Source of the DNA: an uncultured Gammaproteobacteria bacterium
Lineage (GTDB): Bacteria; Patescibacteriota; Patescibacteriia; Magasanikbacterales; UBA922
Assembly (NCBI GenBank): GCA_964457885.1
Contig: CAYWFD010000001.1
Coordinates: forward strand, 1-38,513
Length of the DNA: 38,513 bases
Reading direction: 5' to 3'
The position numbers were made by a program, and so were the translations under genes. The notes beneath the pieces are model-generated. The model worked only from the letters and a program-made list of their open reading frames with translations, made no database searches and was not told the origin of the DNA. Below are positions 1 through 38,513 of this stretch, one piece after another. How positions within the stretch are numbered: position 1 is the stretch's first letter; the number at the start of each line of letters is the position of its first letter.

Positions 1-204
1 ATCTTCACAGTAGGTTTGAGGGATAAATCCGTAATTGGTAGGATAATGTACTGCTGAGAAGAGTACTCGATCCAGCTTGATCAATCCCGAATCCTTATCA
101 AGCTCAAACTTACCTTTGCTTCCTTTTGAGATTTCAATAATTGCGTTGACTACCTCAGGAGAACCTTTCCCGATTGATACAGAATGCCATGCATTTTGTT
201 CCAT
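1..204 (-). CDS. ppa: inorganic pyrophosphatase, N-terminal 68 aa only (gene continues past the left edge)
   Basis: Not in the ORF track. Reverse-complement translation from the ATG at 204..202 gives [68 protein letters not shown]. This matches the N-terminal pattern of family I soluble PPases (E..KG...K.E.D...G...vDR......YP.NYGFIP.T). Confidence 0.85.
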
Positions 205-274
205 AAACGTATATGATTAAGTTAGCGGTATCCTAGCGCACTAAAAAGGGTTTGTAAAGTAGAAAAGGTGATGG

Positions 275-302
275 TTGATTTTTTTAAATATTTTGCTACA
301 AT
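275..302 (+). promoter_or_regulatory. putative sigma-70 promoter for yebC-ruvC
   Basis: TTGATT (275..280), 16-nt spacer, then TG-n-TACAAT (TG 294..295, TACAAT 297..302), about 38 nt upstream of the ATG at 340. Confidence 0.4.
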
Positions 303-339
303 CTGAATACCTAATGTGTACAAATATTTTTGTTACCGT

Positions 340-1071
340 ATGTCAGGTCACAGCAAATGGCACAATATTCAAGGCAAGAAAGGTAAGGCGGATAAAGCCA
401 GAGCGAGCGCGTTTACCAAAGTCTCAAAAGCGATCACGATCGCAGCACAAAATGGCGGGGGAGACCCAACCATGAATTTCTCATTGCGTCTCGCGATCGA
501 TAAGGCAAAAGAGGTAAACATGCCAAAAGATAATATTGATCGCGCGATCAAGAAAGGGACTGGAGAATTGAAAGATGGGGTGGTCCTTCAGGAGGTGGTA
601 TATGAAGGATATGGTCCGGGCGGTATCGCAGTCATGGTTGAGTCAGTTACCGATAATACCAATCGAGCATTGACCGAAATCAAGAATGCGTTTACGAAAG
701 CTGGTGGGTCACTGGGTAGTAAGGGGGCGGTTGCATGGCAATTTGAGTATACAGCCGTACTCCGAATTTCCTCAGAAAAGAAACAGGATATCAAGAATTG
801 GGAAGAACTCGAGCTTTCACTTATGGACGCAGGAGTTGACGATATTCGTGAAAGTGAGAATGGTGTTGAGCTTGTCGGGCCAAAGGAAAAATTCCAGGTA
901 ATGCTTGAAGTATTACAAAAAGCTGAGGTGATCCCAGAGAGTTCAGGACTTGAATGGATGGCAAAAGAAACGATTGAGCTATCTCATGAACACGTAACAG
1001 CTCTTGAATCGCTTCTCGAAGCGCTTGATGAGCTCGATGATGTGAAAGAGGTGTATACGAATGCACGCTAA
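340..1071 (+). CDS. yebC: YebC/PmpR family DNA-binding transcriptional regulator
   Basis: MSGHSKWHNIQGKKGKADKARASAFTKVSKAITIAAQNGGGDP...NMPKDNIDRAIKKG is the canonical YebC N-terminus. I start at the internal ATG 340; the track start at 316 adds MYKYFCYR, which is not family-like. Confidence 0.9.
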   Translation: MSGHSKWHNIQGKKGKADKARASAFTKVSKAITIAAQNGGGDPTMNFSLRLAIDKAKEVNMPKDNIDRAIKKGTGELKDGVVLQEVVYEGYGPGGIAVMVESVTDNTNRALTEIKNAFTKAGGSLGSKGAVAWQFEYTAVLRISSEKKQDIKNWEELELSLMDAGVDDIRESENGVELVGPKEKFQVMLEVLQKAEVIPESSGLEWMAKETIELSHEHVTALESLLEALDELDDVKEVYTNAR

Positions 1072-1119
1072 TGAAAAACAGTCTCCTCATCGGAGGCTGT
1101 TTTAGTACTACTATATCCG

Positions 1120-1128
1120 TGGTAGAAT
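1120..1128 (+). promoter_or_regulatory. extended -10 element (TGgTAGAAT) just upstream of ruvC
   Basis: TG 1120..1121 and TAGAAT 1123..1128. The ATG at 1140 lies about 4-5 nt after the expected TSS, so the mRNA would be near-leaderless. Confidence 0.3.
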
Positions 1129-1139
1129 ACTCCATACCT

Positions 1140-1649
1140 ATGGCAGCTACCGCAAAAATCACGCGTATTCTCGGTATAGACCCAGGCTTTGGGAGGGTCG
1201 GATTTGGAATAATCGATATCAAGGGGGATATGGTCCGGGTCATTGACTATGGCTGCATTGAGACTCGTGCCACAAAGAATTTTCCGGACCGGCTGGAAGA
1301 AATTGCGGACGAATTGTATACGATCATTCGGACCCACAAACCTCATGCCGCTGCGGTCGAAGAATTGTTTTTTTACAAGAATGTCACGACCGCGATCAAG
1401 GTGGGGCAGGCACGCGGAGTGATCCTACTTACGCTCAAAAAAACCAAAGTGCCGATCCACGAATATACCCCACTTGAAGTGAAACAGAGTGTCACCGGCT
1501 ACGGAAAGGCAGATAAGGCGCAAATGGAGACTATGGTAAAAATGCTTTTGGGAATCAAAAAAAAGATCGCTCCAGACGACGCGGCAGATGCGCTTGCAAT
1601 CGCTCTTACGTGCGCCGCTTCCAAAAAAATGGAGGAAATAAGGGGATAG
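1140..1649 (+). CDS. ruvC: crossover junction endodeoxyribonuclease RuvC
   Basis: ILGIDPGFGRVGFGIID, AVEELFF and PDDAADALAIAL carry the RuvC acidic catalytic residues. The start is moved to ATG 1140; the track start at 1071 adds a non-homologous 23-aa extension. Confidence 0.9.
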   Translation: MAATAKITRILGIDPGFGRVGFGIIDIKGDMVRVIDYGCIETRATKNFPDRLEEIADELYTIIRTHKPHAAAVEELFFYKNVTTAIKVGQARGVILLTLKKTKVPIHEYTPLEVKQSVTGYGKADKAQMETMVKMLLGIKKKIAPDDAADALAIALTCAASKKMEEIRG

Positions 1650-1695
1650 TGCTATACTATTACTCGTGTCCAATACATTAATCATTTTCGTTCAT

Positions 1696-2685
1696 ATGAA
1701 GATTGCCATCAACGGATTCGGCAGGATCGGCCGCCATGCATTCAAAGTCGCATTTCAGAAAAAAGGAGTTGAGATCGTCGGAATCAATGATCTGACCGAT
1801 ACGAGGACGTTGGCCCATCTCTTGAAACACGATACTGCATACAACGATTTTCCGCTTCTGGTTTCATACGATGAAAAAAACATTATCGTAAAAGGAAAGA
1901 AAATTCCGGTCTTTTCTGAAAAAGACCCGGCACTGTTGCCCTGGAAAAAGCTCAAAGTCGACGTGGTTATTGAGTCTACCGGCAGATTTACCGATAGTGA
2001 AAGTGCCAAAGCGCATCTCACTGCAGGAGCAAACAAAGTAGTGATCTCGGCTCCGGGTAAGGGAGAACTCAAAACATACGTCCGCGGAGTAAACGATAAA
2101 GAATACAAGGGGGAACCAATTCTTGATAATGCATCGTGTACCACCAATTGTGCGGCTCCTATGATGCTGGTTCTTGAAAAAGAATTTGGAATCGAAAAAG
2201 CAATGCTGACTACCGTGCATTCGTATACCGCGTCACAGGTCCTTCAGGATGGTCCGTCAAAAGATCTTCGCGAAGCGCGTGCTGCAGCACAGAATATGGT
2301 CCCAACCAAGACCGGAGCCGCAGTCGCGGTTACGCGTACCATTCCTGAACTACAAGGCAAATTCGATGGACTCTCGGTTCGTGTGCCGACGATTACCGTC
2401 TCTCTGACGGATTTGACTGTATTATTGAAGAAAAGTGTCACCGTCGAAGATATCAATAAAGCGTACGTCAAAGCATCAAAAACGTATCTCAAAGGATTGC
2501 TCGCAGTATCATTCGAGCCATTGGTTTCAAGCGACTATATCGGGAGTGTGTATTCGGCGGTTGTTGATGCTGAGCTGACGCGTGTAGTGGATGGAAACCT
2601 GGTAAAGGTAGTCGGGTGGTATGACAACGAATGGGGATATGCGAATCGATTGGTAGAGATGGTCATGATTGCAGGAAAAAAATAA
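1696..2685 (+). CDS. gap: type I glyceraldehyde-3-phosphate dehydrogenase
   Basis: MKIAINGFGRIGR (NAD-binding N-terminus), active-site ASCTTNCAAP and WYDNEWGYANRLVEM. TGcTATACT (-10 at 1653..1658) lies upstream. Confidence 0.95.
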   Translation: MKIAINGFGRIGRHAFKVAFQKKGVEIVGINDLTDTRTLAHLLKHDTAYNDFPLLVSYDEKNIIVKGKKIPVFSEKDPALLPWKKLKVDVVIESTGRFTDSESAKAHLTAGANKVVISAPGKGELKTYVRGVNDKEYKGEPILDNASCTTNCAAPMMLVLEKEFGIEKAMLTTVHSYTASQVLQDGPSKDLREARAAAQNMVPTKTGAAVAVTRTIPELQGKFDGLSVRVPTITVSLTDLTVLLKKSVTVEDINKAYVKASKTYLKGLLAVSFEPLVSSDYIGSVYSAVVDAELTRVVDGNLVKVVGWYDNEWGYANRLVEMVMIAGKK

Positions 2686-2764
2686 TCAAATTAACCACTG
2701 ACAATGAACAATGAGTAAAATTTTAATTTGTTAATTGTTAGCTTCTCATTGTTACATAAGTTTT

Positions 2765-3964
2765 ATGCAACTCCGTTCTATCTCACAGGTCAAAAATTTG
2801 GCAGGCAAACGCGTGTTGGTTCGCGTGGATTACAATGTACCGATTTCCAAAAAAGGGAAAGTGGAAGAAGCCTATCGGATCGCTACATCTCTCCCGACAA
2901 TTACATTGTTGTTGGAACACAAAGCTCGAGTCATTCTTCTGACACATATTGGGCGTCCAGGAGGTAGGGTGGTGAAAGAATTGAGAGTTGATCCGGTCGC
3001 CAAAGTGCTCGAGCGTATGCTGAAGAAAAAAGTGAAAATTATCCGGACACAAAATTGGTCCACTATTCCTGCAATCGAAAAGGCACTCGCAAAAATAAAG
3101 GCAGGTGGAGTAGTACTGTGTGATAATGTTCGTTTTGCCGAAGGTGAGGAAAAAAATGCAACATATTTTTCAAAAGAACTCGCGTCTCTTGCTGACATAT
3201 TTGTATTGGATGGTTTCGGAGTGGCACATCGTACCAGTCCATCAGTTACCGGGGTCGCTGACTACATACCGTCATACGCAGGTTTGCTTCTTGAAAGAGA
3301 AATCAAGGGTTTGTCTCAGTCGCTTGAAGCTCCGAAAAAAGGAAGTGTACTCGTGATCGGAGGAGCGAAGATGGAAACAAAGCTGCCCGTGATCTCACAT
3401 CTCAAAAAGAAAGTCGAAACGATTCTCACTGGCGGAGGTATCGTGAATACCCATCTCAAATCACGTGGATTTGGGATTGGATCCTCAATCGTCGACGCGA
3501 CACTTCTCAAAGAAGCAAAAAAACTCGAAAAAGAACACACGATATTATGGCCGGTAGATGTGGTGGTCGGCCAAAAGGACGGACACTCGGCACGGGTGGT
3601 AGATATTAGTGACAAGCCTTTTTTAATATGTAACGATGATGAAGCCATATTTGATATCGGACCCAAAACCATCAGACGATATGCAGGGTACATGAAAACC
3701 GCAACGACGATTATCTGGAATGGTGCGATGGGTTACTTTGAACAAAAACCCTACGACACAGGGACGCTCGCGATTGCTCGCTTGATCGCCGCACGGTCAC
3801 AAGGTAAGGCGTTTGGAGTTGTCGGAGGTGGGGAAACAATACAGGCATTGCGTATGGTAAAAATGGAAGAGCTTGTTGATCTAGTTTCAACCGGTGGCGG
3901 AGCAATGCTCGAATTTTTGGCAGGGGAAAATTTACCGGGAGTGAGTGTAGTAAGTAAAAAGTAA
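2765..3964 (+). CDS. pgk: phosphoglycerate kinase
   Basis: GKRVLVRVDYNVP, LLTHIGRPGG, NVRFAEGEEKN, FDIGPKT, IWNGAMGYFE and GGGETI are PGK signatures. The start is placed at ATG 2765. Confidence 0.95.
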   Translation: MQLRSISQVKNLAGKRVLVRVDYNVPISKKGKVEEAYRIATSLPTITLLLEHKARVILLTHIGRPGGRVVKELRVDPVAKVLERMLKKKVKIIRTQNWSTIPAIEKALAKIKAGGVVLCDNVRFAEGEEKNATYFSKELASLADIFVLDGFGVAHRTSPSVTGVADYIPSYAGLLLEREIKGLSQSLEAPKKGSVLVIGGAKMETKLPVISHLKKKVETILTGGGIVNTHLKSRGFGIGSSIVDATLLKEAKKLEKEHTILWPVDVVVGQKDGHSARVVDISDKPFLICNDDEAIFDIGPKTIRRYAGYMKTATTIIWNGAMGYFEQKPYDTGTLAIARLIAARSQGKAFGVVGGGETIQALRMVKMEELVDLVSTGGGAMLEFLAGENLPGVSVVSKK

Positions 3965-3978
3965 AAAGAAGAAAAATA

Positions 3979-4044
3979 AAGATTAGAAGATTATTAAGAT
4001 TAGTGCATTAAGACAATCTTTCAGCCTTACAATTTTTTAATCTT
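3979..4044. repeat. AAGATTA mini-repeat cluster in the pgk-SIMPL intergenic region
   Basis: There are three direct copies of AAGATTA(G/T) starting at 3979, 3987 and 3996. The palindrome AAGAcaaTCTT lies at 4010..4020, and an inverted copy TAATCTT at 4038..4044. Confidence 0.5.
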
Positions 4045-4066
4045 TGTTAATTTGTCCACAGAAAAA

Positions 4067-4096
4067 TTAACTGCTAGCACCAGTTTGTGCTATACT
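4067..4096 (+). promoter_or_regulatory. putative promoter for the SIMPL-domain gene
   Basis: TTAACT (4067..4072), 18-nt spacer, then TGcTATACT (TG 4088..4089, TATACT 4091..4096). Confidence 0.35.
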
Positions 4097-4153
4097 TGCA
4101 ACATCATTTGTATTTTCTTTTAACTTTTACTTTTCACCTTTGATTTTGAAAAT

Positions 4154-5068
4154 ATGCCTGTCAAAAAATCATTCGCGCGTCCGGTCATGGATGAGCAGTC
4201 GGCAATGCCCGTGTCTGCACCAGCACCAGTACGCTCTCTCGAATCTGAGCACAGAATGGGATGCTGCACTGATGGAAAATGTGAACGCCCACATCATGCG
4301 TGGTGCGGATGGGTAGGAAAAAAACTCCTCACGACGTTTGCCGGAATTCTGATTGTATACTTGATCGTTTTTTTGGGAGTCCTTATCAGAAATGAAATCA
4401 AAAAATACAATTATGTGGGGAAAGCTCCGACCATGGAGAGAACTATTCGCCTGGAAGGTGAAGGAAAGGTTAGTGTGAAGCCTGATATCGCGATGACCAC
4501 CATGGGAGTTACGACTGAATCAGCAACTGTGGCAGAAGCGCAGGCAAAAAATACTGAAACCGTAAATACTCTGATCTCCCGAATCAAGCAGATCGGAATT
4601 GATGCAGCTGACATCCAGACCAAGGACTATTCAGTATATCCGGTATACAACTATCCGGAAGGCGGAAGCCCAGTACTTCGTGGATACACGATCAGTCAGA
4701 ATGTTGAAGTGAAAATCAGAAATCTCGAAAAAGCGAATCAGGTGATCGCACTTGCTGGGGAAGTGGGCGCGACCAATGTAAACGGACTTCAGTTTACCGT
4801 TGATGATAAAGATGCATATCTTGATGAAGCACGGATGGAAGCTTTGAAGAAAGTTTCAGAAAAAGCAGCAGCCCTTTCAGGCATGCTCGGACTCGATCTT
4901 GCGTCAATCGTATCATATGACGAATATGAGATGAGTGCGAATCCCTATATGTATGCAGAGCGCTCCTATGCAGCGATGGATAGTATGGGCGGCGGGGCTA
5001 CTCCGCAGATTGAAGCAGGGACCGAGGACATTGTATTGCGTGTAGGGGTCACCTTTGAACTTAAATAG
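4154..5068 (+). CDS. SIMPL (DUF541/BP26-like) domain protein with one TM helix and a Cys/His-rich N-terminal tail
   Basis: IRLEGEGKVSVKPDIA...GYTISQNVEVKIRNLEKANQVI...NGLQFTVDD...ARMEALKKVSEKAAAL follows the SIMPL pattern. The TM segment is LLTTFAGILIVYLIVFLGVLI. The N-terminal tail contains GCCTDGKCERPHHAWC. Confidence 0.75.
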   Translation: MPVKKSFARPVMDEQSAMPVSAPAPVRSLESEHRMGCCTDGKCERPHHAWCGWVGKKLLTTFAGILIVYLIVFLGVLIRNEIKKYNYVGKAPTMERTIRLEGEGKVSVKPDIAMTTMGVTTESATVAEAQAKNTETVNTLISRIKQIGIDAADIQTKDYSVYPVYNYPEGGSPVLRGYTISQNVEVKIRNLEKANQVIALAGEVGATNVNGLQFTVDDKDAYLDEARMEALKKVSEKAAALSGMLGLDLASIVSYDEYEMSANPYMYAERSYAAMDSMGGGATPQIEAGTEDIVLRVGVTFELK

Positions 5069-5085
5069 TACGGAAATAATGATTC

Positions 5086-5113
5086 AAAAACGGCCTTTTC
5101 AAGGCTGTTTTTG
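5086..5113 (+). terminator. intrinsic terminator after the SIMPL gene
   Basis: AAAAACGGCCTT-ttc-AAGGCTGTTTTT forms an 8-bp stem (one G-U pair) followed by a T-run. Confidence 0.6.
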
Positions 5114-5115
5114 TT

Positions 5116-5124
5116 TGATATACT
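5116..5124 (+). promoter_or_regulatory. extended -10 element (TGaTATACT) upstream of eno
   Basis: TG 5116..5117 and TATACT 5119..5124; the ATG is at 5151. Confidence 0.35.
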
Positions 5125-5138
5125 TGACTCATCTGTAA

Positions 5139-6407
<1,269 letters not shown>

Positions 6408-6415
6408 AATTCTGT

Positions 6416-7993
6416 ATGGTAAAAAAAATAAAAACCCAATCAGAAAATACATTTTCCCCGACCGTCCTCATCATTCTCGATGGATTCGGGCTGGCTCCTG
6501 AAAAAAATCAGGGTAATGCGATTACCTCGAAAACAGCTCCGAATATTTTCGGATACATGAAAAAATACCCGACTTCAAAATTGAAAACATATGGAGAGCA
6601 GGTAGGACTGTTTCCGGGGCAGCGGGGAAATTCGGAGGCAGGACATTTGAATATCGGAGCCGGACGCATCGTGAAGCAGGATTTGGTGGCAATCTCGGAC
6701 ACGATCCATGATGGCACATTTTTCAAAAATGAAGCGTTCAAACAGGCGATTTTTCATGCAAAAAAATACAAATCAGCTGTGCACCTTATGGGACTCCTGA
6801 CTGATGGAAATTCTGCACATTCGTATCCGGAACATCTATATGCATTGCTTGAGCTCTGTCGTAGAGAAGAAGTGAAAGAGGTGTACGTGCACTTGTTCAC
6901 CGACGGACGAGATTCCGGTCCGCATGCGGCAGCAACCTATCTCCATGAACTTCGGGGGCACATGCTGCATACGGAAAAGATCGCGACTATGATGGGGCGT
7001 CTGTACGGCATGGATCGAAACAAGATTTGGGAGCGAACTAAAGAAGCGTATGAAGCGATCACGATGGGGCGTGGGCACGCAGTCACGAGTGCTGAAGAAG
7101 CGTTGGAGCAGGCATATAATCGCGGGGAAACCGACGAATTTATTACCCCCACCGTCATAGTTGACGCGAAAGGGAGACCGGTAGGTGCAGTCAAGGATCA
7201 TGATGTGATCATATTCTTCAATGCGAGGTCCGACCGTGCCCGGCAGATTACCAAAGCGTTTGTGCAGGAGGATTTCAACAAGAAAAATCCAGGTGCATTC
7301 AGGCGGGTAAAAATTCCCAAAAATATCCGATTTGTTGCACTCACCGATTTCGGTCCTGATCTTGAAAAGATTTTGACTGCGTTTCCGTCACCCGACGTAT
7401 ACAATACGCTTCCGCTTGCACTTTCACACCTGACCCAGCTGTATATCGCGGAATCAGAGAAATATGCGCATGTTACGTATTTTATCAATGGAGGATACGC
7501 CGATCCGGTCAATGGGGAGGATCGCATAAAAATAGAATCGAAGACAGTCGCGCATCATGATGAAAAGCCCCAGATGGCAGCGCGTGAGATTACCAAAAAA
7601 GTTTTGGGCTTCATGAAGAAAGATATATACGAATTCTATTGTATCAATTATGCGAATGCAGACATGATCGGACACACCGAGAATTTCAAGGCGGCATGTA
7701 TCGGTGTTGCGACTCTTGACGAATGTGTCGCAGAGATCGTGCAAGAAACCCTGCTCCATAATGGACAAGTGCTGATTGTCGCAGATCATGGAAACGCAGA
7801 AGAAATGAAAGATCTCAAAACCGGTGAAGTGGATACCGAACACAGTCTCAATCCGGTGCCTTGCATTCTGATCAGAAATACGACCAAAGGAATTAAACTA
7901 AAAGATGGAATTCTTGCCGACGTGGCGCCTACGATTATCAAAATGATTGGAGGACGCCAGCCTCAGGAAATGACCGGTAAACCTCTCGTGTAA
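6416..7993 (+). CDS. gpmI: 2,3-bisphosphoglycerate-independent phosphoglycerate mutase, copy 1
   Basis: LIILDGFGLAP, GNSEAGHLNIGAGR (phosphoserine motif), TDGRD, YANADMIGHT and VADHGNAE. Length is 525 aa. Confidence 0.9.
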   Translation: MVKKIKTQSENTFSPTVLIILDGFGLAPEKNQGNAITSKTAPNIFGYMKKYPTSKLKTYGEQVGLFPGQRGNSEAGHLNIGAGRIVKQDLVAISDTIHDGTFFKNEAFKQAIFHAKKYKSAVHLMGLLTDGNSAHSYPEHLYALLELCRREEVKEVYVHLFTDGRDSGPHAAATYLHELRGHMLHTEKIATMMGRLYGMDRNKIWERTKEAYEAITMGRGHAVTSAEEALEQAYNRGETDEFITPTVIVDAKGRPVGAVKDHDVIIFFNARSDRARQITKAFVQEDFNKKNPGAFRRVKIPKNIRFVALTDFGPDLEKILTAFPSPDVYNTLPLALSHLTQLYIAESEKYAHVTYFINGGYADPVNGEDRIKIESKTVAHHDEKPQMAAREITKKVLGFMKKDIYEFYCINYANADMIGHTENFKAACIGVATLDECVAEIVQETLLHNGQVLIVADHGNAEEMKDLKTGEVDTEHSLNPVPCILIRNTTKGIKLKDGILADVAPTIIKMIGGRQPQEMTGKPLV

Positions 7994-7997
7994 CCAT

Positions 7998-9575
7998 ATG
8001 AATCGCCCAAGACCAGCAGTACTCGCTATCCTAGACGGGTGGGGAGTGGCGCCGCCTAGTGACGGCAATGCAATCTATCACGCCGAAACTCCAAACATGG
8101 ATCGGTTTGTTCATGAATATCCGGCAATGTCCCTATACGCTTCGGGAAACGAAGTGGGATTGTCGTATGGAGAAATGGGAAATTCCGAAGTGGGACATCT
8201 CAATATCGGAGCCGGACGCGTGTATTACCAGACGTTTCCCCGGATTAATAAGACCATCATTGATGGTACATTTTTTCAAAACAAAGCCTTCCTTGCCGCA
8301 CACGAACAGGTAGTGTCGCATAAATCATCGCTACATCTGATTGGGCTCGTGAGTCCAGGAAATGTACATGCAAGTCAGGAGCATCTGTATACATTGTTGG
8401 AGTTTGCAAAGAAAAATAAAATCAAAAAAGTGTACATCCATGTCATTCTCGACGGACGTGATACCCTCTATAATTCAGGTAAAGATTTTGTCTTGAAATT
8501 AGAGGAAAAAATCAAAAAAATCGGTGTCGGCGAAATCGCATCACTTTCGGGTCGGTACTATGCCATGGATCGTGACAATCGTTGGGACCGTATTGAGCGC
8601 GCATATCGCGCCATGGTCGAAGGAGTGTCTGAAGCATATTTCAAAGATCCGCTTGAAGCGATCGAGGCATCATATGAGAAACAGGTCTATGATGAAGAAT
8701 TCATTCCGGTGGTGATTGGTAAAGAAGGGAAACCGACCGCGCGAGTCGAGTCAGGTGACGCAGTGATCTTCTTCAATTTTCGCCCCGACCGTGCACGACA
8801 ATTGACCAAAGCGTTTGTCTTACCGGGCTTTGATAAATTCAAGCGCGAATATTTGAAAGATTTATTATTCGTCACCATGACCGAATACGAAAAAGAAATT
8901 CCGGTAGTCGTGGCTTATCCGCCAGTCGTGGTGCACAATTGTCTTGCTGAAGTTTTGAGTAAGGCAGGGTTGACGCAATTCCATGTGGCGGAGACTGAGA
9001 AATACGCGCACATTACCTTCTTTTTGAATGGTACAGTCGAAGATCCGTTCGAAGGCGAAGGGCGTGCGTTCATTCCTTCGCCCAATGTGTCATCATACGA
9101 CAAAGCCCCAGAAATGTCCGCTCCCGAAATCACCAAGAAGACAATTGAAGCGATCGAATCGGATAAGTATGATGTGATCCTTCTGAATTTTGCGAACGCG
9201 GACATGGTGGGACACACCGGCGATCGCGATGCGACGATCAAAGGATGTGAGGCGATCGACAAGGGACTCGGAAAAATCGCAGAATACGTTAAAGCAAAGG
9301 GTGGAATATTATTGATCACGGCCGATCACGGGAACGCGGAAGAGGTAGTCAATTTGAAGACCGGAGAAAAAGATAAAGAACATAGTAATAATCCGGTACC
9401 CTTTCTTATTATCGGCGAACAATTCCGCGGTCTTGCCGGGCCTACCGGAGACCCGCCTGAGGGTGATCTTAGTCTGGTACATCCGGTCGGAATTTTGGCA
9501 GATGTTGCTCCGACGTTATTAAAAGTCCTGGGGATAGAGCAGCCCCCGGAGATGACCGGAAGATCCTTGATATAA
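7998..9575 (+). CDS. gpmI: 2,3-bisphosphoglycerate-independent phosphoglycerate mutase, copy 2 (diverged tandem paralogue)
   Basis: LAILDGWGVAP, GNSEVGHLNIGAGR, LDGRD, FANADMVGHT and TADHGNAE. It is also 525 aa and starts 4 nt after copy 1 ends. Confidence 0.9.
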   Translation: MNRPRPAVLAILDGWGVAPPSDGNAIYHAETPNMDRFVHEYPAMSLYASGNEVGLSYGEMGNSEVGHLNIGAGRVYYQTFPRINKTIIDGTFFQNKAFLAAHEQVVSHKSSLHLIGLVSPGNVHASQEHLYTLLEFAKKNKIKKVYIHVILDGRDTLYNSGKDFVLKLEEKIKKIGVGEIASLSGRYYAMDRDNRWDRIERAYRAMVEGVSEAYFKDPLEAIEASYEKQVYDEEFIPVVIGKEGKPTARVESGDAVIFFNFRPDRARQLTKAFVLPGFDKFKREYLKDLLFVTMTEYEKEIPVVVAYPPVVVHNCLAEVLSKAGLTQFHVAETEKYAHITFFLNGTVEDPFEGEGRAFIPSPNVSSYDKAPEMSAPEITKKTIEAIESDKYDVILLNFANADMVGHTGDRDATIKGCEAIDKGLGKIAEYVKAKGGILLITADHGNAEEVVNLKTGEKDKEHSNNPVPFLIIGEQFRGLAGPTGDPPEGDLSLVHPVGILADVAPTLLKVLGIEQPPEMTGRSLI

Positions 9576-9589
9576 GTTCCATATTGAAT

Positions 9590-9618
9590 AAAAAAGACCC
9601 CAATCGAGGTCTTTTTTA
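9590..9618. terminator. bidirectional intrinsic terminator between convergent gpmI and the DHH gene
   Basis: AAAAAGACCcc-aatc-gaGGTCTTTTTT is a hairpin flanked by an A-run and a T-run. It abuts the DHH stop codon (9616..9618). Confidence 0.6.
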
Positions 9619-10767
9619 TTGTGGTGTTCCTGCTGTTTCTTTGAGGTGGGTCACAATTTCCTCCTCAACCTCCTTGAGTGTCCTGCCGGAAATCGAGAAT
9701 GTGGCATCATCTTCGTCTCCCATTGCCTCATATTTTTTCATCATTTCAGTGGCATGGACATTCGGAATTACTTTGAGCATCCCATGAATATTACCGGATG
9801 AATCAGACGGATTTTCATACAATACGAGAATGATTTTTGCATCAGGAGAAAATGAGATGAGTTCGTCGATGATGGTCGAGAGATCAGTACTGTGGGCACC
9901 GGTACGGACAAAATCATCACGCGTAAGTGTGGTAGAAACAATACCGTATACGGAATCATACACGAGGTGTGATAACGCAGCACCCCAGAGTTTGAAAGCT
10001 GCAATTGATTTGGTTTGGTACAGCTGTTCAATGATGTAGGCACGGTCAGCACCGAGTTCGACCAGCTTACTTGCGGTTCCCAGCGTGTGCGGACGCACCT
10101 TTTTGTCTTTGAAGCTGTTGGTACCTGCAATAATGCCGGCAAGGAGTGCCGTTGCAATATCTCCGGTCATGAGCTCAGGCTTATAGGTATTCAAGAGTTC
10201 GTACACAATTTCAGACGTCGTACTTGCAGGGAGGTCGACGAGATTGATATGCCCGAATAACTCGTTCGACGCTTTATGATCGATATTGATGATCGGTGTC
10301 TTGAAGAAAAATTCTTCGTGGTGCGTATAGAGGGAGCCGAGCGCTGCAAGTGTAGGAGTATCCAGCACCATGACTGCGTCGTATTTGAATTCAGTTTGGC
10401 TTGTCCGGATAAGGTCTTTGGTATAAAAGCCGTTCTTGGGTGTGATGAAGAGTCGAAGTTTTTCATCTTTGATATCATATCTCAGATTCGACAGTCCATT
10501 TTTTGAAATATCCATGGTAATGAGAAACTGATGCAAATTACCGAGTGATGAGGAAATCGATGGTGAACCCTTGAGGAATGAGAATCGTTGGTCGAGCACA
10601 AACCCATCGCTTGCAATGTGGATTTTCTTACCAAGAGACTCCAAAAAAAGTTTCAATGCCAAAGAAGCCGCAATGGCGTCACCATGCGATTCTTTCTTGA
10701 AGGTGATAAGAATATGCTTCTTGTCTTCAAGGGCTCGGATTACTTGTTGCTGTACGTAGAGTCCCAT
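9616..10767 (-). CDS. DHH-family phosphoesterase-like protein (NrnA-like architecture, degenerate catalytic motifs)
   Basis: Overall NrnA-like layout: HILITFKKESHGDAIAASLAL (motif I region), VMVLDTP (motif II), INIDHKASN (motif III, DHK instead of DHH) and LLAGIIAGTNSF (motif IV region). No GGGH motif is seen in the C-terminal domain. Confidence 0.7.
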   Translation of the reverse strand: MGLYVQQQVIRALEDKKHILITFKKESHGDAIAASLALKLFLESLGKKIHIASDGFVLDQRFSFLKGSPSISSSLGNLHQFLITMDISKNGLSNLRYDIKDEKLRLFITPKNGFYTKDLIRTSQTEFKYDAVMVLDTPTLAALGSLYTHHEEFFFKTPIINIDHKASNELFGHINLVDLPASTTSEIVYELLNTYKPELMTGDIATALLAGIIAGTNSFKDKKVRPHTLGTASKLVELGADRAYIIEQLYQTKSIAAFKLWGAALSHLVYDSVYGIVSTTLTRDDFVRTGAHSTDLSTIIDELISFSPDAKIILVLYENPSDSSGNIHGMLKVIPNVHATEMMKKYEAMGDEDDATFSISGRTLKEVEEEIVTHLKETAGTPQ

Positions 10768-11013
10768 AATAACAAAGGGTATGAGAATAGGGTATCATAA
10801 TTTGCTGGTATATCGCGATAACCCAAAAAAACACCAGTCCCTTTTGGCACAGCATGGGAAAAAACAAAAAGGGGATAGGAGACTATAACAGAGATTAAAA
10901 TTATTGTCAACAGTGCGGTTTTTTGGAATTTTGGAAGGTAAAAAAGGCCATAGTTAGAGCAAATTTGTCTAATTCTTGCTAAAATACGAGCTTTAGGATA
11001 GAATTTTACCTAT

Positions 11014-14000
11014 ATGTCCCATAAAGAACTCCCCAAAGCCTACGAGCCATCCCAGTATGAAGATGCATTATATCGTCGCGCACAGGATAGTGGCTTTTTT
11101 TCGCCGGACAAGCAGCCGGAATGGGTAAAAAATGATGAAACTCGGGAATCCTTCAGCATGGTCTTGCCTCCGCCGAATGTGACCGGAACCCTTCATATGG
11201 GACATGCGGTCATGCTGGCGATTCAGGACGTCTTGGCACGGTATCACCGGATGAAAGGGGATCGTACCCTTTGGGTGCCAGGAACGGACCACGCAGCAGT
11301 TGCAACCGAATCGAAAGTGGAAAAAATGTTGATCGAGAAAGGAATGAAAAAACCAAAAGCAGAATTTGGCCGTGAAAAGTTTTTAAAAGAAGTGGAAAAA
11401 TTCGCACAAGATTCTCATGACACGATTGTGAACCAGGCAAAAAAGATGGGTGCCTCGCTCGACTGGTCTCGTGAGGCATATACGCTCGATCATGCGCGCA
11501 ATACCGCAGTGAACACACTTTTCACGATGATGTATGATGATGGGCTTATTTACCGTGGTTACCGCGTCATCAATTGGTCCGTCAAAGGTCAGTCCACCTG
11601 CAGTGATGATGAGCTCGTCTATGTGGAGCGACCGGGAAAACTGTACTATTTCAAATATGGACCTGAATGTCCGATCACTATTGCGACCACTCGACCTGAG
11701 ACAAAATTAGGAGATACGGCAATTGCGGTCAATCCAGAAGGGAAATGGAAGAAATATATTGGTGAATATTTTAAGATTGAAAATTTTGGTCAGACCGGAC
11801 ACACGCTTACGCTCAAAGTTATCGCTGATGAAAATGTCGATGATAATTTTGGTACCGGCGCACTTGGAGTGACTCCAGCACATAGCCAGATTGACTTCGA
11901 CATGTATCAGAGACAGAAGGCGAAAGGAGTGAACATTGATTTGATTCAGGTAATTGGTGAAGATGGAAACATGACAGCGAGCGCAGGAAGTGACTATGTA
12001 GGACTCAGTGTTACGGAAGCCCGAAAAAAAGTTGTCGCATGGCTTGAGAAATCAGGTCTTCTTGAGAAATCAGAAGATACGATGCAGAATGTAGGAACCA
12101 GTGACCGGTTTGGGGACGTGGTGGAACCATTACCGAAGACGCAATGGTTTATTGACGTGAACAAAGAATTTACTCTGAAGAATTCGAAATTAAAAGAATT
12201 CAAATCAGGTGACAAAGCAACACTCAAAAAATTGATGCAGTCAGTAGTAAAGACTGGTGAAATTGAGATTATTCCTGATCGATTCAATAAAACCTATTTC
12301 CATTGGATCGACAATCTACGTGATTGGAATATCAGTCGCCAGATTTGGTATGGGCATCAGATTCCCGTATGGTATAGAGGCGAAGAAATTTACTGCGGTA
12401 CTACGGCACCAGAAGGTGAAGGATGGAAACGAGATCCAGACACGCTTGATACGTGGTTTAGTTCAGGTTCATGGACGTTTTCAACATTAGGTTGGCCACG
12501 TACACACGTAGGATTTATACGACATGGAGAAGCTGAAAATAATGTCGCGAAAGTAGTAAATGACGATATTTCGGGTAGTAATTTAACTGAAAAAGGTAGA
12601 AAACAAGTTAATGATCTTGCGAAAGAAGTTAAAAATGAAGGTTTTGAATTAATTGTGTCTTCTCCTGTCCTACGAACCAGACAAACTGCTGAGATTTTAG
12701 CTGAAAAACTAGGGCTACCTGTGGAATTTGATGAACGAATAAGAGAGGTTGGATTTGGTAAACTCGACCACCATACAGAGGCTGAAATTGAGAAAGAACG
12801 TGAAATAAAAGGCTGGATGGTAAAAACACCGTTTGGTATGGAATCATACGTATCGCTCCGCAAGCGAACACATGCTTTTATGCAAGATTTGCTTGCTAAG
12901 TATCCAGGTAAAAAAATATTACTTGTATCTCATGGTGATACGCTTGGGGTGTTGAAACAGTTTGGGACTGATCTCTATACCAATGAAATCGGTTCGACTC
13001 AGGAGAAAGCAAGCTGTGACCTACGTACGTTTGCAAACAATGGACGACAGTCAGATGATCTATCACTTTTCCATCCGACTTCAGTACTCGAAACGGGCTA
13101 CGACATCCTGTTCTTCTGGGTTGCGCGCATGATCCTCATGAGTACGTACGCACTTGGCGAAGTACCGTTTAAGACAGTGTATCTCCATGGACTCGTACGA
13201 GATGAACAGGGTCGAAAAATGAGCAAATCTCTCGGTAATATTATCGATCCTTTGGAAATGATCGGTAAGTATGGAACTGATGCAACGCGATTGTCGCTTC
13301 TAATTGGAGGAACTCCAGGAAACGATATGCGATTGAGCGAAGAAAAAATCGCAGGCTTTAGAAATTTTACGAACAAGCTCTGGAATATTTCACGGTTCAT
13401 GCTCCTCAATATTGAAAATCCCGCTCGAGATCCGAAGGAGCCAAAAGCAGAGACTGCTGCAGACGAATGGATTTTGTACAAATTGAATACCGTTATCGAG
13501 CAGGTAGTTAAGTATCTCGAATCCTATCAATTCTCCCTTGCCGGAGAAACACTTCGAGATTTTACCTGGGGAGAACTCGCAGACTGGTATCTTGAAATCG
13601 CGAAAGTCGAAGGTAATAAAAGTGACATCTTAAATTACATTCTCAATACGATTCTCAAACTTTGGCATCCATACATGCCATTTGTCACGGAACAGATCTG
13701 GCAGGAAGTCTATGGAGGGGAGTCTCTCATGGTAGAAAAGTATCCGGTACCAGGAAAACGAAAGAAAGAGGGTAAAGAAATTGTATTTATCGACACAGTA
13801 CTTATACCAACTATAGTAAAGATTCGTACGATTCGTGCTGAGTATAACATTGATCCAGGAAAAATAATTAACATTGAAATACAATCTGACTCAAGTTATA
13901 AAAAATTGTTTGATGAGTATGGACTAGTAATTGAGCGATTGGGAAGAAGTAAGCGTTATGTTTTGAAAGCAGAATCAGGTTCGTTTGTAATCGGTGGTTC

Positions 14001-14238
14001 GAAGACCTCTTTTGACCTTGGAGGAATAGTTGATGTGGAAAAAGAGCGTGCGCGAATTGAAAAGGAAATTGCTGTGGTCGAACCCTATGTGATTTCCCAG
14101 AAGAAGAAATTGGAAAACAAATCTTTTGTCGACAATGCGCCGAGTGCAGTAGTGGAAGCTGAACGGAAGAAACTTGCAGATGCTGAACAGAAGTTGAACT
14201 CATTGCACGAACAACGTAAGAATTTAATCTCTAATTAA
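11014..14238 (+). CDS. valS: valine--tRNA ligase carrying an internal histidine-phosphatase domain insertion
   Basis: PPPNVTGTLHMGHA (HIGH-type), TTRPETKLGDTAIAVNP and GTGALGVTPAHSQIDFD (editing domain), DTWFSSGSW.FSTLGWP, TGYDILFFWVARM, RKMSKSLGN, and a C-terminal coiled coil (KERARIEKEI...). It is 1074 aa because of the about 184-aa insert. Confidence 0.9.
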   Translation: MSHKELPKAYEPSQYEDALYRRAQDSGFFSPDKQPEWVKNDETRESFSMVLPPPNVTGTLHMGHAVMLAIQDVLARYHRMKGDRTLWVPGTDHAAVATESKVEKMLIEKGMKKPKAEFGREKFLKEVEKFAQDSHDTIVNQAKKMGASLDWSREAYTLDHARNTAVNTLFTMMYDDGLIYRGYRVINWSVKGQSTCSDDELVYVERPGKLYYFKYGPECPITIATTRPETKLGDTAIAVNPEGKWKKYIGEYFKIENFGQTGHTLTLKVIADENVDDNFGTGALGVTPAHSQIDFDMYQRQKAKGVNIDLIQVIGEDGNMTASAGSDYVGLSVTEARKKVVAWLEKSGLLEKSEDTMQNVGTSDRFGDVVEPLPKTQWFIDVNKEFTLKNSKLKEFKSGDKATLKKLMQSVVKTGEIEIIPDRFNKTYFHWIDNLRDWNISRQIWYGHQIPVWYRGEEIYCGTTAPEGEGWKRDPDTLDTWFSSGSWTFSTLGWPRTHVGFIRHGEAENNVAKVVNDDISGSNLTEKGRKQVNDLAKEVKNEGFELIVSSPVLRTRQTAEILAEKLGLPVEFDERIREVGFGKLDHHTEAEIEKEREIKGWMVKTPFGMESYVSLRKRTHAFMQDLLAKYPGKKILLVSHGDTLGVLKQFGTDLYTNEIGSTQEKASCDLRTFANNGRQSDDLSLFHPTSVLETGYDILFFWVARMILMSTYALGEVPFKTVYLHGLVRDEQGRKMSKSLGNIIDPLEMIGKYGTDATRLSLLIGGTPGNDMRLSEEKIAGFRNFTNKLWNISRFMLLNIENPARDPKEPKAETAADEWILYKLNTVIEQVVKYLESYQFSLAGETLRDFTWGELADWYLEIAKVEGNKSDILNYILNTILKLWHPYMPFVTEQIWQEVYGGESLMVEKYPVPGKRKKEGKEIVFIDTVLIPTIVKIRTIRAEYNIDPGKIINIEIQSDSSYKKLFDEYGLVIERLGRSKRYVLKAESGSFVIGGSKTSFDLGGIVDVEKERARIEKEIAVVEPYVISQKKKLENKSFVDNAPSAVVEAERKKLADAEQKLNSLHEQRKNLISN
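12499..13050 (+). other. histidine phosphatase superfamily (PGAM/CobC-type, branch 1) domain embedded in valS
   Basis: VGFIRHGEAENN, LTEKGRKQ, IVSSPVLRTRQTAEIL, EVGFGKLD and LLVSHGDTLG. It is in frame with ValRS on both sides and has no stop codons. Confidence 0.75.
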
Positions 14239-14251
14239 TATCTTTATTCGT

Positions 14252-14629
14252 ATGGACAAGAAAAAAACAAATCTCATCTGGTGGGTTGCTGGACTCCTCA
14301 TTCTCGCAGGAATCATCGGACTGTCGGTATATCAGAAGAATCAGCCAGGTGAATTTGACGAATTTGCGACCTGTATCAAAGATAGCGGTACCATTTTCTA
14401 TGGTGCATTCTGGTGCCCACATTGCCAGTCGCAAAAGGCACTCTTTGGAAAGTCAGCAGATTTACTTCCGTATATTGAGTGTTCTACACCAAGCAAGTCA
14501 CAGAATAAAATATGTAATGATGCAGGGATCGAATCGTATCCGACTTGGAAATTCCCGGATGGTGCAATCGCTACGGGCGAACTTTCATTCCAAGAGCTCT
14601 CTGACAAGACCAAATGTGAAATCAAGTAG
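14252..14629 (+). CDS. membrane-anchored thioredoxin-like protein (CPHC), of the type found fused to or partnered with bacterial VKOR
   Basis: The N-terminal TM segment is LIWWVAGLLILAGIIGLSV. FYGAFWCPHCQSQKALFG...YIEC...C..AGIESYPTW resembles the Trx-like domain of VKOR-Trx fusions. Confidence 0.7.
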   Translation: MDKKKTNLIWWVAGLLILAGIIGLSVYQKNQPGEFDEFATCIKDSGTIFYGAFWCPHCQSQKALFGKSADLLPYIECSTPSKSQNKICNDAGIESYPTWKFPDGAIATGELSFQELSDKTKCEIK

Positions 14630-14640
14630 TGTTACGCAAG

Positions 14641-14669
14641 TTGATTTTAGCCTCGCCCATTGATATAGT
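14641..14669 (+). promoter_or_regulatory. putative promoter giving a leaderless or near-leaderless tyrS mRNA
   Basis: TTGATT (14641..14646), 17-nt spacer, then TGaTATAGT (TATAGT 14664..14669). The ATG at 14678 is only 8 nt after the -10 element. Confidence 0.45.
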
Positions 14670-14677
14670 TCTCCCGT

Positions 14678-15859
14678 ATGAAAATTTCAACCGACAAGAA
14701 AAAAATTGATGAATTACTTTCGCGCGGAGTCGAAAGTGTGATTGATAAGAATCATTTGAAAAAGCGTCTGGAATCAGGGGAAAAACTCCGGATCAAATTA
14801 GGTATTGATCCGACCAGCCCGAATTTGCATCTGGGCCGCTCGATCCCGCTTCTCAAAATGCGTGATTTCCAGGAGCTCGGTCACCAGCTGGTTTTTATTG
14901 TCGGTGATTTTACTGGGGTCATCGGTGACACATCAGACAAAGACAGCGAGCGACCTATGCTCGAGAGAGAGCACGTGAAGAAGAATATGAAGAGCTATGT
15001 GGAGCAGGCAGGAAAAATCATCGATATCAAGAGAGCGGAAGTGCAGTATAATAGCACATGGCTGTCAAAAATCGACTATAATCAACTCGGTGAACAGGCA
15101 GATGCGTTTTCCCTTGCGGAATTTATCGCACGCGACAATATCCGACGTCGTCTGGAAGCAGGGACCCGTGTATCACTTCGTGAAGTATTGTATCCGCTGA
15201 TGCAGGGATATGATTCGGTTGCAGTCAAAGCCGATGTCGAGCTCGGTGGTACGGATCAAAGGTTCAATCTGCTTGCAGGTAGAACCTTGCAGGCTCGATT
15301 CGGGCAGGAACCGCAGGATATCATCATGAATCCACTAGTGGAAGGCACTGACGGCAGAAAAATGAGCTCAAGCTGGGGGAATACAGTCAATTTGAACGAC
15401 ACTCCGAATGATATGTTCGGGAAAATCATGAGTATTCCGGACAACCTCATTATTCCATACTTTACCTACATGACCCGGGTACCAATGGGCACGGTTGAGG
15501 AGTATGAAAAAGACATGAGAGTGGGCGGTAATCCGCGTGATTACAAAGTAAAACTTGCGGGTGAATTGGTACGTTTTTATCATGGTGAAAAAGAAGCGTC
15601 GGCTGCTGAGGAATATTTTGTGGCAACGTTCGCAAAAAAAGAAATGCCGACAGATATCACGGAATTGCGGCCGAGTGCGTACGACATTATTACGGTATTG
15701 AAAGAAGCGCAATTCGCGACAAGTACGAGCGACGCGAGGCGTACGATTGAAGGTGGCGGAGTCAAAATCAACGACAAGAAAGTCACCTCATACGAGGAGA
15801 CATGCACGGCAGGAGATATTATCCAGAAAGGAAAGAGGTTTTTTGTAAAAGTGGTATGA
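14678..15859 (+). CDS. tyrS: tyrosine--tRNA ligase
   Basis: DPTSPNLHLGRSIPL (HIGH-type), GDFTGVIGDTSDK, GGTDQRFN, KMSSSWGN (KMSKS-type) and a C-terminal S4-like SDARRTIEGGGVKIND. Confidence 0.9.
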   Translation: MKISTDKKKIDELLSRGVESVIDKNHLKKRLESGEKLRIKLGIDPTSPNLHLGRSIPLLKMRDFQELGHQLVFIVGDFTGVIGDTSDKDSERPMLEREHVKKNMKSYVEQAGKIIDIKRAEVQYNSTWLSKIDYNQLGEQADAFSLAEFIARDNIRRRLEAGTRVSLREVLYPLMQGYDSVAVKADVELGGTDQRFNLLAGRTLQARFGQEPQDIIMNPLVEGTDGRKMSSSWGNTVNLNDTPNDMFGKIMSIPDNLIIPYFTYMTRVPMGTVEEYEKDMRVGGNPRDYKVKLAGELVRFYHGEKEASAAEEYFVATFAKKEMPTDITELRPSAYDIITVLKEAQFATSTSDARRTIEGGGVKINDKKVTSYEETCTAGDIIQKGKRFFVKVV

Positions 15860-17577
15860 TCAGATACGTACACGAACATATTGCGGGGTTGCTTGAAACA
15901 ATCGGAATACCGGAACATCATATTACACTCACGATTCCGCCTAAAAAAGAAATGGGAGACGCAGCATTCCCTGTTTTTCAGTATGCTAAAGAACAGGAAG
16001 TACATCCAGTCGAAGCAGCAAAACAATTGGCAGAAAAATTTAATCAAGAGACTGAAGATACTCTCGTCGAGCGTGCTGAAGCATTCGGGCCATATGTCAA
16101 TTTTTTCTTGAATGATCGCGAGCTTGCACAAGTAGTACTGAATCTTGCGACTCGAAATTCTGCTGCGCCTGCAGATTCAAAAGGTTCGATCATGATCGAA
16201 TTTATTTGCGCAAATACACACAAAGCATTCCATATCGGCCATCTTCGAAATGCGATTCTCGGAGAATCATTGGTGCGATTGCACGAACACGCAGGCTATC
16301 GAGTAATACGTACTACGTATGGAGGAGATGTGGGTATGCATATTGCAAAATGCCTGTGGGGAATTGAAAAACTTCATGAAAAATATGAAGAGGTAAAGCA
16401 GAATACATTCATCGAAGAGCGCATGAAATTTATCGGTGAGGCATATGCATATGGCGCAACACAGTTTGAGAAAGATGAACACGCACAAGAGGAGATCAAA
16501 CAGTACAATGAAATGATTTATAAAAAGGATCCAGCCATCAAAGAGGTCTACGAAACCACTCGAAGTTGGAGTCTTGAAAATCTTGAGAGAATTTATCAAT
16601 TGCTCGGCATTCAATTCGATCGATATTACTTTGAATCAGAAGTTTTTGAACGTGCAATTGGAATTGTTACTGAAGGTCTTGCACAAGGAATCTTTGAAAA
16701 AAGCGATGGCGCAGTGATATTTAAGGGAAGCGAACACGGCCTGCATGATCGAGTATTCCTCAATAGCAAAGGGCTTCCGACATATGAAGCAAAAGATCTG
16801 GCTCTCGCAGAGAAAGAATTCGGGGAGTATCATCCGGATGCGATTTATCATGTGATCGGGCCCGAACAGTCTGAGTATCTCAAAGTTCTGTTTAAAGCCC
16901 TTGAATATACCTTGGCTGAAAGCGCGGGAAAAGAGTTCCATATTCCCTATGGTTGGGTCGATCTCAAGGGAATGAAAATGAGTTCTCGGACTGGGGATGT
17001 GGTGACGGCTGAAGATCTGATCAAAGAAGTGAAGATACACATCAGGGAGCACATGGAATCAAGCGAAGTCAAAGCAAAACTTTCGTCTGAAGAGAAAGAG
17101 AGTGTGATTGAAAACGTATCAATGGGGGCGGTGAAATACGCATTCCTCAAGACCGGACGAGTGAACAATATCACCTTCGATATGCAGGAGTCGGTCTCAA
17201 CCTCGGGAGACAGTGGACCGTATTTGCTCTACATCGTTGCGCGCTTCAAAAGTATTCTCGCGAAAAGTACTTCTGACGCGAAGAGCGGGAACATATCCAT
17301 TCCCGAAGTTCTCGAGCCAGCAGAACGTGCATTGATCATTAAGCTTGGAGAGTTTGAAAGTGCAGTCGACGAGGCGATTGAAGCGAAAGATCCGTCAAAA
17401 ATCGCGCAATATCAATTTGAACTTTCGCAAAGCGCGAATCAATTCTATCACGAGTGCCCAGTCCTTGGCGCAGAAGAAGTAATCCGGGGATTCCGTCTTG
17501 CTCTAATTAAAAAAGTGGTCCATACTATGGAAGTTGGTTTTGATCTTCTCGGAATTACTACGGTTGAACACATGTAA
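15856..17577 (+). CDS. argS: arginine--tRNA ligase
   Basis: ANTHKAFHIGHLRNAILGESL, MSSRTGDVVTAEDL and the DALR-type anticodon-binding GPYLLYIVARFKSIL. The start is set at ATG 15856, giving an ATGA overlap with the tyrS stop (15857..15859). Confidence 0.85.
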   Translation: MIRYVHEHIAGLLETIGIPEHHITLTIPPKKEMGDAAFPVFQYAKEQEVHPVEAAKQLAEKFNQETEDTLVERAEAFGPYVNFFLNDRELAQVVLNLATRNSAAPADSKGSIMIEFICANTHKAFHIGHLRNAILGESLVRLHEHAGYRVIRTTYGGDVGMHIAKCLWGIEKLHEKYEEVKQNTFIEERMKFIGEAYAYGATQFEKDEHAQEEIKQYNEMIYKKDPAIKEVYETTRSWSLENLERIYQLLGIQFDRYYFESEVFERAIGIVTEGLAQGIFEKSDGAVIFKGSEHGLHDRVFLNSKGLPTYEAKDLALAEKEFGEYHPDAIYHVIGPEQSEYLKVLFKALEYTLAESAGKEFHIPYGWVDLKGMKMSSRTGDVVTAEDLIKEVKIHIREHMESSEVKAKLSSEEKESVIENVSMGAVKYAFLKTGRVNNITFDMQESVSTSGDSGPYLLYIVARFKSILAKSTSDAKSGNISIPEVLEPAERALIIKLGEFESAVDEAIEAKDPSKIAQYQFELSQSANQFYHECPVLGAEEVIRGFRLALIKKVVHTMEVGFDLLGITTVEHM

Positions 17578-17583
17578 CTGCAT

Positions 17584-18072
17584 ATGTTGTCTTTTTTAAA
17601 AGAAATCATTACGGATGTCCGTGAAGCTCGTATCCCAGGCTGGCTTTTTTGGGTGATTATCGTATGTGCGGGAATTGGTTTTCTTGATGCAAGTTTTTTG
17701 TCGATCGAACATGTCGTCACCTCATTCAATGGGGGCGGAGTGAATTGTATTGTGGGTTCTCCTGGATCATGTAATATTGTGCTGGAAAGCATTTATGCGA
17801 AAGTGCAGGGTATCCCGCTGTCGTATCTTGGCCTCCTCTATTATACGGCGATTATTATCCTCATTACCCGCCTGCACGCGGCCCGAAAAATACATCTATG
17901 GTTATTGCTCCGGGGAATTATCACCTGCGGTTTCCTCGCGAGTCTCTACTTTGTCTATCTGCAGCTGGTAGTATTGCGGACGATCTGTCCCTACTGCATG
18001 CTCTCAGCGGCGATGTCTGCGATCATGTTTGCAGGTGTAGTGTCCCATCACGTTAAAAAACAGCTTAAATAA
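17584..18072 (+). CDS. vitamin K epoxide reductase (VKOR) family membrane protein
   Basis: There are about four hydrophobic helices, a loop cysteine pair (GGVNCIVGSPGSCN), YAKVQGIPLSYLG, and CPYC in the last helix. Confidence 0.75.
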   Translation: MLSFLKEIITDVREARIPGWLFWVIIVCAGIGFLDASFLSIEHVVTSFNGGGVNCIVGSPGSCNIVLESIYAKVQGIPLSYLGLLYYTAIIILITRLHAARKIHLWLLLRGIITCGFLASLYFVYLQLVVLRTICPYCMLSAAMSAIMFAGVVSHHVKKQLK

Positions 18073-18082
18073 GCTGTTTTTT
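18055..18082 (+). terminator. intrinsic terminator overlapping the VKOR stop codon
   Basis: AAAAAACAGCTT-aaat-AAGCTGTTTTTT; the TAA stop (18070..18072) straddles the loop and the 3' stem arm of the hairpin. Confidence 0.6.
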
Positions 18083-18105
18083 GTAAACAAAAATAAAACA
18101 AAATT

Positions 18106-19293
18106 ATGAGTTATTTTGAGAATTTTTTTACGCAACCACCTGAAAAAATTATTGAATGGCGCGATACCGAAACAGAAGCAGTTGGTTGGTTAGTATTTAA
18201 TTCATTGCGCGGGGGTGCGGCAGGTGGGGGAACAAGAATGAAACCAGGGTGCACTCTGGAAGAGGTAATCAATCTGGCAAAAGTCATGGAAATTAAATTC
18301 GCAATTTCAGGTCCATTGATTGGTGGTGCAAAATCAGGAATAAATTACCTCCCAAAAGATGAACAAGAAAAACATGAGGTTTTAACTAGATGGTTTACTT
18401 TTATTGGGTCATATCTTAAAAAGATGTATGGCACTGGCGGTGACTATAATGTAGATCAGACAAGGGATGTCGTACCAATTCTAGAGAAGTTCGGTATTCG
18501 ACATCCACAAGAAGGCATTGTTCGTGGACATTTAAAGGGCATGAAAAAAACAATTCAGGATAAGATAATAGGACAATTGCATACGGGCGTAAAACTTTCA
18601 GTTGATAATTTTTTTGCAGATAAACAGATAACAATTGCAGATATCGCGACAGGATTTGGGGTAGTTGAGGCTCTACAGGAATATTATGAAGTCTATAGCG
18701 AAACAATTGAAGACAAAAAGATTATTGTAGAAGGATTTGGAAATGTAGGCGGTGCGTCTGCATATTTTGCAGAAAAAGCAGGAGCAGTAGTCGTAGGGAT
18801 TATAGAGAAGGATTGGAAGATGTATAACGACCGTGGTATCGTCGTCGAAAAATTGTATAAACATATTCGAAAAAGGGGGGTGAAAAAGCAGTCGCTTCTC
18901 AAACCTTCACAAAAAAATATAATCGCTGATGTCTATATACCGGCTGCAGCTTCGGGGACTATCAATGGTGAGCGACTGGGTGTTTTGAAAGATATGGGGG
19001 TAAAAATCATTGTATGCGGAGCTAATAATCCGTTTGATTCGATTGAAACGCTAAAGAAAGCGGATGCGATGTTCGTGGTAATTCCTGATTTTGTGGCAAA
19101 TGCAGGTATGGCGCGTACATTTGCATATCTTATGCAGCCAGACGCGATAGTTACGAGCAATGCGATTTTGGAGGATATTGCACAATGTATACGAGGGGCC
19201 GTAAGAGAGATATACTCTCAAGCCCCATTGGGGAACTATCTCTACGCAACTGCTGAAAAGGTAGTAATGGATAGATTAAATACACGTTCATAA
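18106..19293 (+). CDS. Glu/Leu/Phe/Val dehydrogenase family protein (divergent)
   Basis: RGGAAGGGTRMKPG, IGGAKSGINY (catalytic Lys motif), GTGGDYNVD, the Rossmann motif VEGFGNVGGASAYF, and CGANNP. Confidence 0.75.
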   Translation: MSYFENFFTQPPEKIIEWRDTETEAVGWLVFNSLRGGAAGGGTRMKPGCTLEEVINLAKVMEIKFAISGPLIGGAKSGINYLPKDEQEKHEVLTRWFTFIGSYLKKMYGTGGDYNVDQTRDVVPILEKFGIRHPQEGIVRGHLKGMKKTIQDKIIGQLHTGVKLSVDNFFADKQITIADIATGFGVVEALQEYYEVYSETIEDKKIIVEGFGNVGGASAYFAEKAGAVVVGIIEKDWKMYNDRGIVVEKLYKHIRKRGVKKQSLLKPSQKNIIADVYIPAAASGTINGERLGVLKDMGVKIIVCGANNPFDSIETLKKADAMFVVIPDFVANAGMARTFAYLMQPDAIVTSNAILEDIAQCIRGAVREIYSQAPLGNYLYATAEKVVMDRLNTRS

Positions 19294-19296
19294 TAT

Positions 19297-20319
19297 ATGA
19301 AAAAAGAGTATCTGAATGTTTGGAATATCGTAGCAGAAGATTTTCCATTTAGTAAAAATGTAGCTGAACAGATAAAATTTGTATTGAAATACGCAGTCCT
19401 TGCACCCTCAACGCACAATATCCAGCCGTGGCTTTTTCGGGTTGAAAGTAATACGTGTAGTTTTTTATTTGATCCACAGGCGGTATTGCCTCATGGAGAC
19501 AGTGAACGGAGGTACGCAACGATAAGTATTGGTGCTGCGCTTGAAAATTTCATTATTGCGGCGACAGCTTTTGGTATGAAACCCTCGGTACAGTACATGG
19601 TAAATGAAGACGTCTACGCACGAGTGTCTGTCGAAGCAGGAAAAATTCTTGATGATAAATATATCGGAATACTTAAATCAATTACAGAACGGGTCAACGT
19701 ACGAGGAGTATTTCAGTCAGGGAAAATATCTGATGAGATTGTATCTTTATTACGATCGGAAGCAGAGGCAAAAGAATGCACTGCACATATATATACAGAT
19801 CAAGAAAAAATATCACATATCGCAGAACTCACCGCTTTAGGGCTTCAGCGAGCGCATAAACAAGATACATTTCGTAAGGAAATGGCGACGCATATTGTTT
19901 CAAATATTTCAGAGAGCCCAATCGGAATTCCTGGATACACAATGAATTTGCCGTTGATATTTTCTTTAATTATCCCAAAATTGATTTACTACAAGGATCT
20001 TTCCCCGATATTATCGAAACTAAATTACAAAAGTATCGCCTCAGCACCAATAGTGTGTGTAATAACTGCAAAGCAATGGAATAGACGCTCATGGCTTGAG
20101 GTGGGTCAAACCGCAGAGAGATTGATACTCCATGCTCAAAGCAGGGGTATGCATTCATCGGTATATGTGGCAGCGACTGAATTTGATGAGACTGCGCTTG
20201 AATTGCAGAAGATAATACATACCGAGGAACGTCCGGCATTTATATTTTGTATGGGGTATATGAAAAAAAGATACAAACATGCTCAAAGGGTCCCAAGCGA
20301 GCGGAAAATCATTTCATGA
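19297..20319 (+). CDS. Acg-type (double nitroreductase fold) FMN-binding oxidoreductase family protein
   Basis: LKYAVLAPSTHNIQPWLFRV, D..R......GAALENF, ERVNVRGVF, and about 340 aa with the same layout I remember for M. tuberculosis Acg/Rv2032-like proteins. Confidence 0.7.
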   Translation: MKKEYLNVWNIVAEDFPFSKNVAEQIKFVLKYAVLAPSTHNIQPWLFRVESNTCSFLFDPQAVLPHGDSERRYATISIGAALENFIIAATAFGMKPSVQYMVNEDVYARVSVEAGKILDDKYIGILKSITERVNVRGVFQSGKISDEIVSLLRSEAEAKECTAHIYTDQEKISHIAELTALGLQRAHKQDTFRKEMATHIVSNISESPIGIPGYTMNLPLIFSLIIPKLIYYKDLSPILSKLNYKSIASAPIVCVITAKQWNRRSWLEVGQTAERLILHAQSRGMHSSVYVAATEFDETALELQKIIHTEERPAFIFCMGYMKKRYKHAQRVPSERKIIS

Positions 20320-20332
20320 TAATAAACATCAT

Positions 20333-21448
20333 ATGGAAAAACTAAGACAAAAGTTAACCCAATATAATACTACCGATAATTCGATATATAAACCGGATAT
20401 TTTTGATATCACAAAAAAAGATGACCAACAGAAATTAGAACGTCTATTTGAAGAGCAAAAGATTGCATATCTTATAAACGATCTAGAAAATCAAGAAAAA
20501 GAACTGCAGGTGATCAAAAATCCAGAAACTATGTTGCAGGCGACCGCATTGCATGAAACATTCAGAGATTCGGCAGATGCGAATATTGAGGGTGGAAGAT
20601 GGGTTTATTATCCCTGGAGAAAGACCCTGGTACATTGTCTTGGACCAGAACAATATCAGACAGTAAGACTTGCAAGAAATAAAGACCTGATTACTGAAAA
20701 AGAACAGATAGCAATAAAGAACGCCAGAATATCTATATTTGGGTTAAATGTAGGATATTCAGGAGCCATTGCATGTGCGCTGGGAGGGGTGGGATCACAT
20801 TTCGATTTGGTTGATTTGGATGTACTTTCTCTTACCAACCTTAATCGCTTTACTGCGGGCATATGTGATATTGGAATAAATAAAGCGGTTATAGCCGCGC
20901 GACATATGTATGAATTGGATCCGTATTTGGACATCACAGTTCATGAAAAAGGATTGAATATGGAGGGTGCTGAAGATTTTATTCGCGAAAAAAAACCGGA
21001 CCTAGTAATCGAAGAAATGGATGCGTTAAAATTGAAAATATTGGTCCGTAAAGTTGCAAAAGAACAAAAGATTCCAGTGGTAATGGTGACTGGAAATGGA
21101 AGTGACATTATTTTGGATGTTGAGCGATACGATTCTGAAACGGTGGAATTACTGAATGGCCTGCTGGATGAAAAAGTGAGGGAAAAAATAGAGAATAAAG
21201 AAGGACGATTTTCATTTGAAGAACACATCGAGTTAGCTCGGGATTTTATGGGCAGAGAATGGCTAACCAAACGGTTGTGGGATTCGTTTACAAAAGTTGG
21301 GAAAGAATTGGCAGGTATACCACAACTTGGTGAGACCACACTCCTTCGAGGCGCAACACTCGGTCGTGTGGTACGAAATATATTAACGGGAGAGCCTGTC
21401 CGATCGGGAAGATACGTTATTACATTAGGAGATTTCACTAATCAGTAG
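20333..21448 (+). CDS. ThiF/MoeB/E1-like adenylyltransferase family protein with an N-terminal extension of about 125 aa
   Basis: ARISIFGLNVGYSGAIACALGG (variant nucleotide loop), DLDVLSLTNLNRF (Arg finger region), GINKA and LVIEEMDALKLK. The start is set at ATG 20333, 13 nt after the upstream stop. Confidence 0.75.
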   Translation: MEKLRQKLTQYNTTDNSIYKPDIFDITKKDDQQKLERLFEEQKIAYLINDLENQEKELQVIKNPETMLQATALHETFRDSADANIEGGRWVYYPWRKTLVHCLGPEQYQTVRLARNKDLITEKEQIAIKNARISIFGLNVGYSGAIACALGGVGSHFDLVDLDVLSLTNLNRFTAGICDIGINKAVIAARHMYELDPYLDITVHEKGLNMEGAEDFIREKKPDLVIEEMDALKLKILVRKVAKEQKIPVVMVTGNGSDIILDVERYDSETVELLNGLLDEKVREKIENKEGRFSFEEHIELARDFMGREWLTKRLWDSFTKVGKELAGIPQLGETTLLRGATLGRVVRNILTGEPVRSGRYVITLGDFTNQ

Positions 21449-21451
21449 TCT

Positions 21452-22879
21452 ATGTTACCAGCAGGTTTCAAACAAGCATTAAAAGCATTTCAGCGGGCAG
21501 CGGAGACAGTTCCTGCATATCAAAAATTTCTTAAGTCAGAAGGGATTAATCCTGCAATGATTAAAACCCCTGAGGATTTTGAGAAAATTCCCTATGTAGA
21601 CAAAAAAAATTATCTGAGAAAATACGAATATCAGGAACTGTTTCCATTTGGGCACATACCTGAGATGGTCTCAGCAAGCTCAGGGTCATCAGGTAAGCCG
21701 TTTTATTGGCCACGCAGTGAGGCGCTCCATACAGAAGGTGCCGAAATTCATGCACGTATTTTTACAGATATATTTGGTCTGGAAAAAAAGAAAACACTAG
21801 TTATCGTTTCATTCTCAATGGGTATGTGGATAGCAGGAACATATACCTTGCTTTCATTGCTTGAAATGCAGAGAAAGAATGGTTTAAATATTTCAATTGC
21901 AACTCCTGGAATTGAGGTAGAAGATACTATATCAATACTGCGTGGATTTGCCAAAAATTTTGATGCAATCGTATTTATCGGATACCCTCCATTTATCATG
22001 GACCTTATTAAAAAAGCTCAGGAAGAAAAGATAAATTTGAATACGTGGGATATTTCTTTTCTGTTTGCAGGAGAACAGTTTTCAGAAGTATGGCGCGAGT
22101 ATGTATATGATATCGCAGGAGTTACGTCAGATCTTTCTCGATCGGTAAGTATCTACGGGACTGCAGATGCCGGCATTGTGGGGCATGAAACACCTGCCAC
22201 AGTTGCGTTTCGTAAAAGTTTTTTACGCAAGGATTTTTTGCATACTGACCAGCTTGACCAGCTTGGAGAAGCACAGACATTGGTGCAGTATTACCCAAAG
22301 TATAAGTATCTCGAAACTCATAAAAGTGAGCTGTTGATAACGTCGGCATACACAGGTATCCCCCTGATAAGGTATAATATCCATGATCAGTGTGTATTGG
22401 TGCCCGAAAACGAGTTTGAAAAATTGTCTGAAAAAGCGAGTGTATACACGAATTTTCCAGAATTGCGTCATGCGAAATATCAACTACCTGTGGTTGCGTT
22501 ATATGGACGAAAAGATATTGCGGTCATGTTTTACGCACTTATCATCTATCCGCAAAATATAAAAGCAGGGTTAGAGGAAAAAAGTATTGCACCGTATATA
22601 ACAGGAAAATTTATCGCTGAAGTGGTGTTAGGTAAAAAAGGTAAGCAGAATTTGCGGATTCATGTGGAATTGGCTGAAAGTAAAATGAGGAACGGAAAAA
22701 TAGAGAAAAAAATACAATCCTTGGTAATAAAAGCGCTTTGTCAAAAAAACGCTGAATATCGAAAATTGGTCGCTTCAATAGGAAAACAGGCATATCCAAA
22801 GATGGTGCTACATGAATTCGGCTCAGAAATTTTTAAGATTAAGAAATCAAAACATAATTGGGTGAAGAAAGCCCTCTAG
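21452..22879 (+). CDS. phenylacetate-CoA ligase / coenzyme F390 synthetase-like adenylate-forming enzyme
   Basis: VPAYQKFLKSEGINPAMIKTPEDFEKIPYVDKKNYL is a PaaK/CapK-type N-terminus. SASSGSSGKPFYWP corresponds to the (S/T)SGTTGKP adenylation loop, and YGTADAG is also present. Confidence 0.65.
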   Translation: MLPAGFKQALKAFQRAAETVPAYQKFLKSEGINPAMIKTPEDFEKIPYVDKKNYLRKYEYQELFPFGHIPEMVSASSGSSGKPFYWPRSEALHTEGAEIHARIFTDIFGLEKKKTLVIVSFSMGMWIAGTYTLLSLLEMQRKNGLNISIATPGIEVEDTISILRGFAKNFDAIVFIGYPPFIMDLIKKAQEEKINLNTWDISFLFAGEQFSEVWREYVYDIAGVTSDLSRSVSIYGTADAGIVGHETPATVAFRKSFLRKDFLHTDQLDQLGEAQTLVQYYPKYKYLETHKSELLITSAYTGIPLIRYNIHDQCVLVPENEFEKLSEKASVYTNFPELRHAKYQLPVVALYGRKDIAVMFYALIIYPQNIKAGLEEKSIAPYITGKFIAEVVLGKKGKQNLRIHVELAESKMRNGKIEKKIQSLVIKALCQKNAEYRKLVASIGKQAYPKMVLHEFGSEIFKIKKSKHNWVKKAL

Positions 22880-22882
22880 TGT

Positions 22883-24511
22883 ATGATTCCATTGGAAGTA
22901 TTGATACAAAGATTGGAGTTACCCTCATTGGTATTTGTGGGACTTACGATCGTAGGATTAGGAGGTATTGTATTCTATCGTGCGCGTAGAAGTGCGAGTG
23001 GACTTTTATTTGTAGTACTTTCGTTAAGTTTTGCGGCATGGGCAGTCGTAAATTATTTTTCTCTCAACCGGGTACCAACCGATTCGGTAGTTTTCTGGGC
23101 ACGCGCCGTACTATTCAGTGCAGCACCTCAGGCAATGATTTTTGCATTACTGATGCATACGCTTCCTTCAGAAAAAATGCTCATGCCAAGATGGAAAATT
23201 GTTGTGTATGTGTTATTGTTGATAACTCAAATGAGTTTTGCGCTTTCACCATACGTATTTAGTGGTATTGAATGGGAAGGGCGCAAAGCGGTACCGACGG
23301 TAAGCTGGGGAGTGGGGATTTACATGGCAATCATGATATATTTTTTTGGACAAGGAATTTACTGGTTGGTAAAAAAATTTATCTATGCGAAAAAGAATGA
23401 AAAAAGGAATTTGTTGATCATTTTATACGGATTTGGCAGTTTGATTTTTTTCTTACTCACCTTTTTATTATTTGCTGTTGTATTCTTTAATAACACAACG
23501 TTTTTGCCAATAAGCCCGATTTTTGTACTACCGTTTATTATATCTACGGGGTATACGCTGGTACGGCAGGAATTTTTGCATATTCGATTAGTGACCACTG
23601 AATTTGTAGCAAGTTTTCTTACTATTATACTGTTGACCGATGCCTTCCTTTCTGAAGGTTTATTTCAGGTCATATGGAAATCGGCATTCGGTATTGGTGT
23701 AGGTATTTTAGGTTTCCTGTTAATTCGTTCTGTATATAGGGAAATAGCACAAAGAAAAAAACTTGACTCACTGACCCATTCCCTTGAAAAAGCAAATATC
23801 CGCCTCAAAGAGCTTGACCAACAAAAAACTGAATTCTTATCAATCGCATCGCACCAACTCCGGACTCCTTTGTCGATTATCAAGGGATATATCGAATTGA
23901 TCTATGACGGCGCATACGGTAAGCCGACAAAAAAATTGCAAACCGTACTCCATAATATGGATGAGAGTAATGAGCGCTTGGTAAAACTGGTAGATGAATT
24001 TTTGGATATTACTAGAATCGAACAGGGGAGAACCAAATTTTCATTTGAATCTTCAGATATAAATGAATTAGTGGCGGGGGTGGTAGAAGAGCTGAAAGAC
24101 CGGGCAAAAGCGGCGGGAATCACCATACATTTTGCACATTCAAATGAGATCGACAACGTATATATGGATCCGGAAAAAATCAGGCATGTGGTCTTCAATT
24201 ATGTTGATAATGCGATCAAATACAGTGCCAATGGCAAAGAAATCGATGTAAATATCGAATACGAAAACAATGGGTGTACGGTAAGGGTCAAAGACCACGG
24301 GCTTGGGTTTGATACGCCAGACCATGCTAGCTTTTTCCAAAAATTCTATCGAGGTGAAAATGTGAAAGGTACCAATGTCAATGGAACCGGACTCGGTATC
24401 TACGTGTGCCGTAAATTTATCGAAGCACACAAAGGGCATGTTTGGGCAAAGAGTGACGGATTGGGTAAGGGGAGTGAGTTCGGTTTTTGGATCCCTGACA
24501 CGAAGCAATAA
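22883..24511 (+). CDS. sensor histidine kinase with a polytopic (about 7 TM) N-terminal domain
   Basis: The N-terminal about 270 aa are hydrophobic. H-box LSIASHQLRTPLSII, N-box NYVDNAIKYS, G1 DHGLGF, G2 GTGLGIYV. No receiver-domain gene lies in the window. Confidence 0.85.
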   Translation: MIPLEVLIQRLELPSLVFVGLTIVGLGGIVFYRARRSASGLLFVVLSLSFAAWAVVNYFSLNRVPTDSVVFWARAVLFSAAPQAMIFALLMHTLPSEKMLMPRWKIVVYVLLLITQMSFALSPYVFSGIEWEGRKAVPTVSWGVGIYMAIMIYFFGQGIYWLVKKFIYAKKNEKRNLLIILYGFGSLIFFLLTFLLFAVVFFNNTTFLPISPIFVLPFIISTGYTLVRQEFLHIRLVTTEFVASFLTIILLTDAFLSEGLFQVIWKSAFGIGVGILGFLLIRSVYREIAQRKKLDSLTHSLEKANIRLKELDQQKTEFLSIASHQLRTPLSIIKGYIELIYDGAYGKPTKKLQTVLHNMDESNERLVKLVDEFLDITRIEQGRTKFSFESSDINELVAGVVEELKDRAKAAGITIHFAHSNEIDNVYMDPEKIRHVVFNYVDNAIKYSANGKEIDVNIEYENNGCTVRVKDHGLGFDTPDHASFFQKFYRGENVKGTNVNGTGLGIYVCRKFIEAHKGHVWAKSDGLGKGSEFGFWIPDTKQ

Positions 24512-24522
24512 CGCAGGTTTTC

Positions 24523-24551
24523 TTGCTGATTATGCAAACTTGGTGTACACT
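24523..24551 (+). promoter_or_regulatory. putative promoter for the bactofilin gene
   Basis: TTGCTG (24523..24528), 17-nt spacer, TACACT (24546..24551). Confidence 0.3.
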
Positions 24552-24583
24552 ATAGTAATCATCTCTTATTATTTATCGTACCT

Positions 24584-25378
24584 ATGTTTAAGAATTCTTC
24601 TGAACCTCAAAGACCACAAGTTCATGAGCAAGTGAACACTCCGCGTACTCACCATGACGAGGTGGAGACCGTCGTTGGTCCCTCTGTCGTAGTTGAAGGA
24701 GATTTTTCTTCAGAAGGTAATATCTTGGTCAAAGGAACTGTATCGGGAAATGTACAGACCGGTAAATTATTGACCGTCGAGGAAGGTGCAAAAATCCTTG
24801 CAAATATAAAGGCCGGTGACGCATTGGTCTCAGGTGAGATCAAAGGAAATGTGCGTGTCGAGGATAAATTGCAGGTGACCGAGAGTGGACGAATCTTGGG
24901 AGATATTTATTGCCGTGTACTTGAAGTCGAGTCAGGAGCAATCATCCATGGAAAAGTGACGATGACCGATATTGAAATCGAAGATATCCGTCCAGACCGA
25001 AAACGTACGACCGTCCGAACCAAATCAAAAGTCGAAATAATGCCTGAACAAACTGAAGAGGCATTGAGAAGCGGTGGAATTAACCCGCGGGTGAATCAAG
25101 GCGAGTATGTATGTCTATCTCTACGACAACTTTTTGAAGCACAAGCGATACGAAACGATTCTGAAAGCAATAGAAACGCGTCTGACCGATTATGGAATCG
25201 CAGGGAAAATCGTTCGTCTCCAGCACTACTCTTCGGCCGATCTGCTCCTGCAGGACGAAGTCCGAAAAGGTGCAAAAACCGTGGTGATCGTGGGAAACGA
25301 CACCACGTTTGGTCATATCTTGTCATATGTCGCGTCGCACGACGTGACGTTTGCGTTTATTCCGATCGGACCCAATAA
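24584..25378 (+). CDS. bactofilin family protein (3' end uncertain)
   Basis: The core VVGPSVVVEGDFSSEGNILVKGTVSGNVQTGKLLTVEEGAKILANIKAGDALVSGEIKGNVRVEDKLQVTESGRILGDIYCRVLEVESGAIIHGKV (about 24662..24964) is a typical bactofilin beta-helix repeat. The frame stays open to 25378, overlapping the next gene. Confidence 0.75.
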   Translation: MFKNSSEPQRPQVHEQVNTPRTHHDEVETVVGPSVVVEGDFSSEGNILVKGTVSGNVQTGKLLTVEEGAKILANIKAGDALVSGEIKGNVRVEDKLQVTESGRILGDIYCRVLEVESGAIIHGKVTMTDIEIEDIRPDRKRTTVRTKSKVEIMPEQTEEALRSGGINPRVNQGEYVCLSLRQLFEAQAIRNDSESNRNASDRLWNRRENRSSPALLFGRSAPAGRSPKRCKNRGDRGKRHHVWSYLVICRVARRDVCVYSDRTQ

Positions 25379-25868
25379 CACGATTGCGGAAGTACTTGGT
25401 ATTCCAGTCGGTATCGAAGCATGCGACATATTGGCACGTCGACGAAGACTTAGATTGGACGTCGGCTGGGTGAATAATCGGTACTTTGTGTCACAGCTCC
25501 ATATCCCGCCGAGCACCATCGCAATCCAGTATGACGAACGGTTTAATGTTTCAAGTACGAGTGGAAAAATGGAGTTGGTGGTGTGCAATCTCCAGCCTTT
25601 CTTCTGGACAGGGAAAGGCCGCCGCTACGTCGCGCATCCGCAAGATAATAAATTGGAAGCGTTTTTGCGCCCTGTTGTTCCTGGAAGCTGGTTCAAAAAA
25701 GAAGATTTTGAAGAACCAAGTATTTTTCCCTTCGAAGAAATGGTGGTCACCAGTAAGAAACCATTCGTAGTCGAGGCAGACGGCAAGACCACCAAAGAAG
25801 TGAAAGTTACGATCAGGCTTGCAAAAAGTCGGATCGATATGGTGGTCGGAAAAGAGCGTAAATTCTGA
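25107..25868 (+). CDS. diacylglycerol kinase catalytic-domain (YegS/BmrU-like) family protein with variant motifs
   Basis: MYVYLYDNFL...TVVIVGNDTTFGHIL...FAFIPIGPNNTIAEVLGIP aligns to the DAGK_cat pattern (GGDGT ... PlGTgNdfar) with GNDTT and GPNNT in place of the canonical motifs. Confidence 0.6.
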   Translation: MYVYLYDNFLKHKRYETILKAIETRLTDYGIAGKIVRLQHYSSADLLLQDEVRKGAKTVVIVGNDTTFGHILSYVASHDVTFAFIPIGPNNTIAEVLGIPVGIEACDILARRRRLRLDVGWVNNRYFVSQLHIPPSTIAIQYDERFNVSSTSGKMELVVCNLQPFFWTGKGRRYVAHPQDNKLEAFLRPVVPGSWFKKEDFEEPSIFPFEEMVVTSKKPFVVEADGKTTKEVKVTIRLAKSRIDMVVGKERKF

Positions 25869-25900
25869 CCCTGCGCATGTACCGTTACTGCATCAATATC

Positions 25901-25929
25901 TTGACAAATACCACATTTTGTGGTATTTT
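25901..25929 (+). promoter_or_regulatory. promoter for RNase P RNA
   Basis: TTGACA (25901..25906), 17-nt spacer, TGgTATTTT (TATTTT 25924..25929). The expected TSS at about 25936..25941 coincides with the inferred P1 5' strand. Confidence 0.5.
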
Positions 25930-25940
25930 TTGTACGTTTC

Positions 25941-26352
25941 ACACGATTCTGGATAATCGCCCGTACGGGAGGAAAGTCCGAACTCCGTATTGATATTTTT
26001 TATCAAGAACAAAGGTAATGGATAACGTCCATCCGTGCAGTCGCGAGGCTGTATGCGGGACAGTGCCACAGAGACAATACTAATCGCACCGCGATTATCG
26101 CAGTGCGGTGAAAGGTGAAAAGTGTATCAATGTATTGATAGGTTCAGCATATGCACTGTATCAATGCTATGATACTTCCTCTGTCGCAAGACAGAACGAT
26201 GGCAAACCCTACCTGGAGAAAGAGCAGCGTTCTCTGGCTACGTCAGAGTTCGAAAAGTTAGCTCGTTTGATCCCGATAGTAATATCGGGGCTAGAGAAAT
26301 GATTATCGCCCGGCCTTGCTGGGAACAAAATTCGGCTTATACGAATCGTGTG
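25941..26352 (+). ncRNA. rnpB: RNase P RNA, bacterial type A
   Basis: GGGAGGAAAGTCCGAAC (P4 5' strand), CAGTGCCACAGAGACAA and GGTGAAAGGTGAAA are present. GGGAACAAAATTCGGCTTATAC is the P4 3' strand. 5' CACGATTC pairs with 3' GAATCGTG to form P1. Confidence 0.85.
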
Positions 26353-26358
26353 AAACAC

Positions 26359-26391
26359 AAAACCCTGTACCGTTCTGGTACAGGGTTTTTG
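26359..26391. terminator. bidirectional intrinsic terminator (rnpB and the convergent small membrane-protein gene)
   Basis: AAAACCCTGTACC-gttct-GGTACAGGGTTTTT is a perfect stem with an A-run and a T-run on either side. Confidence 0.7.
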
Positions 26392-26444
26392 TATGATCGT
26401 GAATCCCTGCAGATGGTTCCGCAGGGGCACGAGTACAGAGGCTT

Positions 26445-26672
26445 CTACCACCAGTCATCAGGATGTTCATCCTTCGGAGCCACAGGCTCCTTTTCCAGGA
26501 ATCCGATAATGACGCATATGAAGAGAAGGAAACCAGAGACGGTCCGGAAATCGCTCGCAGTCATGTACTCGGTCGAGTCGTGCTCGAAATAGAGCATGAC
26601 TGCATGCGTAAGTGCTGCGATCATAATGCCGAATGCGCCAGTAATTCTGCAGATCCAAAACGCCAGGCCCAT
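26445..26672 (-). CDS. small two-TM membrane protein, unknown function (75 aa)
   Basis: MGLAFWICRITGAFGIMIAALTHAVMLYFEHD...VSGFLLFICVIIGFLEKEPVAPKDEHPDDWW. AAGGAAGG sits 6-7 nt upstream of the ATG at 26672. The longer track ORF (to 26873) runs into the macA-like promoter region. Confidence 0.4.
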   Translation of the reverse strand: MGLAFWICRITGAFGIMIAALTHAVMLYFEHDSTEYMTASDFRTVSGFLLFICVIIGFLEKEPVAPKDEHPDDWW

Positions 26673-26837
26673 GAGACACCTTCCTTGTGAAGAGGATACT
26701 CGTGCATGGGCAGAATAGGCAAAAAAAGGCAAATAGTCAAGATAAAAGCGATAATTTTGCCTTATTTTAAGCAAAATGGAATAAAAAGTGATATCGGGTG
26801 TAGTACCAGTAAGAATAAGAAATATAGTAATGATCGT

Positions 26838-28796
26838 ATGGTTAAAAAAATATATCAGACAATACTCAAACACAAATTTATTTCAGCGGTGATTGCACTT
26901 CTCGTGATAGGAGGAGGTACGGTCGGGGTACGTGCATTGAGGTCCGGCAGTACCGAAGAGACACGATATGTATTAAGCCAGGCTGAAAAAGGTACTCTCT
27001 CGACGACTATTTCCGGAAGCGGGCAAGTCTCGGCGTCAAACCAGGTGGATCTCAAAGCAAAGGCATCGGGCGAGGTCGTGACATTGGTAATCAAAAATGG
27101 ACAAAAAGTGAAAACCGGGGATGTGTTGCTGACCCTCAATTCTGGTGACGCCTATGAAAATGTACGGGATGCACAAGATAATTTGGAAAGCGCCCGTCTG
27201 TCACTCGCAAAACTGACCAAATCAGCGGACGAACGATCAATGCTCCAGGCAGAAAACGCACTCGCGACGGCAAAAAACAATCTTGAAAAATTGAAATTGT
27301 CCCAGGAAATTGAAAAAGCAAAATCAGAGGAGTCGCAGAAAAAAGCCGAGGATGATCTTGAGACCGCATATGAAGATGCGTATGATGCATTATCAGAAAC
27401 ATTTATCGATATCCCGGATGTAATGTCGGGATTGTACAATGTACTCCTGAGTTATGAAATTATGAATTCAGAGCCTGGGTATGGAGTCTATACCAATGAT
27501 GGGGCATTCACCATGCATGTACGGTCTTCTGATGAGGATGATTATATACAAATTAGCCGGTTGGTAGAGACTGCCGTAGGTAAGTATCATGATGCCGATG
27601 AGGTATTTGAATCAGCGTCAGAAGAATTTTCAAGCCTGTCGAGAGGTGCTGATACAGCGGTGGTGGATGCGGTATTGAATGAGTCAGTGAGTGCGCTGAT
27701 AAAAATTTCTGATACCGTAAAAAGCACGCTAGCATTGCTCAGTTCTTGGGTTGAATACCGGGAAACGCACGAGCTCAAAGTGTTTGATATCGTTAAAGAG
27801 TATAAAACCGATACTGAGAATTTTGTCACGACCGTAAATAGTAATCTTTCATCGGTGCGTGGAATTCAGGAAAAGATACGGACAAGCAAACAGACCATTG
27901 TTGACGAGGAGCGAAGTCTCCGGGAGATGGAATTGAATAATCCGTTTGAATTCGAATCCGCTGAAAAGGAGATCAAAGACAAAGAATTGGCTCTCGCCGA
28001 ATTGGACGAAGGGGCAGATGAGCTTGAGTTGCGTCAGGCACAGATCACCGTGCGCCAGAGACAGACCGCCTTGACTAAAGCACAAAAAGAACTTGCAAAT
28101 TATGCGGTCAACGCACCGTTTGATGGAGTTATCGCTTCGGTTGATGCCAAAAAAGGAGAAACGATCTCATCGGGCGGCGCAATCGCCACCTTGATCACCG
28201 ACCAGCGAATTGCGGAAATTTCTCTCAATGAAGTTGATGTGGCACAGGTGGAAGTGGGGCAGAAAGTGAATCTGACTTTTGACGCAGTCGACGATTTGCA
28301 GATCACGGGAAGCGTCGCTGAAGTCAGTTCAATCGGTACGGCAAATCAGGGAGTGGTGAGCTACGACGTGGTGATTATTTTTGACACCCAAGACGAGCGT
28401 ATCAAGCCGGGCATGAGTGTGTCTGCGACAATTATTACCGAGATCAAACAGGGAGTGATTACGGTTCCGATCGGCGCGGTAAAGACGCAGGGAGATATAT
28501 CGTATGTGGAAGTGGTAGACGATGAGACTGCTATTGTCACGAACGGGGCAAATGGCGTGGCCCTTGGGACAGCGCCACGCCAACAAGTCGTTGAAGTAGG
28601 TATATCAAACGATACCATAATCGAAATTGTATCAGGATTGAATGAAGGTGACTATGTGGTCTCGCGTACGATCACCGCGACTGCAGGTACCGGCACCACA
28701 CAGACACAATCAGCGCCAAGTTTGTTTGGCAACACAGGTGCGGGGCAAACGCGTCAAGGAGTTGGCGGAGGCGGCACGATGCAATTCCCGCGATAA
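26838..28796 (+). CDS. HlyD/MacA-family periplasmic adaptor subunit with a very long coiled-coil hairpin
   Basis: The N-terminal TM segment is FISAVIALLVIGGGTV. The barrel-sandwich motifs are GEVVTLVIKNGQKVKTGDVLLTL and VNAPFDGVIASVDAKKGETI, with about 330 aa of heptad-like, Glu/Lys/Ala-rich sequence between them. The start is set at ATG 26838. Confidence 0.8.
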   Translation: MVKKIYQTILKHKFISAVIALLVIGGGTVGVRALRSGSTEETRYVLSQAEKGTLSTTISGSGQVSASNQVDLKAKASGEVVTLVIKNGQKVKTGDVLLTLNSGDAYENVRDAQDNLESARLSLAKLTKSADERSMLQAENALATAKNNLEKLKLSQEIEKAKSEESQKKAEDDLETAYEDAYDALSETFIDIPDVMSGLYNVLLSYEIMNSEPGYGVYTNDGAFTMHVRSSDEDDYIQISRLVETAVGKYHDADEVFESASEEFSSLSRGADTAVVDAVLNESVSALIKISDTVKSTLALLSSWVEYRETHELKVFDIVKEYKTDTENFVTTVNSNLSSVRGIQEKIRTSKQTIVDEERSLREMELNNPFEFESAEKEIKDKELALAELDEGADELELRQAQITVRQRQTALTKAQKELANYAVNAPFDGVIASVDAKKGETISSGGAIATLITDQRIAEISLNEVDVAQVEVGQKVNLTFDAVDDLQITGSVAEVSSIGTANQGVVSYDVVIIFDTQDERIKPGMSVSATIITEIKQGVITVPIGAVKTQGDISYVEVVDDETAIVTNGANGVALGTAPRQQVVEVGISNDTIIEIVSGLNEGDYVVSRTITATAGTGTTQTQSAPSLFGNTGAGQTRQGVGGGGTMQFPR

Positions 28797-28804
28797 TTAT
28801 TCCT

Positions 28805-29503
28805 ATGATTGAAGTTACGAATATTGAAAAAACATATCATACCGGGAAAGACGTTACGTTTCGTGCGCTGAAAGGAGTGAGCTTTACCATCCAGGATGGA
28901 GAGTTCGTAGCGATCATGGGTCCGTCGGGTTCCGGAAAATCCACGCTCATGCATATCTTGGGCGCGCTTGATACGCCAAGCGCGGGCACCTATCTCTTGG
29001 ATGGTAAAAATGTGGCGGATCTGACTGATGACGAACTTGCAGATATTCGGAAAGAAAAAATCGGATTTGTATTTCAGGCATTTAATCTATTGCCCCGGGC
29101 GACCGTACTCCGAAATGCAATGCTGCCGCTCATTTATACGGATATGGATGAGCGGGAACGCGTGAAGCGGGCGGAGGATTCGCTCCGTGCCGCAGGGCTT
29201 GATGACCAATATTTTACGCATCGATCAAACGAGTTGTCAGGAGGGCAGATCCAGCGCGTGGCGATCGCGCGAGCGCTGGTGAATAATCCGAGTCTCGTGC
29301 TTGCGGACGAGCCGACCGGAAACCTTGATTCAAAGACAGGAGAGATCGTATTGGGAACGTTTCAGAAATTGAATCGAGACCTGGGACGGACGATTGTGCT
29401 TATTACCCATGAGCAAGACGTGGCAGAACATGCAGATCGGATTATTTTTATCAAAGACGGGGCATTGATAAGTGACAAGCGTACGCACACTCACCCAAAA
29501 TAA
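28805..29503 (+). CDS. ABC transporter ATP-binding protein (MacB/LolD/FtsE type)
   Basis: Walker A GPSGSGKST, Q-loop, signature LSGGQIQRVAIARAL, Walker B LVLADEPTGNLD and H-loop ITHE. Confidence 0.9.
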   Translation: MIEVTNIEKTYHTGKDVTFRALKGVSFTIQDGEFVAIMGPSGSGKSTLMHILGALDTPSAGTYLLDGKNVADLTDDELADIRKEKIGFVFQAFNLLPRATVLRNAMLPLIYTDMDERERVKRAEDSLRAAGLDDQYFTHRSNELSGGQIQRVAIARALVNNPSLVLADEPTGNLDSKTGEIVLGTFQKLNRDLGRTIVLITHEQDVAEHADRIIFIKDGALISDKRTHTHPK

Positions 29504-29506
29504 GAT

Positions 29507-30730
29507 ATGAAAACCAAGGATCTATTCCATGAAATCTATGAAGCGCTCTCAACAAATAAGGTACGATCAAGCTTGACCATACTCGGTATTGTGATTGGTA
29601 TTAGTTCAGTTATTGCGATGGTTGCAATCGGTCAGGGTGCAAAATCATCAATTGAATCAAGTATTCAGTCAATTGGCTCTAATCTTATTACCGTGAGTCC
29701 AGGAATGCAGCGAGGGGCAGGGGTACAAGTAAGTAGTGGCAGAGGCTCTGCTCGTACACTGACGTCTGATGATGCAGAAGCAATCGGAACCGAAGTTGAA
29801 GGTGTTGGTGCGGTGGCAGCTGAATTATCGGGGAGATACCAGATTACGGCAAAAGGTAATAATACCAATACATCGGTCGTAGGGGTGGATGAAGCATATC
29901 CGACGGTCAAAAACATCGCGATCGCGGAGGGTGCCTTTATCACCGAACAGCATCTGAAAAGCAATACGAAAGTCGCGGTGCTCGGTCCTACTACGCGCGA
30001 TGACTTGTTTGGCGAAGGAGTTGAAGCTGTGGGGCAGACCATCCGTATCAATAAGATTGAATTCAAAGTGATTGGGATCACTCAAGCAAAAGGCGGTACC
30101 GGATTCAATAATCCTGACGACCAAATCTATATCCCGCTCACGACTGCGCAGCGATTTCTTGCGGGAGACAGCTATGTCACCTCCATCGGAGTACAAGCGG
30201 TCGACGCGGCGTCCATGACGAGTGTACAGGAAGGGGTTACGAATCTGTTGTTGCAGCGGCACAATATTTCAGACCCTGCGAATGCAGACTTCAGTACGAT
30301 CAATCAGGCAGACATTGTTGCGACCGCATCAAGCGTCACTGAGACATTTACTACCTTACTCGCAGCAGTCGCGGGAATTTCTCTCGTCGTCGGCGGAATC
30401 GGAATCATGAATATGATGTTGACCACTGTGACCGAGCGTACCCGCGAAATCGGGCTCAGAAAAGCAATTGGTGCAAAACGGCATGATATTAATTTACAGT
30501 TTTTGACCGAATCAGTGGTGCTCACGTTTTTGGGAGGGATCATCGGTACCTTTGTCGGGTGGATTATCTCGGTCACGTTGACGCATTTTGGCGTAATACA
30601 GACCAAAGTATCTCTTTCGTCAGTCCTACTTGCGTTCGGAGTGTCAGCGGCGATTGGAATCCTGTTCGGATACTATCCTGCCAAGCGCGCATCCAGTCTT
30701 AATCCAATTCAAGCTTTGAGATATGAATAG
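29507..30730 (+). CDS. ABC transporter permease (MacB_PCD plus FtsX domain)
   Basis: NKVRSSLTILGIVIGISSVIAMVAIG and a large extracytoplasmic domain, followed by IGGIGIMNMMLTTVTERTREIGLRKAIGA and YYPAKRASSLNPIQALRYE. Confidence 0.85.
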   Translation: MKTKDLFHEIYEALSTNKVRSSLTILGIVIGISSVIAMVAIGQGAKSSIESSIQSIGSNLITVSPGMQRGAGVQVSSGRGSARTLTSDDAEAIGTEVEGVGAVAAELSGRYQITAKGNNTNTSVVGVDEAYPTVKNIAIAEGAFITEQHLKSNTKVAVLGPTTRDDLFGEGVEAVGQTIRINKIEFKVIGITQAKGGTGFNNPDDQIYIPLTTAQRFLAGDSYVTSIGVQAVDAASMTSVQEGVTNLLLQRHNISDPANADFSTINQADIVATASSVTETFTTLLAAVAGISLVVGGIGIMNMMLTTVTERTREIGLRKAIGAKRHDINLQFLTESVVLTFLGGIIGTFVGWIISVTLTHFGVIQTKVSLSSVLLAFGVSAAIGILFGYYPAKRASSLNPIQALRYE

Positions 30731-30782
30731 TTCGTAATATCGACAATCTTTTTATTTATCTTTTATTATAATAGTAATCTCT

Positions 30783-31253
30783 ATGAATAAAACAATTGGA
30801 GTTCTCAGTGTGTGCATACTCGTTGCAGGTATCGGAGGATTTTTTGGAGGAATGCAATATCAGAAAAGTAAAAGCCCGATGCAATTCGGGAACATGATGA
30901 ATAGTGGGGCTACGGGTATGACGCAGCAGGGAAGAATGGGACAGGGTGGAACCATGGGGCGGTTTGCGGGAGGCGCTGGATTTACCAGTGGCGAAATACT
31001 TTCTAAAGATGAGAGTAGTATGACCGTAAAATTGATGGACGGCGGCTCAAAAATAGTATTGTTTTCCGCTTCAACCACGGTCATGAAAGCGACTGAAGTG
31101 TCGAAGGATGAGTTGACCGTGGGCGAGCAGGTAACGGTCACTGGAGCTGCAAATACAGATGGAACGGTAAGCGCGCAATCAATCCAGGTGCGCACGGGGA
31201 ATATGCAGGTACCAGAAGGAATGATGCCGCCTGACAATGCTGAAGCAGGTTAA
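30783..31253 (+). CDS. membrane-anchored/secreted protein with a Gly/Met/Gln-rich linker and a DUF5666-like beta domain
   Basis: The N-terminal TM segment is IGVLSVCILVAGIGGFFGG. The low-complexity stretch is MQFGNMMNSGATGMTQQGRMGQGGTMGRFAGGAG. SGEILSKDESSMTVKL...LTVGEQVTVTG..NTDGTVSAQSIQV follows. The family assignment is from memory only. Confidence 0.4.
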   Translation: MNKTIGVLSVCILVAGIGGFFGGMQYQKSKSPMQFGNMMNSGATGMTQQGRMGQGGTMGRFAGGAGFTSGEILSKDESSMTVKLMDGGSKIVLFSASTTVMKATEVSKDELTVGEQVTVTGAANTDGTVSAQSIQVRTGNMQVPEGMMPPDNAEAG

Positions 31254-31261
31254 GCTAATAT

Positions 31262-31285
31262 AAAACACCCGGTGAAGGGTGTTTT
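31262..31285. terminator. bidirectional intrinsic terminator (AAAACACCC...GGGTGTTTT type)
   Basis: AAAACACCC-ggtgaa-GGGTGTTTT lies between the convergent 30783..31253 (+) and DoxX (-) genes. Confidence 0.65.
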
Positions 31286-31293
31286 ATATTGCG

Positions 31294-31689
31294 CTACATT
31301 TTTCTGTCAGTATCCGTAACAACCAGTTTTCGATTCACGGGTCTCAGATACCACGATACTACGGTCAGGGTCAGAAGTAAAACTGCAGGTATCATCTCTT
31401 GCACCGAATCGCGTGATGCGATATGGGAGAATACTGCCCCTGACATGGTGAAGAAGAATCCTGCATATGCCCATTCTTTGACCAAAGGATATCTCGGTAC
31501 CAGTATTGCCACAACCCCTAGAATTTTCCAAATACCGAGTAGGGTAAGAAAATAAGCCGGATAGCCCAAATCCAAAATAAATTGTACTTCCTGTTCGGTA
31601 CGTAATAGCTGGATAATTCCGCTTGAAAGCATGCCGAGCGAAAGCCACAGGGTCGCGATCCAGTAGACAATCTTGGTACGTTTACTCAT
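31294..31689 (-). CDS. DoxX-like family membrane protein
   Basis: It is 131 aa with four hydrophobic segments: IVYWIATLWLSLGMLSSG, LGIWKILGVVAILVP, EWAYAGFFFTMSGAVFSH. Confidence 0.6.
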   Translation of the reverse strand: MSKRTKIVYWIATLWLSLGMLSSGIIQLLRTEQEVQFILDLGYPAYFLTLLGIWKILGVVAILVPRYPLVKEWAYAGFFFTMSGAVFSHIASRDSVQEMIPAVLLLTLTVVSWYLRPVNRKLVVTDTDRKM

Positions 31690-31808
31690 AGGGTGAATAT
31701 AATGATTTAATTGACGATACTATACGTGAGTATGTCGATAATGTAAATATTCCCGGGTCCGGCACCGCCCATTTCAAAAAGAGTCTGCACATGGTAGTAT
31801 CTCTGCAT

Positions 31809-32849
31809 ATGATCAAACGATTCGGAAAAGCTCCGCACGGCAAACGATTGGAAAAAATCAAAAATTCTCCGCAGTATAAGGACGGTAAATTTCATAATCT
31901 GAAGCCGACACCTATGCTTGCAGAGGGAGCGACCTATGCATCAGTCATCTACGACTTTCTTCGAAGCAAGAATACGCGCAGACGTCCTGCAACTGCAATT
32001 CCTGCCGCCAAGACAGATCTGCATACACTCCCTCACACCGGAGACTATCTGGTATGGTTCGGGCATTCGTCATATTTCATGCAGATTGACGGTAAGCGGA
32101 TTCTCGTCGATCCGGTACTGAGCGGAAGTGCGTCACCGATCAAAGGGTTAAACAAATCGTTTAAAGGTTCTGATCAATACCGTGCAAAAGATATTCCCGC
32201 CGTAGATTTTCTTTTTTTGACGCACGATCATTATGATCATACAGATTATGACACGCTCGTAGAATTGCAGCCGAAAGTGGGTGTGGTCGTGTGTGGATTG
32301 GGTGTGGGTTCGCATCTGGAATATTGGGGATATGATGCAGCACATATCCATGAGACAGATTGGGGTGAAGTCGTGGTATTGGGAAATGGATTCACGGTAC
32401 ATACCACCCCTGCGCGGCATTTTTCTGGCAGAGGATTTTCACGAAATAATACCCTGTGGGTATCATTCGTACTCACGACACCGACCATGAATATATTTAT
32501 CGGGGGAGACGGTGGCTATGATACGCATTTCAAGGAAATCGGGGACACCTACGGACCGTTTGATGTGGTAATTCTCGAAGACGGACAATATAGCCAAAGC
32601 TGGAAATACATTCATCTTTTGCCCGAGGAAGTGCTCCAGGCAGCAAAAGATCTGCGGGGGAAGCGTTTGCTCCCGGTCCATTCGGGAAAATTCATGATGT
32701 CGAATCATGCGTGGGATGAGCCACTCGAGCGGATTACTGAATTGTGTACACAAGAAGGGCTACCGATCATAACCCCGATGATCGGGGAGAGAGTGGATTT
32801 GAAAGACGGCAATCAGAAATTTCGTGAATGGTGGAAAGGGGTTGAGTGA
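31809..32849 (+). CDS. MBL-fold metallo-hydrolase (COG2220/NAPE-PLD-like)
   Basis: The HxHxDH motif is in FLFLTHDHYDHTDYDT. The N-terminus FGKAPHGKRLEKIKNSPQYKDGKFHN is typical of this subfamily. The start could also be 31791. Confidence 0.8.
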   Translation: MIKRFGKAPHGKRLEKIKNSPQYKDGKFHNLKPTPMLAEGATYASVIYDFLRSKNTRRRPATAIPAAKTDLHTLPHTGDYLVWFGHSSYFMQIDGKRILVDPVLSGSASPIKGLNKSFKGSDQYRAKDIPAVDFLFLTHDHYDHTDYDTLVELQPKVGVVVCGLGVGSHLEYWGYDAAHIHETDWGEVVVLGNGFTVHTTPARHFSGRGFSRNNTLWVSFVLTTPTMNIFIGGDGGYDTHFKEIGDTYGPFDVVILEDGQYSQSWKYIHLLPEEVLQAAKDLRGKRLLPVHSGKFMMSNHAWDEPLERITELCTQEGLPIITPMIGERVDLKDGNQKFREWWKGVE

Positions 32850-32896
32850 GATTTTGTCCCCTCAATGACATCCTTTTGAAGAAAATCATAATAGGG

Positions 32897-32933
32897 GATG
32901 GAACAGAAGCGTCTCGTGACGAACTGTTCCATC
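32897..32933. other. 10-bp perfect inverted repeat at a composition boundary
   Basis: GATGGAACAG (32897..32906) pairs with CTGTTCCATC (32924..32933) across a 17-nt loop containing a nested CGTC/GACG stem. It lies between the convergent MBL gene and the sigma fragment and has no U-tract. Confidence 0.3.
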
Positions 32934-32984
32934 GAGGGAGCATTGCTGCTCCATTACCATCCGGCACATAGCACTACGCACCTA

Positions 32985-33337
32985 CTACGTCCCGCCCCGC
33001 ATATATCCGAAACGGATTTTGCGGAGGGCAGCCTCTTCGCGTTGCCGTACGCGCTCGCGTGTGAGACCGAGCGTTTCGCCGATCTCCTCAAGCGTTTCCG
33101 CGGGACGCCCGCCGAGTCCGTATCTGCGAGCGAGAATTTCACGGTCTTTGGCCTTGAGCTCGACCGCATACAGCAAGTGAGCGAGCTCCTGGCGGATCGC
33201 AAACACCTCGGCGTCGGTGTCTGCATGTTTCCCGGCACCGAGTGTCTCATCGCCAATCACATCTTGGTACGTTCCCTTATCAGTAGTGCCCCGGACGAGC
33301 GGTTGCTGCATGCTCACCGATTTGCTTCGGTAGATGG
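32985..33337 (-). pseudogene. sigma-70 family fragment (regions 3.2-4 only)
   Basis: SVSMQQPLVRGTTDKGTYQDVIGDE resembles the region 3.2 pattern (sLd.Pig....lgD.i.D). LKAKDREILARRYGLGGRPAETLEEIGETLGLTRERVRQREEAALRKIR is the region 4.2 HTH. Regions 1-2 are absent. GC is about 68% in a hand-counted line. Confidence 0.6.
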
Positions 33338-33585
33338 ACAGTGCCTGCAGCAGCAGCGAGAACTGGTTTTCCCAGTGAGCTGCATCCATCGCCAACGATG
33401 TCGATCGCATAGCGATCATCCGTGTACTGTCCACCGTAGTCGATGTGGCTCTGCGTGTTGTAGGTGCGGGTAAGCTTCCAGGTTTCCCCTCCAGGAAAGG
33501 GAAACTTGAGAGTAGGTTGAGCATGTGTGCTGCTACAGAGCAGTATCACACATGTCATTGCTAGAAAACTTAGAACGCGGTTCAC
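33338..33585 (-). pseudogene. M23 peptidase 5' fragment (signal peptide plus first half of the catalytic domain)
   Basis: The GTG start at 33585 is preceded by AAGGAG. The signal peptide is MNRVLSFLAMTCVILLCSSTHA. SHIDYGGQYTDDRYAIDIVGDGCSSLGKPVLAAAAGTV matches the H...D and G.PV.A.A.G.V part of M23 domains. The frame breaks at about 33337, where the sigma homology begins in another frame. Confidence 0.55.
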
Positions 33586-33637
33586 TTTCTTTTCTCCTTT
33601 ATCCCGGGTTGAATGAGATTTCTATTAAATAAGAAAC

Positions 33638-33662
33638 CTCTATAGGGACAGTGGCTATAGAG
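33638..33662 (-). terminator. probable terminator of the 33684..34820 gene
   Basis: CTCTATAG (33638..33645) pairs with CTATAGAG (33655..33662) in an 8-bp stem, followed on the minus strand by the T-rich GTTTCTTATTT. Confidence 0.4.
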
Positions 33663-33683
33663 ATTTCCTATTTAGATAATTTT

Positions 33684-34820
33684 TTACTTTAAAATAGTAG
33701 AAAAAATTCCTTTTACTACATCACTATTTATCATGCTCTGTACGCCAGTTTTAGGATTATTTCTGTAGGTGTCTTCAATGTCTATATGTACAAGATATCC
33801 CGTATTTTCTTTACTCTTTGTAAGAATTTGTACACAATAATTTGATTCTGCATATCCGCAATAAGTAAATAAAGCGAATGCATTTAAATCATTTTTACTT
33901 ACTTTTTCTGAGTATTGAATATGTTCCTGTAGATAGGGTGCTGTACCATTTTTATATTCTCCCTTAGACTGTATCAATTGAGAGCGTAAATTTTCAATAT
34001 CTGTGTCAAAGTTTATTTCATTAGGAGTGAAAGAAGTTGGCGTACCTTCTCCCATGCCTAGTGCAAAATCAGGACTCATAATGAAGAGTGTGTAACCAGG
34101 CTTACTATCAAAAGTCATTTCGTAGCGGATCCCGCGATCAAATCCGTGTAATGTAACATTTTTATACTCATTAGAGATTCCGATATTTTTCAGAGAAGTA
34201 GACAGTTGCTTAACAATGTTGTCATATTTCTGACTAATTGATGGAGAAATTAATCGAAGAACACTAATTGAATCACGAGTTGCAAAATTATCTGGTATTT
34301 GTTGTGAAAATTGAATTTGATATGCGCATTCTTTATCAAGTGTTGCATCTGCACAGGTGATTATAATATTGGACCCTTCCAGGGATATGGAACCTATTCT
34401 ATTAACATCTTTAATTTGTGTATCAAAATAAACAATAAAAGGTTGGTCATTTCGAATGAAAGACGTTTTTAAAATGATTGTTGATGTAGTCGGAATATAT
34501 GCAACATCTTCTTTGCTTATTCGGTAAATAGTGTATAAAATATTCTTTTCAGAATCATTGATTGTTTTTACTTCCAGGGCCTTTTTAAGAATCTCATCTA
34601 AATCAGAAATAAAAAGTTGATTTATATGACGTATTTCCCCAACAGTATAAGGTTTTGATGCATCGTTGGTGCTAGTTGGGGTAATTGTGTCGGGATTTTG
34701 ATCATTAGGGCTAGTTACAATAGGAGAGTTTTTAGTAATGTACATATCGTACACAAACCATCCGCCTACCGCGAGAACAACAACTGCAACGAGTATTCCG
34801 ATTTGAGTATTTCTATTCAT
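33684..34820 (-). CDS. membrane-anchored hypothetical protein (378 aa), no recognisable domain
   Basis: It is the long clean ORF in an about 28% GC segment. The N-terminal TM segment is IGILVAVVVLAVGGWFV, followed by a Thr/Pro/Asn-rich linker. I recognise no family motifs. Confidence 0.5.
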   Translation of the reverse strand: MNRNTQIGILVAVVVLAVGGWFVYDMYITKNSPIVTSPNDQNPDTITPTSTNDASKPYTVGEIRHINQLFISDLDEILKKALEVKTINDSEKNILYTIYRISKEDVAYIPTTSTIILKTSFIRNDQPFIVYFDTQIKDVNRIGSISLEGSNIIITCADATLDKECAYQIQFSQQIPDNFATRDSISVLRLISPSISQKYDNIVKQLSTSLKNIGISNEYKNVTLHGFDRGIRYEMTFDSKPGYTLFIMSPDFALGMGEGTPTSFTPNEINFDTDIENLRSQLIQSKGEYKNGTAPYLQEHIQYSEKVSKNDLNAFALFTYCGYAESNYCVQILTKSKENTGYLVHIDIEDTYRNNPKTGVQSMINSDVVKGIFSTILK

Positions 34821-34902
34821 ACATAAAAAGTTAAGATTTTAGGCTATATTTACACGAATTTGCCTAATTGTCAATAAATATATACTACTTGTTTTGAAAA
34901 GT

Positions 34903-34930
34903 AAAAACACCCCAATCGGGGTGTTTTTTT
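34903..34930. terminator. orphan bidirectional hairpin (AAAACACCC...GGGTGTTTT type)
   Basis: AAAAACACCCC-aatc-GGGGTGTTTTTTT. It lies upstream of both flanking (divergent) genes, so it terminates no annotated transcript. Confidence 0.5.
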
Positions 34931-35062
34931 GAGTGCTCATCTTCAGTATCCGTCTCGGACACATACCAGGGCTACTCAAGTTCGTGCACCACCTCAGTCC
35001 TAAGGGGATACCCATCTCGGTCGGGGGCCTATTTTTATAAAATGAGACAAATGAGACACTTA

Positions 35063-35090
35063 TTGAACATATTCAAATATCTGGTAGTAT
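35063..35090 (+). promoter_or_regulatory. putative promoter for the MOSC gene
   Basis: TTGAAC (35063..35068), 16-nt spacer, TGgTAGTAT (TAGTAT 35085..35090). The RBS AAAGGAG lies 7 nt before the ATG at 35121. Confidence 0.4.
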
Positions 35091-35120
35091 AGTCACAAAC
35101 CCACGAAAAGGAGTCTGGGT

Positions 35121-35582
35121 ATGGCGAATGGAAAAGTAGTGGCAATCTGTATCTCTCCGGTTGCAGGAGGTCCTATGCAACTGGTCAATGAAGTCCGGGC
35201 GTTCGAAGGTATGGGTCTTCAAGGAGATCGGTACTGTACAGGTCAAGGTAGCTTCAACAAGGGTAATCAAGGACGTAGACAGGTCACGTTCATCAATGGG
35301 ATCTTCTTCAAGGACACGGGCTTCGAGTACGTCGATAGCCGACGGAACATCGTCGTCGAAGGTGTCGAACTCATCTGGCTCATTGGGAAGTACTTCTCGA
35401 TCGATGACGCCAAGTTCCTCGGCGTGAAGTACTGTGATCCTTGTGATCGACCGAGCAAGCTCTCGGGCAAGCCGGGGTTCAAGGAAGCCTTCTACGATCG
35501 TGGTGGTCTAGTTGCCGAAGTGTTCTGCACCGGACTCATCCGAGTCGGAGACGAGGTCATCCCGCCTTCCAAAGGCTACTGA
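35121..35582 (+). CDS. MOSC domain-containing protein
   Basis: GLQGDRY, RQVTFI and KYCDPCDRP (conserved Cys region) in 153 aa. GC is about 52-55% in two hand-counted lines. Confidence 0.75.
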   Translation: MANGKVVAICISPVAGGPMQLVNEVRAFEGMGLQGDRYCTGQGSFNKGNQGRRQVTFINGIFFKDTGFEYVDSRRNIVVEGVELIWLIGKYFSIDDAKFLGVKYCDPCDRPSKLSGKPGFKEAFYDRGGLVAEVFCTGLIRVGDEVIPPSKGY

Positions 35583-35601
35583 GCACTATGCTCGCATTCG
35601 C

Positions 35602-35639
35602 CGACCGTCCCAGAGCATCTGTGGACGGTCGTGCTTTTT
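35602..35639 (+). terminator. intrinsic terminator after the MOSC gene
   Basis: CGACCGTCC (35602..35610) pairs with GGACGGTCG (35623..35631), with extra CAGA/TCTG pairs inside, followed by TGCTTTTT. Confidence 0.7.
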
Positions 35640-35662
35640 ATGGGATATACTGATTTCAATCT

Positions 35663-36130
35663 ATGAAAGAAAATAATGTCTTGAGAATTATGGAATTTAT
35701 AATCCACGTCAATACGCTTATAACTAACAGTGAGAATCAAATACTTCTAGTACATGAAAAGAAAGAAAAGGTTTTTAATAAACTTAATCTTCCGGGTGGT
35801 CATTTAGAATCTGGAGAGAAAATAATTGAGGGCGCTAAACGTGAAGTCATGGAAGAAGTGGGTGTGGAAGTTGAAATGCTAGATCTGATTGGAATATATA
35901 CAGGTGTAGGTACTAGTCATTATATCAACTTTATTTTTGCCGCGAATATTGGCAATGCTGTTCCTGTTGTAAATAAAAATGAAATCAATGATCTGGGATG
36001 GTATTCATGTGATGAAATTTTGAATATGCCAGATGAAAAAATACTTAATCCTCGTAAACTAAGAAAAGTAATTAGTGATTATCTATCAGGAAATGTGGGT
36101 TCTCTAAGTATGATTAGTGAAGATATATAA
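35663..36130 (+). CDS. NUDIX hydrolase
   Basis: A complete Nudix box is present: GGHLESGEKIIEGAKREVMEEVGVEV (G-x5-E-x7-REVxEExGV). Confidence 0.85.
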   Translation: MKENNVLRIMEFIIHVNTLITNSENQILLVHEKKEKVFNKLNLPGGHLESGEKIIEGAKREVMEEVGVEVEMLDLIGIYTGVGTSHYINFIFAANIGNAVPVVNKNEINDLGWYSCDEILNMPDEKILNPRKLRKVISDYLSGNVGSLSMISEDI

Positions 36131-36151
36131 CCAAATTAATCTGCAGCTATT

Positions 36152-36364
36152 ATGAATGTTAGCCTAAAAAAAGATAAATTCAGAAGGGATAGGGGAGGAA
36201 GTTCTCGCTTTCTTACTATTATATGTACGATTTGCAAATCAATACTTGCACAGTATCAGAAAGACGGCCCGGGAGAATTAAAGCGAATGTACCTTGATCG
36301 TATTTCCAATTCTATTTTGATAGAAAAAGGAAAAAATTATTGCTGCCCCAAATGTGAACAGTAG
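36152..36364 (+). CDS. small zinc-ribbon protein (70 aa), unknown function
   Basis: There are two CxxC pairs (CTICKS ... CPKCEQ). It starts 21 nt after the NUDIX stop and has the same AT-rich composition. Confidence 0.4.
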   Translation: MNVSLKKDKFRRDRGGSSRFLTIICTICKSILAQYQKDGPGELKRMYLDRISNSILIEKGKNYCCPKCEQ

Positions 36365-36479
36365 TCGGTATATTTTTTATATACAAAAAAGAAACGAGGC
36401 CCGCAATAAGAATAAATAGGGGATCAATACTTAAGAAGATGACTAAATGAGTGTTCAAAAAAGAGAAAATTTCTTATAT

Positions 36480-36505
36480 AAAAAACACCCGATGTGGGTG
36501 TTTTT
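36480..36505. terminator. bidirectional intrinsic terminator (AAAACACCC...GGGTGTTTT type)
   Basis: AAAAACACCC-gatgt-GGGTGTTTTT lies between the convergent zinc-ribbon gene and the M23 gene. Confidence 0.6.
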
Positions 36506-36668
36506 CTAATCATTCATCAATCAATCTAATCGAGACTAACTTATGAATGATCCTATCTGGCACCAATCACACGATTGCTCGTATGCTGATGCCAGATAGG
36601 GGAGATCTTCTTGACTCTCGAAAGTGTCGATCCAGTGGACCAGGCCATCTCTCAAGAGCATGTGAAGC

Positions 36669-38513
36669 TCATTGCGACGTGAACGAGAACTCGTTCAGGT
36701 ATTGCCAGGTCGTGCCCGTCTTCACGAAGAAGACGGCGCGCCAGGAACCGCTCGGCGGAGTATTGAACTCGGGGAAGAACCAACCAGTGCTACCCGACGG
36801 TGCAGAGTACGGACCGAAGTCCCAGCTCCAGTCGAGTGCCGTCCCGCGGTACATGTTGACCCGGAAACTGTGGGTCGAGGTAAGTCCAGTGACCGGGATG
36901 CGCCAGTAGTAGCGCGACCACGATTGCACTTGATTACCCCAGACTTTGTCCCAGCATTGCGGAACTCCCGTGCCGTCACGCTCGTTTTCGTAGTAGCCCC
37001 GGCAGAGTTCCATGCCGCCGTTGTAGGGGTAGGATCCTGAAGGATTCGCTGCGACCGTGAATGTGATGTTGTCCTTGAGAACTTGCCAGCCATTGCCGAT
37101 GTCGATGTCAATCGTGGCTTTCCAGCTTCCTGACGGAGGGTACCAGAGAGTCGGCCAGGTGTAGGCCGATCCCCAAGCTTGTCCTGAAGGAATGATGTTC
37201 CAGCCAGTCTGATCGATCGAATACGGAGTAGGTGAACCGTTGAGGAAGAACCTGCCACGCCACTTGTGCGAGACAGTGATGTTATTCACGTGCACGAGCA
37301 CGCGAATTGCCTCACTCGTGTTGAACGTGGTTTTCGGTCCCGGGCACGTGTACACCCAGTTCGTGCTTTCGCCACCCGTGGGATTATTCGCACACCGCGT
37401 GACATTGCCGTCGTAGGTGTACGGCGGACCTGCGTTCACGGTGAAGGAAACGATTCCTACGTCGTAGTCGATCGGATGGTAGAAGTCGAACTTCTTTTCG
37501 ACGTCGTAGTGAACTTCGTAGGTGCCCGGGACATTTGCCTGGGTTTGATTCCAAGCAAACGCGTGCACCCACATCTGTCCCGAAGGAACTTCATTCCAGC
37601 TACCCTGAGTCCAGGAGCTGATCTGTTGTCCGTTTCGGAACGTGCGAGTTCTGAAACGATGTGATGTTGTGACATTGTCGATCCGGAAGAGCGACCAGAC
37701 CGTGTCACCTTGCTGATACACCTGTTCCGGGTTGTTGCAGGTGTAGATCCAGTTGGTGTTCGCACCACCGGTAACTCCATCTTTGCAGTGGTAGGCATTC
37801 CCATTGTATTGGTACGGGTAGCCCGGATACTGCTGATTACCTCCTTGAACGATGAAGCTTAGAGTTGTAAGTGGTAGGAATCCGTCACCCGTATCTGCGA
37901 ACGTCCGCAACTCCCAGTCTCCCGCCCACACATTTCTAAACTCCGGATTGAAGTAGGTGTAACCCCATACATTTGGCTCGACCTGACGCTCGGTCGGCTC
38001 TTGCCATGCCCAGTCATAGTCGAGCTCGCCGACTCGCCATGCTTCGACGCGGAACGTGATGTTCTGACTGATTTGAGTCAGGCGAATGACCGAGAAAACA
38101 TCCTCGCCTTCATAGAAGATGGTTTCGCGATCGTTGCAACTGTACACCCAGTTGGTCGTTGGTCCGCCGATGGGAGGGTCACTACACGTGTACGCATTTG
38201 TAGTGTTATTGTCGAAAAGGTACGGTGGGTAGTTGTTCGAGATGTACTTCTGTCCGGTTGTTGTAGTGACGGTTAGTGTGTTGACGCCCGAGATCGGAGT
38301 CGGGGCAACACTCATTCCGTTGTAGTAGAGAACGAAGTGAATGTGTGAACCCGCGTGCGGACAGCTACTGGACGTGATGATATGTCCAGTGTTACCCGCC
38401 TTACCGATCTGCTGACCCTGGCTGACGTACTGACCTGGTGTCGCAGTAATCTCGCTGAGATGTGCGTACCGAGTTTTCCATCCACCTCCGTGATTCACGA
38501 AGAGGTTGATGCC
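36669..38513 (-). CDS. M23 family metallopeptidase (C-terminal half of the catalytic domain in view) followed by four tandem domains of about 120 aa of unknown family; the 5' end lies beyond the right edge
   Basis: The frame is open to the window edge (GINLFVNHGGGWKTRYAHLSEI...GQQIGKAGNTG...GSHIHFVLYYNG is the M23 HxH half). The track start at 38498 is an internal GTG. GC is about 60% in a hand-counted line. Confidence 0.8.
   Translation of the reverse strand, partial: GINLFVNHGGGWKTRYAHLSEITATPGQYVSQGQQIGKAGNTGHIITSSSCPHAGSHIHFVLYYNGMSVAPTPISGVNTLTVTTTTGQKYISNNYPPYLFDNNTTNAYTCSDPPIGGPTTNWVYSCNDRETIFYEGEDVFSVIRLTQISQNITFRVEAWRVGELDYDWAWQEPTERQVEPNVWGYTYFNPEFRNVWAGDWELRTFADTGDGFLPLTTLSFIVQGGNQQYPGYPYQYNGNAYHCKDGVTGGANTNWIYTCNNPEQVYQQGDTVWSLFRIDNVTTSHRFRTRTFRNGQQISSWTQGSWNEVPSGQMWVHAFAWNQTQANVPGTYEVHYDVEKKFDFYHPIDYDVGIVSFTVNAGPPYTYDGNVTRCANNPTGGESTNWVYTCPGPKTTFNTSEAIRVLVHVNNITVSHKWRGRFFLNGSPTPYSIDQTGWNIIPSGQAWGSAYTWPTLWYPPSGSWKATIDIDIGNGWQVLKDNITFTVAANPSGSYPYNGGMELCRGYYENERDGTGVPQCWDKVWGNQVQSWSRYYWRIPVTGLTSTHSFRVNMYRGTALDWSWDFGPYSAPSGSTGWFFPEFNTPPSGSWRAVFFVKTGTTWQYLNEFSFTSQ
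36678..38231 (-). repeat. four tandem protein-level repeats (about 37845..38231, 37434..37826, 37050..37427, 36678..37034)
   Basis: Each unit starts (Y/P)PY.(F/Y).(G/N)N...C....(I/T)GG..TNW(V/I)Y(S/T)C, has a mid motif (I/V)(T/S)(V/T)SH(K/R/S)(W/F)R, then PSG(Q/S)(A/M/S)W, and ends (S/T)F(I/T)V. The fourth unit is more divergent (MELCRGYY...VPQCW). Confidence 0.7.

Follow-up and report, generated by a model that had tools for sequence, protein, structure and literature searches.

A branch-1 histidine phosphatase domain nested within a valyl-tRNA synthetase, and the pairing of its clade with class Ia synthetases across CPR bacteria

The valS gene on the 38,513-nucleotide stretch of DNA analysed here (hereafter the window, meaning that whole stretch) encodes an otherwise normal valyl-tRNA synthetase (ValRS) within which a branch-1 histidine phosphatase domain, complete and in frame, is nested. 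The same phosphatase clade is found in five arrangements with class Ia synthetases, distributed across the candidate phyla radiation (CPR): in the ValRS linker occupied in the window, within the CP3 subdomain of ValRS, within CP3 of IleRS, at the C-terminus of ArgRS, and as a gene lying directly after argS. This pairing of phosphatase and synthetase is widespread in CPR and apparently undescribed. The features of the window on which the analysis rests are collected in Table 1, in which the CP nomenclature follows PMC7191050 and PMC7955072.

Table 1. Coordinates of the features in and around valS
Feature	Position in window	Strand	Basis
valS, single 1074-aa ORF: ValRS with nested phosphatase domain	11014..14238	+	ORF list; NF004349, TIGR00422
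ValRS N-terminal part	11014..12498	+	Pfam, NCBIfam, motif positions
First Rossmann half, HIGH motif (LHMGHA, residues 60-65)	11191-11208	+	motif position
CP1 editing motif TTRPET (residues 225-230)	11686-11703	+	motif position
CP1 editing motif GTGALGVTPAHS (residues 280-291)	11851-11886	+	motif position
CP2-3 linker RDWNISRQIWYG	12319-12354	+	CP nomenclature (see text)
Short CP3 loop, 22 aa, without zinc knuckle	12373-12438	+	junction comparison
DTLDTWFSS	12439-12465	+	motif position
GWP, end of N-terminal part (residue 495)	12490-12498	+	motif position
190-aa insert (residues 496-685): branch-1 histidine phosphatase and short linkers	12499..13068	+	PF00300, junction comparison, AF2
His_Phos_1 match (residues 501-647)	12514..12954	+	Pfam PF00300
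Catalytic R503	12520-12522	+	motif position
Catalytic H504	12523-12525	+	motif position
Catalytic R554	12673-12675	+	motif position
Catalytic E578	12745-12747	+	motif position
Catalytic H640	12931-12933	+	motif position
ValRS C-terminal part	13069..14235	+	Pfam, motif positions
Second Rossmann half, conserved FHPT block (starts residue 686)	13069-13131	+	motif position
KMSKS (residues 735-739)	13216-13230	+	motif position
Anticodon-binding domain, PF08264	residues 817-950	+	Pfam
C-terminal coiled-coil tRNA-binding arm, PF10458	residues 1007-1071	+	Pfam
tyrS	14678-15859	+	Pfam
argS	ORF 15802-17577	+	Pfam
iPGM gene 1	6416-7993		confirmed
iPGM gene 2	7998-9575		confirmed

A first-pass annotation, made from the letters alone, had described valS as one uninterrupted ORF containing LHMGHA, the CP1 editing motifs and KMSKS, and all of these were recovered in the ORF list and by motif position. 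The encoded protein scored above the equivalog cutoffs of two NCBIfam ValRS models (NF004349, 914 bits against 704; TIGR00422, 835 bits against 612), with both matches interrupted at about residue 497 and so falling into two stretches. The motif set is complete (HIGH, KMSKS, CP1 editing motifs, anticodon-binding domain and C-terminal coiled coil), and judged on its sequence this is a functional-looking ValRS of the bacterial type, belonging to a bacterium of the Patescibacteria (CPR) that resembles Magasanikbacteria, a placement taken from named relatives. The titles of several MAGs, such as 'uncultured Gammaproteobacteria' or 'Bdellovibrionales', evidently do not fit these CPR-type contigs. 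The boundaries of the two conserved ValRS blocks, which the annotation had set at 12498 and 13069, are exactly those, and in place of the approximately 890 aa that it expected after removal of the insert 884 aa remain, insert-free relatives having 885-893 aa. The top structural match of the full-length model was Thermus thermophilus ValRS (PDB 1GAX; Foldseek E 2.7e-51), from which the window ValRS differs in having CP3 cut down to a short loop that is missing the zinc knuckle. Among solved or curated ValRS the linker between GWP and FHP never holds a domain, whereas in the window 190 aa are nested there. No tRNA genes were found in the window.

The nested domain was matched by Pfam PF00300 (His_Phos_1) with an E value of 2.7e-36 and 125.5 bits on the full protein, and with 130.3 bits on the insert alone, against a cutoff of 21.7, bearing out the earlier description of a full branch-1 histidine phosphatase in frame inside ValRS; the tRNA-synt_1 match is split around it into separate stretches, as had been anticipated. 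The split falls between residues 495 and 496, with junctions GWP/RTHV and DLSL/FHPT, and places the insert after the WFSSG strand, in the surface linker between GWP and FHPT at the boundary of CP3 and the second Rossmann half. Here the insert takes the place of the middle of an ancestral 8-residue linker, which reads KETDDLKK in insert-free proteins (the P0134 linker) and RT...DDLSL in the window. In the AF2 model the insert forms a confident separate alpha/beta domain, with a pLDDT of about 90 at residues 500-590 and of 72-89 up to about residue 680, set between low-confidence linkers (residues 477-495 and 681-687), and is predicted to fold independently. In a Foldseek search with the full-length model, the top matches were synthetases. 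The core catalytic residues had been read as retained, and indeed the whole pentad is intact and invariant in 23/23 inserts occupying the same linker (type A inserts), so that the phosphatase domain is likely to be active.

The unusual architecture by itself could point to an assembly chimera or a pseudogene, and nothing further does. Against this stand the intact frame, the conservation of catalytic motifs on both sides, and the identical junction on dozens of independent contigs drawn from NCBI, JGI, ENA and Logan, with insert-bearing contigs of up to 914 kb. An insert at this same 8-residue linker was recovered in at least 24 independent ValRS clusters, although the insertion is not always in this loop, a CP3 site being used as well. 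Since so many independent contigs carry the junction, misassembly was rejected, and we consider the probability of a chimera or pseudogene to be practically negligible.

The insert had also been called AT-richer than its host gene. It is lower in GC (0.391 against 0.433 for the ValRS host part), but the effect is weaker than claimed and lies no further out than the 15th percentile of the window. GC3 is 0.253 against 0.417 for the host part (3.7th percentile), with a trough at approximately 12184-12900 whose borders are not those of the insert. Because GC is unremarkable and the GC3 trough is off the insert borders, we did not take foreign composition as evidence. The inverted pair ACGTAGG/CCTACGT lies where the annotation had seen it, at chance level (11 pairs in the region versus 9.9 +/- 4.1 in shuffled sequence). 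Direct repeats are absent from the insert junctions, as are the residues of intein splicing (N-terminal Cys/Ser, and C-terminal His-Asn followed by Cys/Ser/Thr). An intein or mobile element was therefore discarded as a candidate, His_Phos_1 being moreover the sole domain of the insert.

Searched against PDB sequences, the insert matched Geobacillus stearothermophilus PhoE best (1EBB/1H2E, E 3e-25), followed by PspA (4IJ5), CobC (6NRU, 6E4B) and GpgP (4PZ9), down to 3e-16, while true cofactor-dependent phosphoglycerate mutases (dPGMs) reached about 1e-10 at best. These closest solved sequences have in common with the insert a size class of about 180-210 aa and the Arg-His...Arg...Glu...His set, but are free-standing, unlike the window domain. 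By sequence, then, the domain resembles the PhoE/PspA/CobC phosphatases and not the mutases. Scores also stayed below the cutoffs of CobC (TIGR03162, 83.8 against 162.9), PspA (NF045917, 63 against 350), SixA (TIGR00249, 35.9 against 74.5) and, for the insert alone, GpmB (77.6 against 261). Since no equivalog model was passed, substrate specificity is not transferable by homology. The insert domains are acidic, with a median pI of 5.6 and 0/25 type A inserts above pI 8.

The first-pass annotation had called the domain PGAM-type and proposed a dPGM-like moonlighting activity, which could supplement glycolysis. The archaeal dPGM model is the top-scoring NCBIfam match and a glycolytic operon lies upstream of valS; however, every dPGM equivalog stayed below its cutoff (for the insert alone: dPGM_arch, 104.9 bits against 225; pgm_1 TIGR01258, 23.9 against 81.7; PRK14115, 20.1 against 305), the nearest solved proteins are phosphatases, and the domain, with about 180 aa, is a short one. 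The two iPGM genes that it noted upstream are present and already cover this step, but give no hint at the function of the insert, since the conserved glycolytic operon also adjoins insert-free valS. We regard a moonlighting dPGM as highly improbable.

Branch-1 phosphatases joined to a nucleic-acid or nucleotide enzyme, as in the window, are represented by the mycobacterial RNase H/acid phosphatase of the Rv2228c type (NF005567; cutoff 326 bits, insert 89) and by MutT1, a Nudix-His_Phos protein (NF052459; cutoff 475, insert 20), models that the insert matches weakly. Those are terminal fusions with other partners, their cutoffs were not reached, and their functions cannot be transferred to the insert. 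An enzyme domain within a class Ia synthetase polypeptide is likewise seen in the CP1 editing domain and in ileS_w_GNAT (NCBIfam NF040702). CP1 differs from the phosphatase insert in being universal and acting on aminoacyl-tRNA, and the GNAT domain differs in its fold and chemistry.

The annotation had known of no described synthetase with such a module, and in our full-text search of the literature no synthetase was described as having a histidine phosphatase or PGAM domain; as a singular oddity the case did not hold up, for the module recurs at two ValRS sites, in IleRS and in ArgRS. The second ValRS site (type B inserts) is inside the CP3 subdomain. CP3 of IleRS carries 1-3 copies of the same phosphatase clade, sometimes with a further copy after KMSKS, and the catalytic residues of these IleRS inserts are conserved at about 98-100%; an ArgRS with the phosphatase fused at its C-terminus was also found. 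The insertion sites that can be told apart number at least four. PF00300 was present in 120/120 best relatives of one Paceibacterota-type IleRS, and among the 150 best 50%-cluster representatives 65 were synthetase-embedded (57 in IleRS, 7 in ValRS and 1 in ArgRS). In CPR IleRS with the phosphatase in CP3 (P0283, P0261 and L019), the inserts are about 38-43% identical to that of the window and have in common with it the phosphatase clade, the catalytic residues, the class Ia core region and the Patescibacteria lineage, but they are placed before WFxSG inside CP3, often as 2-3 tandem copies, whereas the window site follows WFxSG. These proteins exist as database entries only, under the NCBI name 'class I tRNA ligase family protein', a name that these essential enzymes owe to the nested phosphatase. 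Some automated labels already reflect the architecture (for example, JGI 'valyl-tRNA synthetase/broad specificity phosphatase PhoE'), which apparently is new to the literature.

Free-standing CPR phosphatase genes lie directly after argS in every locus where the phosphatase ORF was resolved (L003, L005, L006, L009, L010, L016, L017 and L035), and in three of these (L010, L017 and L035) ileS is downstream of the phosphatase. About 27 non-CPR loci have no synthetase neighbour. The patterns of the genome scan were derived from type A inserts, which biases the set of free-standing genes retrieved. The adjacency of argS and ileS could alone account for part of the neighbourhood signal. The type A inserts and the argS-linked free genes have RHGEAE, SP and HGD in common, a comparison biased by the use of RHGEAE as a scan pattern. 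Across the classes of synthetase-linked phosphatases no common specificity signature was seen, only generic family residues being in common. Some type B inserts have lost catalytic residues (P0166, P0169, P0200 and P0211). The insert evolves faster than its ValRS host, the NJ tree of inserts and hosts being indicative only. One ValRS-like protein (L030) has HAD and Ser_hydrolase domains beside His_Phos.

The valS-tyrS-argS order, a context in common with other ValRS+phosphatase loci, is conserved in the window and in L001, L002 and L011 as well as in insert-free orthologs (L081 and L082), and gene order is identical between insert-bearing loci (window, L001, L002) and insert-free ones (L081, L082). 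The closest relatives, P0134 and P0137, miss the insert altogether, and no free-standing phosphatase copy was found within +/-10 kb, from which it follows that the module is dispensable in some lineages. In L081 and L082 an extra 211-aa gene separates iPGM-2 from DHH; considered as a compensating phosphatase, it proved unrelated to His_Phos. The module is evolutionarily labile, having been gained, lost or diverging among closely related syntenic valS genes.

The reading we favour, to which we give about an even chance, is that the domain would be an active phosphomonoesterase for small substrates, selectively coupled to class Ia synthetases, with the synthetase as its carrier. Its chemistry would be that of a phosphomonoesterase and not of a mutase: His504 would act as the nucleophile, Arg503, Arg554 and His640 would hold the phosphoryl group, and Glu578 would donate the proton. 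The substrate would most likely be a small phosphorylated metabolite or nucleotide, the acidic domains and the diverse attachment geometries suggesting a small substrate rather than RNA. The synthetase would have been selected as a carrier for co-expression and co-localisation with aminoacylation, not for precise placement at the tRNA 3' end, and ValRS would keep its normal aminoacylation and editing.

The CP3 and linker regions may tolerate large insertions and may have repeatedly captured a housekeeping phosphatase of the argS-ileS cluster, which would then serve its own unrelated metabolic function, or merely be tolerated, with no gain from the synthetase. CP3 topology varies among solved IleRS structures (PMC7191050), and the domains of L030 and the IleRS-with-GNAT model indicate that these loops take other domains. 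The clean loss in P0134 and P0137 with no local compensation, the degenerate catalysis of some type B inserts and the faster evolution of the insert fit such a neutral passenger too. They have to be set against at least five independent architectures drawn from one phosphatase clade and confined to the class Ia Arg, Ile and Val enzymes, the retention of the insert in every one of the Paceibacterota IleRS relatives, strict conservation of the pentad over deep divergence, and a gene adjacency that holds even when the phosphatase is unfused, and on balance we think neutral capture rather unlikely. A non-catalytic role is very unlikely. By binding a phosphometabolite the domain might act as an allosteric sensor through which translation is coupled to the energy or glycolytic state, or it might dimerise to assemble an Arg/Ile/Val synthetase complex; branch-1 enzymes are commonly dimers or tetramers (PhoE and dPGM dimerise), the conserved residues are those that bind the phosphoryl group, and the same module sits on several different synthetases. 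However, conservation of both His and of the Glu that donates the proton is near 100%, beyond the needs of binding alone, and a defined allosteric path is difficult to reconcile with attachment points so diverse.

The first-pass annotation had also considered a tRNA-end substrate. A tethered phosphatase could clear a 2'/3'-phosphate or pyrophosphate from the CCA end, or could dispose of a phosphorylated nucleotide by-product at the entrance of the active site, and so restore chargeable tRNA in cis. Such blocked ends could arise, for example, by nuclease damage or toxSAS-type pyrophosphorylation. Besides the conserved catalytic residues and the repeated recruitment specifically to synthetases, the geometry of the main insertion sites speaks for this idea: they flank the WFxSG strand, in or beside CP3, which follows the CP2-3 linker. 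That linker, which adjoins the region of insertion, forms the lining of the pocket that takes the tRNA CCA end or reveromycin (PMC7955072), so that a tRNA-directed role keeps some plausibility. The idea is weakened by domains as acidic as ordinary small-molecule phosphatases and by the variety of attachment points, the ArgRS C-terminus and the post-KMSKS IleRS copies being remote from the acceptor end in the class Ia architectures known so far. It also sits poorly with tandem arrays of 2-4 copies and with the restriction to Arg, Ile and Val enzymes when every tRNA would need healing, and defence-system models were unmatched (PADLOC, for the insert, the full protein and a free-standing CPR homolog). 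We know of no branch-1 histidine phosphatase that acts on RNA 3' ends, and we judge healing of the tRNA end to be distinctly unlikely.

Aminoacyl-tRNA synthetases are among the best-studied enzymes, and their accessory domains (editing, tRNA-binding and eukaryotic signalling) have each revealed new biology; to our knowledge, phosphatase chemistry has no role in aminoacylation. Here most IleRS of a major CPR clade contain a phosphatase module that, with its catalytic residues intact, is also nested in the catalytic core of ValRS and is fused or adjacent to ArgRS. Recurrent independent fusions together with conserved gene adjacency are a classic comparative-genomic sign of a functional link, and they point to a step or safeguard, so far unrecognised, in translation or its coupling to metabolism in CPR, ultra-small bacteria that make up a large share of bacterial diversity. 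The syntenic orthologs with and without the insert are ready natural experimental controls. A bolder view, which we hold to be distinctly improbable, is that of a built-in repair or counter-measure module of CPR class Ia synthetases, which would free the tRNA 3' end of a phosphate or pyrophosphate that blocks it, undo the phosphorylation of the synthetase by a toxin kinase, or break down a phosphorylated mimic of the aminoacyl-adenylate. If that were true, tRNA charging with Ile, Val and Arg would be self-healing in organisms attached to hostile hosts, and the phosphatase would stand beside the editing domains as a synthetase accessory domain of a new functional class.

The valS gene (11014..14238, + strand) is a single uninterrupted 1074-aa frame, as the first-pass annotation had read it, and its product carries a complete, conserved histidine phosphatase domain nested in frame within a normal-looking valyl-tRNA synthetase (ValRS). 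In Pfam, tRNA-synt_1 is split into several stretches, with Anticodon_1 and Val_tRNA-synt_C also present, and His_Phos_1 (PF00300) lies in between, at residues 501-647 (E 2.7e-36), an arrangement that had been predicted. The protein clears the ValRS equivalogs NF004349 (914 bits vs a cutoff of 704) and TIGR00422 (835 vs 612), both matches being interrupted at about residue 497. The ValRS blocks on either side of the insert end and resume exactly where they had been placed from the sequence alone, and the HIGH, KMSKS and CP1 editing motifs are retained together with the phosphatase catalytic residues (Table). In the AlphaFold2 model (41-sequence alignment; mean pLDDT 75.8, pTM 0.64) the insert makes up an alpha/beta domain of its own, predicted with confidence (pLDDT ~90 over residues 500-590) and joined to ValRS by low-confidence linkers (477-495 and 681-687), which agrees with the idea that it folds independently. 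By fold, the whole model came closest to Thermus thermophilus ValRS (1GAX); the fold matches listed are ordinary class Ia synthetases, none with such an insert.

Table. Features of the window and of compared synthetases
Feature	Position	Strand	Remark
valS, DTLDTWFSS...GWP block	ends nt 12498	+	motif mapping
valS, next ValRS block	starts nt 13069	+	motif mapping
valS, HIGH	residues 60-65		motif mapping
valS, CP1 editing motifs	residues 225-230 and 280-291		motif mapping
valS insert, phosphatase residues	R503, H504, R554, E578, H640		motif mapping
valS, KMSKS	residues 735-739		motif mapping
Tandem iPGM genes	6416-7993 and 7998-9575		cofactor-independent phosphoglycerate mutase, 525 aa each
DHH-family protein, NrnA-like	9616-10767	-	divergent from valS; arrangement kept in relatives
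Low-GC gene (0.32-0.33)	33684-34820	-	
Low-GC NUDIX gene (0.32-0.33)	35663-36130		
High-GC neighbours (0.53-0.58)	32898-33473; 35121-35582; 36669-38498		
L030, HAD PF00702	aa 248-423		insert
L030, Ser_hydrolase PF06821	aa 765-868		insert
L030, His_Phos_1	aa 897-1063		insert
Tandem-array or extra-copy synthetases	L050:2252-6910; L080:914-6115		also proteins P0241, P0243, P0247, P0248

The two iPGM genes reported upstream of valS are real. They close a GAPDH-PGK-SIMPL-enolase operon, and the duplication is kept in the related loci L081 and L082, regardless of the valS insert. Oligoribonucleases and pAp phosphatases are among the members of the NrnA-like DHH family. The ArgRS ORF, taken at its longest, begins 58 nt before tyrS ends (15802-15859); since in L081 and L082 the overlap is just 4 nt and argS encodes 572 aa, the window's argS probably starts near 15856. 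Elsewhere, 32898-38498 is a compositional patchwork, and the block 18106-22879 also has a low GC3 (0.32-0.34).

Besides the window's own product, the full-length query retrieved about 35 full-length ValRS with PF00300 (1050-1095 aa, 52-77% identity), whose contigs reach 914 kb and come from NCBI, JGI, ENA and Logan; at JGI one already bears the name 'valyl-tRNA synthetase/broad specificity phosphatase PhoE'. The nested phosphatase is neither an artefact nor unique to the window, and so not the singular oddity it had seemed. Motif mapping sorted these proteins into two types. In type A, which includes the window's ValRS, the insert follows DTWFSS...GWP, with a constant distance between the flanking motifs (200-203 aa) and a precise junction: insert-free relatives read GWP-KETDDLKK-FHPT, and type A proteins GWP-xT-(~180 aa)-DLxx-FHPT. 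In type B it lies ahead of DTWFSS, in the stretch from the RDWxISRQxWG linker to the WFSSG strand, and often splits a zinc knuckle between its two CxxC halves. The type B region is the CP3 subdomain of published IleRS structures, whose topology differs among species (PMC7191050); the CP2-3 linker that precedes it lines the tRNA CCA-end pocket, which is also where reveromycin A, an inhibitor of IleRS, binds (PMC7955072).

When 1.84 billion cluster representatives were searched exhaustively by phmmer with the 190-aa insert, only 6 matches fell below 1e-30, and long proteins dominated the top of the list. Among the 150 best representatives, the host was IleRS in 57, ValRS in 7 and ArgRS in 1; another 63 were free-standing (under 300 aa), and 22 were proteins of 300 aa or more with no synthetase, mostly free tandem two-domain proteins. 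P0243, P0247, P0261, P0283, P0301 and P0309 are bona fide IleRS by NCBIfam (TIGR00392 830-897 bits, cutoff 621), each match being interrupted around profile position 498-502 by a single His_Phos domain or by two. CP3 is the dominant site in IleRS, a few inserts lie after WFxSG, and some proteins have a second copy after KMSKS; nine IleRS carry two to three phosphatases in tandem. Multi-copy IleRS with two to three phosphatases are 1419-1553 aa long, the one in L080 reaching at least 1734 aa; the ValRS-like fragment P0241 has four phosphatase stretches. The ArgRS case, P0341 (689 aa, a metagenome cluster representative), has a C-terminal His_Phos_1 (aa 509-671, E 4.5e-32) and mirrors the argS-then-phosphatase gene order of genomes of the candidate phyla radiation (CPR). 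For one Paceibacterota-type IleRS, the 120 best-matching relatives (59-100% identity) all have PF00300; NCBI names them just 'class I tRNA ligase family protein', which looks like an annotation problem. A MAG contig (CAYMJM010000006.1, L030:1322-5425) encodes a ValRS-like protein of 1367 aa with three hydrolase inserts, a striking case of a second, unrelated phosphatase fold within one synthetase.

GTDB species-representative genomes were scanned with the type A insert alignment, and the 80 loci returned were classified: about 40 lay in IleRS, 4 in ValRS and the remainder were free-standing. The IleRS-embedded loci span Saccharibacteria, Paceibacterota, Nomurabacteria, Taylorbacteria, Buchananbacteria and Peribacteria, and in about 16 loci argS lies at most two ORFs upstream of the insert-bearing IleRS. 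The free CPR genes nearest to the insert stand directly downstream of argS (L003, L005, L006, L009, L010, L016, L017, L035), with an insert-free ileS further downstream in L010, L017 and L035, and the order valS(+phosphatase)-tyrS-argS is common to the window, L001, L002 and L011. Synthetase neighbours were absent at about 27 non-CPR loci from the same scan, including Planococcus, Paenibacillus and enterobacterial GpmB. One phosphatase clade is linked to the class Ia synthetases for Arg, Ile and Val by nesting, by fusion at a terminus and by gene adjacency, and is recurrently tied to them in CPR bacteria. MAG records including L001-L003, L005-L007 and L011 combine typical CPR gene content and CPR-type synthetases with the titles 'uncultured Gammaproteobacteria' or 'uncultured Bdellovibrionales', which looks like another annotation problem.

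The inserts of type A make up a single coherent group (39-83% identity to the window's insert), and the other insert classes share ~30-35% among one another. In a neighbour-joining tree built from the host columns alone, ValRS without the insert and those of types A and B are interleaved, and host and insert identities are discordant (79% vs 45% for P0124, 66% vs 69% for P0130). Insert-free P0134 and P0137 group beside type A P0126 in this tree, and their loci keep the window's order GAPDH-PGK-SIMPL-enolase-iPGM-iPGM-...-DHH(-)-valS-126 aa-tyrS-argS-VKOR, so at this orthologous locus the insert is cleanly polymorphic, either present or absent. No free-standing phosphatase was found within +/-10 kb of either. 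Insert-free L081 and L082 have a 211-aa gene without Pfam match between the second iPGM and DHH genes (7914-8549 in both), where the window has just a 40-nt gap (9576-9615); considered as a compensating phosphatase, it proved unrelated to His_Phos. DNA flanking the insertion site is ~80% identical between orthologs with and without the insert, with exact matches of 12-20 nt, which makes exchange by homologous recombination conceivable.

The AT-richness ascribed to the insert is slight: its GC is lower than that of the host part (0.391 vs 0.433), at just the 15th percentile of the window, and its GC3 is 0.253 vs 0.417. A GC3 trough at ~12184-12900 (0.24-0.31 vs ~0.42 in the rest of valS) begins ~300 nt before the insert and stops inside it, and does not track its borders; considered alongside the mosaic pattern of identity to relatives within valS, it may mark a recombination tract. 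Direct repeats flanking the insert were looked for and none were found, and the 7-nt inverted pair proposed as its bracket is at chance level (11 observed vs 9.9 +/- 4.1 in shuffles).

The catalytic pentad shows no variation among the 23 type A inserts and almost none among those of IleRS, and we infer that the window's domain is catalytically active. The nearest solved proteins are short phosphatases, PhoE (1EBB, 1H2E; E 3e-25) and then PspA, CobC and GpgP, and the equivalog cutoffs for dPGM, CobC, PspA, GpmB and SixA were not reached, pointing to a generic PhoE-like phosphatase and, by the same comparisons, probably not a mutase. The dPGM-like moonlighting once suggested is accordingly highly improbable, true dPGMs lying much further away (only ~1e-10) than these short phosphatases. 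A few type B inserts are degenerate (P0166, P0169, P0200, P0211), the RHG arginine being replaced in some, and in some the glutamate or second histidine (LVHS, VAHG, Glu to Gly, His to Ser or Gln), which suggests that catalysis was lost and the domain kept. A non-catalytic sensor or assembly role for the domain is very doubtful.

The attachments (CP3, the post-WFSSG linker, after KMSKS, the ArgRS C-terminus), the tandem arrays and the acidic surface all argue against a mechanism that depends on exact positioning at the tRNA 3' end, and a role in tRNA-end or synthetase repair is improbable. The domains have a median pI of 5.6, with none of 25 type A inserts above 8, indistinguishable from free-living homologs. 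The same features favour a small-molecule substrate: the domain would be a PhoE-like phosphatase and the class Ia synthetase its carrier, a reading whose chances we put at about even. A neutral hitch-hiker in a permissive loop is unlikely, though less so than repair; recurrent independent fusions and conserved adjacency are a standard comparative-genomic sign of a functional link, and the association appears to have been selected. An artefact is next to impossible, given PF00300-bearing ValRS in four separate sequence sources.

Full-text literature searching turned up no aminoacyl-tRNA synthetase described as carrying a histidine phosphatase or PGAM domain, in keeping with the earlier view that none was known, and database pipelines detect the domain and leave it uninterpreted. 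Synthetases with accessory domains are already known; a phosphatase inside the class Ia catalytic core appears to be a new form of them. It recurs across three synthetases in one major bacterial radiation, and is real, widespread and experimentally tractable.

Follow-up and report, generated by a model that had tools for sequence, protein, structure and literature searches.

The window, that is, the whole 38,513-nt stretch of DNA analysed here, carries a group of genes that we read, with modest confidence, as a member of a CPR-wide operon module built around a split oxazolone synthetase, in which an amino-acid-derived N-acyl oxazolone pathway would be coupled to a sensor kinase. The initial annotation had proposed a small pathway encoded by four adjacent genes for an ELFV-type dehydrogenase, an Acg-type nitroreductase (NTR), a ThiF/E1-like enzyme and a PaaK-like ligase. 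Its suggestion of an amino-acid-derived product is supported by the present analysis; its alternative ideas of a cofactor (F420/F390) and of peptide maturation found no support.

Layout and boundaries of the locus

The genes of the locus are listed in Table 1. The four genes had been described as co-directional, and indeed all of them, together with the following kinase gene, lie on the forward strand. The reported spacing of 3, 13 and 3 nt, with a further 3 nt to the kinase gene, was likewise reproduced; the 13-nt value presumes that the ThiF-like ORF starts at ATG 20333, which is favoured over ATG 20279 by the lengths of the homologues (approximately 350-375 aa). The four domain assignments stand as well, three of them by Pfam/NCBIfam matches and the PaaK-like one by weak NCBIfam matches combined with the fold of an AlphaFold model.

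Table 1. Features of the locus, in window coordinates
Feature	Position	Strand	Remarks
Terminator-like hairpin, end of VKOR gene	18054..18083	+	Putative 5' boundary of the transcription unit
ELFV dehydrogenase ORF	18106-19293	+	395 aa; accessory, replaceable module member
Acg-type nitroreductase (NTR) ORF	19297-20319	+	
ThiF-like ORF (putative cyclodehydratase)	20333-21448	+	371 aa; alternative ATG 20279
PaaK-fold ligase ORF	21452-22879	+	475 aa
Sensor histidine kinase ORF	22883-24511	+	N-terminal HisKA_7TM-type polytopic membrane domain

The hairpin upstream of the ELFV gene overlaps the VKOR stop codon and consists of a perfect 13-bp stem with a run of A and a run of U at its flanks. It folds at -15.3 kcal/mol (z = -4.9), a stability reached by 0 of 200 shuffled sequences, and it presumably acts as a terminator. 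At the ligase-kinase junction, neither a hairpin nor a terminator is present, so that a terminator-like boundary exists on the 5' side only; the description of the block as terminator-delimited thus holds for its upstream end and not for its downstream end, and the transcription unit most likely continues through the kinase gene. The block had also been called AT-rich, which is only mildly the case, the GC content of the four genes being 38.4-40.0%, compared with 44.3% in the window as a whole and 45-47% in the glycolytic genes; the line of 28% GC cited for the ThiF-like gene is unrepresentative, and the kinase gene shows the same dip (39.8%).

The accessory-like behaviour of the block, in turn, proved real. 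In a comparison of the window with its closest relative (L001), the flanks are 85-95% identical at the nucleotide level, and identity drops to 65-70% exactly over the four genes, all of which are conserved across homologous loci. Between close relatives, the chromosomal site is fixed and the set of four biosynthetic genes in it behaves like a cassette that can be exchanged. The dN/dS ratios for the same pair are 0.077 for NTR and 0.050 for the ligase, dS being saturated for the ELFV and ThiF-like genes. The encoded enzymes are 63-73% identical, compared with 94% for the kinase, and there is accordingly no sign of co-diversification of signal and receptor.

Conservation of the gene set

Genome loci retrieved with the ThiF-like protein as seed all came from Patescibacteria MAGs (55/55), representing more than 12 named lineages. 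Complete loci, defined by a flank of at least 4.5 kb on either side, number 38; of these, 37 contain NTR, 36 the kinase and 35 the ligase, and 32 combine all three core partners, as expected of the conserved small-molecule pathway presumed in the initial annotation and not of chance packing. The genes occur in at least five orders within changing surroundings, loci seeded with either the ligase or the kinase sensor recover the same gene set, and two gene fusions join its members, namely ligase::ThiF (P0338) and ThiF::MIO (P0250). The co-occurrence is far beyond chance. CPR genomes are dense and nearly all genes of the window lie on one strand, as would suit a fortuitous adjacency in a compact genome, but the recurrence of the set across many lineages, gene orders and seeds leaves that explanation a negligible probability, and it was ruled out by the conservation data.

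The boundaries of the conserved unit differ from those of the four-gene block originally delineated, since the ELFV dehydrogenase is optional and replaceable and the kinase, which had been left outside, is core. The ELFV dehydrogenase (PF00208, 1.6e-23; PF02812, 9e-10) retains the catalytic Lys (GGAKSG) and the Lys for the alpha-carboxylate (MEIKFA), and alignment to 3aoe places a Gly at the position of the Lys in the GPAKGG motif of glutamate dehydrogenases. In the latter enzymes, this Lys binds the gamma-carboxylate of the substrate; judged by these residues, the enzyme of the window is probably not glutamate-specific. ELFV is found in 14 of the complete loci, and six carry a class I/II aminotransferase instead; in the remaining 18, neither lies nearby, indicating that the deamination step is non-obligatory or encoded elsewhere. 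P0250, from a locus with the order ThiF::MIO / ligase / NTR / 7TM kinase, combines the ThiF-like domain with a MIO lyase/mutase that has the ASG motif and matches the Tyr 2,3-aminomutase model (547 bits; cut-off 501). The ELFV dehydrogenase is a swappable accessory, whose place is taken elsewhere by an aminotransferase or a MIO ammonia-lyase/aminomutase.

ThiF-like protein and flavoenzyme

HMM searches revealed that the ThiF-like protein matches the ThiF domain and, among NCBIfam models, NF005901 (Rv1355c) over positions 4-336 of 722 (E 4.6e-85, 286 bits), with the runner-up model at 53 bits. Its residues 20-371 are 37% identical to an actinobacterial (Rhodococcus) fusion protein (E 5e-62), and the identity of the ThiF part to characterised enzymes is modest, at 33-39%. 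In a 50%-identity representative library, 856 clusters match at E <= 1e-30; among the top representatives, lengths were obtained for 147, of which 69 are fusion-sized (>=650 aa), including three full Rv1355c-family fusions of ThiF with a flavin-dependent oxidase (FDO) (485-664 bits; cut-off 476). Across 26 CPR homologues, the GLNVG loop, D161/D163, N169/N171/R172, K184 and E227-E228-x-D230 are invariant, as are the ATP-binding residues, and no Cys is invariant. The AlphaFold model (pLDDT 90) has a ThiF/MoeB/TcdA/AclA-like core. To judge from these matches, the homology of the ThiF-like protein to the ThiF cyclase half of Rv1355c/TrzS spans its full length, extension and GLNVG loop included. 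The variant nucleotide loop and the uncharacterised N-terminal extension pointed out earlier are indeed present, but both are family-wide traits common to TrzS-type proteins and not peculiarities of this protein.

The flavoenzyme matches Pfam Nitroreductase and the NCBIfam Acg family NF047509 (E 8.8e-53, 180 bits), and positions 374-646 of the Rv1355c model NF005901 (E 8.7e-22, 77 bits), so that its score is higher for the Acg/Rv3131 model than for the FDO half of Rv1355c. It is 24% identical to the FDO domain of the Rhodococcus Rv1355c-family fusion (E 1e-10). NTR occurs at 49 of 54 ThiF-like loci and is the immediate neighbour in nearly all. The Acg-type (tandem-fold) nitroreductase thus appears to match the FDO half of TrzS, and it is predicted to be a C-alpha/C-beta desaturase. 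Two points speak against this prediction: we know of no established substrate for Acg-type proteins, and the characterised desaturases are O2-dependent, whereas many CPR bacteria are anaerobes.

The closest known systems are OxzAB of Pseudoalteromonas rubra, TyzACB, and TrzAS (= Rv1356c/Rv1355c) of Mycobacterium tuberculosis, to which the N-acyl dehydrotyrosine clusters of Planctomycetota are related (PMC10404671, PMC12856293, PMC12479983). Biochemical studies have been published for OxzB (bioRxiv 10.1101/2020.06.11.147165), TyzB/TyzC (PMC10404671) and TrzS (= Rv1355c), whose family acts on small molecules (PMC12856293). As in these oxazolone synthetases, a member of one and the same family of ThiF-like, ATP-dependent cyclases stands beside, or is fused to, a nitroreductase-superfamily FDO, and the N-terminal extension and non-canonical G-loop are held in common; the split arrangement in the window resembles TyzB/TyzC. 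The ThiF-like enzyme had initially been regarded as one of two generic carboxylate activators, with a peptide or cofactor as a possible target; a cyclodehydratase whose substrate is an N-acyl amino acid is the better reading.

Most characterised ThiF-like enzymes work on proteins, peptides or tRNA (PMC12596934), and PaaA and MccB are among the Foldseek neighbours of the model; both observations would fit a RiPP/microcin-type modification, in which the E1-like enzyme adenylates a peptide C-terminus and the flavoenzyme oxidises a heterocycle (cf. TOMM, McbC, PaaA). A peptide C-terminus is formally an N-acyl amino acid. Such a pathway is nonetheless unlikely, because the 3-13-nt junctions and the 33-nt leader are too short for a precursor ORF, clustering of the neighbours in homologous loci revealed neither a conserved short ORF nor a YcaO or Ub-like family (in agreement with the earlier remark on the missing YcaO, carrier and precursor), and the protein belongs to the Rv1355c/TrzS small-molecule family, sharing with TrzS an N-terminal extension that found no PDB match by Foldseek, RRE-type or other.

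A cofactor or tRNA chemistry, i.e., a deazaflavin/F390-type pathway or a ThiF-like protein equivalent to the tRNA ct6A dehydratase TcdA, is highly improbable. It is favoured by the weak NCBIfam match of the ligase to F390 synthetase (2e-7, 30 bits), by TcdA being the best sequence match of the ThiF-like protein among solved structures (E 7e-8), and by the name 'tRNA A37 threonylcarbamoyladenosine dehydratase' given to some homologues by JGI. The F390 match, however, is far under the cut-off of 459 bits and F420 genes are absent nearby, and the TcdA model gives 38 bits (cut-off 304) on a protein that earns its 286 bits from half the length of the Rv1355c model. TcdA and AclA (PDB 9egb, Tenacibaculum discolor), the closest solved ThiF-like structures and sequences, align over the core of ~260 residues only and, unlike the ThiF-like protein, do not have the N-terminal extension of ~110 aa. 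Ring closure to an oxazolone following adenylation is also part of the TcdA reaction (PMC12596934); this is consistent with a cyclodehydratase and gives no indication that the substrate is a tRNA.

Ligase, kinase and proposed pathway

The ligase has no Pfam match and a weak NCBIfam match to PaaK (2e-9, 36 bits; cut-off 646), so that its PaaK-like assignment fails in Pfam and is carried by the weak NCBIfam matches together with an AlphaFold model of good confidence (pLDDT 87), for which Foldseek ranks PaaK1/PaaK2 first among PDB entries (E 3e-19). Its invariant residues comprise SSGSxGxP, G236/A238/D239 within the conserved YGTADAG segment (in which Y235 is nearly invariant and T237 variable), D312, RxD and K467. 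Among its closest structural matches (E 1e-13 to 1e-16) are NatL2, AjiA1 and ClxA of benzoxazole pathways, which activate an aryl acid by adenylation and condense it directly, without CoA, to an ester or amide (PMC7204872, PMC12519233, PMC9400959). The ligase shares with them the PaaK fold and adenylation motifs, but is only 14-16% identical, is ~45 aa longer and belongs to a CPR-specific clade without a Pfam model; we infer that it has amide-forming activity.

With phenylacetate-CoA ligases and BT_0428 as the best fold matches, and with source annotations that label the family 'phenylacetate-CoA ligase', a catabolic or salvage pathway may be envisaged, in which the ligase would yield an aryl- or acyl-CoA like a true PaaK, the ELFV enzyme would serve to break down an amino acid, the kinase would be a sensor of the substrate, and the ThiF/nitroreductase pair would have some unrelated role. 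This is very unlikely given the PaaK score far under the cut-off, the absence of paa ring-oxidation and beta-oxidation genes from all loci, the co-variation of the trio as a unit, and the fusion of the ligase to the ThiF cyclase in P0338. The ligase part of P0338 is 32% identical to that of the window over 474 aa (E 5e-87), and its locus has the order ELFV / ligase::ThiF / hydrolase / 7TM kinase / receiver.

Unlike the known oxazolone systems, the CPR module has no OxzA/TyzA/TrzA-type N-acyl amino acid synthase and contains the PaaK-fold ligase instead, often with an amino-acid-deaminating enzyme, and with a 7TM histidine kinase in the operon, in Patescibacteria hosts. tblastn of the TrzA-like protein and the GNAT of actinobacterial clusters against 866 kb of CPR loci and the window returned noise only, a search that would overlook a very remote or non-homologous acyltransferase. 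The four-gene combination, thought to be undescribed, is new in the ligase that co-occurs where an acyltransferase would be expected, the swappable deaminating enzyme and the kinase, but not in its ThiF/NTR core, which is the split form of a characterised oxazolone synthetase (OxzB, TyzB/TyzC, TrzS). We predict that the CPR-specific, adenylate-forming ligase takes over from the missing acyltransferase as the source of the N-acyl amino acid; alternatively, it could merely make acyl-CoA for an unlinked acyltransferase. Patescibacteria largely lack fatty-acid synthesis, which makes fatty acyl-CoA an unlikely acyl donor.

In the proposed pathway, an amino acid would be deaminated to a carboxylic acid, by the ELFV dehydrogenase here (giving a 2-oxo acid) and by the aminotransferase or MIO enzyme elsewhere, as suggested by the action of all three interchangeable enzymes on the alpha-amino group. 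The ligase, standing in for OxzA/TyzA/TrzA, would adenylate an acid and couple it to an amino acid through the amino group of the latter, giving an N-acyl amino acid, a step suggested by the strict co-occurrence, the ligase::ThiF fusion and the CoA-independent condensations precedented in the PaaK family. The ThiF-like enzyme would then adenylate the carboxylate of the N-acyl amino acid, whose amide oxygen closes the 5(4H)-oxazolone ring, in line with its homology to TrzS, TyzB and OxzB, which are experimentally active in the literature. As a homologue of TyzC and of the TrzS FDO domain, the flavoenzyme may desaturate C-alpha/C-beta to yield an alkylidene or arylidene oxazolone. Finally, the 7TM kinase, co-transcribed at the 3' end, would tie the module to signalling, either as a sensor of the product (or of a similar lipophilic signal) or as a regulator of the pathway.

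The genetic linkage of the kinase to the module is clear. The kinase matches HisKA, HATPase_c and, weakly, HisKA_7TM in Pfam, and its sensor domain is orthologous across loci by alignment. In 37 of 45 loci, the kinase gene is the direct 3' neighbour of a core gene and has the same orientation (median gap, 6 nt); conversely, NTR, ThiF and ligase genes are found just upstream in 11 of 12 kinase-seeded loci with enough flank. The 7TM histidine kinase thus belongs to the conserved module as its terminal member. One or two receiver-only response regulators often accompany it in homologous loci, and no response regulator is located near the kinase in the window. CqsA/CqsS and LuxM/LuxN are gene pairs of an autoinducer synthase and a membrane receptor-kinase. 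These pairs resemble the module in that genes for a small lipophilic molecule adjoin a polytopic membrane kinase without a periplasmic domain, but the module shows no homology to their synthases or receptors, its response regulators are receiver-only, and ligand sensing by the 7TM domain is putative. Acyl-oxazolones have been likened to acyl-homoserine lactones in published speculation (PMC12856293).

The same chemistry could serve another biology. It is possible, though we give this less credence, that the pathway produces an effector, the oxazolone or N-acyl dehydro-amino acid being, for example, membrane-active, antimicrobial or stress-protective, and that the kinase responds to something external, for instance host contact or envelope/oxidative stress, and merely regulates or accompanies the pathway. 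Stress and antimicrobial roles of oxazolones have been proposed (PMC12856293; de Rond et al.), the kinase does not diverge together with the enzymes between the window and L001, and TrmB-type regulators occur in some loci. The response regulators, on the other hand, lack a DNA-binding output, so that they offer no obvious route to a simple transcriptional control of the operon, and the position of the kinase, which is always the last gene of the same transcription unit, is typical of synthase-receptor pairs, although not proof of one. The recurrence of the gene set across dozens of lineages of the ultra-small CPR bacteria points to a small-molecule module with a link to signalling, in a group credited with hardly any chemistry of this kind.

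Organisation and conservation of the gene block

The initial annotation described a tight run of four co-directional genes encoding an ELFV-family dehydrogenase, an Acg-type nitroreductase (NTR), a ThiF-like protein and a PaaK-like ligase, and ORF analysis confirmed this arrangement, with intergenic gaps of 3, 13, 3 and 3 nt from the first gene to the histidine kinase gene that follows. HMM searches against Pfam and NCBIfam confirmed the ELFV, nitroreductase and ThiF domain calls. The block had been regarded as terminator-delimited. At its 5′ edge lies a perfect 13-bp hairpin with an A-run and a U-run at its sides (-15.3 kcal/mol, z = -4.9; 0 of 200 shuffles as stable), and a folding scan found no comparable hairpin at the ligase-kinase junction and none convincing 3′ of the kinase. 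Thus the block has a terminator-like hairpin at its 5′ edge only, and the proposed 3′ boundary does not hold. The AT-richness of the block is real but far weaker than an earlier hand count implied, as GC content is 38.4-40.0% in the four cassette genes, 44.3% in the window as a whole and 45-47% in the glycolytic genes, and the kinase gene is equally low (39.8%).

Features of the window and of homologous loci, with coordinates
Feature	Coordinates	Strand	Assignment or remark
Tandem iPGM genes	6416-7993; 7998-9575	+	iPGM_N + Metalloenzyme
Valyl-tRNA synthetase	11014-14238	+	His_Phos_1 insertion
Terminator-like hairpin	18054-18083		overlaps VKOR-family stop codon
ORF 1, ELFV	18106-19293	+	both ELFV dehydrogenase domains
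ORF 2, NTR	19297-20319	+	nitroreductase superfamily, Acg type
ORF 3, ThiF-like	20333-21448 (alternative ATG 20279)	+	ThiF domain
ORF 4, PaaK-like ligase	21452-22879	+	NCBIfam, AlphaFold, Foldseek
ORF 5, histidine kinase	22883-24511	+	HisKA, HATPase_c
Bactofilin ORF	24584-25378		264 aa
Gene after bactofilin	25107-25868
RNase P RNA	25941-26355	+	Bacterial RNase P RNA class A, complete, 152.8 bits
Segment without counterpart in L001	26778-31807		exporter genes
MBL-fold gene	31808-32849
ORFs without Pfam match	32898-33473; 33684-34820	+; -
Low-GC stretch	33500-36500		~33-36% GC
High-GC stretch	36500-38500		~54% GC
M23-peptidase gene	36669-38498	-
Peptidase_M19 gene (family f41)	L005:9141-9800	-	between cassette and kinase
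GGDEF gene	L056:3013-3948		Rhodococcus plasmid NZ_CP046101.1
P0338	L084:1114-3705		ligase::ThiF fusion, 863 aa
P0250	L085:153-2927		ThiF::MIO fusion, 924 aa

With the ThiF-like alignment as the seed, 55 genome loci were collected, and every one belongs to a Patescibacteria MAG. Where lineages are named, they are Parcubacteria/Paceibacterota and Brenner-, Nomura-, Kerfeld-, Vogel-, Terry-, Yanofsky-, Lloyd-, Wildermuth-, Kaiser-, Magasanik- and Doudnabacteria, and a few of the 55 loci bear plainly automatic lineage labels. By tblastn and all-against-all clustering of the ORFs in these loci, a nitroreductase gene is present at 49 of 54 loci, directly adjacent to the ThiF-like gene in nearly all, together with a PaaK-like ligase at 46 loci, an orthologous 7TM kinase at 45 and an ELFV-family gene at 22. 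Among the 38 loci treated as complete (flanked on either side by 4.5 kb or more), the nitroreductase occurs in 37, the kinase in 36, the ligase in 35 and the ELFV gene in 14. There are at least five gene orders (e.g., ligase-NTR-ThiF-kinase, NTR-ThiF-ligase-kinase and NTR-ThiF-ELFV-ligase-kinase), and the kinase is the final core gene in every locus having one; in 37 of 45 loci it immediately follows a co-oriented core gene, at a median distance of 6 nt. The genes outside the module differ between loci. Reverse seeds agree with this picture. Two ligase-seeded look-ups returned a ligase-ThiF-NTR-HisKA_7TM kinase array plus a receiver gene, and a metagenome scan seeded by the membrane sensor domain of the kinase only returned 21 loci, frequently with one or two receiver-only genes 3′ of the kinase; where at least 4.5 kb of upstream sequence was available, 11 of 12 loci have NTR, ThiF and ligase genes immediately upstream of it. 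The possibility that homologues never co-localise, leaving the adjacency fortuitous, is decisively contradicted, as nitroreductase, kinase and ligase are found together in 32 of the 38 complete ThiF-seeded loci. The co-occurrence underlying the proposed four-gene unit is therefore real, but its membership is revised: the conserved unit consists of NTR, ThiF, ligase and kinase, and the ELFV gene is accessory.

Composition alone was too weak to equate AT-rich with foreign DNA, and sequence divergence was used instead. The locus of the closest relative genome (L001) has the same gene order as the window from TyrRS to RNase P. A sharp island of divergence shows at 17300-22900: nucleotide identity is 85-95% in the flanks and 65-70% in exactly the four cassette genes, with an intermediate value for the VKOR gene (77%) and 83-89% for the kinase. 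Amino-acid identity is 63-73% for the enzymes and 89-100% for TyrRS, ArgRS, the kinase (94%), bactofilin and the DAG-kinase-like protein. Values of dS are 0.7-0.97 in the flanks and saturated in the cassette, where dN is 4-6-fold higher; dN/dS could be calculated for two genes only, NTR (0.077) and the ligase (0.050), and is below 0.08. In comparison with two more relatives (L061 and L062), divergence of the cassette does not exceed that of ArgRS or the kinase, and the anomaly thus concerns the window/L001 pair alone. The favoured explanation is recombination that swapped the four-gene block for a distant allele in one of the two lineages, a result that supports the earlier intuition of accessory DNA better than composition does. 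The comparison also shows that the kinase was not exchanged along with the enzymes; co-diversification of signal and receptor was rejected for this pair on the same identities.

The rest of the window is of a housekeeping nature (YebC, RuvC, GAPDH, PGK, enolase, two iPGM, ValRS, TyrRS and ArgRS), with further genes for bactofilin, a DAG-kinase-like protein, RNase P RNA and a MacAB-like exporter, and no tRNA genes were found in it. Its nearest named relative is a Magasanikbacteria MAG, and the related loci place the organism in the Patescibacteria/CPR. Directly 3′ of enolase, two full-length cofactor-independent phosphoglycerate mutases of 525 aa each are encoded in tandem. Valyl-tRNA synthetase (1074 aa) has a His_Phos_1 domain of the histidine-phosphatase superfamily (E 2.7e-36) inserted at residues 501-647, between portions of the catalytic domain. 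The bactofilin ORF overlaps the next gene by 272 nt; its L001 orthologue has 161 aa followed by TGA, the same codon being AGA in the window (25065-25070), and the length difference reflects either stop-codon loss or sequencing error. Further downstream, L001 lacks a segment of ~5 kb that encodes an HlyD-like adaptor, a MacB-type ABC exporter, a DUF5666 protein and a DoxX-like protein, and it runs straight on into the MBL-fold gene. Toward the end of the window, the composition swings sharply between the low-GC stretch around two ORFs and the high-GC stretch over the M23-peptidase gene.

A putative split oxazolone synthetase

The ThiF-like protein matches positions 4-336 of the 722 in the NCBIfam model NF005901 ("Rv1355c family"; E 4.6e-85, 286 bits), with the second-best ThiF-type model reaching only 53 bits. 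The nitroreductase, which belongs to the Acg family by NF047509 (E 8.8e-53), matches positions 374-646 of the same NF005901 model (E 8.7e-22). Consistently, an Rv1355c-family fusion of a ThiF domain and a flavin-dependent oxidase encoded on a Rhodococcus plasmid (L056) aligns with residues 20-371 of the ThiF-like protein (37% identity, E 5e-62), and its C-terminal half aligns with the window nitroreductase (24% identity, E 1e-10). The nucleotide loop and the N-terminal extension, which had been singled out as a variant and an uncharacterised oddity, respectively, turned out to be traits common to TrzS-type proteins: all 26 CPR homologues keep the GLNVG(Y/N) loop unchanged, the corresponding stretch of the Rhodococcus protein being GLSVGS, and the extension of ~110-125 aa aligns with TrzS-type proteins. 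The G-loop, DxD, NxNR, a Lys and the Asp of EExD are invariant in the 26 homologues; DxD, NxNR, the Lys and the EExD Asp are the expected ATP-binding residues of ThiF/MoeB-type folds. The invariant EExD residue of the window protein, D230, aligns with D200 of the Rhodococcus homologue and corresponds to the ATP/Mg-binding Asp of ThiF and MoeB. No invariant or near-invariant Cys and no CxxC motif occur in the 26 homologues. An AlphaFold model (pLDDT 90) superposes on AclA, ThiF, MoeB, PaaA and TcdA by its ~260-residue C-terminal core only, AclA (PDB 9egb) being the top structural neighbour. In a library of representatives at 50% identity, relatives of the ThiF-like protein form 856 clusters at E <= 1e-30; among the best 147 of the 856 representatives, 69 are fusion-sized (at least 650 aa), and the three of these that were scanned are all full Rv1355c-family proteins above the curated cut-off.

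TrzS (Rv1355c) converts N-acyl tryptophan to N-acyl tryptazolone at the expense of ATP and O2, and D217, R540 and Q651 are the residues that have been mutated in the M. smegmatis enzyme (PMC12856293). OxzB from Pseudoalteromonas and the separate TyzB/TyzC proteins of M. tuberculosis carry out the same conversion with N-acyl tyrosine or phenylalanine (bioRxiv 10.1101/2020.06.11.147165; PMC10404671). The CPR module shares with these systems (OxzAB/TyzACB/TrzAS) a cyclase that belongs to the TrzS/TyzB/OxzB clade and whose ATP-binding residues are intact, and the flavin-dependent oxidase that is fused or adjacent to the known cyclases has its counterpart in the adjacent nitroreductase, a predicted flavoenzyme encoded across the 13-nt gap. 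The sequence relationships suggest that the ThiF-like protein and NTR are the known oxazolone-synthetase system in split form, and cyclase/desaturase chemistry is probable for the pair, the predicted product being an N-acyl 4-alkylidene/arylidene-5(4H)-oxazolone as in the known systems.

Other readings of the block fared less well. An E1 enzyme of the ubiquitin-like type or a ThiF/MoeB sulfur-carrier adenylyltransferase is not supported: the ThiF/MoeB models give 32-51 bits against cut-offs of 152-377, the catalytic Cys or Zn-binding CxxC motifs of such enzymes are not conserved, and no conserved small neighbour family in the homologous loci represents a ThiS/MoaD/Ub-like partner with a GG C-terminus. 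The initial annotation had also considered a peptide or a cofactor of the flavin/deazaflavin type as the product. Peptide maturation of the RiPP kind (TOMM/microcin type) is unlikely given that there is no room for a precursor and no YcaO or Ub-like partner and that the family consists of small-molecule enzymes; a YcaO and a precursor peptide gene are absent from the window block and from the conserved neighbours of the homologous loci. Matches to F390/F420 and TcdA models are far under their cut-offs, so that the cofactor proposal is not upheld either. A defence system was likewise dropped, as PADLOC returned only generic E1-domain similarity (best E 1.6e-9) and no match for the other proteins.

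The PaaK-fold ligase and the accessory amino-acid enzymes

Every characterised oxazolone cluster contains an N-acyl amino acid synthase (OxzA/TyzA/TrzA), which uses an acyl-CoA to build the substrate of the cyclase, and this neighbouring gene is what the CPR module lacks. When the TrzA-like protein of L056 and a cluster GNAT from locus L057, both actinobacterial, were searched by tblastn against 866 kb of CPR loci and the window, only noise was obtained at E <= 10, and the clustering of conserved neighbours of the homologous loci revealed no acyltransferase family. The PaaK-fold ligase is the sole conserved candidate for this step. Its annotation as PaaK-like draws on weak NCBIfam matches (PaaK, 2e-9; F390 synthetase, 2e-7) and on structure prediction, but not on Pfam, where there is no match even at E <= 10. 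The AlphaFold model (39 homologues, pLDDT 87) resembles PaaK1/PaaK2 and BT_0428 (E ~3e-19), with a Foldseek probability of 1.00 to PaaK1/PaaK2. ANL/PaaK-fold enzymes have two domains and are characterized by a P-loop (SSGxxGxP), a motif of the YGxxE/D type, an Asp preceding the hinge, GRxD and a catalytic Lys in the C-terminal part. Invariant in the 39 homologues are S76-S77-G78-S79-x-G81-x-P83 (SSGSxGxP), G236/A238/D239, D312, R353/D355 (RxD) and K467, and the YGTADAG segment is conserved, with Y235 nearly invariant and T237 not. At the superfamily level, the ligase thus appears to be an ANL/PaaK-fold adenylate-forming enzyme. It shares with PaaK itself only the fold and the adenylation motifs: the score of 36.4 bits against TIGR02155 (cut-off 646.3), the absence of paa genes from every CPR locus and a natural ligase::ThiF fusion contradict a catabolic PaaK role.

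This fusion, P0338, joins a PaaK-like ligase, 32% identical to the window ligase over 474 residues (E 5e-87), to an Rv1355c-type ThiF protein in a locus reading ELFV / ligase::ThiF / alpha-beta hydrolase / 7TM kinase / receiver. The structural neighbours found by Foldseek include NatL2, AjiA1 and ClxA, PaaK-family enzymes in which an adenylated aryl acid is condensed directly with a hydroxyl or amino group in a CoA-free manner (PMC7204872, PMC12519233, PMC9400959). Alternatively, the window enzyme may be a CoA ligase that feeds an unlinked acyltransferase. Supply of the N-acyl amino acid by the ligase itself, the reading to which the fusion and the CoA-free relatives point, is considered slightly better than an even prospect.

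The accessory gene may indicate where the acid comes from. Both the catalytic and the alpha-carboxylate Lys are retained in the ELFV protein of the window, which has a Gly (GAAGGG) aligned to the Lys of GPAKGG in 3aoe. In glutamate dehydrogenase, the GPAKGG Lys binds the gamma-carboxylate of the substrate, and the Gly at this position makes it unlikely that the ELFV enzyme is glutamate-specific; all GDH equivalog scores are far under their cut-offs. In other loci, the slot is held by a class I/II aminotransferase (PF00155, E 2.5e-39; 6 of the 38 complete loci), and in one locus by P0250, in which ThiF is fused to an MIO-dependent aromatic ammonia-lyase/aminomutase (locus order ThiF::MIO / ligase / NTR / 7TM kinase). 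With the Tyr 2,3-aminomutase model, the MIO domain of P0250 reaches 547 bits (cut-off 501), and it bears the GSVGASGDLNPL motif, with ASG at residue 536. Both P0338 and P0250 occur in loci with the orthologous 7TM kinase. The ELFV enzyme, the aminotransferase and the MIO enzyme are non-homologous, and their common denominator is the alpha-amino group of an amino acid. This interchange suggests a step in which a scavenged amino acid is turned into a carboxylic acid, either a 2-oxo acid or an aryl-acrylate, to be activated by the ligase, a proposal made with no more than moderate confidence because half of the complete loci are without such a gene nearby. A deaminated amino acid as the acyl donor is a possibility of somewhat less than even weight. 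CPR organisms are generally regarded as lacking fatty-acid synthesis, and an acid derived from an amino acid would suit such organisms. In two CPR loci (L002 and L005), a gene for a Peptidase_M19 enzyme (membrane dipeptidase, E 1.5e-28) stands between the cassette and the kinase; this family includes "dehydropeptidases", and the enzyme could act on N-acyl dehydro-amino acids released when an oxazolone hydrolyses.

The membrane kinase and the possible role of the module

The kinase was assigned by Pfam matches to HisKA (1e-16) and HATPase_c (1e-24), and its hydropathy profile, with at least seven segments, indicates a polytopic membrane sensor region. A periplasmic domain is absent. HisKA_7TM (PF16927) reaches 20.6 bits in the window kinase, under the 28.6 threshold, and is clear in the orthologues of L058, L059, L084 and L085. 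Conserved intramembrane residues in 31 orthologues are W53, N57, S60, W72, R74, P123, G141, G183, P217 and Y224; sensor sequences diverge too far across all 31 to serve as the basis of a pattern scan, and a 7-sequence sub-alignment was used for it. A homology search with the sensor domain alone gave no matches, and no ligand of HisKA_7TM is named in the literature searched. The response regulators associated with the kinase in related loci consist of a receiver domain only (9 of the 38 complete loci), and none is encoded near the kinase in the window.

The neighbourhoods link the pathway genes to the kinase gene on the chromosome, and a functional linkage of the two is very likely. In the most far-reaching interpretation, a CPR cell would build an oxazolone, or the N-acyl dehydro-amino acid formed by its hydrolysis, from two scavenged amino acids, and the presumably co-transcribed 7TM kinase and receiver-only regulators would then sense the oxazolone or hydrolysis product. 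Acyl-oxazolones have been likened to acyl-homoserine lactones and are labile as signals are, a signalling function has been speculated upon, and trzAS adjoins c-di-GMP genes in M. tuberculosis (PMC12856293). A GGDEF gene just upstream of the TrzA-like and Rv1355c-family pair of L056 echoes this proximity. Sensing of the pathway product by the kinase is considered less likely than not. The serious alternative concerns biology and not chemistry: the product could act as an effector, with the kinase answering to a different cue. A self-contained chemical signalling circuit, with the product sensed by the kinase and receiver-only regulators as a quorum-sensing-like or host-interaction signal in Patescibacteria, is put forward only tentatively, and the composite mechanism overall, from acyl donor and ligase to cyclase, desaturase and kinase linkage, is given a slight preference.

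Oxazolone synthetases first came to light in 2020-2021, with M. tuberculosis added in 2023-2025, and the authors of these studies call the physiological role of oxazolones unresolved (de Rond et al.; PMC12856293). Judged by its cyclase and oxidase, the CPR module belongs to this family; the PaaK-fold ligase, the swappable deaminating enzyme and the 7TM kinase have not been described in it. Two JBC papers on oxazolone synthetases do not mention Patescibacteria, ligases or kinases, and the literature searched contains no link of oxazolones or this gene set to Patescibacteria/CPR. The module presents a concrete candidate synthase-sensor pair, in which biosynthetic genes and a dedicated membrane kinase lie in one predicted transcript across many CPR lineages, and it offers a new clade of PaaK-fold ligases and a fatty acyl-CoA-independent route to new oxazolone and N-acyl amino-acid scaffolds. 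The gene set also shows that minimal-genome organisms with almost no recognised secondary metabolism keep such a predicted pathway under purifying selection. If the signalling proposal is true, oxazolone metabolites would gain in the kinase their first assigned receptor.

What the first reader, a model, noticed from the sequence alone, without database searches (positions are those of the whole stretch)
36669..38513. GC-rich M23 peptidase fused to four tandem about 120-aa Cys-containing domains of unrecognised family
Seen: after the HxH half of an M23 domain (…GNTGHIITSSSCPHAGSHIHFVLYYNG) and a Thr-rich linker come four tandem units. Their protein residues, numbered from the internal GTG at 38498, are about 90-218, 225-355, 358-483 and 489-607. 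The units share a skeleton of aromatic-Pro-Tyr lead-in, N..(Y/T).C, GG..TNW(V/I)Y(S/T)C, a (T/S)SH(K/R/S)(F/W)R strand, PSG..W, and a closing (S/T)F(T/I)V. Identity between units is low, so the array is old rather than a recent expansion. The fourth unit has lost the GG..TNW motif. Trp/Tyr/Asn richness and paired cysteines suggest a beta-sandwich carbohydrate- or cell-wall-binding module. I cannot match it to LysM, SH3b, PG_binding, CBM or FN3 patterns from memory. Inference: this is a secreted lytic enzyme with a novel targeting array, probably horizontally acquired (about 60% GC). It is potentially relevant to attacking or remodelling another cell's wall. It would depend on the VKOR/Trx system in this window for disulfides.
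Basis: partly seen in the sequence, partly recalled or inferred. Interest (0 to 1): 0.65.

Follow-up and report, generated by a model that had tools for sequence, protein, structure and literature searches.

The report
Wall-cutting enzyme with unnamed binding repeats
An uncultivated ultra-small bacterium (Magasanikbacteria) encodes an exported cell-wall-cutting enzyme that carries four copies of an unnamed beta-sandwich domain, probably its targeting part, since close relatives keep this array but swap the cutting head.

Summary
The minus-strand ORF 36669-38513 runs off the window edge. It encodes the C-terminal half of an M23 peptidase, a Thr-rich linker and four tandem units of about 122-130 aa. 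Each unit has one Cys pair spaced 16 residues apart.

- **Repeats are real.** Pairwise BLASTP between units gives E-values from 3e-26 to 3e-3. Unit 4 is a true but divergent copy.
- **No named family.** No Pfam, NCBIfam or PDB sequence model matches the unit.
- **Fold.** AlphaFold2 gives a confident all-beta model (pLDDT 96). Its best structural match is the Wzt O-antigen carbohydrate-binding domain (TM 0.67).
- **Family.** It is small, about 230 clusters among 1.84 billion representatives. Every organism name I retrieved except one automated label is Patescibacteria. 29 of 49 representatives carry M23.
- **Head swap.** The closest relative (76% identity across the array) carries a VldE-like L,D-endopeptidase head instead of M23.
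- **Composition.** The gene is 54.6% GC, not about 60%. It is GC-richer than its flanks in all nine related loci examined.

Best reading: an exported modular peptidoglycan endopeptidase with a new cell-envelope or glycan-binding array. Whether it targets the cell's own wall or a host's is unresolved. A truncated 5' gene copy at 33280-33585 raises a rearrangement or assembly caveat.

The parts
38301..38513 (-). C-terminal half of an M23 zinc peptidase domain (aa 1-71 of the in-window translation). It carries the HxH motif GSHIHF and Cys51. The N-terminal half and any signal peptide lie beyond the window edge.
   Evidence: Pfam PF01551 E 6.1e-14, model positions 37-96 of 96. The closest solved sequences are LasA 3it5 (2.1e-7) and ShyA 6ue4 (7.3e-7). 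The ORF aligns to P0002 aa 94-699.
38232..38300 (-). Thr-rich linker (aa 72-94).
   Evidence: Read from the translation. It lies outside both the M23 match and the unit HMM matches.
37842..38231 (-). Unit 1 of the unnamed beta-sandwich domain (aa 95-224), with Cys110/Cys126.
   Evidence: Unit HMM E 8.7e-42. BLASTP to U2 2e-16 and to U3 9e-12. Cys positions.
37431..37823 (-). Unit 2 (aa 231-361), with Cys243/Cys259.
   Evidence: Unit HMM E 9.9e-45. BLASTP to U3 3e-26.
37047..37430 (-). Unit 3 (aa 362-489), with Cys374/Cys390. This is the unit that was modelled.
   Evidence: AlphaFold2 pLDDT 96.0, pTM 0.87, ten beta strands. The top Foldseek match in PDB is the Wzt carbohydrate-binding domain, TMq up to 0.67, E from 5e-5.
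36672..37040 (-). Unit 4 (aa 492-614), with Cys504/Cys520. It is a divergent copy that lacks the GG..TNW motif. The stop codon is at 36669-36671.
   Evidence: 29.6 bits against an HMM built without unit-4-type rows; the best of 1000 shuffles scores 7.0. BLASTP to U1 9.5e-6 and to U3 3.8e-6.
36505..36668 (-). Conserved, strongly structured element directly after the stop codon. It forms three long hairpins. A terminator-like stem with a T-run follows at about 36480-36504 (my reading of the aligned sequence; the consensus scan did not flag it).
   Evidence: MFE -76.3 kcal/mol, z-score -8.2. It is 87-89% identical at the nucleotide level in L001-L003, L005 and L010, against 69-81% for the coding sequence. 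Consensus fold. No Rfam match.
33280..33585 (-). Truncated 5' copy of a peptidase gene of the same type. It encodes a signal-peptide-like start plus the N-terminal half of the M23 domain. Homology ends at 33328.
   Evidence: tblastn with P0002 aa 4-87: 68% identity, E 8e-30, frame intact. The 101-aa ORF is listed.
33684..34820 (-). 378-aa protein with an N-terminal hydrophobic, membrane-anchor-like segment (read by eye) and no named family. It is homologous to the small proteins encoded just upstream of the peptidase gene in L001-L007 and L010.
   Evidence: tblastn and blastp hits: 37% over 186 aa to the L002 229-aa protein, 37% over 121 aa to the L004 186-aa protein, 25% over 120 aa to the L010 194-aa protein. 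No Pfam hit.
35004..35060 (-). 57-nt conserved segment. In L001 and L005 it directly follows the 3' element. In the window it is separated from that element by a 1.45-kb insertion carrying MOSC, NUDIX and a 70-aa ORF.
   Evidence: blastn hits and the alignment. Pfam assignments for MOSC and NUDIX.
17584..18072 (+). VKOR homologue. It is context only: it suggests the organism can form extracytoplasmic disulfides.
   Evidence: Pfam PF07884 E 3.3e-24. Any link to the Cys pairs in the units is inferred, not tested.

Best explanation
The gene encodes an exported, modular peptidoglycan endopeptidase of a Magasanikbacteria (Patescibacteria/CPR) genome.

**Catalytic head.** The N-terminal M23 zinc domain cuts peptide bonds in peptidoglycan. 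This is inferred from the family.

**Targeting array.** Behind a short linker sit four position-specialised beta-sandwich units of about 122 aa each. Each is clamped by one disulfide in an N-terminal hairpin loop. I infer that the array binds a cell-envelope polymer, most likely a glycan or the wall itself. It would then concentrate and orient the catalytic head on its substrate.

**Cassette.** The array is the conserved part of a gene cassette. In close relatives the same array carries a VldE-like L,D-endopeptidase head instead of M23. The cassette stands out compositionally from each genome that holds it.

**Shown:** domain content, repeat homology, fold, head swap, compositional anomaly and taxonomic setting.

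**Inferred:** export (from homologues and the truncated copy), disulfides, ligand binding, and which cell is attacked. For the signal-peptidase-type forms such as this one I lean slightly towards a non-self target, meaning a host or competitor. That lean is weak.
For: - **M23 half:** Pfam E 6.1e-14 with the HxH motif. LasA and ShyA are the nearest solved sequences.
- **Repeats:** four homologous units, with one invariant Cys pair and one invariant Trp per unit.
- **Fold:** pLDDT 96. The 12 best PDB matches are all Wzt carbohydrate-binding domains or full-length Wzt transporters. Wzt from three species appears among the matches, with TMq 0.58-0.67 in the top 12. The next folds (RhoGDI, GH2 Ig-like domains) reach at most 0.55. 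The A. aeolicus Wzt domain binds the methylated sugar cap of O antigen (PMC9445017).
- **Composition:** the array is rich in Trp (5.8%), Tyr (6.5%), Asn (7.7%) and Thr (10.2%).
- **Partners:** M23 in 29 of 49 representatives, plus trypsin, astacin-like and C39-like peptidases.
- **Head swap:** P0001 is 76% identical across the array. Its head (Pfam PF26571 'VldE') models onto the VldE catalytic domain with TMt 0.74 and 26-28% identity. VldE is a demonstrated peptidoglycan L,D-endopeptidase (PMC11667670).
- **Export:** the full-length homologues begin with signal-peptide-like or lipobox-like N-termini (sequences; read by eye). The truncated copy begins MNRVLSFLAMTCVILLCSSTHA|QP.
- **Mobility:** GC3 of the gene exceeds that of the flanks in all nine related loci examined. 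L005 and L007 share only the region around the gene, at 83-87% nucleotide identity.
- **Organism:** the window's ArgRS has best named hits in Candidatus Magasanikbacteria.
Against: - No binding or enzymatic data exist for any member of the family.
- The Wzt resemblance is at fold level only: 7-11% identity, and no Wzt_C HMM hit at E<=10. Ig-like sandwiches also mediate protein-protein contacts or act as spacers.
- The window ORF lacks its N-terminus, so the signal peptide, the HxxxD motif and the intactness of the gene are unverified.
- A truncated 5' copy ends at the position equivalent to P0002 aa 87. The window ORF begins at the position equivalent to aa 94. These nearly abutting breakpoints could mean a single gene split by a rearrangement or a misassembly.
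- Many homologues have lipobox-like N-termini, with the catalytic domain next to the anchor. One homologue is followed by SpoIID. Both favour a housekeeping autolysin role.
Confidence: 0.6

Rival explanations
1. **Housekeeping autolysin.** The enzyme remodels the producer's own wall during growth or division. The array binds the cell's own peptidoglycan or a secondary wall polymer, or it acts as a spacer through the wall and S-layer.
For: - M23 and VldE enzymes are classically self-wall remodelling enzymes. VldE localises to the septum (PMC11667670).
- Many homologues have lipobox-like N-termini (for example VAAC|ASDD and LVAC|ASD; read by eye). That would place the catalytic domain next to the cell's own membrane.
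- P0013 is followed by a SpoIID gene.
- The gene sits at the same position relative to the MacB operon in the window and in L005.
Against: - The family is rare: about 230 clusters among 1.84 billion representatives.
- The gene is compositionally foreign in all nine related loci examined.
- It lies in a variable island that holds gene fragments.
- Close relatives have swapped the catalytic head.

These traits are more typical of accessory or conflict genes than of core division enzymes.
Confidence: 0.35
2. **Non-glycan scaffold.** The array is a protein-protein adhesion or stalk module of Ig-like type, not a carbohydrate or wall binder. It would present the enzyme at a distance or dock it to a partner such as the membrane-anchored protein encoded upstream.
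For: - Below Wzt, the Foldseek list is made of generic Ig-like or E-set folds: RhoGDI, GH2 domains, ApaG.
- The four units are position-specialised, as in rigid stalks.
- A small protein with a membrane-anchor-like N-terminus is encoded upstream in L001-L007 and L010.
Against: - The best and most consistent structural matches are carbohydrate-binding domains from three species.
- The array is rich in aromatic and Asn residues.
- It is fused to several unrelated hydrolase classes, which is typical behaviour for a substrate-binding module.
Confidence: 0.2
3. **Broken gene or assembly artefact.** The ORF at the window edge is the 3' part of a gene that is disrupted in this genome, or it was joined wrongly during assembly. 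In that case no functional enzyme is made from it here.
For: - A frame-intact 5' fragment (equivalent to P0002 aa 4-87) lies about 3 kb away on the same strand. The edge ORF starts at the position equivalent to aa 94. The two pieces are nearly complementary.
- The surrounding 5 kb is a mosaic. It holds a sigma-70 region-4 fragment, a 1.45-kb insertion and large GC swings.
Against: - The 1842-nt frame is fully open with conserved motifs. It is 58-76% identical to intact homologues.
- No sequence overlap exists between the window end and the fragment.
- A tandem duplication with a decayed second copy explains the layout equally well.
Confidence: 0.2

Closest known systems
Secreted M23 bacteriolysins with a C-terminal wall-targeting domain (lysostaphin, zoocin A, LasA type)
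   Same: An M23 zinc endopeptidase head is followed by a non-catalytic C-terminal module that is thought to direct the enzyme to a wall. LasA is the nearest solved sequence to the window's M23 half (E 2.1e-7). The domain logic of these enzymes is from my general knowledge.
   Different: Those enzymes use a single SH3b or target-recognition domain. Here there are four tandem beta-sandwich units of about 122 aa, each with a disulfide. They have no sequence match to SH3b, LysM, PG_binding or any other Pfam family. Activity and target are untested.
Wzt C-terminal carbohydrate-binding domain of O-antigen ABC transporters (PDB 8dky, 6o14, 5hno, 2r5o)
   Same: It is the best structural neighbour of unit 3: TMq up to 0.67, E from 5e-5, with Wzt from three species among the matches. 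It is a beta-sandwich or jelly-roll domain that recognises a terminal sugar cap (PMC9445017).
   Different: Identity is only 7-11%, and no unit hits the Pfam Wzt_C model at E<=10. The Wzt domain is cytoplasmic, forms a strand-swapped dimer, is fused to an ATPase and has no disulfide. The units here are extracytoplasmic, tandem and Cys-clamped. Homology is not established.
VldE (Spr1875) L,D-endopeptidase of Streptococcus pneumoniae
   Same: The head of the closest array-bearing relatives (P0001, P0005-P0008, P0010, P0011) carries Pfam PF26571 'VldE'. It matches VldE structures by sequence (E 2e-5) and by fold (TMt 0.74). Like VldE, these proteins combine the catalytic domain with a separate putative wall-binding module.
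   Different: [quoted passage not shown] Here the binding module is the C-terminal four-unit array. The window's own gene carries M23, not VldE.
Tandem wall-binding repeat arrays of autolysins and endolysins (choline-binding repeats, CW_binding, SLH, SPOR)
   Same: The general architecture is the same: a catalytic head plus a repeated non-catalytic array (my general knowledge).
   Different: The fold and sequence are different. The units are much longer, about 122 aa. No phage record carries the array (tblastn against 50,697 phage records: no match).

Membership tests
Peptidase family M23 (PF01551) | Profile match above Pfam's gathering score | tested here: met
   52.4 bits against a cut-off of 28.7, E 6.1e-14. 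Only model positions 37-96 of 96 are matched, because the ORF runs off the window.
Peptidase family M23 (PF01551) | C-terminal zinc and catalytic HxH motif | tested here: met
   GSHIHF is present at aa 56-61 of the translation. It lies within the Pfam M23 match (aa 4-71) and within the stretch that aligns to P0002.
Peptidase family M23 (PF01551) | N-terminal zinc ligands (HxxxD-type motif) in the same polypeptide | not testable with these tools
   This part of the gene lies beyond 38513. A separate truncated copy at 33280-33585 encodes the equivalent region (68% identity to P0002 aa 4-87). It is not contiguous with the edge ORF.
Peptidase family M23 (PF01551) | Muralytic or glycyl-glycine endopeptidase activity | not testable with these tools
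   Needs a zymogram or muropeptide LC-MS.
Wzt_C / carbohydrate-binding beta-sandwich | Sequence-profile match to the family | tested here: not met
   None of the 37 units hits Wzt_C at E<=10. The unit profile finds nothing in PDB sequences at E<=10.
Wzt_C / carbohydrate-binding beta-sandwich | Same fold | tested here: met
   The top 12 Foldseek hits are all Wzt carbohydrate-binding domains or full-length Wzt, with TMq 0.58-0.67 and E 5e-5 to 1e-3. The query model has pLDDT 96.
Wzt_C / carbohydrate-binding beta-sandwich | Binds a defined sugar in a concave pocket | not testable with these tools
Needs a glycan array, ITC or a crystal structure.
Known wall-binding domains (LysM, SH3b, PG_binding_1, SPOR, SLH, CW_binding, CBMs) | Profile match to any of these | tested here: not met
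   The whole protein at E<=10 gives only M23 plus two chance-level hits. Among the 37 units at E<=10, CBM27 appears in 2 of 37 (best 0.007) and CBM_5_12 in 1 of 37 (3.6). No Pfam family is matched by more than 2 of the 37 units. NCBIfam shows M23-type models only.
The unnamed ~122-aa unit family itself (defined here) | Significant match to the unit profile, Cys-x15-Cys loop, invariant Trp, closing F.V strand | tested here: met
   All four window units have E from 3e-31 to 9e-46 against the unit HMM. C13, C29 and W86 are invariant in 37 units. The family holds 230 representative proteins at E<=1e-3. Some distant members (for example P0065 and P0069) match only profile positions from about 21-31 onwards. 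Their sequences as printed hold no cysteine, so they lack the Cys loop.

The most novel reading that the evidence does not exclude
The array is a host-surface glycan reader that sets the host or prey range of Patescibacteria. It would travel as a horizontally mobile 'lysis cassette' made of three parts:
- a membrane-anchored partner or immunity protein,
- a peptidase with an interchangeable wall-cutting head (M23 or VldE-like),
- a conserved structured 3' element.

This would be a bacteriocin-like weapon system specific to the CPR radiation.
Probability: 0.18. Interest if true: 0.7.

Novelty: new variant of a known kind. Interest (0 to 1): 0.45.

Why it matters
How Patescibacteria/CPR cells recognise, attach to and breach other cells is largely unknown, and most of their surface proteins carry no annotation. 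This locus defines a compact domain family that models with high confidence. It is tied mainly to peptidoglycan-cutting heads, and all but one of the organism names retrieved for it are CPR lineages.

If the units bind a defined wall polymer or glycan, they would give a handle on substrate or host specificity of CPR lytic enzymes. They would also be a new binding module for engineered lysins.

If the enzyme is only a housekeeping autolysin, the result is still useful. It would be a new wall-binding domain family that deserves a Pfam entry.

Tried and rejected
- **Sequence recognition of the unit.** Nothing consistent came from Pfam on the whole protein at E<=10, NCBIfam, Pfam on each of 37 units at E<=10, or PDB searched with the single sequence and with the unit profile.
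- **Failed or unproductive tool calls.**
  - The search for homologous proteins with the unit profile returned only one protein, a limit of the word index.
  - Aligning 98 full-length family members failed internally. I used 49 instead.
- **Recovering the missing 5' end.** An exact look-up of the neighbouring NUDIX protein found no contig on record. No k-mer overlap exists between the window end and the truncated copy.
- **Phage origin.** tblastn of the array against 50,697 phage records gave no match. BFVD fold hits are only uncharacterised proteins with TM at most 0.64.
- **The 3' element.** It has no Rfam family. The only hit in the region, Phe_leader at 34872-34933, scores 33.6 bits against a gathering score of 55 and I treat it as chance. 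A metagenome scan with its invariant 19-mer returned two contigs with no further similarity, so these are chance matches.
- **ORF inside the 3' element.** A 41-aa ORF lies at 36536-36661. I rejected it because a 1-nt indel breaks the frame in L001 and L005.
- **'Gammaproteobacteria' label on L005.** I rejected it as a guide to the window's organism. The window's ArgRS groups with Magasanikbacteria.
- **Literature.** A search for PDB code 9FLH gave irrelevant papers. Searches on Patescibacteria with M23 or peptidoglycan hydrolases found no description of this domain.
Full report
**1. What is in the sequence**

On the minus strand an ORF is open from the window edge (38513) to a stop at 36669-36671, which gives 614 codons. 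The frame continues to the edge.

Residues 4-71 match Pfam Peptidase_M23 at model positions 37-96 of 96 (E 6.1e-14, 52.4 bits, cut-off 28.7). NCBIfam gives only partial M23-type matches far below their cut-offs. The nearest solved sequences are LasA (3it5, 2.1e-7) and ShyA (7.3e-7). So the window holds the HxH half (GSHIHF) of an M23 zinc peptidase. The other half and the true N-terminus lie outside it.

**2. The repeats are real**

- Pairwise BLASTP of the four proposed units gives U2-U3 3e-26, U1-U2 2e-16, U1-U3 9e-12, U1-U4 9.5e-6, U3-U4 3.8e-6 and U2-U4 3e-3.
- A unit HMM iterated over the window protein and 16 homologues finds 2-4 units of about 122 aa per protein. In the window the units lie at aa 97-222, 233-359, 364-487 and 494-613.
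- Unit 4 lacks the GG..TNW motif. Against an HMM built without any unit-4-type rows it still scores 29.6 bits. The best of 1000 shuffles scores 7.0.
- Each unit has exactly one Cys pair, always 16 residues apart: 110/126, 243/259, 374/390 and 504/520. In an alignment of 37 units both Cys and one Trp are invariant.
- Between orthologous proteins, same-position units are 53-57% identical and different-position units only 17-34%.
- The array is rich in Thr, Gly, Asn, Tyr and Trp.

**3. The unit has no name but has a clear fold**

*Sequence searches.*
- Pfam on the whole protein at E<=10 gives nothing beyond M23 and two chance-level hits.
- Pfam on nine homologues at E<=0.1 and ten distant family members at E<=0.01 gives no family over the repeats.
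- Pfam on each of the 37 units at E<=10 gives no consistent family. CBM27 appears in 2 of 37 with a best E of 0.007.
- A profile of the units finds nothing in PDB sequences at E<=10.
- The precomputed Pfam labels of the homologues list only PF01551 or PF26571, with PF06904 in two of them.
- NCBI names for members are just 'M23 family metallopeptidase', 'hypothetical protein', or in one case 'peptidoglycan-binding domain 1 protein'.

*Structure.* AlphaFold2 on unit 3 with the 37-unit alignment gives pLDDT 96.0 and pTM 0.87, with ten beta strands. Foldseek against PDB places Wzt carbohydrate-binding domains and full-length Wzt in the first 12 ranks. Wzt from three species appears among the matches. 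TMq is 0.58-0.67 in those ranks and E runs from 5e-5 to 1e-3. Identity is only 7-11%. Generic Ig-like folds follow, such as RhoGDI and GH2 domains, at TMq 0.55 or less.

The A. aeolicus Wzt domain is a jelly-roll that binds the 3-O-methyl-mannose cap of O antigen (PMC9445017). This is fold similarity and not demonstrated homology. The disulfide is inferred from invariance, from the extracytoplasmic setting, and from the two Cys lying in or next to strands 11-14 and 26-28 of the model.

**4. The family and its partners**

A profile search of 1.84 billion cluster representatives finds 230 proteins at E<=1e-3, 169 at 1e-10 and 92 at 1e-30. The family is real but rare.

Of 49 representatives scanned in Pfam, 29 carry Peptidase_M23. 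Two carry trypsin, one an astacin/matrixin-like zincin, one a C39-like peptidase, one MopE and one fn3. Some distant members match only from about profile position 21-31 onwards, and P0065 and P0069 as printed hold no cysteine. Some carry further domains after the units.

Every member for which I retrieved an organism name, except loci with one automated label, is from Patescibacteria:
- Parcubacteria (P0007, P0074),
- Magasanikbacteria (P0011, L004, L007),
- Uhrbacteria (P0039).

Three loci carry the label 'uncultured Gammaproteobacteria'. I distrust it for L005, because that locus is syntenic with the window. The window's ArgRS has best named hits in Candidatus Magasanikbacteria: 72% identity to the best named hit and 90% to an unnamed one. 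No phage record encodes the array.

**5. Head swapping**

The protein most similar to the window's array, P0001/L005, is 76% identical over aa 98-614 at the protein level and 81% at the nucleotide level. It does not carry M23. Its N-terminal 200 aa carry Pfam PF26571 'VldE'.
- By sequence this head matches the VldE crystal structures (E 2e-5).
- An AlphaFold2 model (pLDDT 71.5) matches the VldE catalytic domain with TMt 0.74 and 26-28% identity. Weak matches (E above 0.5) to hedgehog N-terminal domains, LdcB and MepA follow. From general knowledge these are LAS-type zinc peptidase folds.
- VldE is an experimentally shown peptidoglycan L,D-endopeptidase (PMC11667670).

The nearest M23-bearing full-length relative, P0002, is only 58% identical. 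Homology between the window and P0001 starts exactly at unit 1.

Two unrelated peptidoglycan peptidase heads on one conserved array is the strongest indirect argument here. It suggests that the array is the targeting or delivery part and the head is the interchangeable tool.

**6. Composition and mobility**

The gene is 54.6% GC with GC3 of 66.5%. The rest of the window is 43.7% GC, and housekeeping genes have GC3 of 39-50%.

The same anomaly recurs in all nine related loci examined. Gene GC is 0.50-0.58 and GC3 is 0.51-0.82, against flanks of 0.33-0.47. L005 and L007 share only the region around the gene (83-87% nucleotide identity), and the rest does not align. This fits repeated horizontal movement of a cassette among low-GC CPR genomes. 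However, the window and L005 also share its position next to a HlyD/ABC/MacB operon, so it is not a very recent arrival here.

**7. Surroundings, including things outside the finding**

- **Upstream partner.** The 378-aa protein at 33684-34820 has an N-terminal hydrophobic, membrane-anchor-like segment and no Pfam hit. It is homologous to the small proteins encoded immediately upstream of the peptidase in L001-L007 and L010. It is a mosaic of two such proteins.
- **Truncated 5' copy.** Directly downstream of that protein, at 33280-33585, is a frame-intact 5' fragment of an M23 gene. It is 68% identical to P0002 aa 4-87 and starts with a signal-peptide-like MNRVLSFLAMTCVILLCSSTHA|QP. Homology stops at 33328. 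The edge ORF starts at the position equivalent to P0002 aa 94.
  - The layout fits a tandem duplication of [partner, peptidase, 3' element] with a decayed second peptidase copy.
  - The nearly abutting breakpoints also allow a rearranged or mis-assembled single gene.
  - No overlap exists to decide between these.
- **Sigma fragment.** Next to the truncated copy lies a sigma-70 region-4 fragment (E 3.7e-13).
- **Structured 3' element.** The 164 nt after the stop (36505-36668) fold into three long hairpins, with MFE -76.3 kcal/mol and z-score -8.2. They are better conserved than the coding sequence: 87-89% against 69-81%. There is no Rfam family.
- **Insertion.** A further conserved 57 nt follows this element directly in L001 and L005. 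In the window it is separated from it by a 1.45-kb insertion with MOSC, NUDIX and a 70-aa ORF.
- **Disulfide machinery.** VKOR is present at 17584-18072. The only thioredoxin-like ORF, 14252-14629, scores below Pfam's cut-off.

**8. Interpretation**

*Shown:* an M23 half, four homologous disulfide-type beta-sandwich units of an unnamed family, a Wzt-like fold, a strong association with wall-cutting heads, head swapping, compositional foreignness and a Magasanikbacteria host genome.

*Inferred:* export, disulfide formation, binding of a wall or surface polymer by the array, and the identity of the target cell.

I commit to 'exported modular peptidoglycan endopeptidase with a new envelope-binding array' at about 0.6.

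Self versus non-self target stays open.
- Lipobox-like N-termini in many homologues and a SpoIID neighbour in one favour an autolysin.
- Rarity, mobility, head swapping and the island-like setting favour a conflict or host-interaction role.

**9. Novelty**

The kind is well known: a lytic enzyme plus a non-catalytic targeting repeat. The module itself is not in Pfam-A, NCBIfam or PDB by sequence, and I found no paper describing it. I rate it a new variant of a known kind, of moderate interest.

Noticed in passing
window 33280-33585 (-): A 101-aa ORF encodes a signal-peptide-like start plus the N-terminal half of an M23 domain. It is 68% identical to P0002 aa 4-87, and homology ends at 33328. 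The edge ORF begins at the position equivalent to aa 94. This is either a decayed second copy or the split-off 5' end of the same gene.
   Followed up: partly
window 36505-36668 (-); also L001 2863-3018, L005 7559-7705, L010 7499-7645: The 3' element right after the stop codon folds into three long hairpins (MFE -76.3 kcal/mol, z-score -8.2). It is 87-89% conserved at the nucleotide level, which is better than the coding sequence. It has no Rfam family and was found nowhere else. Its function is unknown; it could be an RNA stabiliser, a terminator complex or a cassette boundary.
   Followed up: partly
window 33684-34820 (-): A 378-aa protein with an N-terminal membrane-anchor-like segment, no Pfam family and very low GC (33%, GC3 23.5%). 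It is a mosaic of the two types of small protein that sit directly upstream of the peptidase gene in L001-L007 and L010. It is a candidate partner or immunity protein.
   Followed up: partly
window 35061-36510: A 1.45-kb insertion relative to L001 and L005 splits the conserved 3' region. It carries MOSC (35121-35582, GC 53%), NUDIX (35663-36130, GC 32%) and a 70-aa ORF rich in paired Cys (CxxC motifs, read by eye; 36152-36364). The genes have contrasting composition.
   Followed up: partly
window 32985-33300 (-): An isolated sigma-70 region-4 fragment (Pfam E 3.7e-13, GC 61%) with no regions 2-3. It abuts the truncated M23 fragment. This is a gene-fragment mosaic at the edge of the variable island.
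   Followed up: partly
window 11014-14238 (+): The valyl-tRNA synthetase carries a histidine-phosphatase (His_Phos_1) domain inserted at aa 501-647 (E 2.7e-36). This is an unusual insertion in a class I synthetase.
   Followed up: no
window 6416-7993 and 7998-9575 (+): Two adjacent 525-aa cofactor-independent phosphoglycerate mutase genes lie in tandem, downstream of GAPDH, PGK and enolase.
   Followed up: no
L005 (CAYUTO010000002.1), L008, L009: The records are labelled 'uncultured Gammaproteobacteria'. However, L005 is syntenic with the window (74-81% nucleotide identity), and the window's ArgRS groups with Magasanikbacteria. The taxonomic label is probably wrong for L005.
   Followed up: partly
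L010 1881-3299 and 7964-8755; L013 7369-8583: Related cassettes sit next to a TIR-domain protein, a NERD-domain protein and a serine recombinase. This is an accessory or defence-island-like neighbourhood.
   Followed up: no
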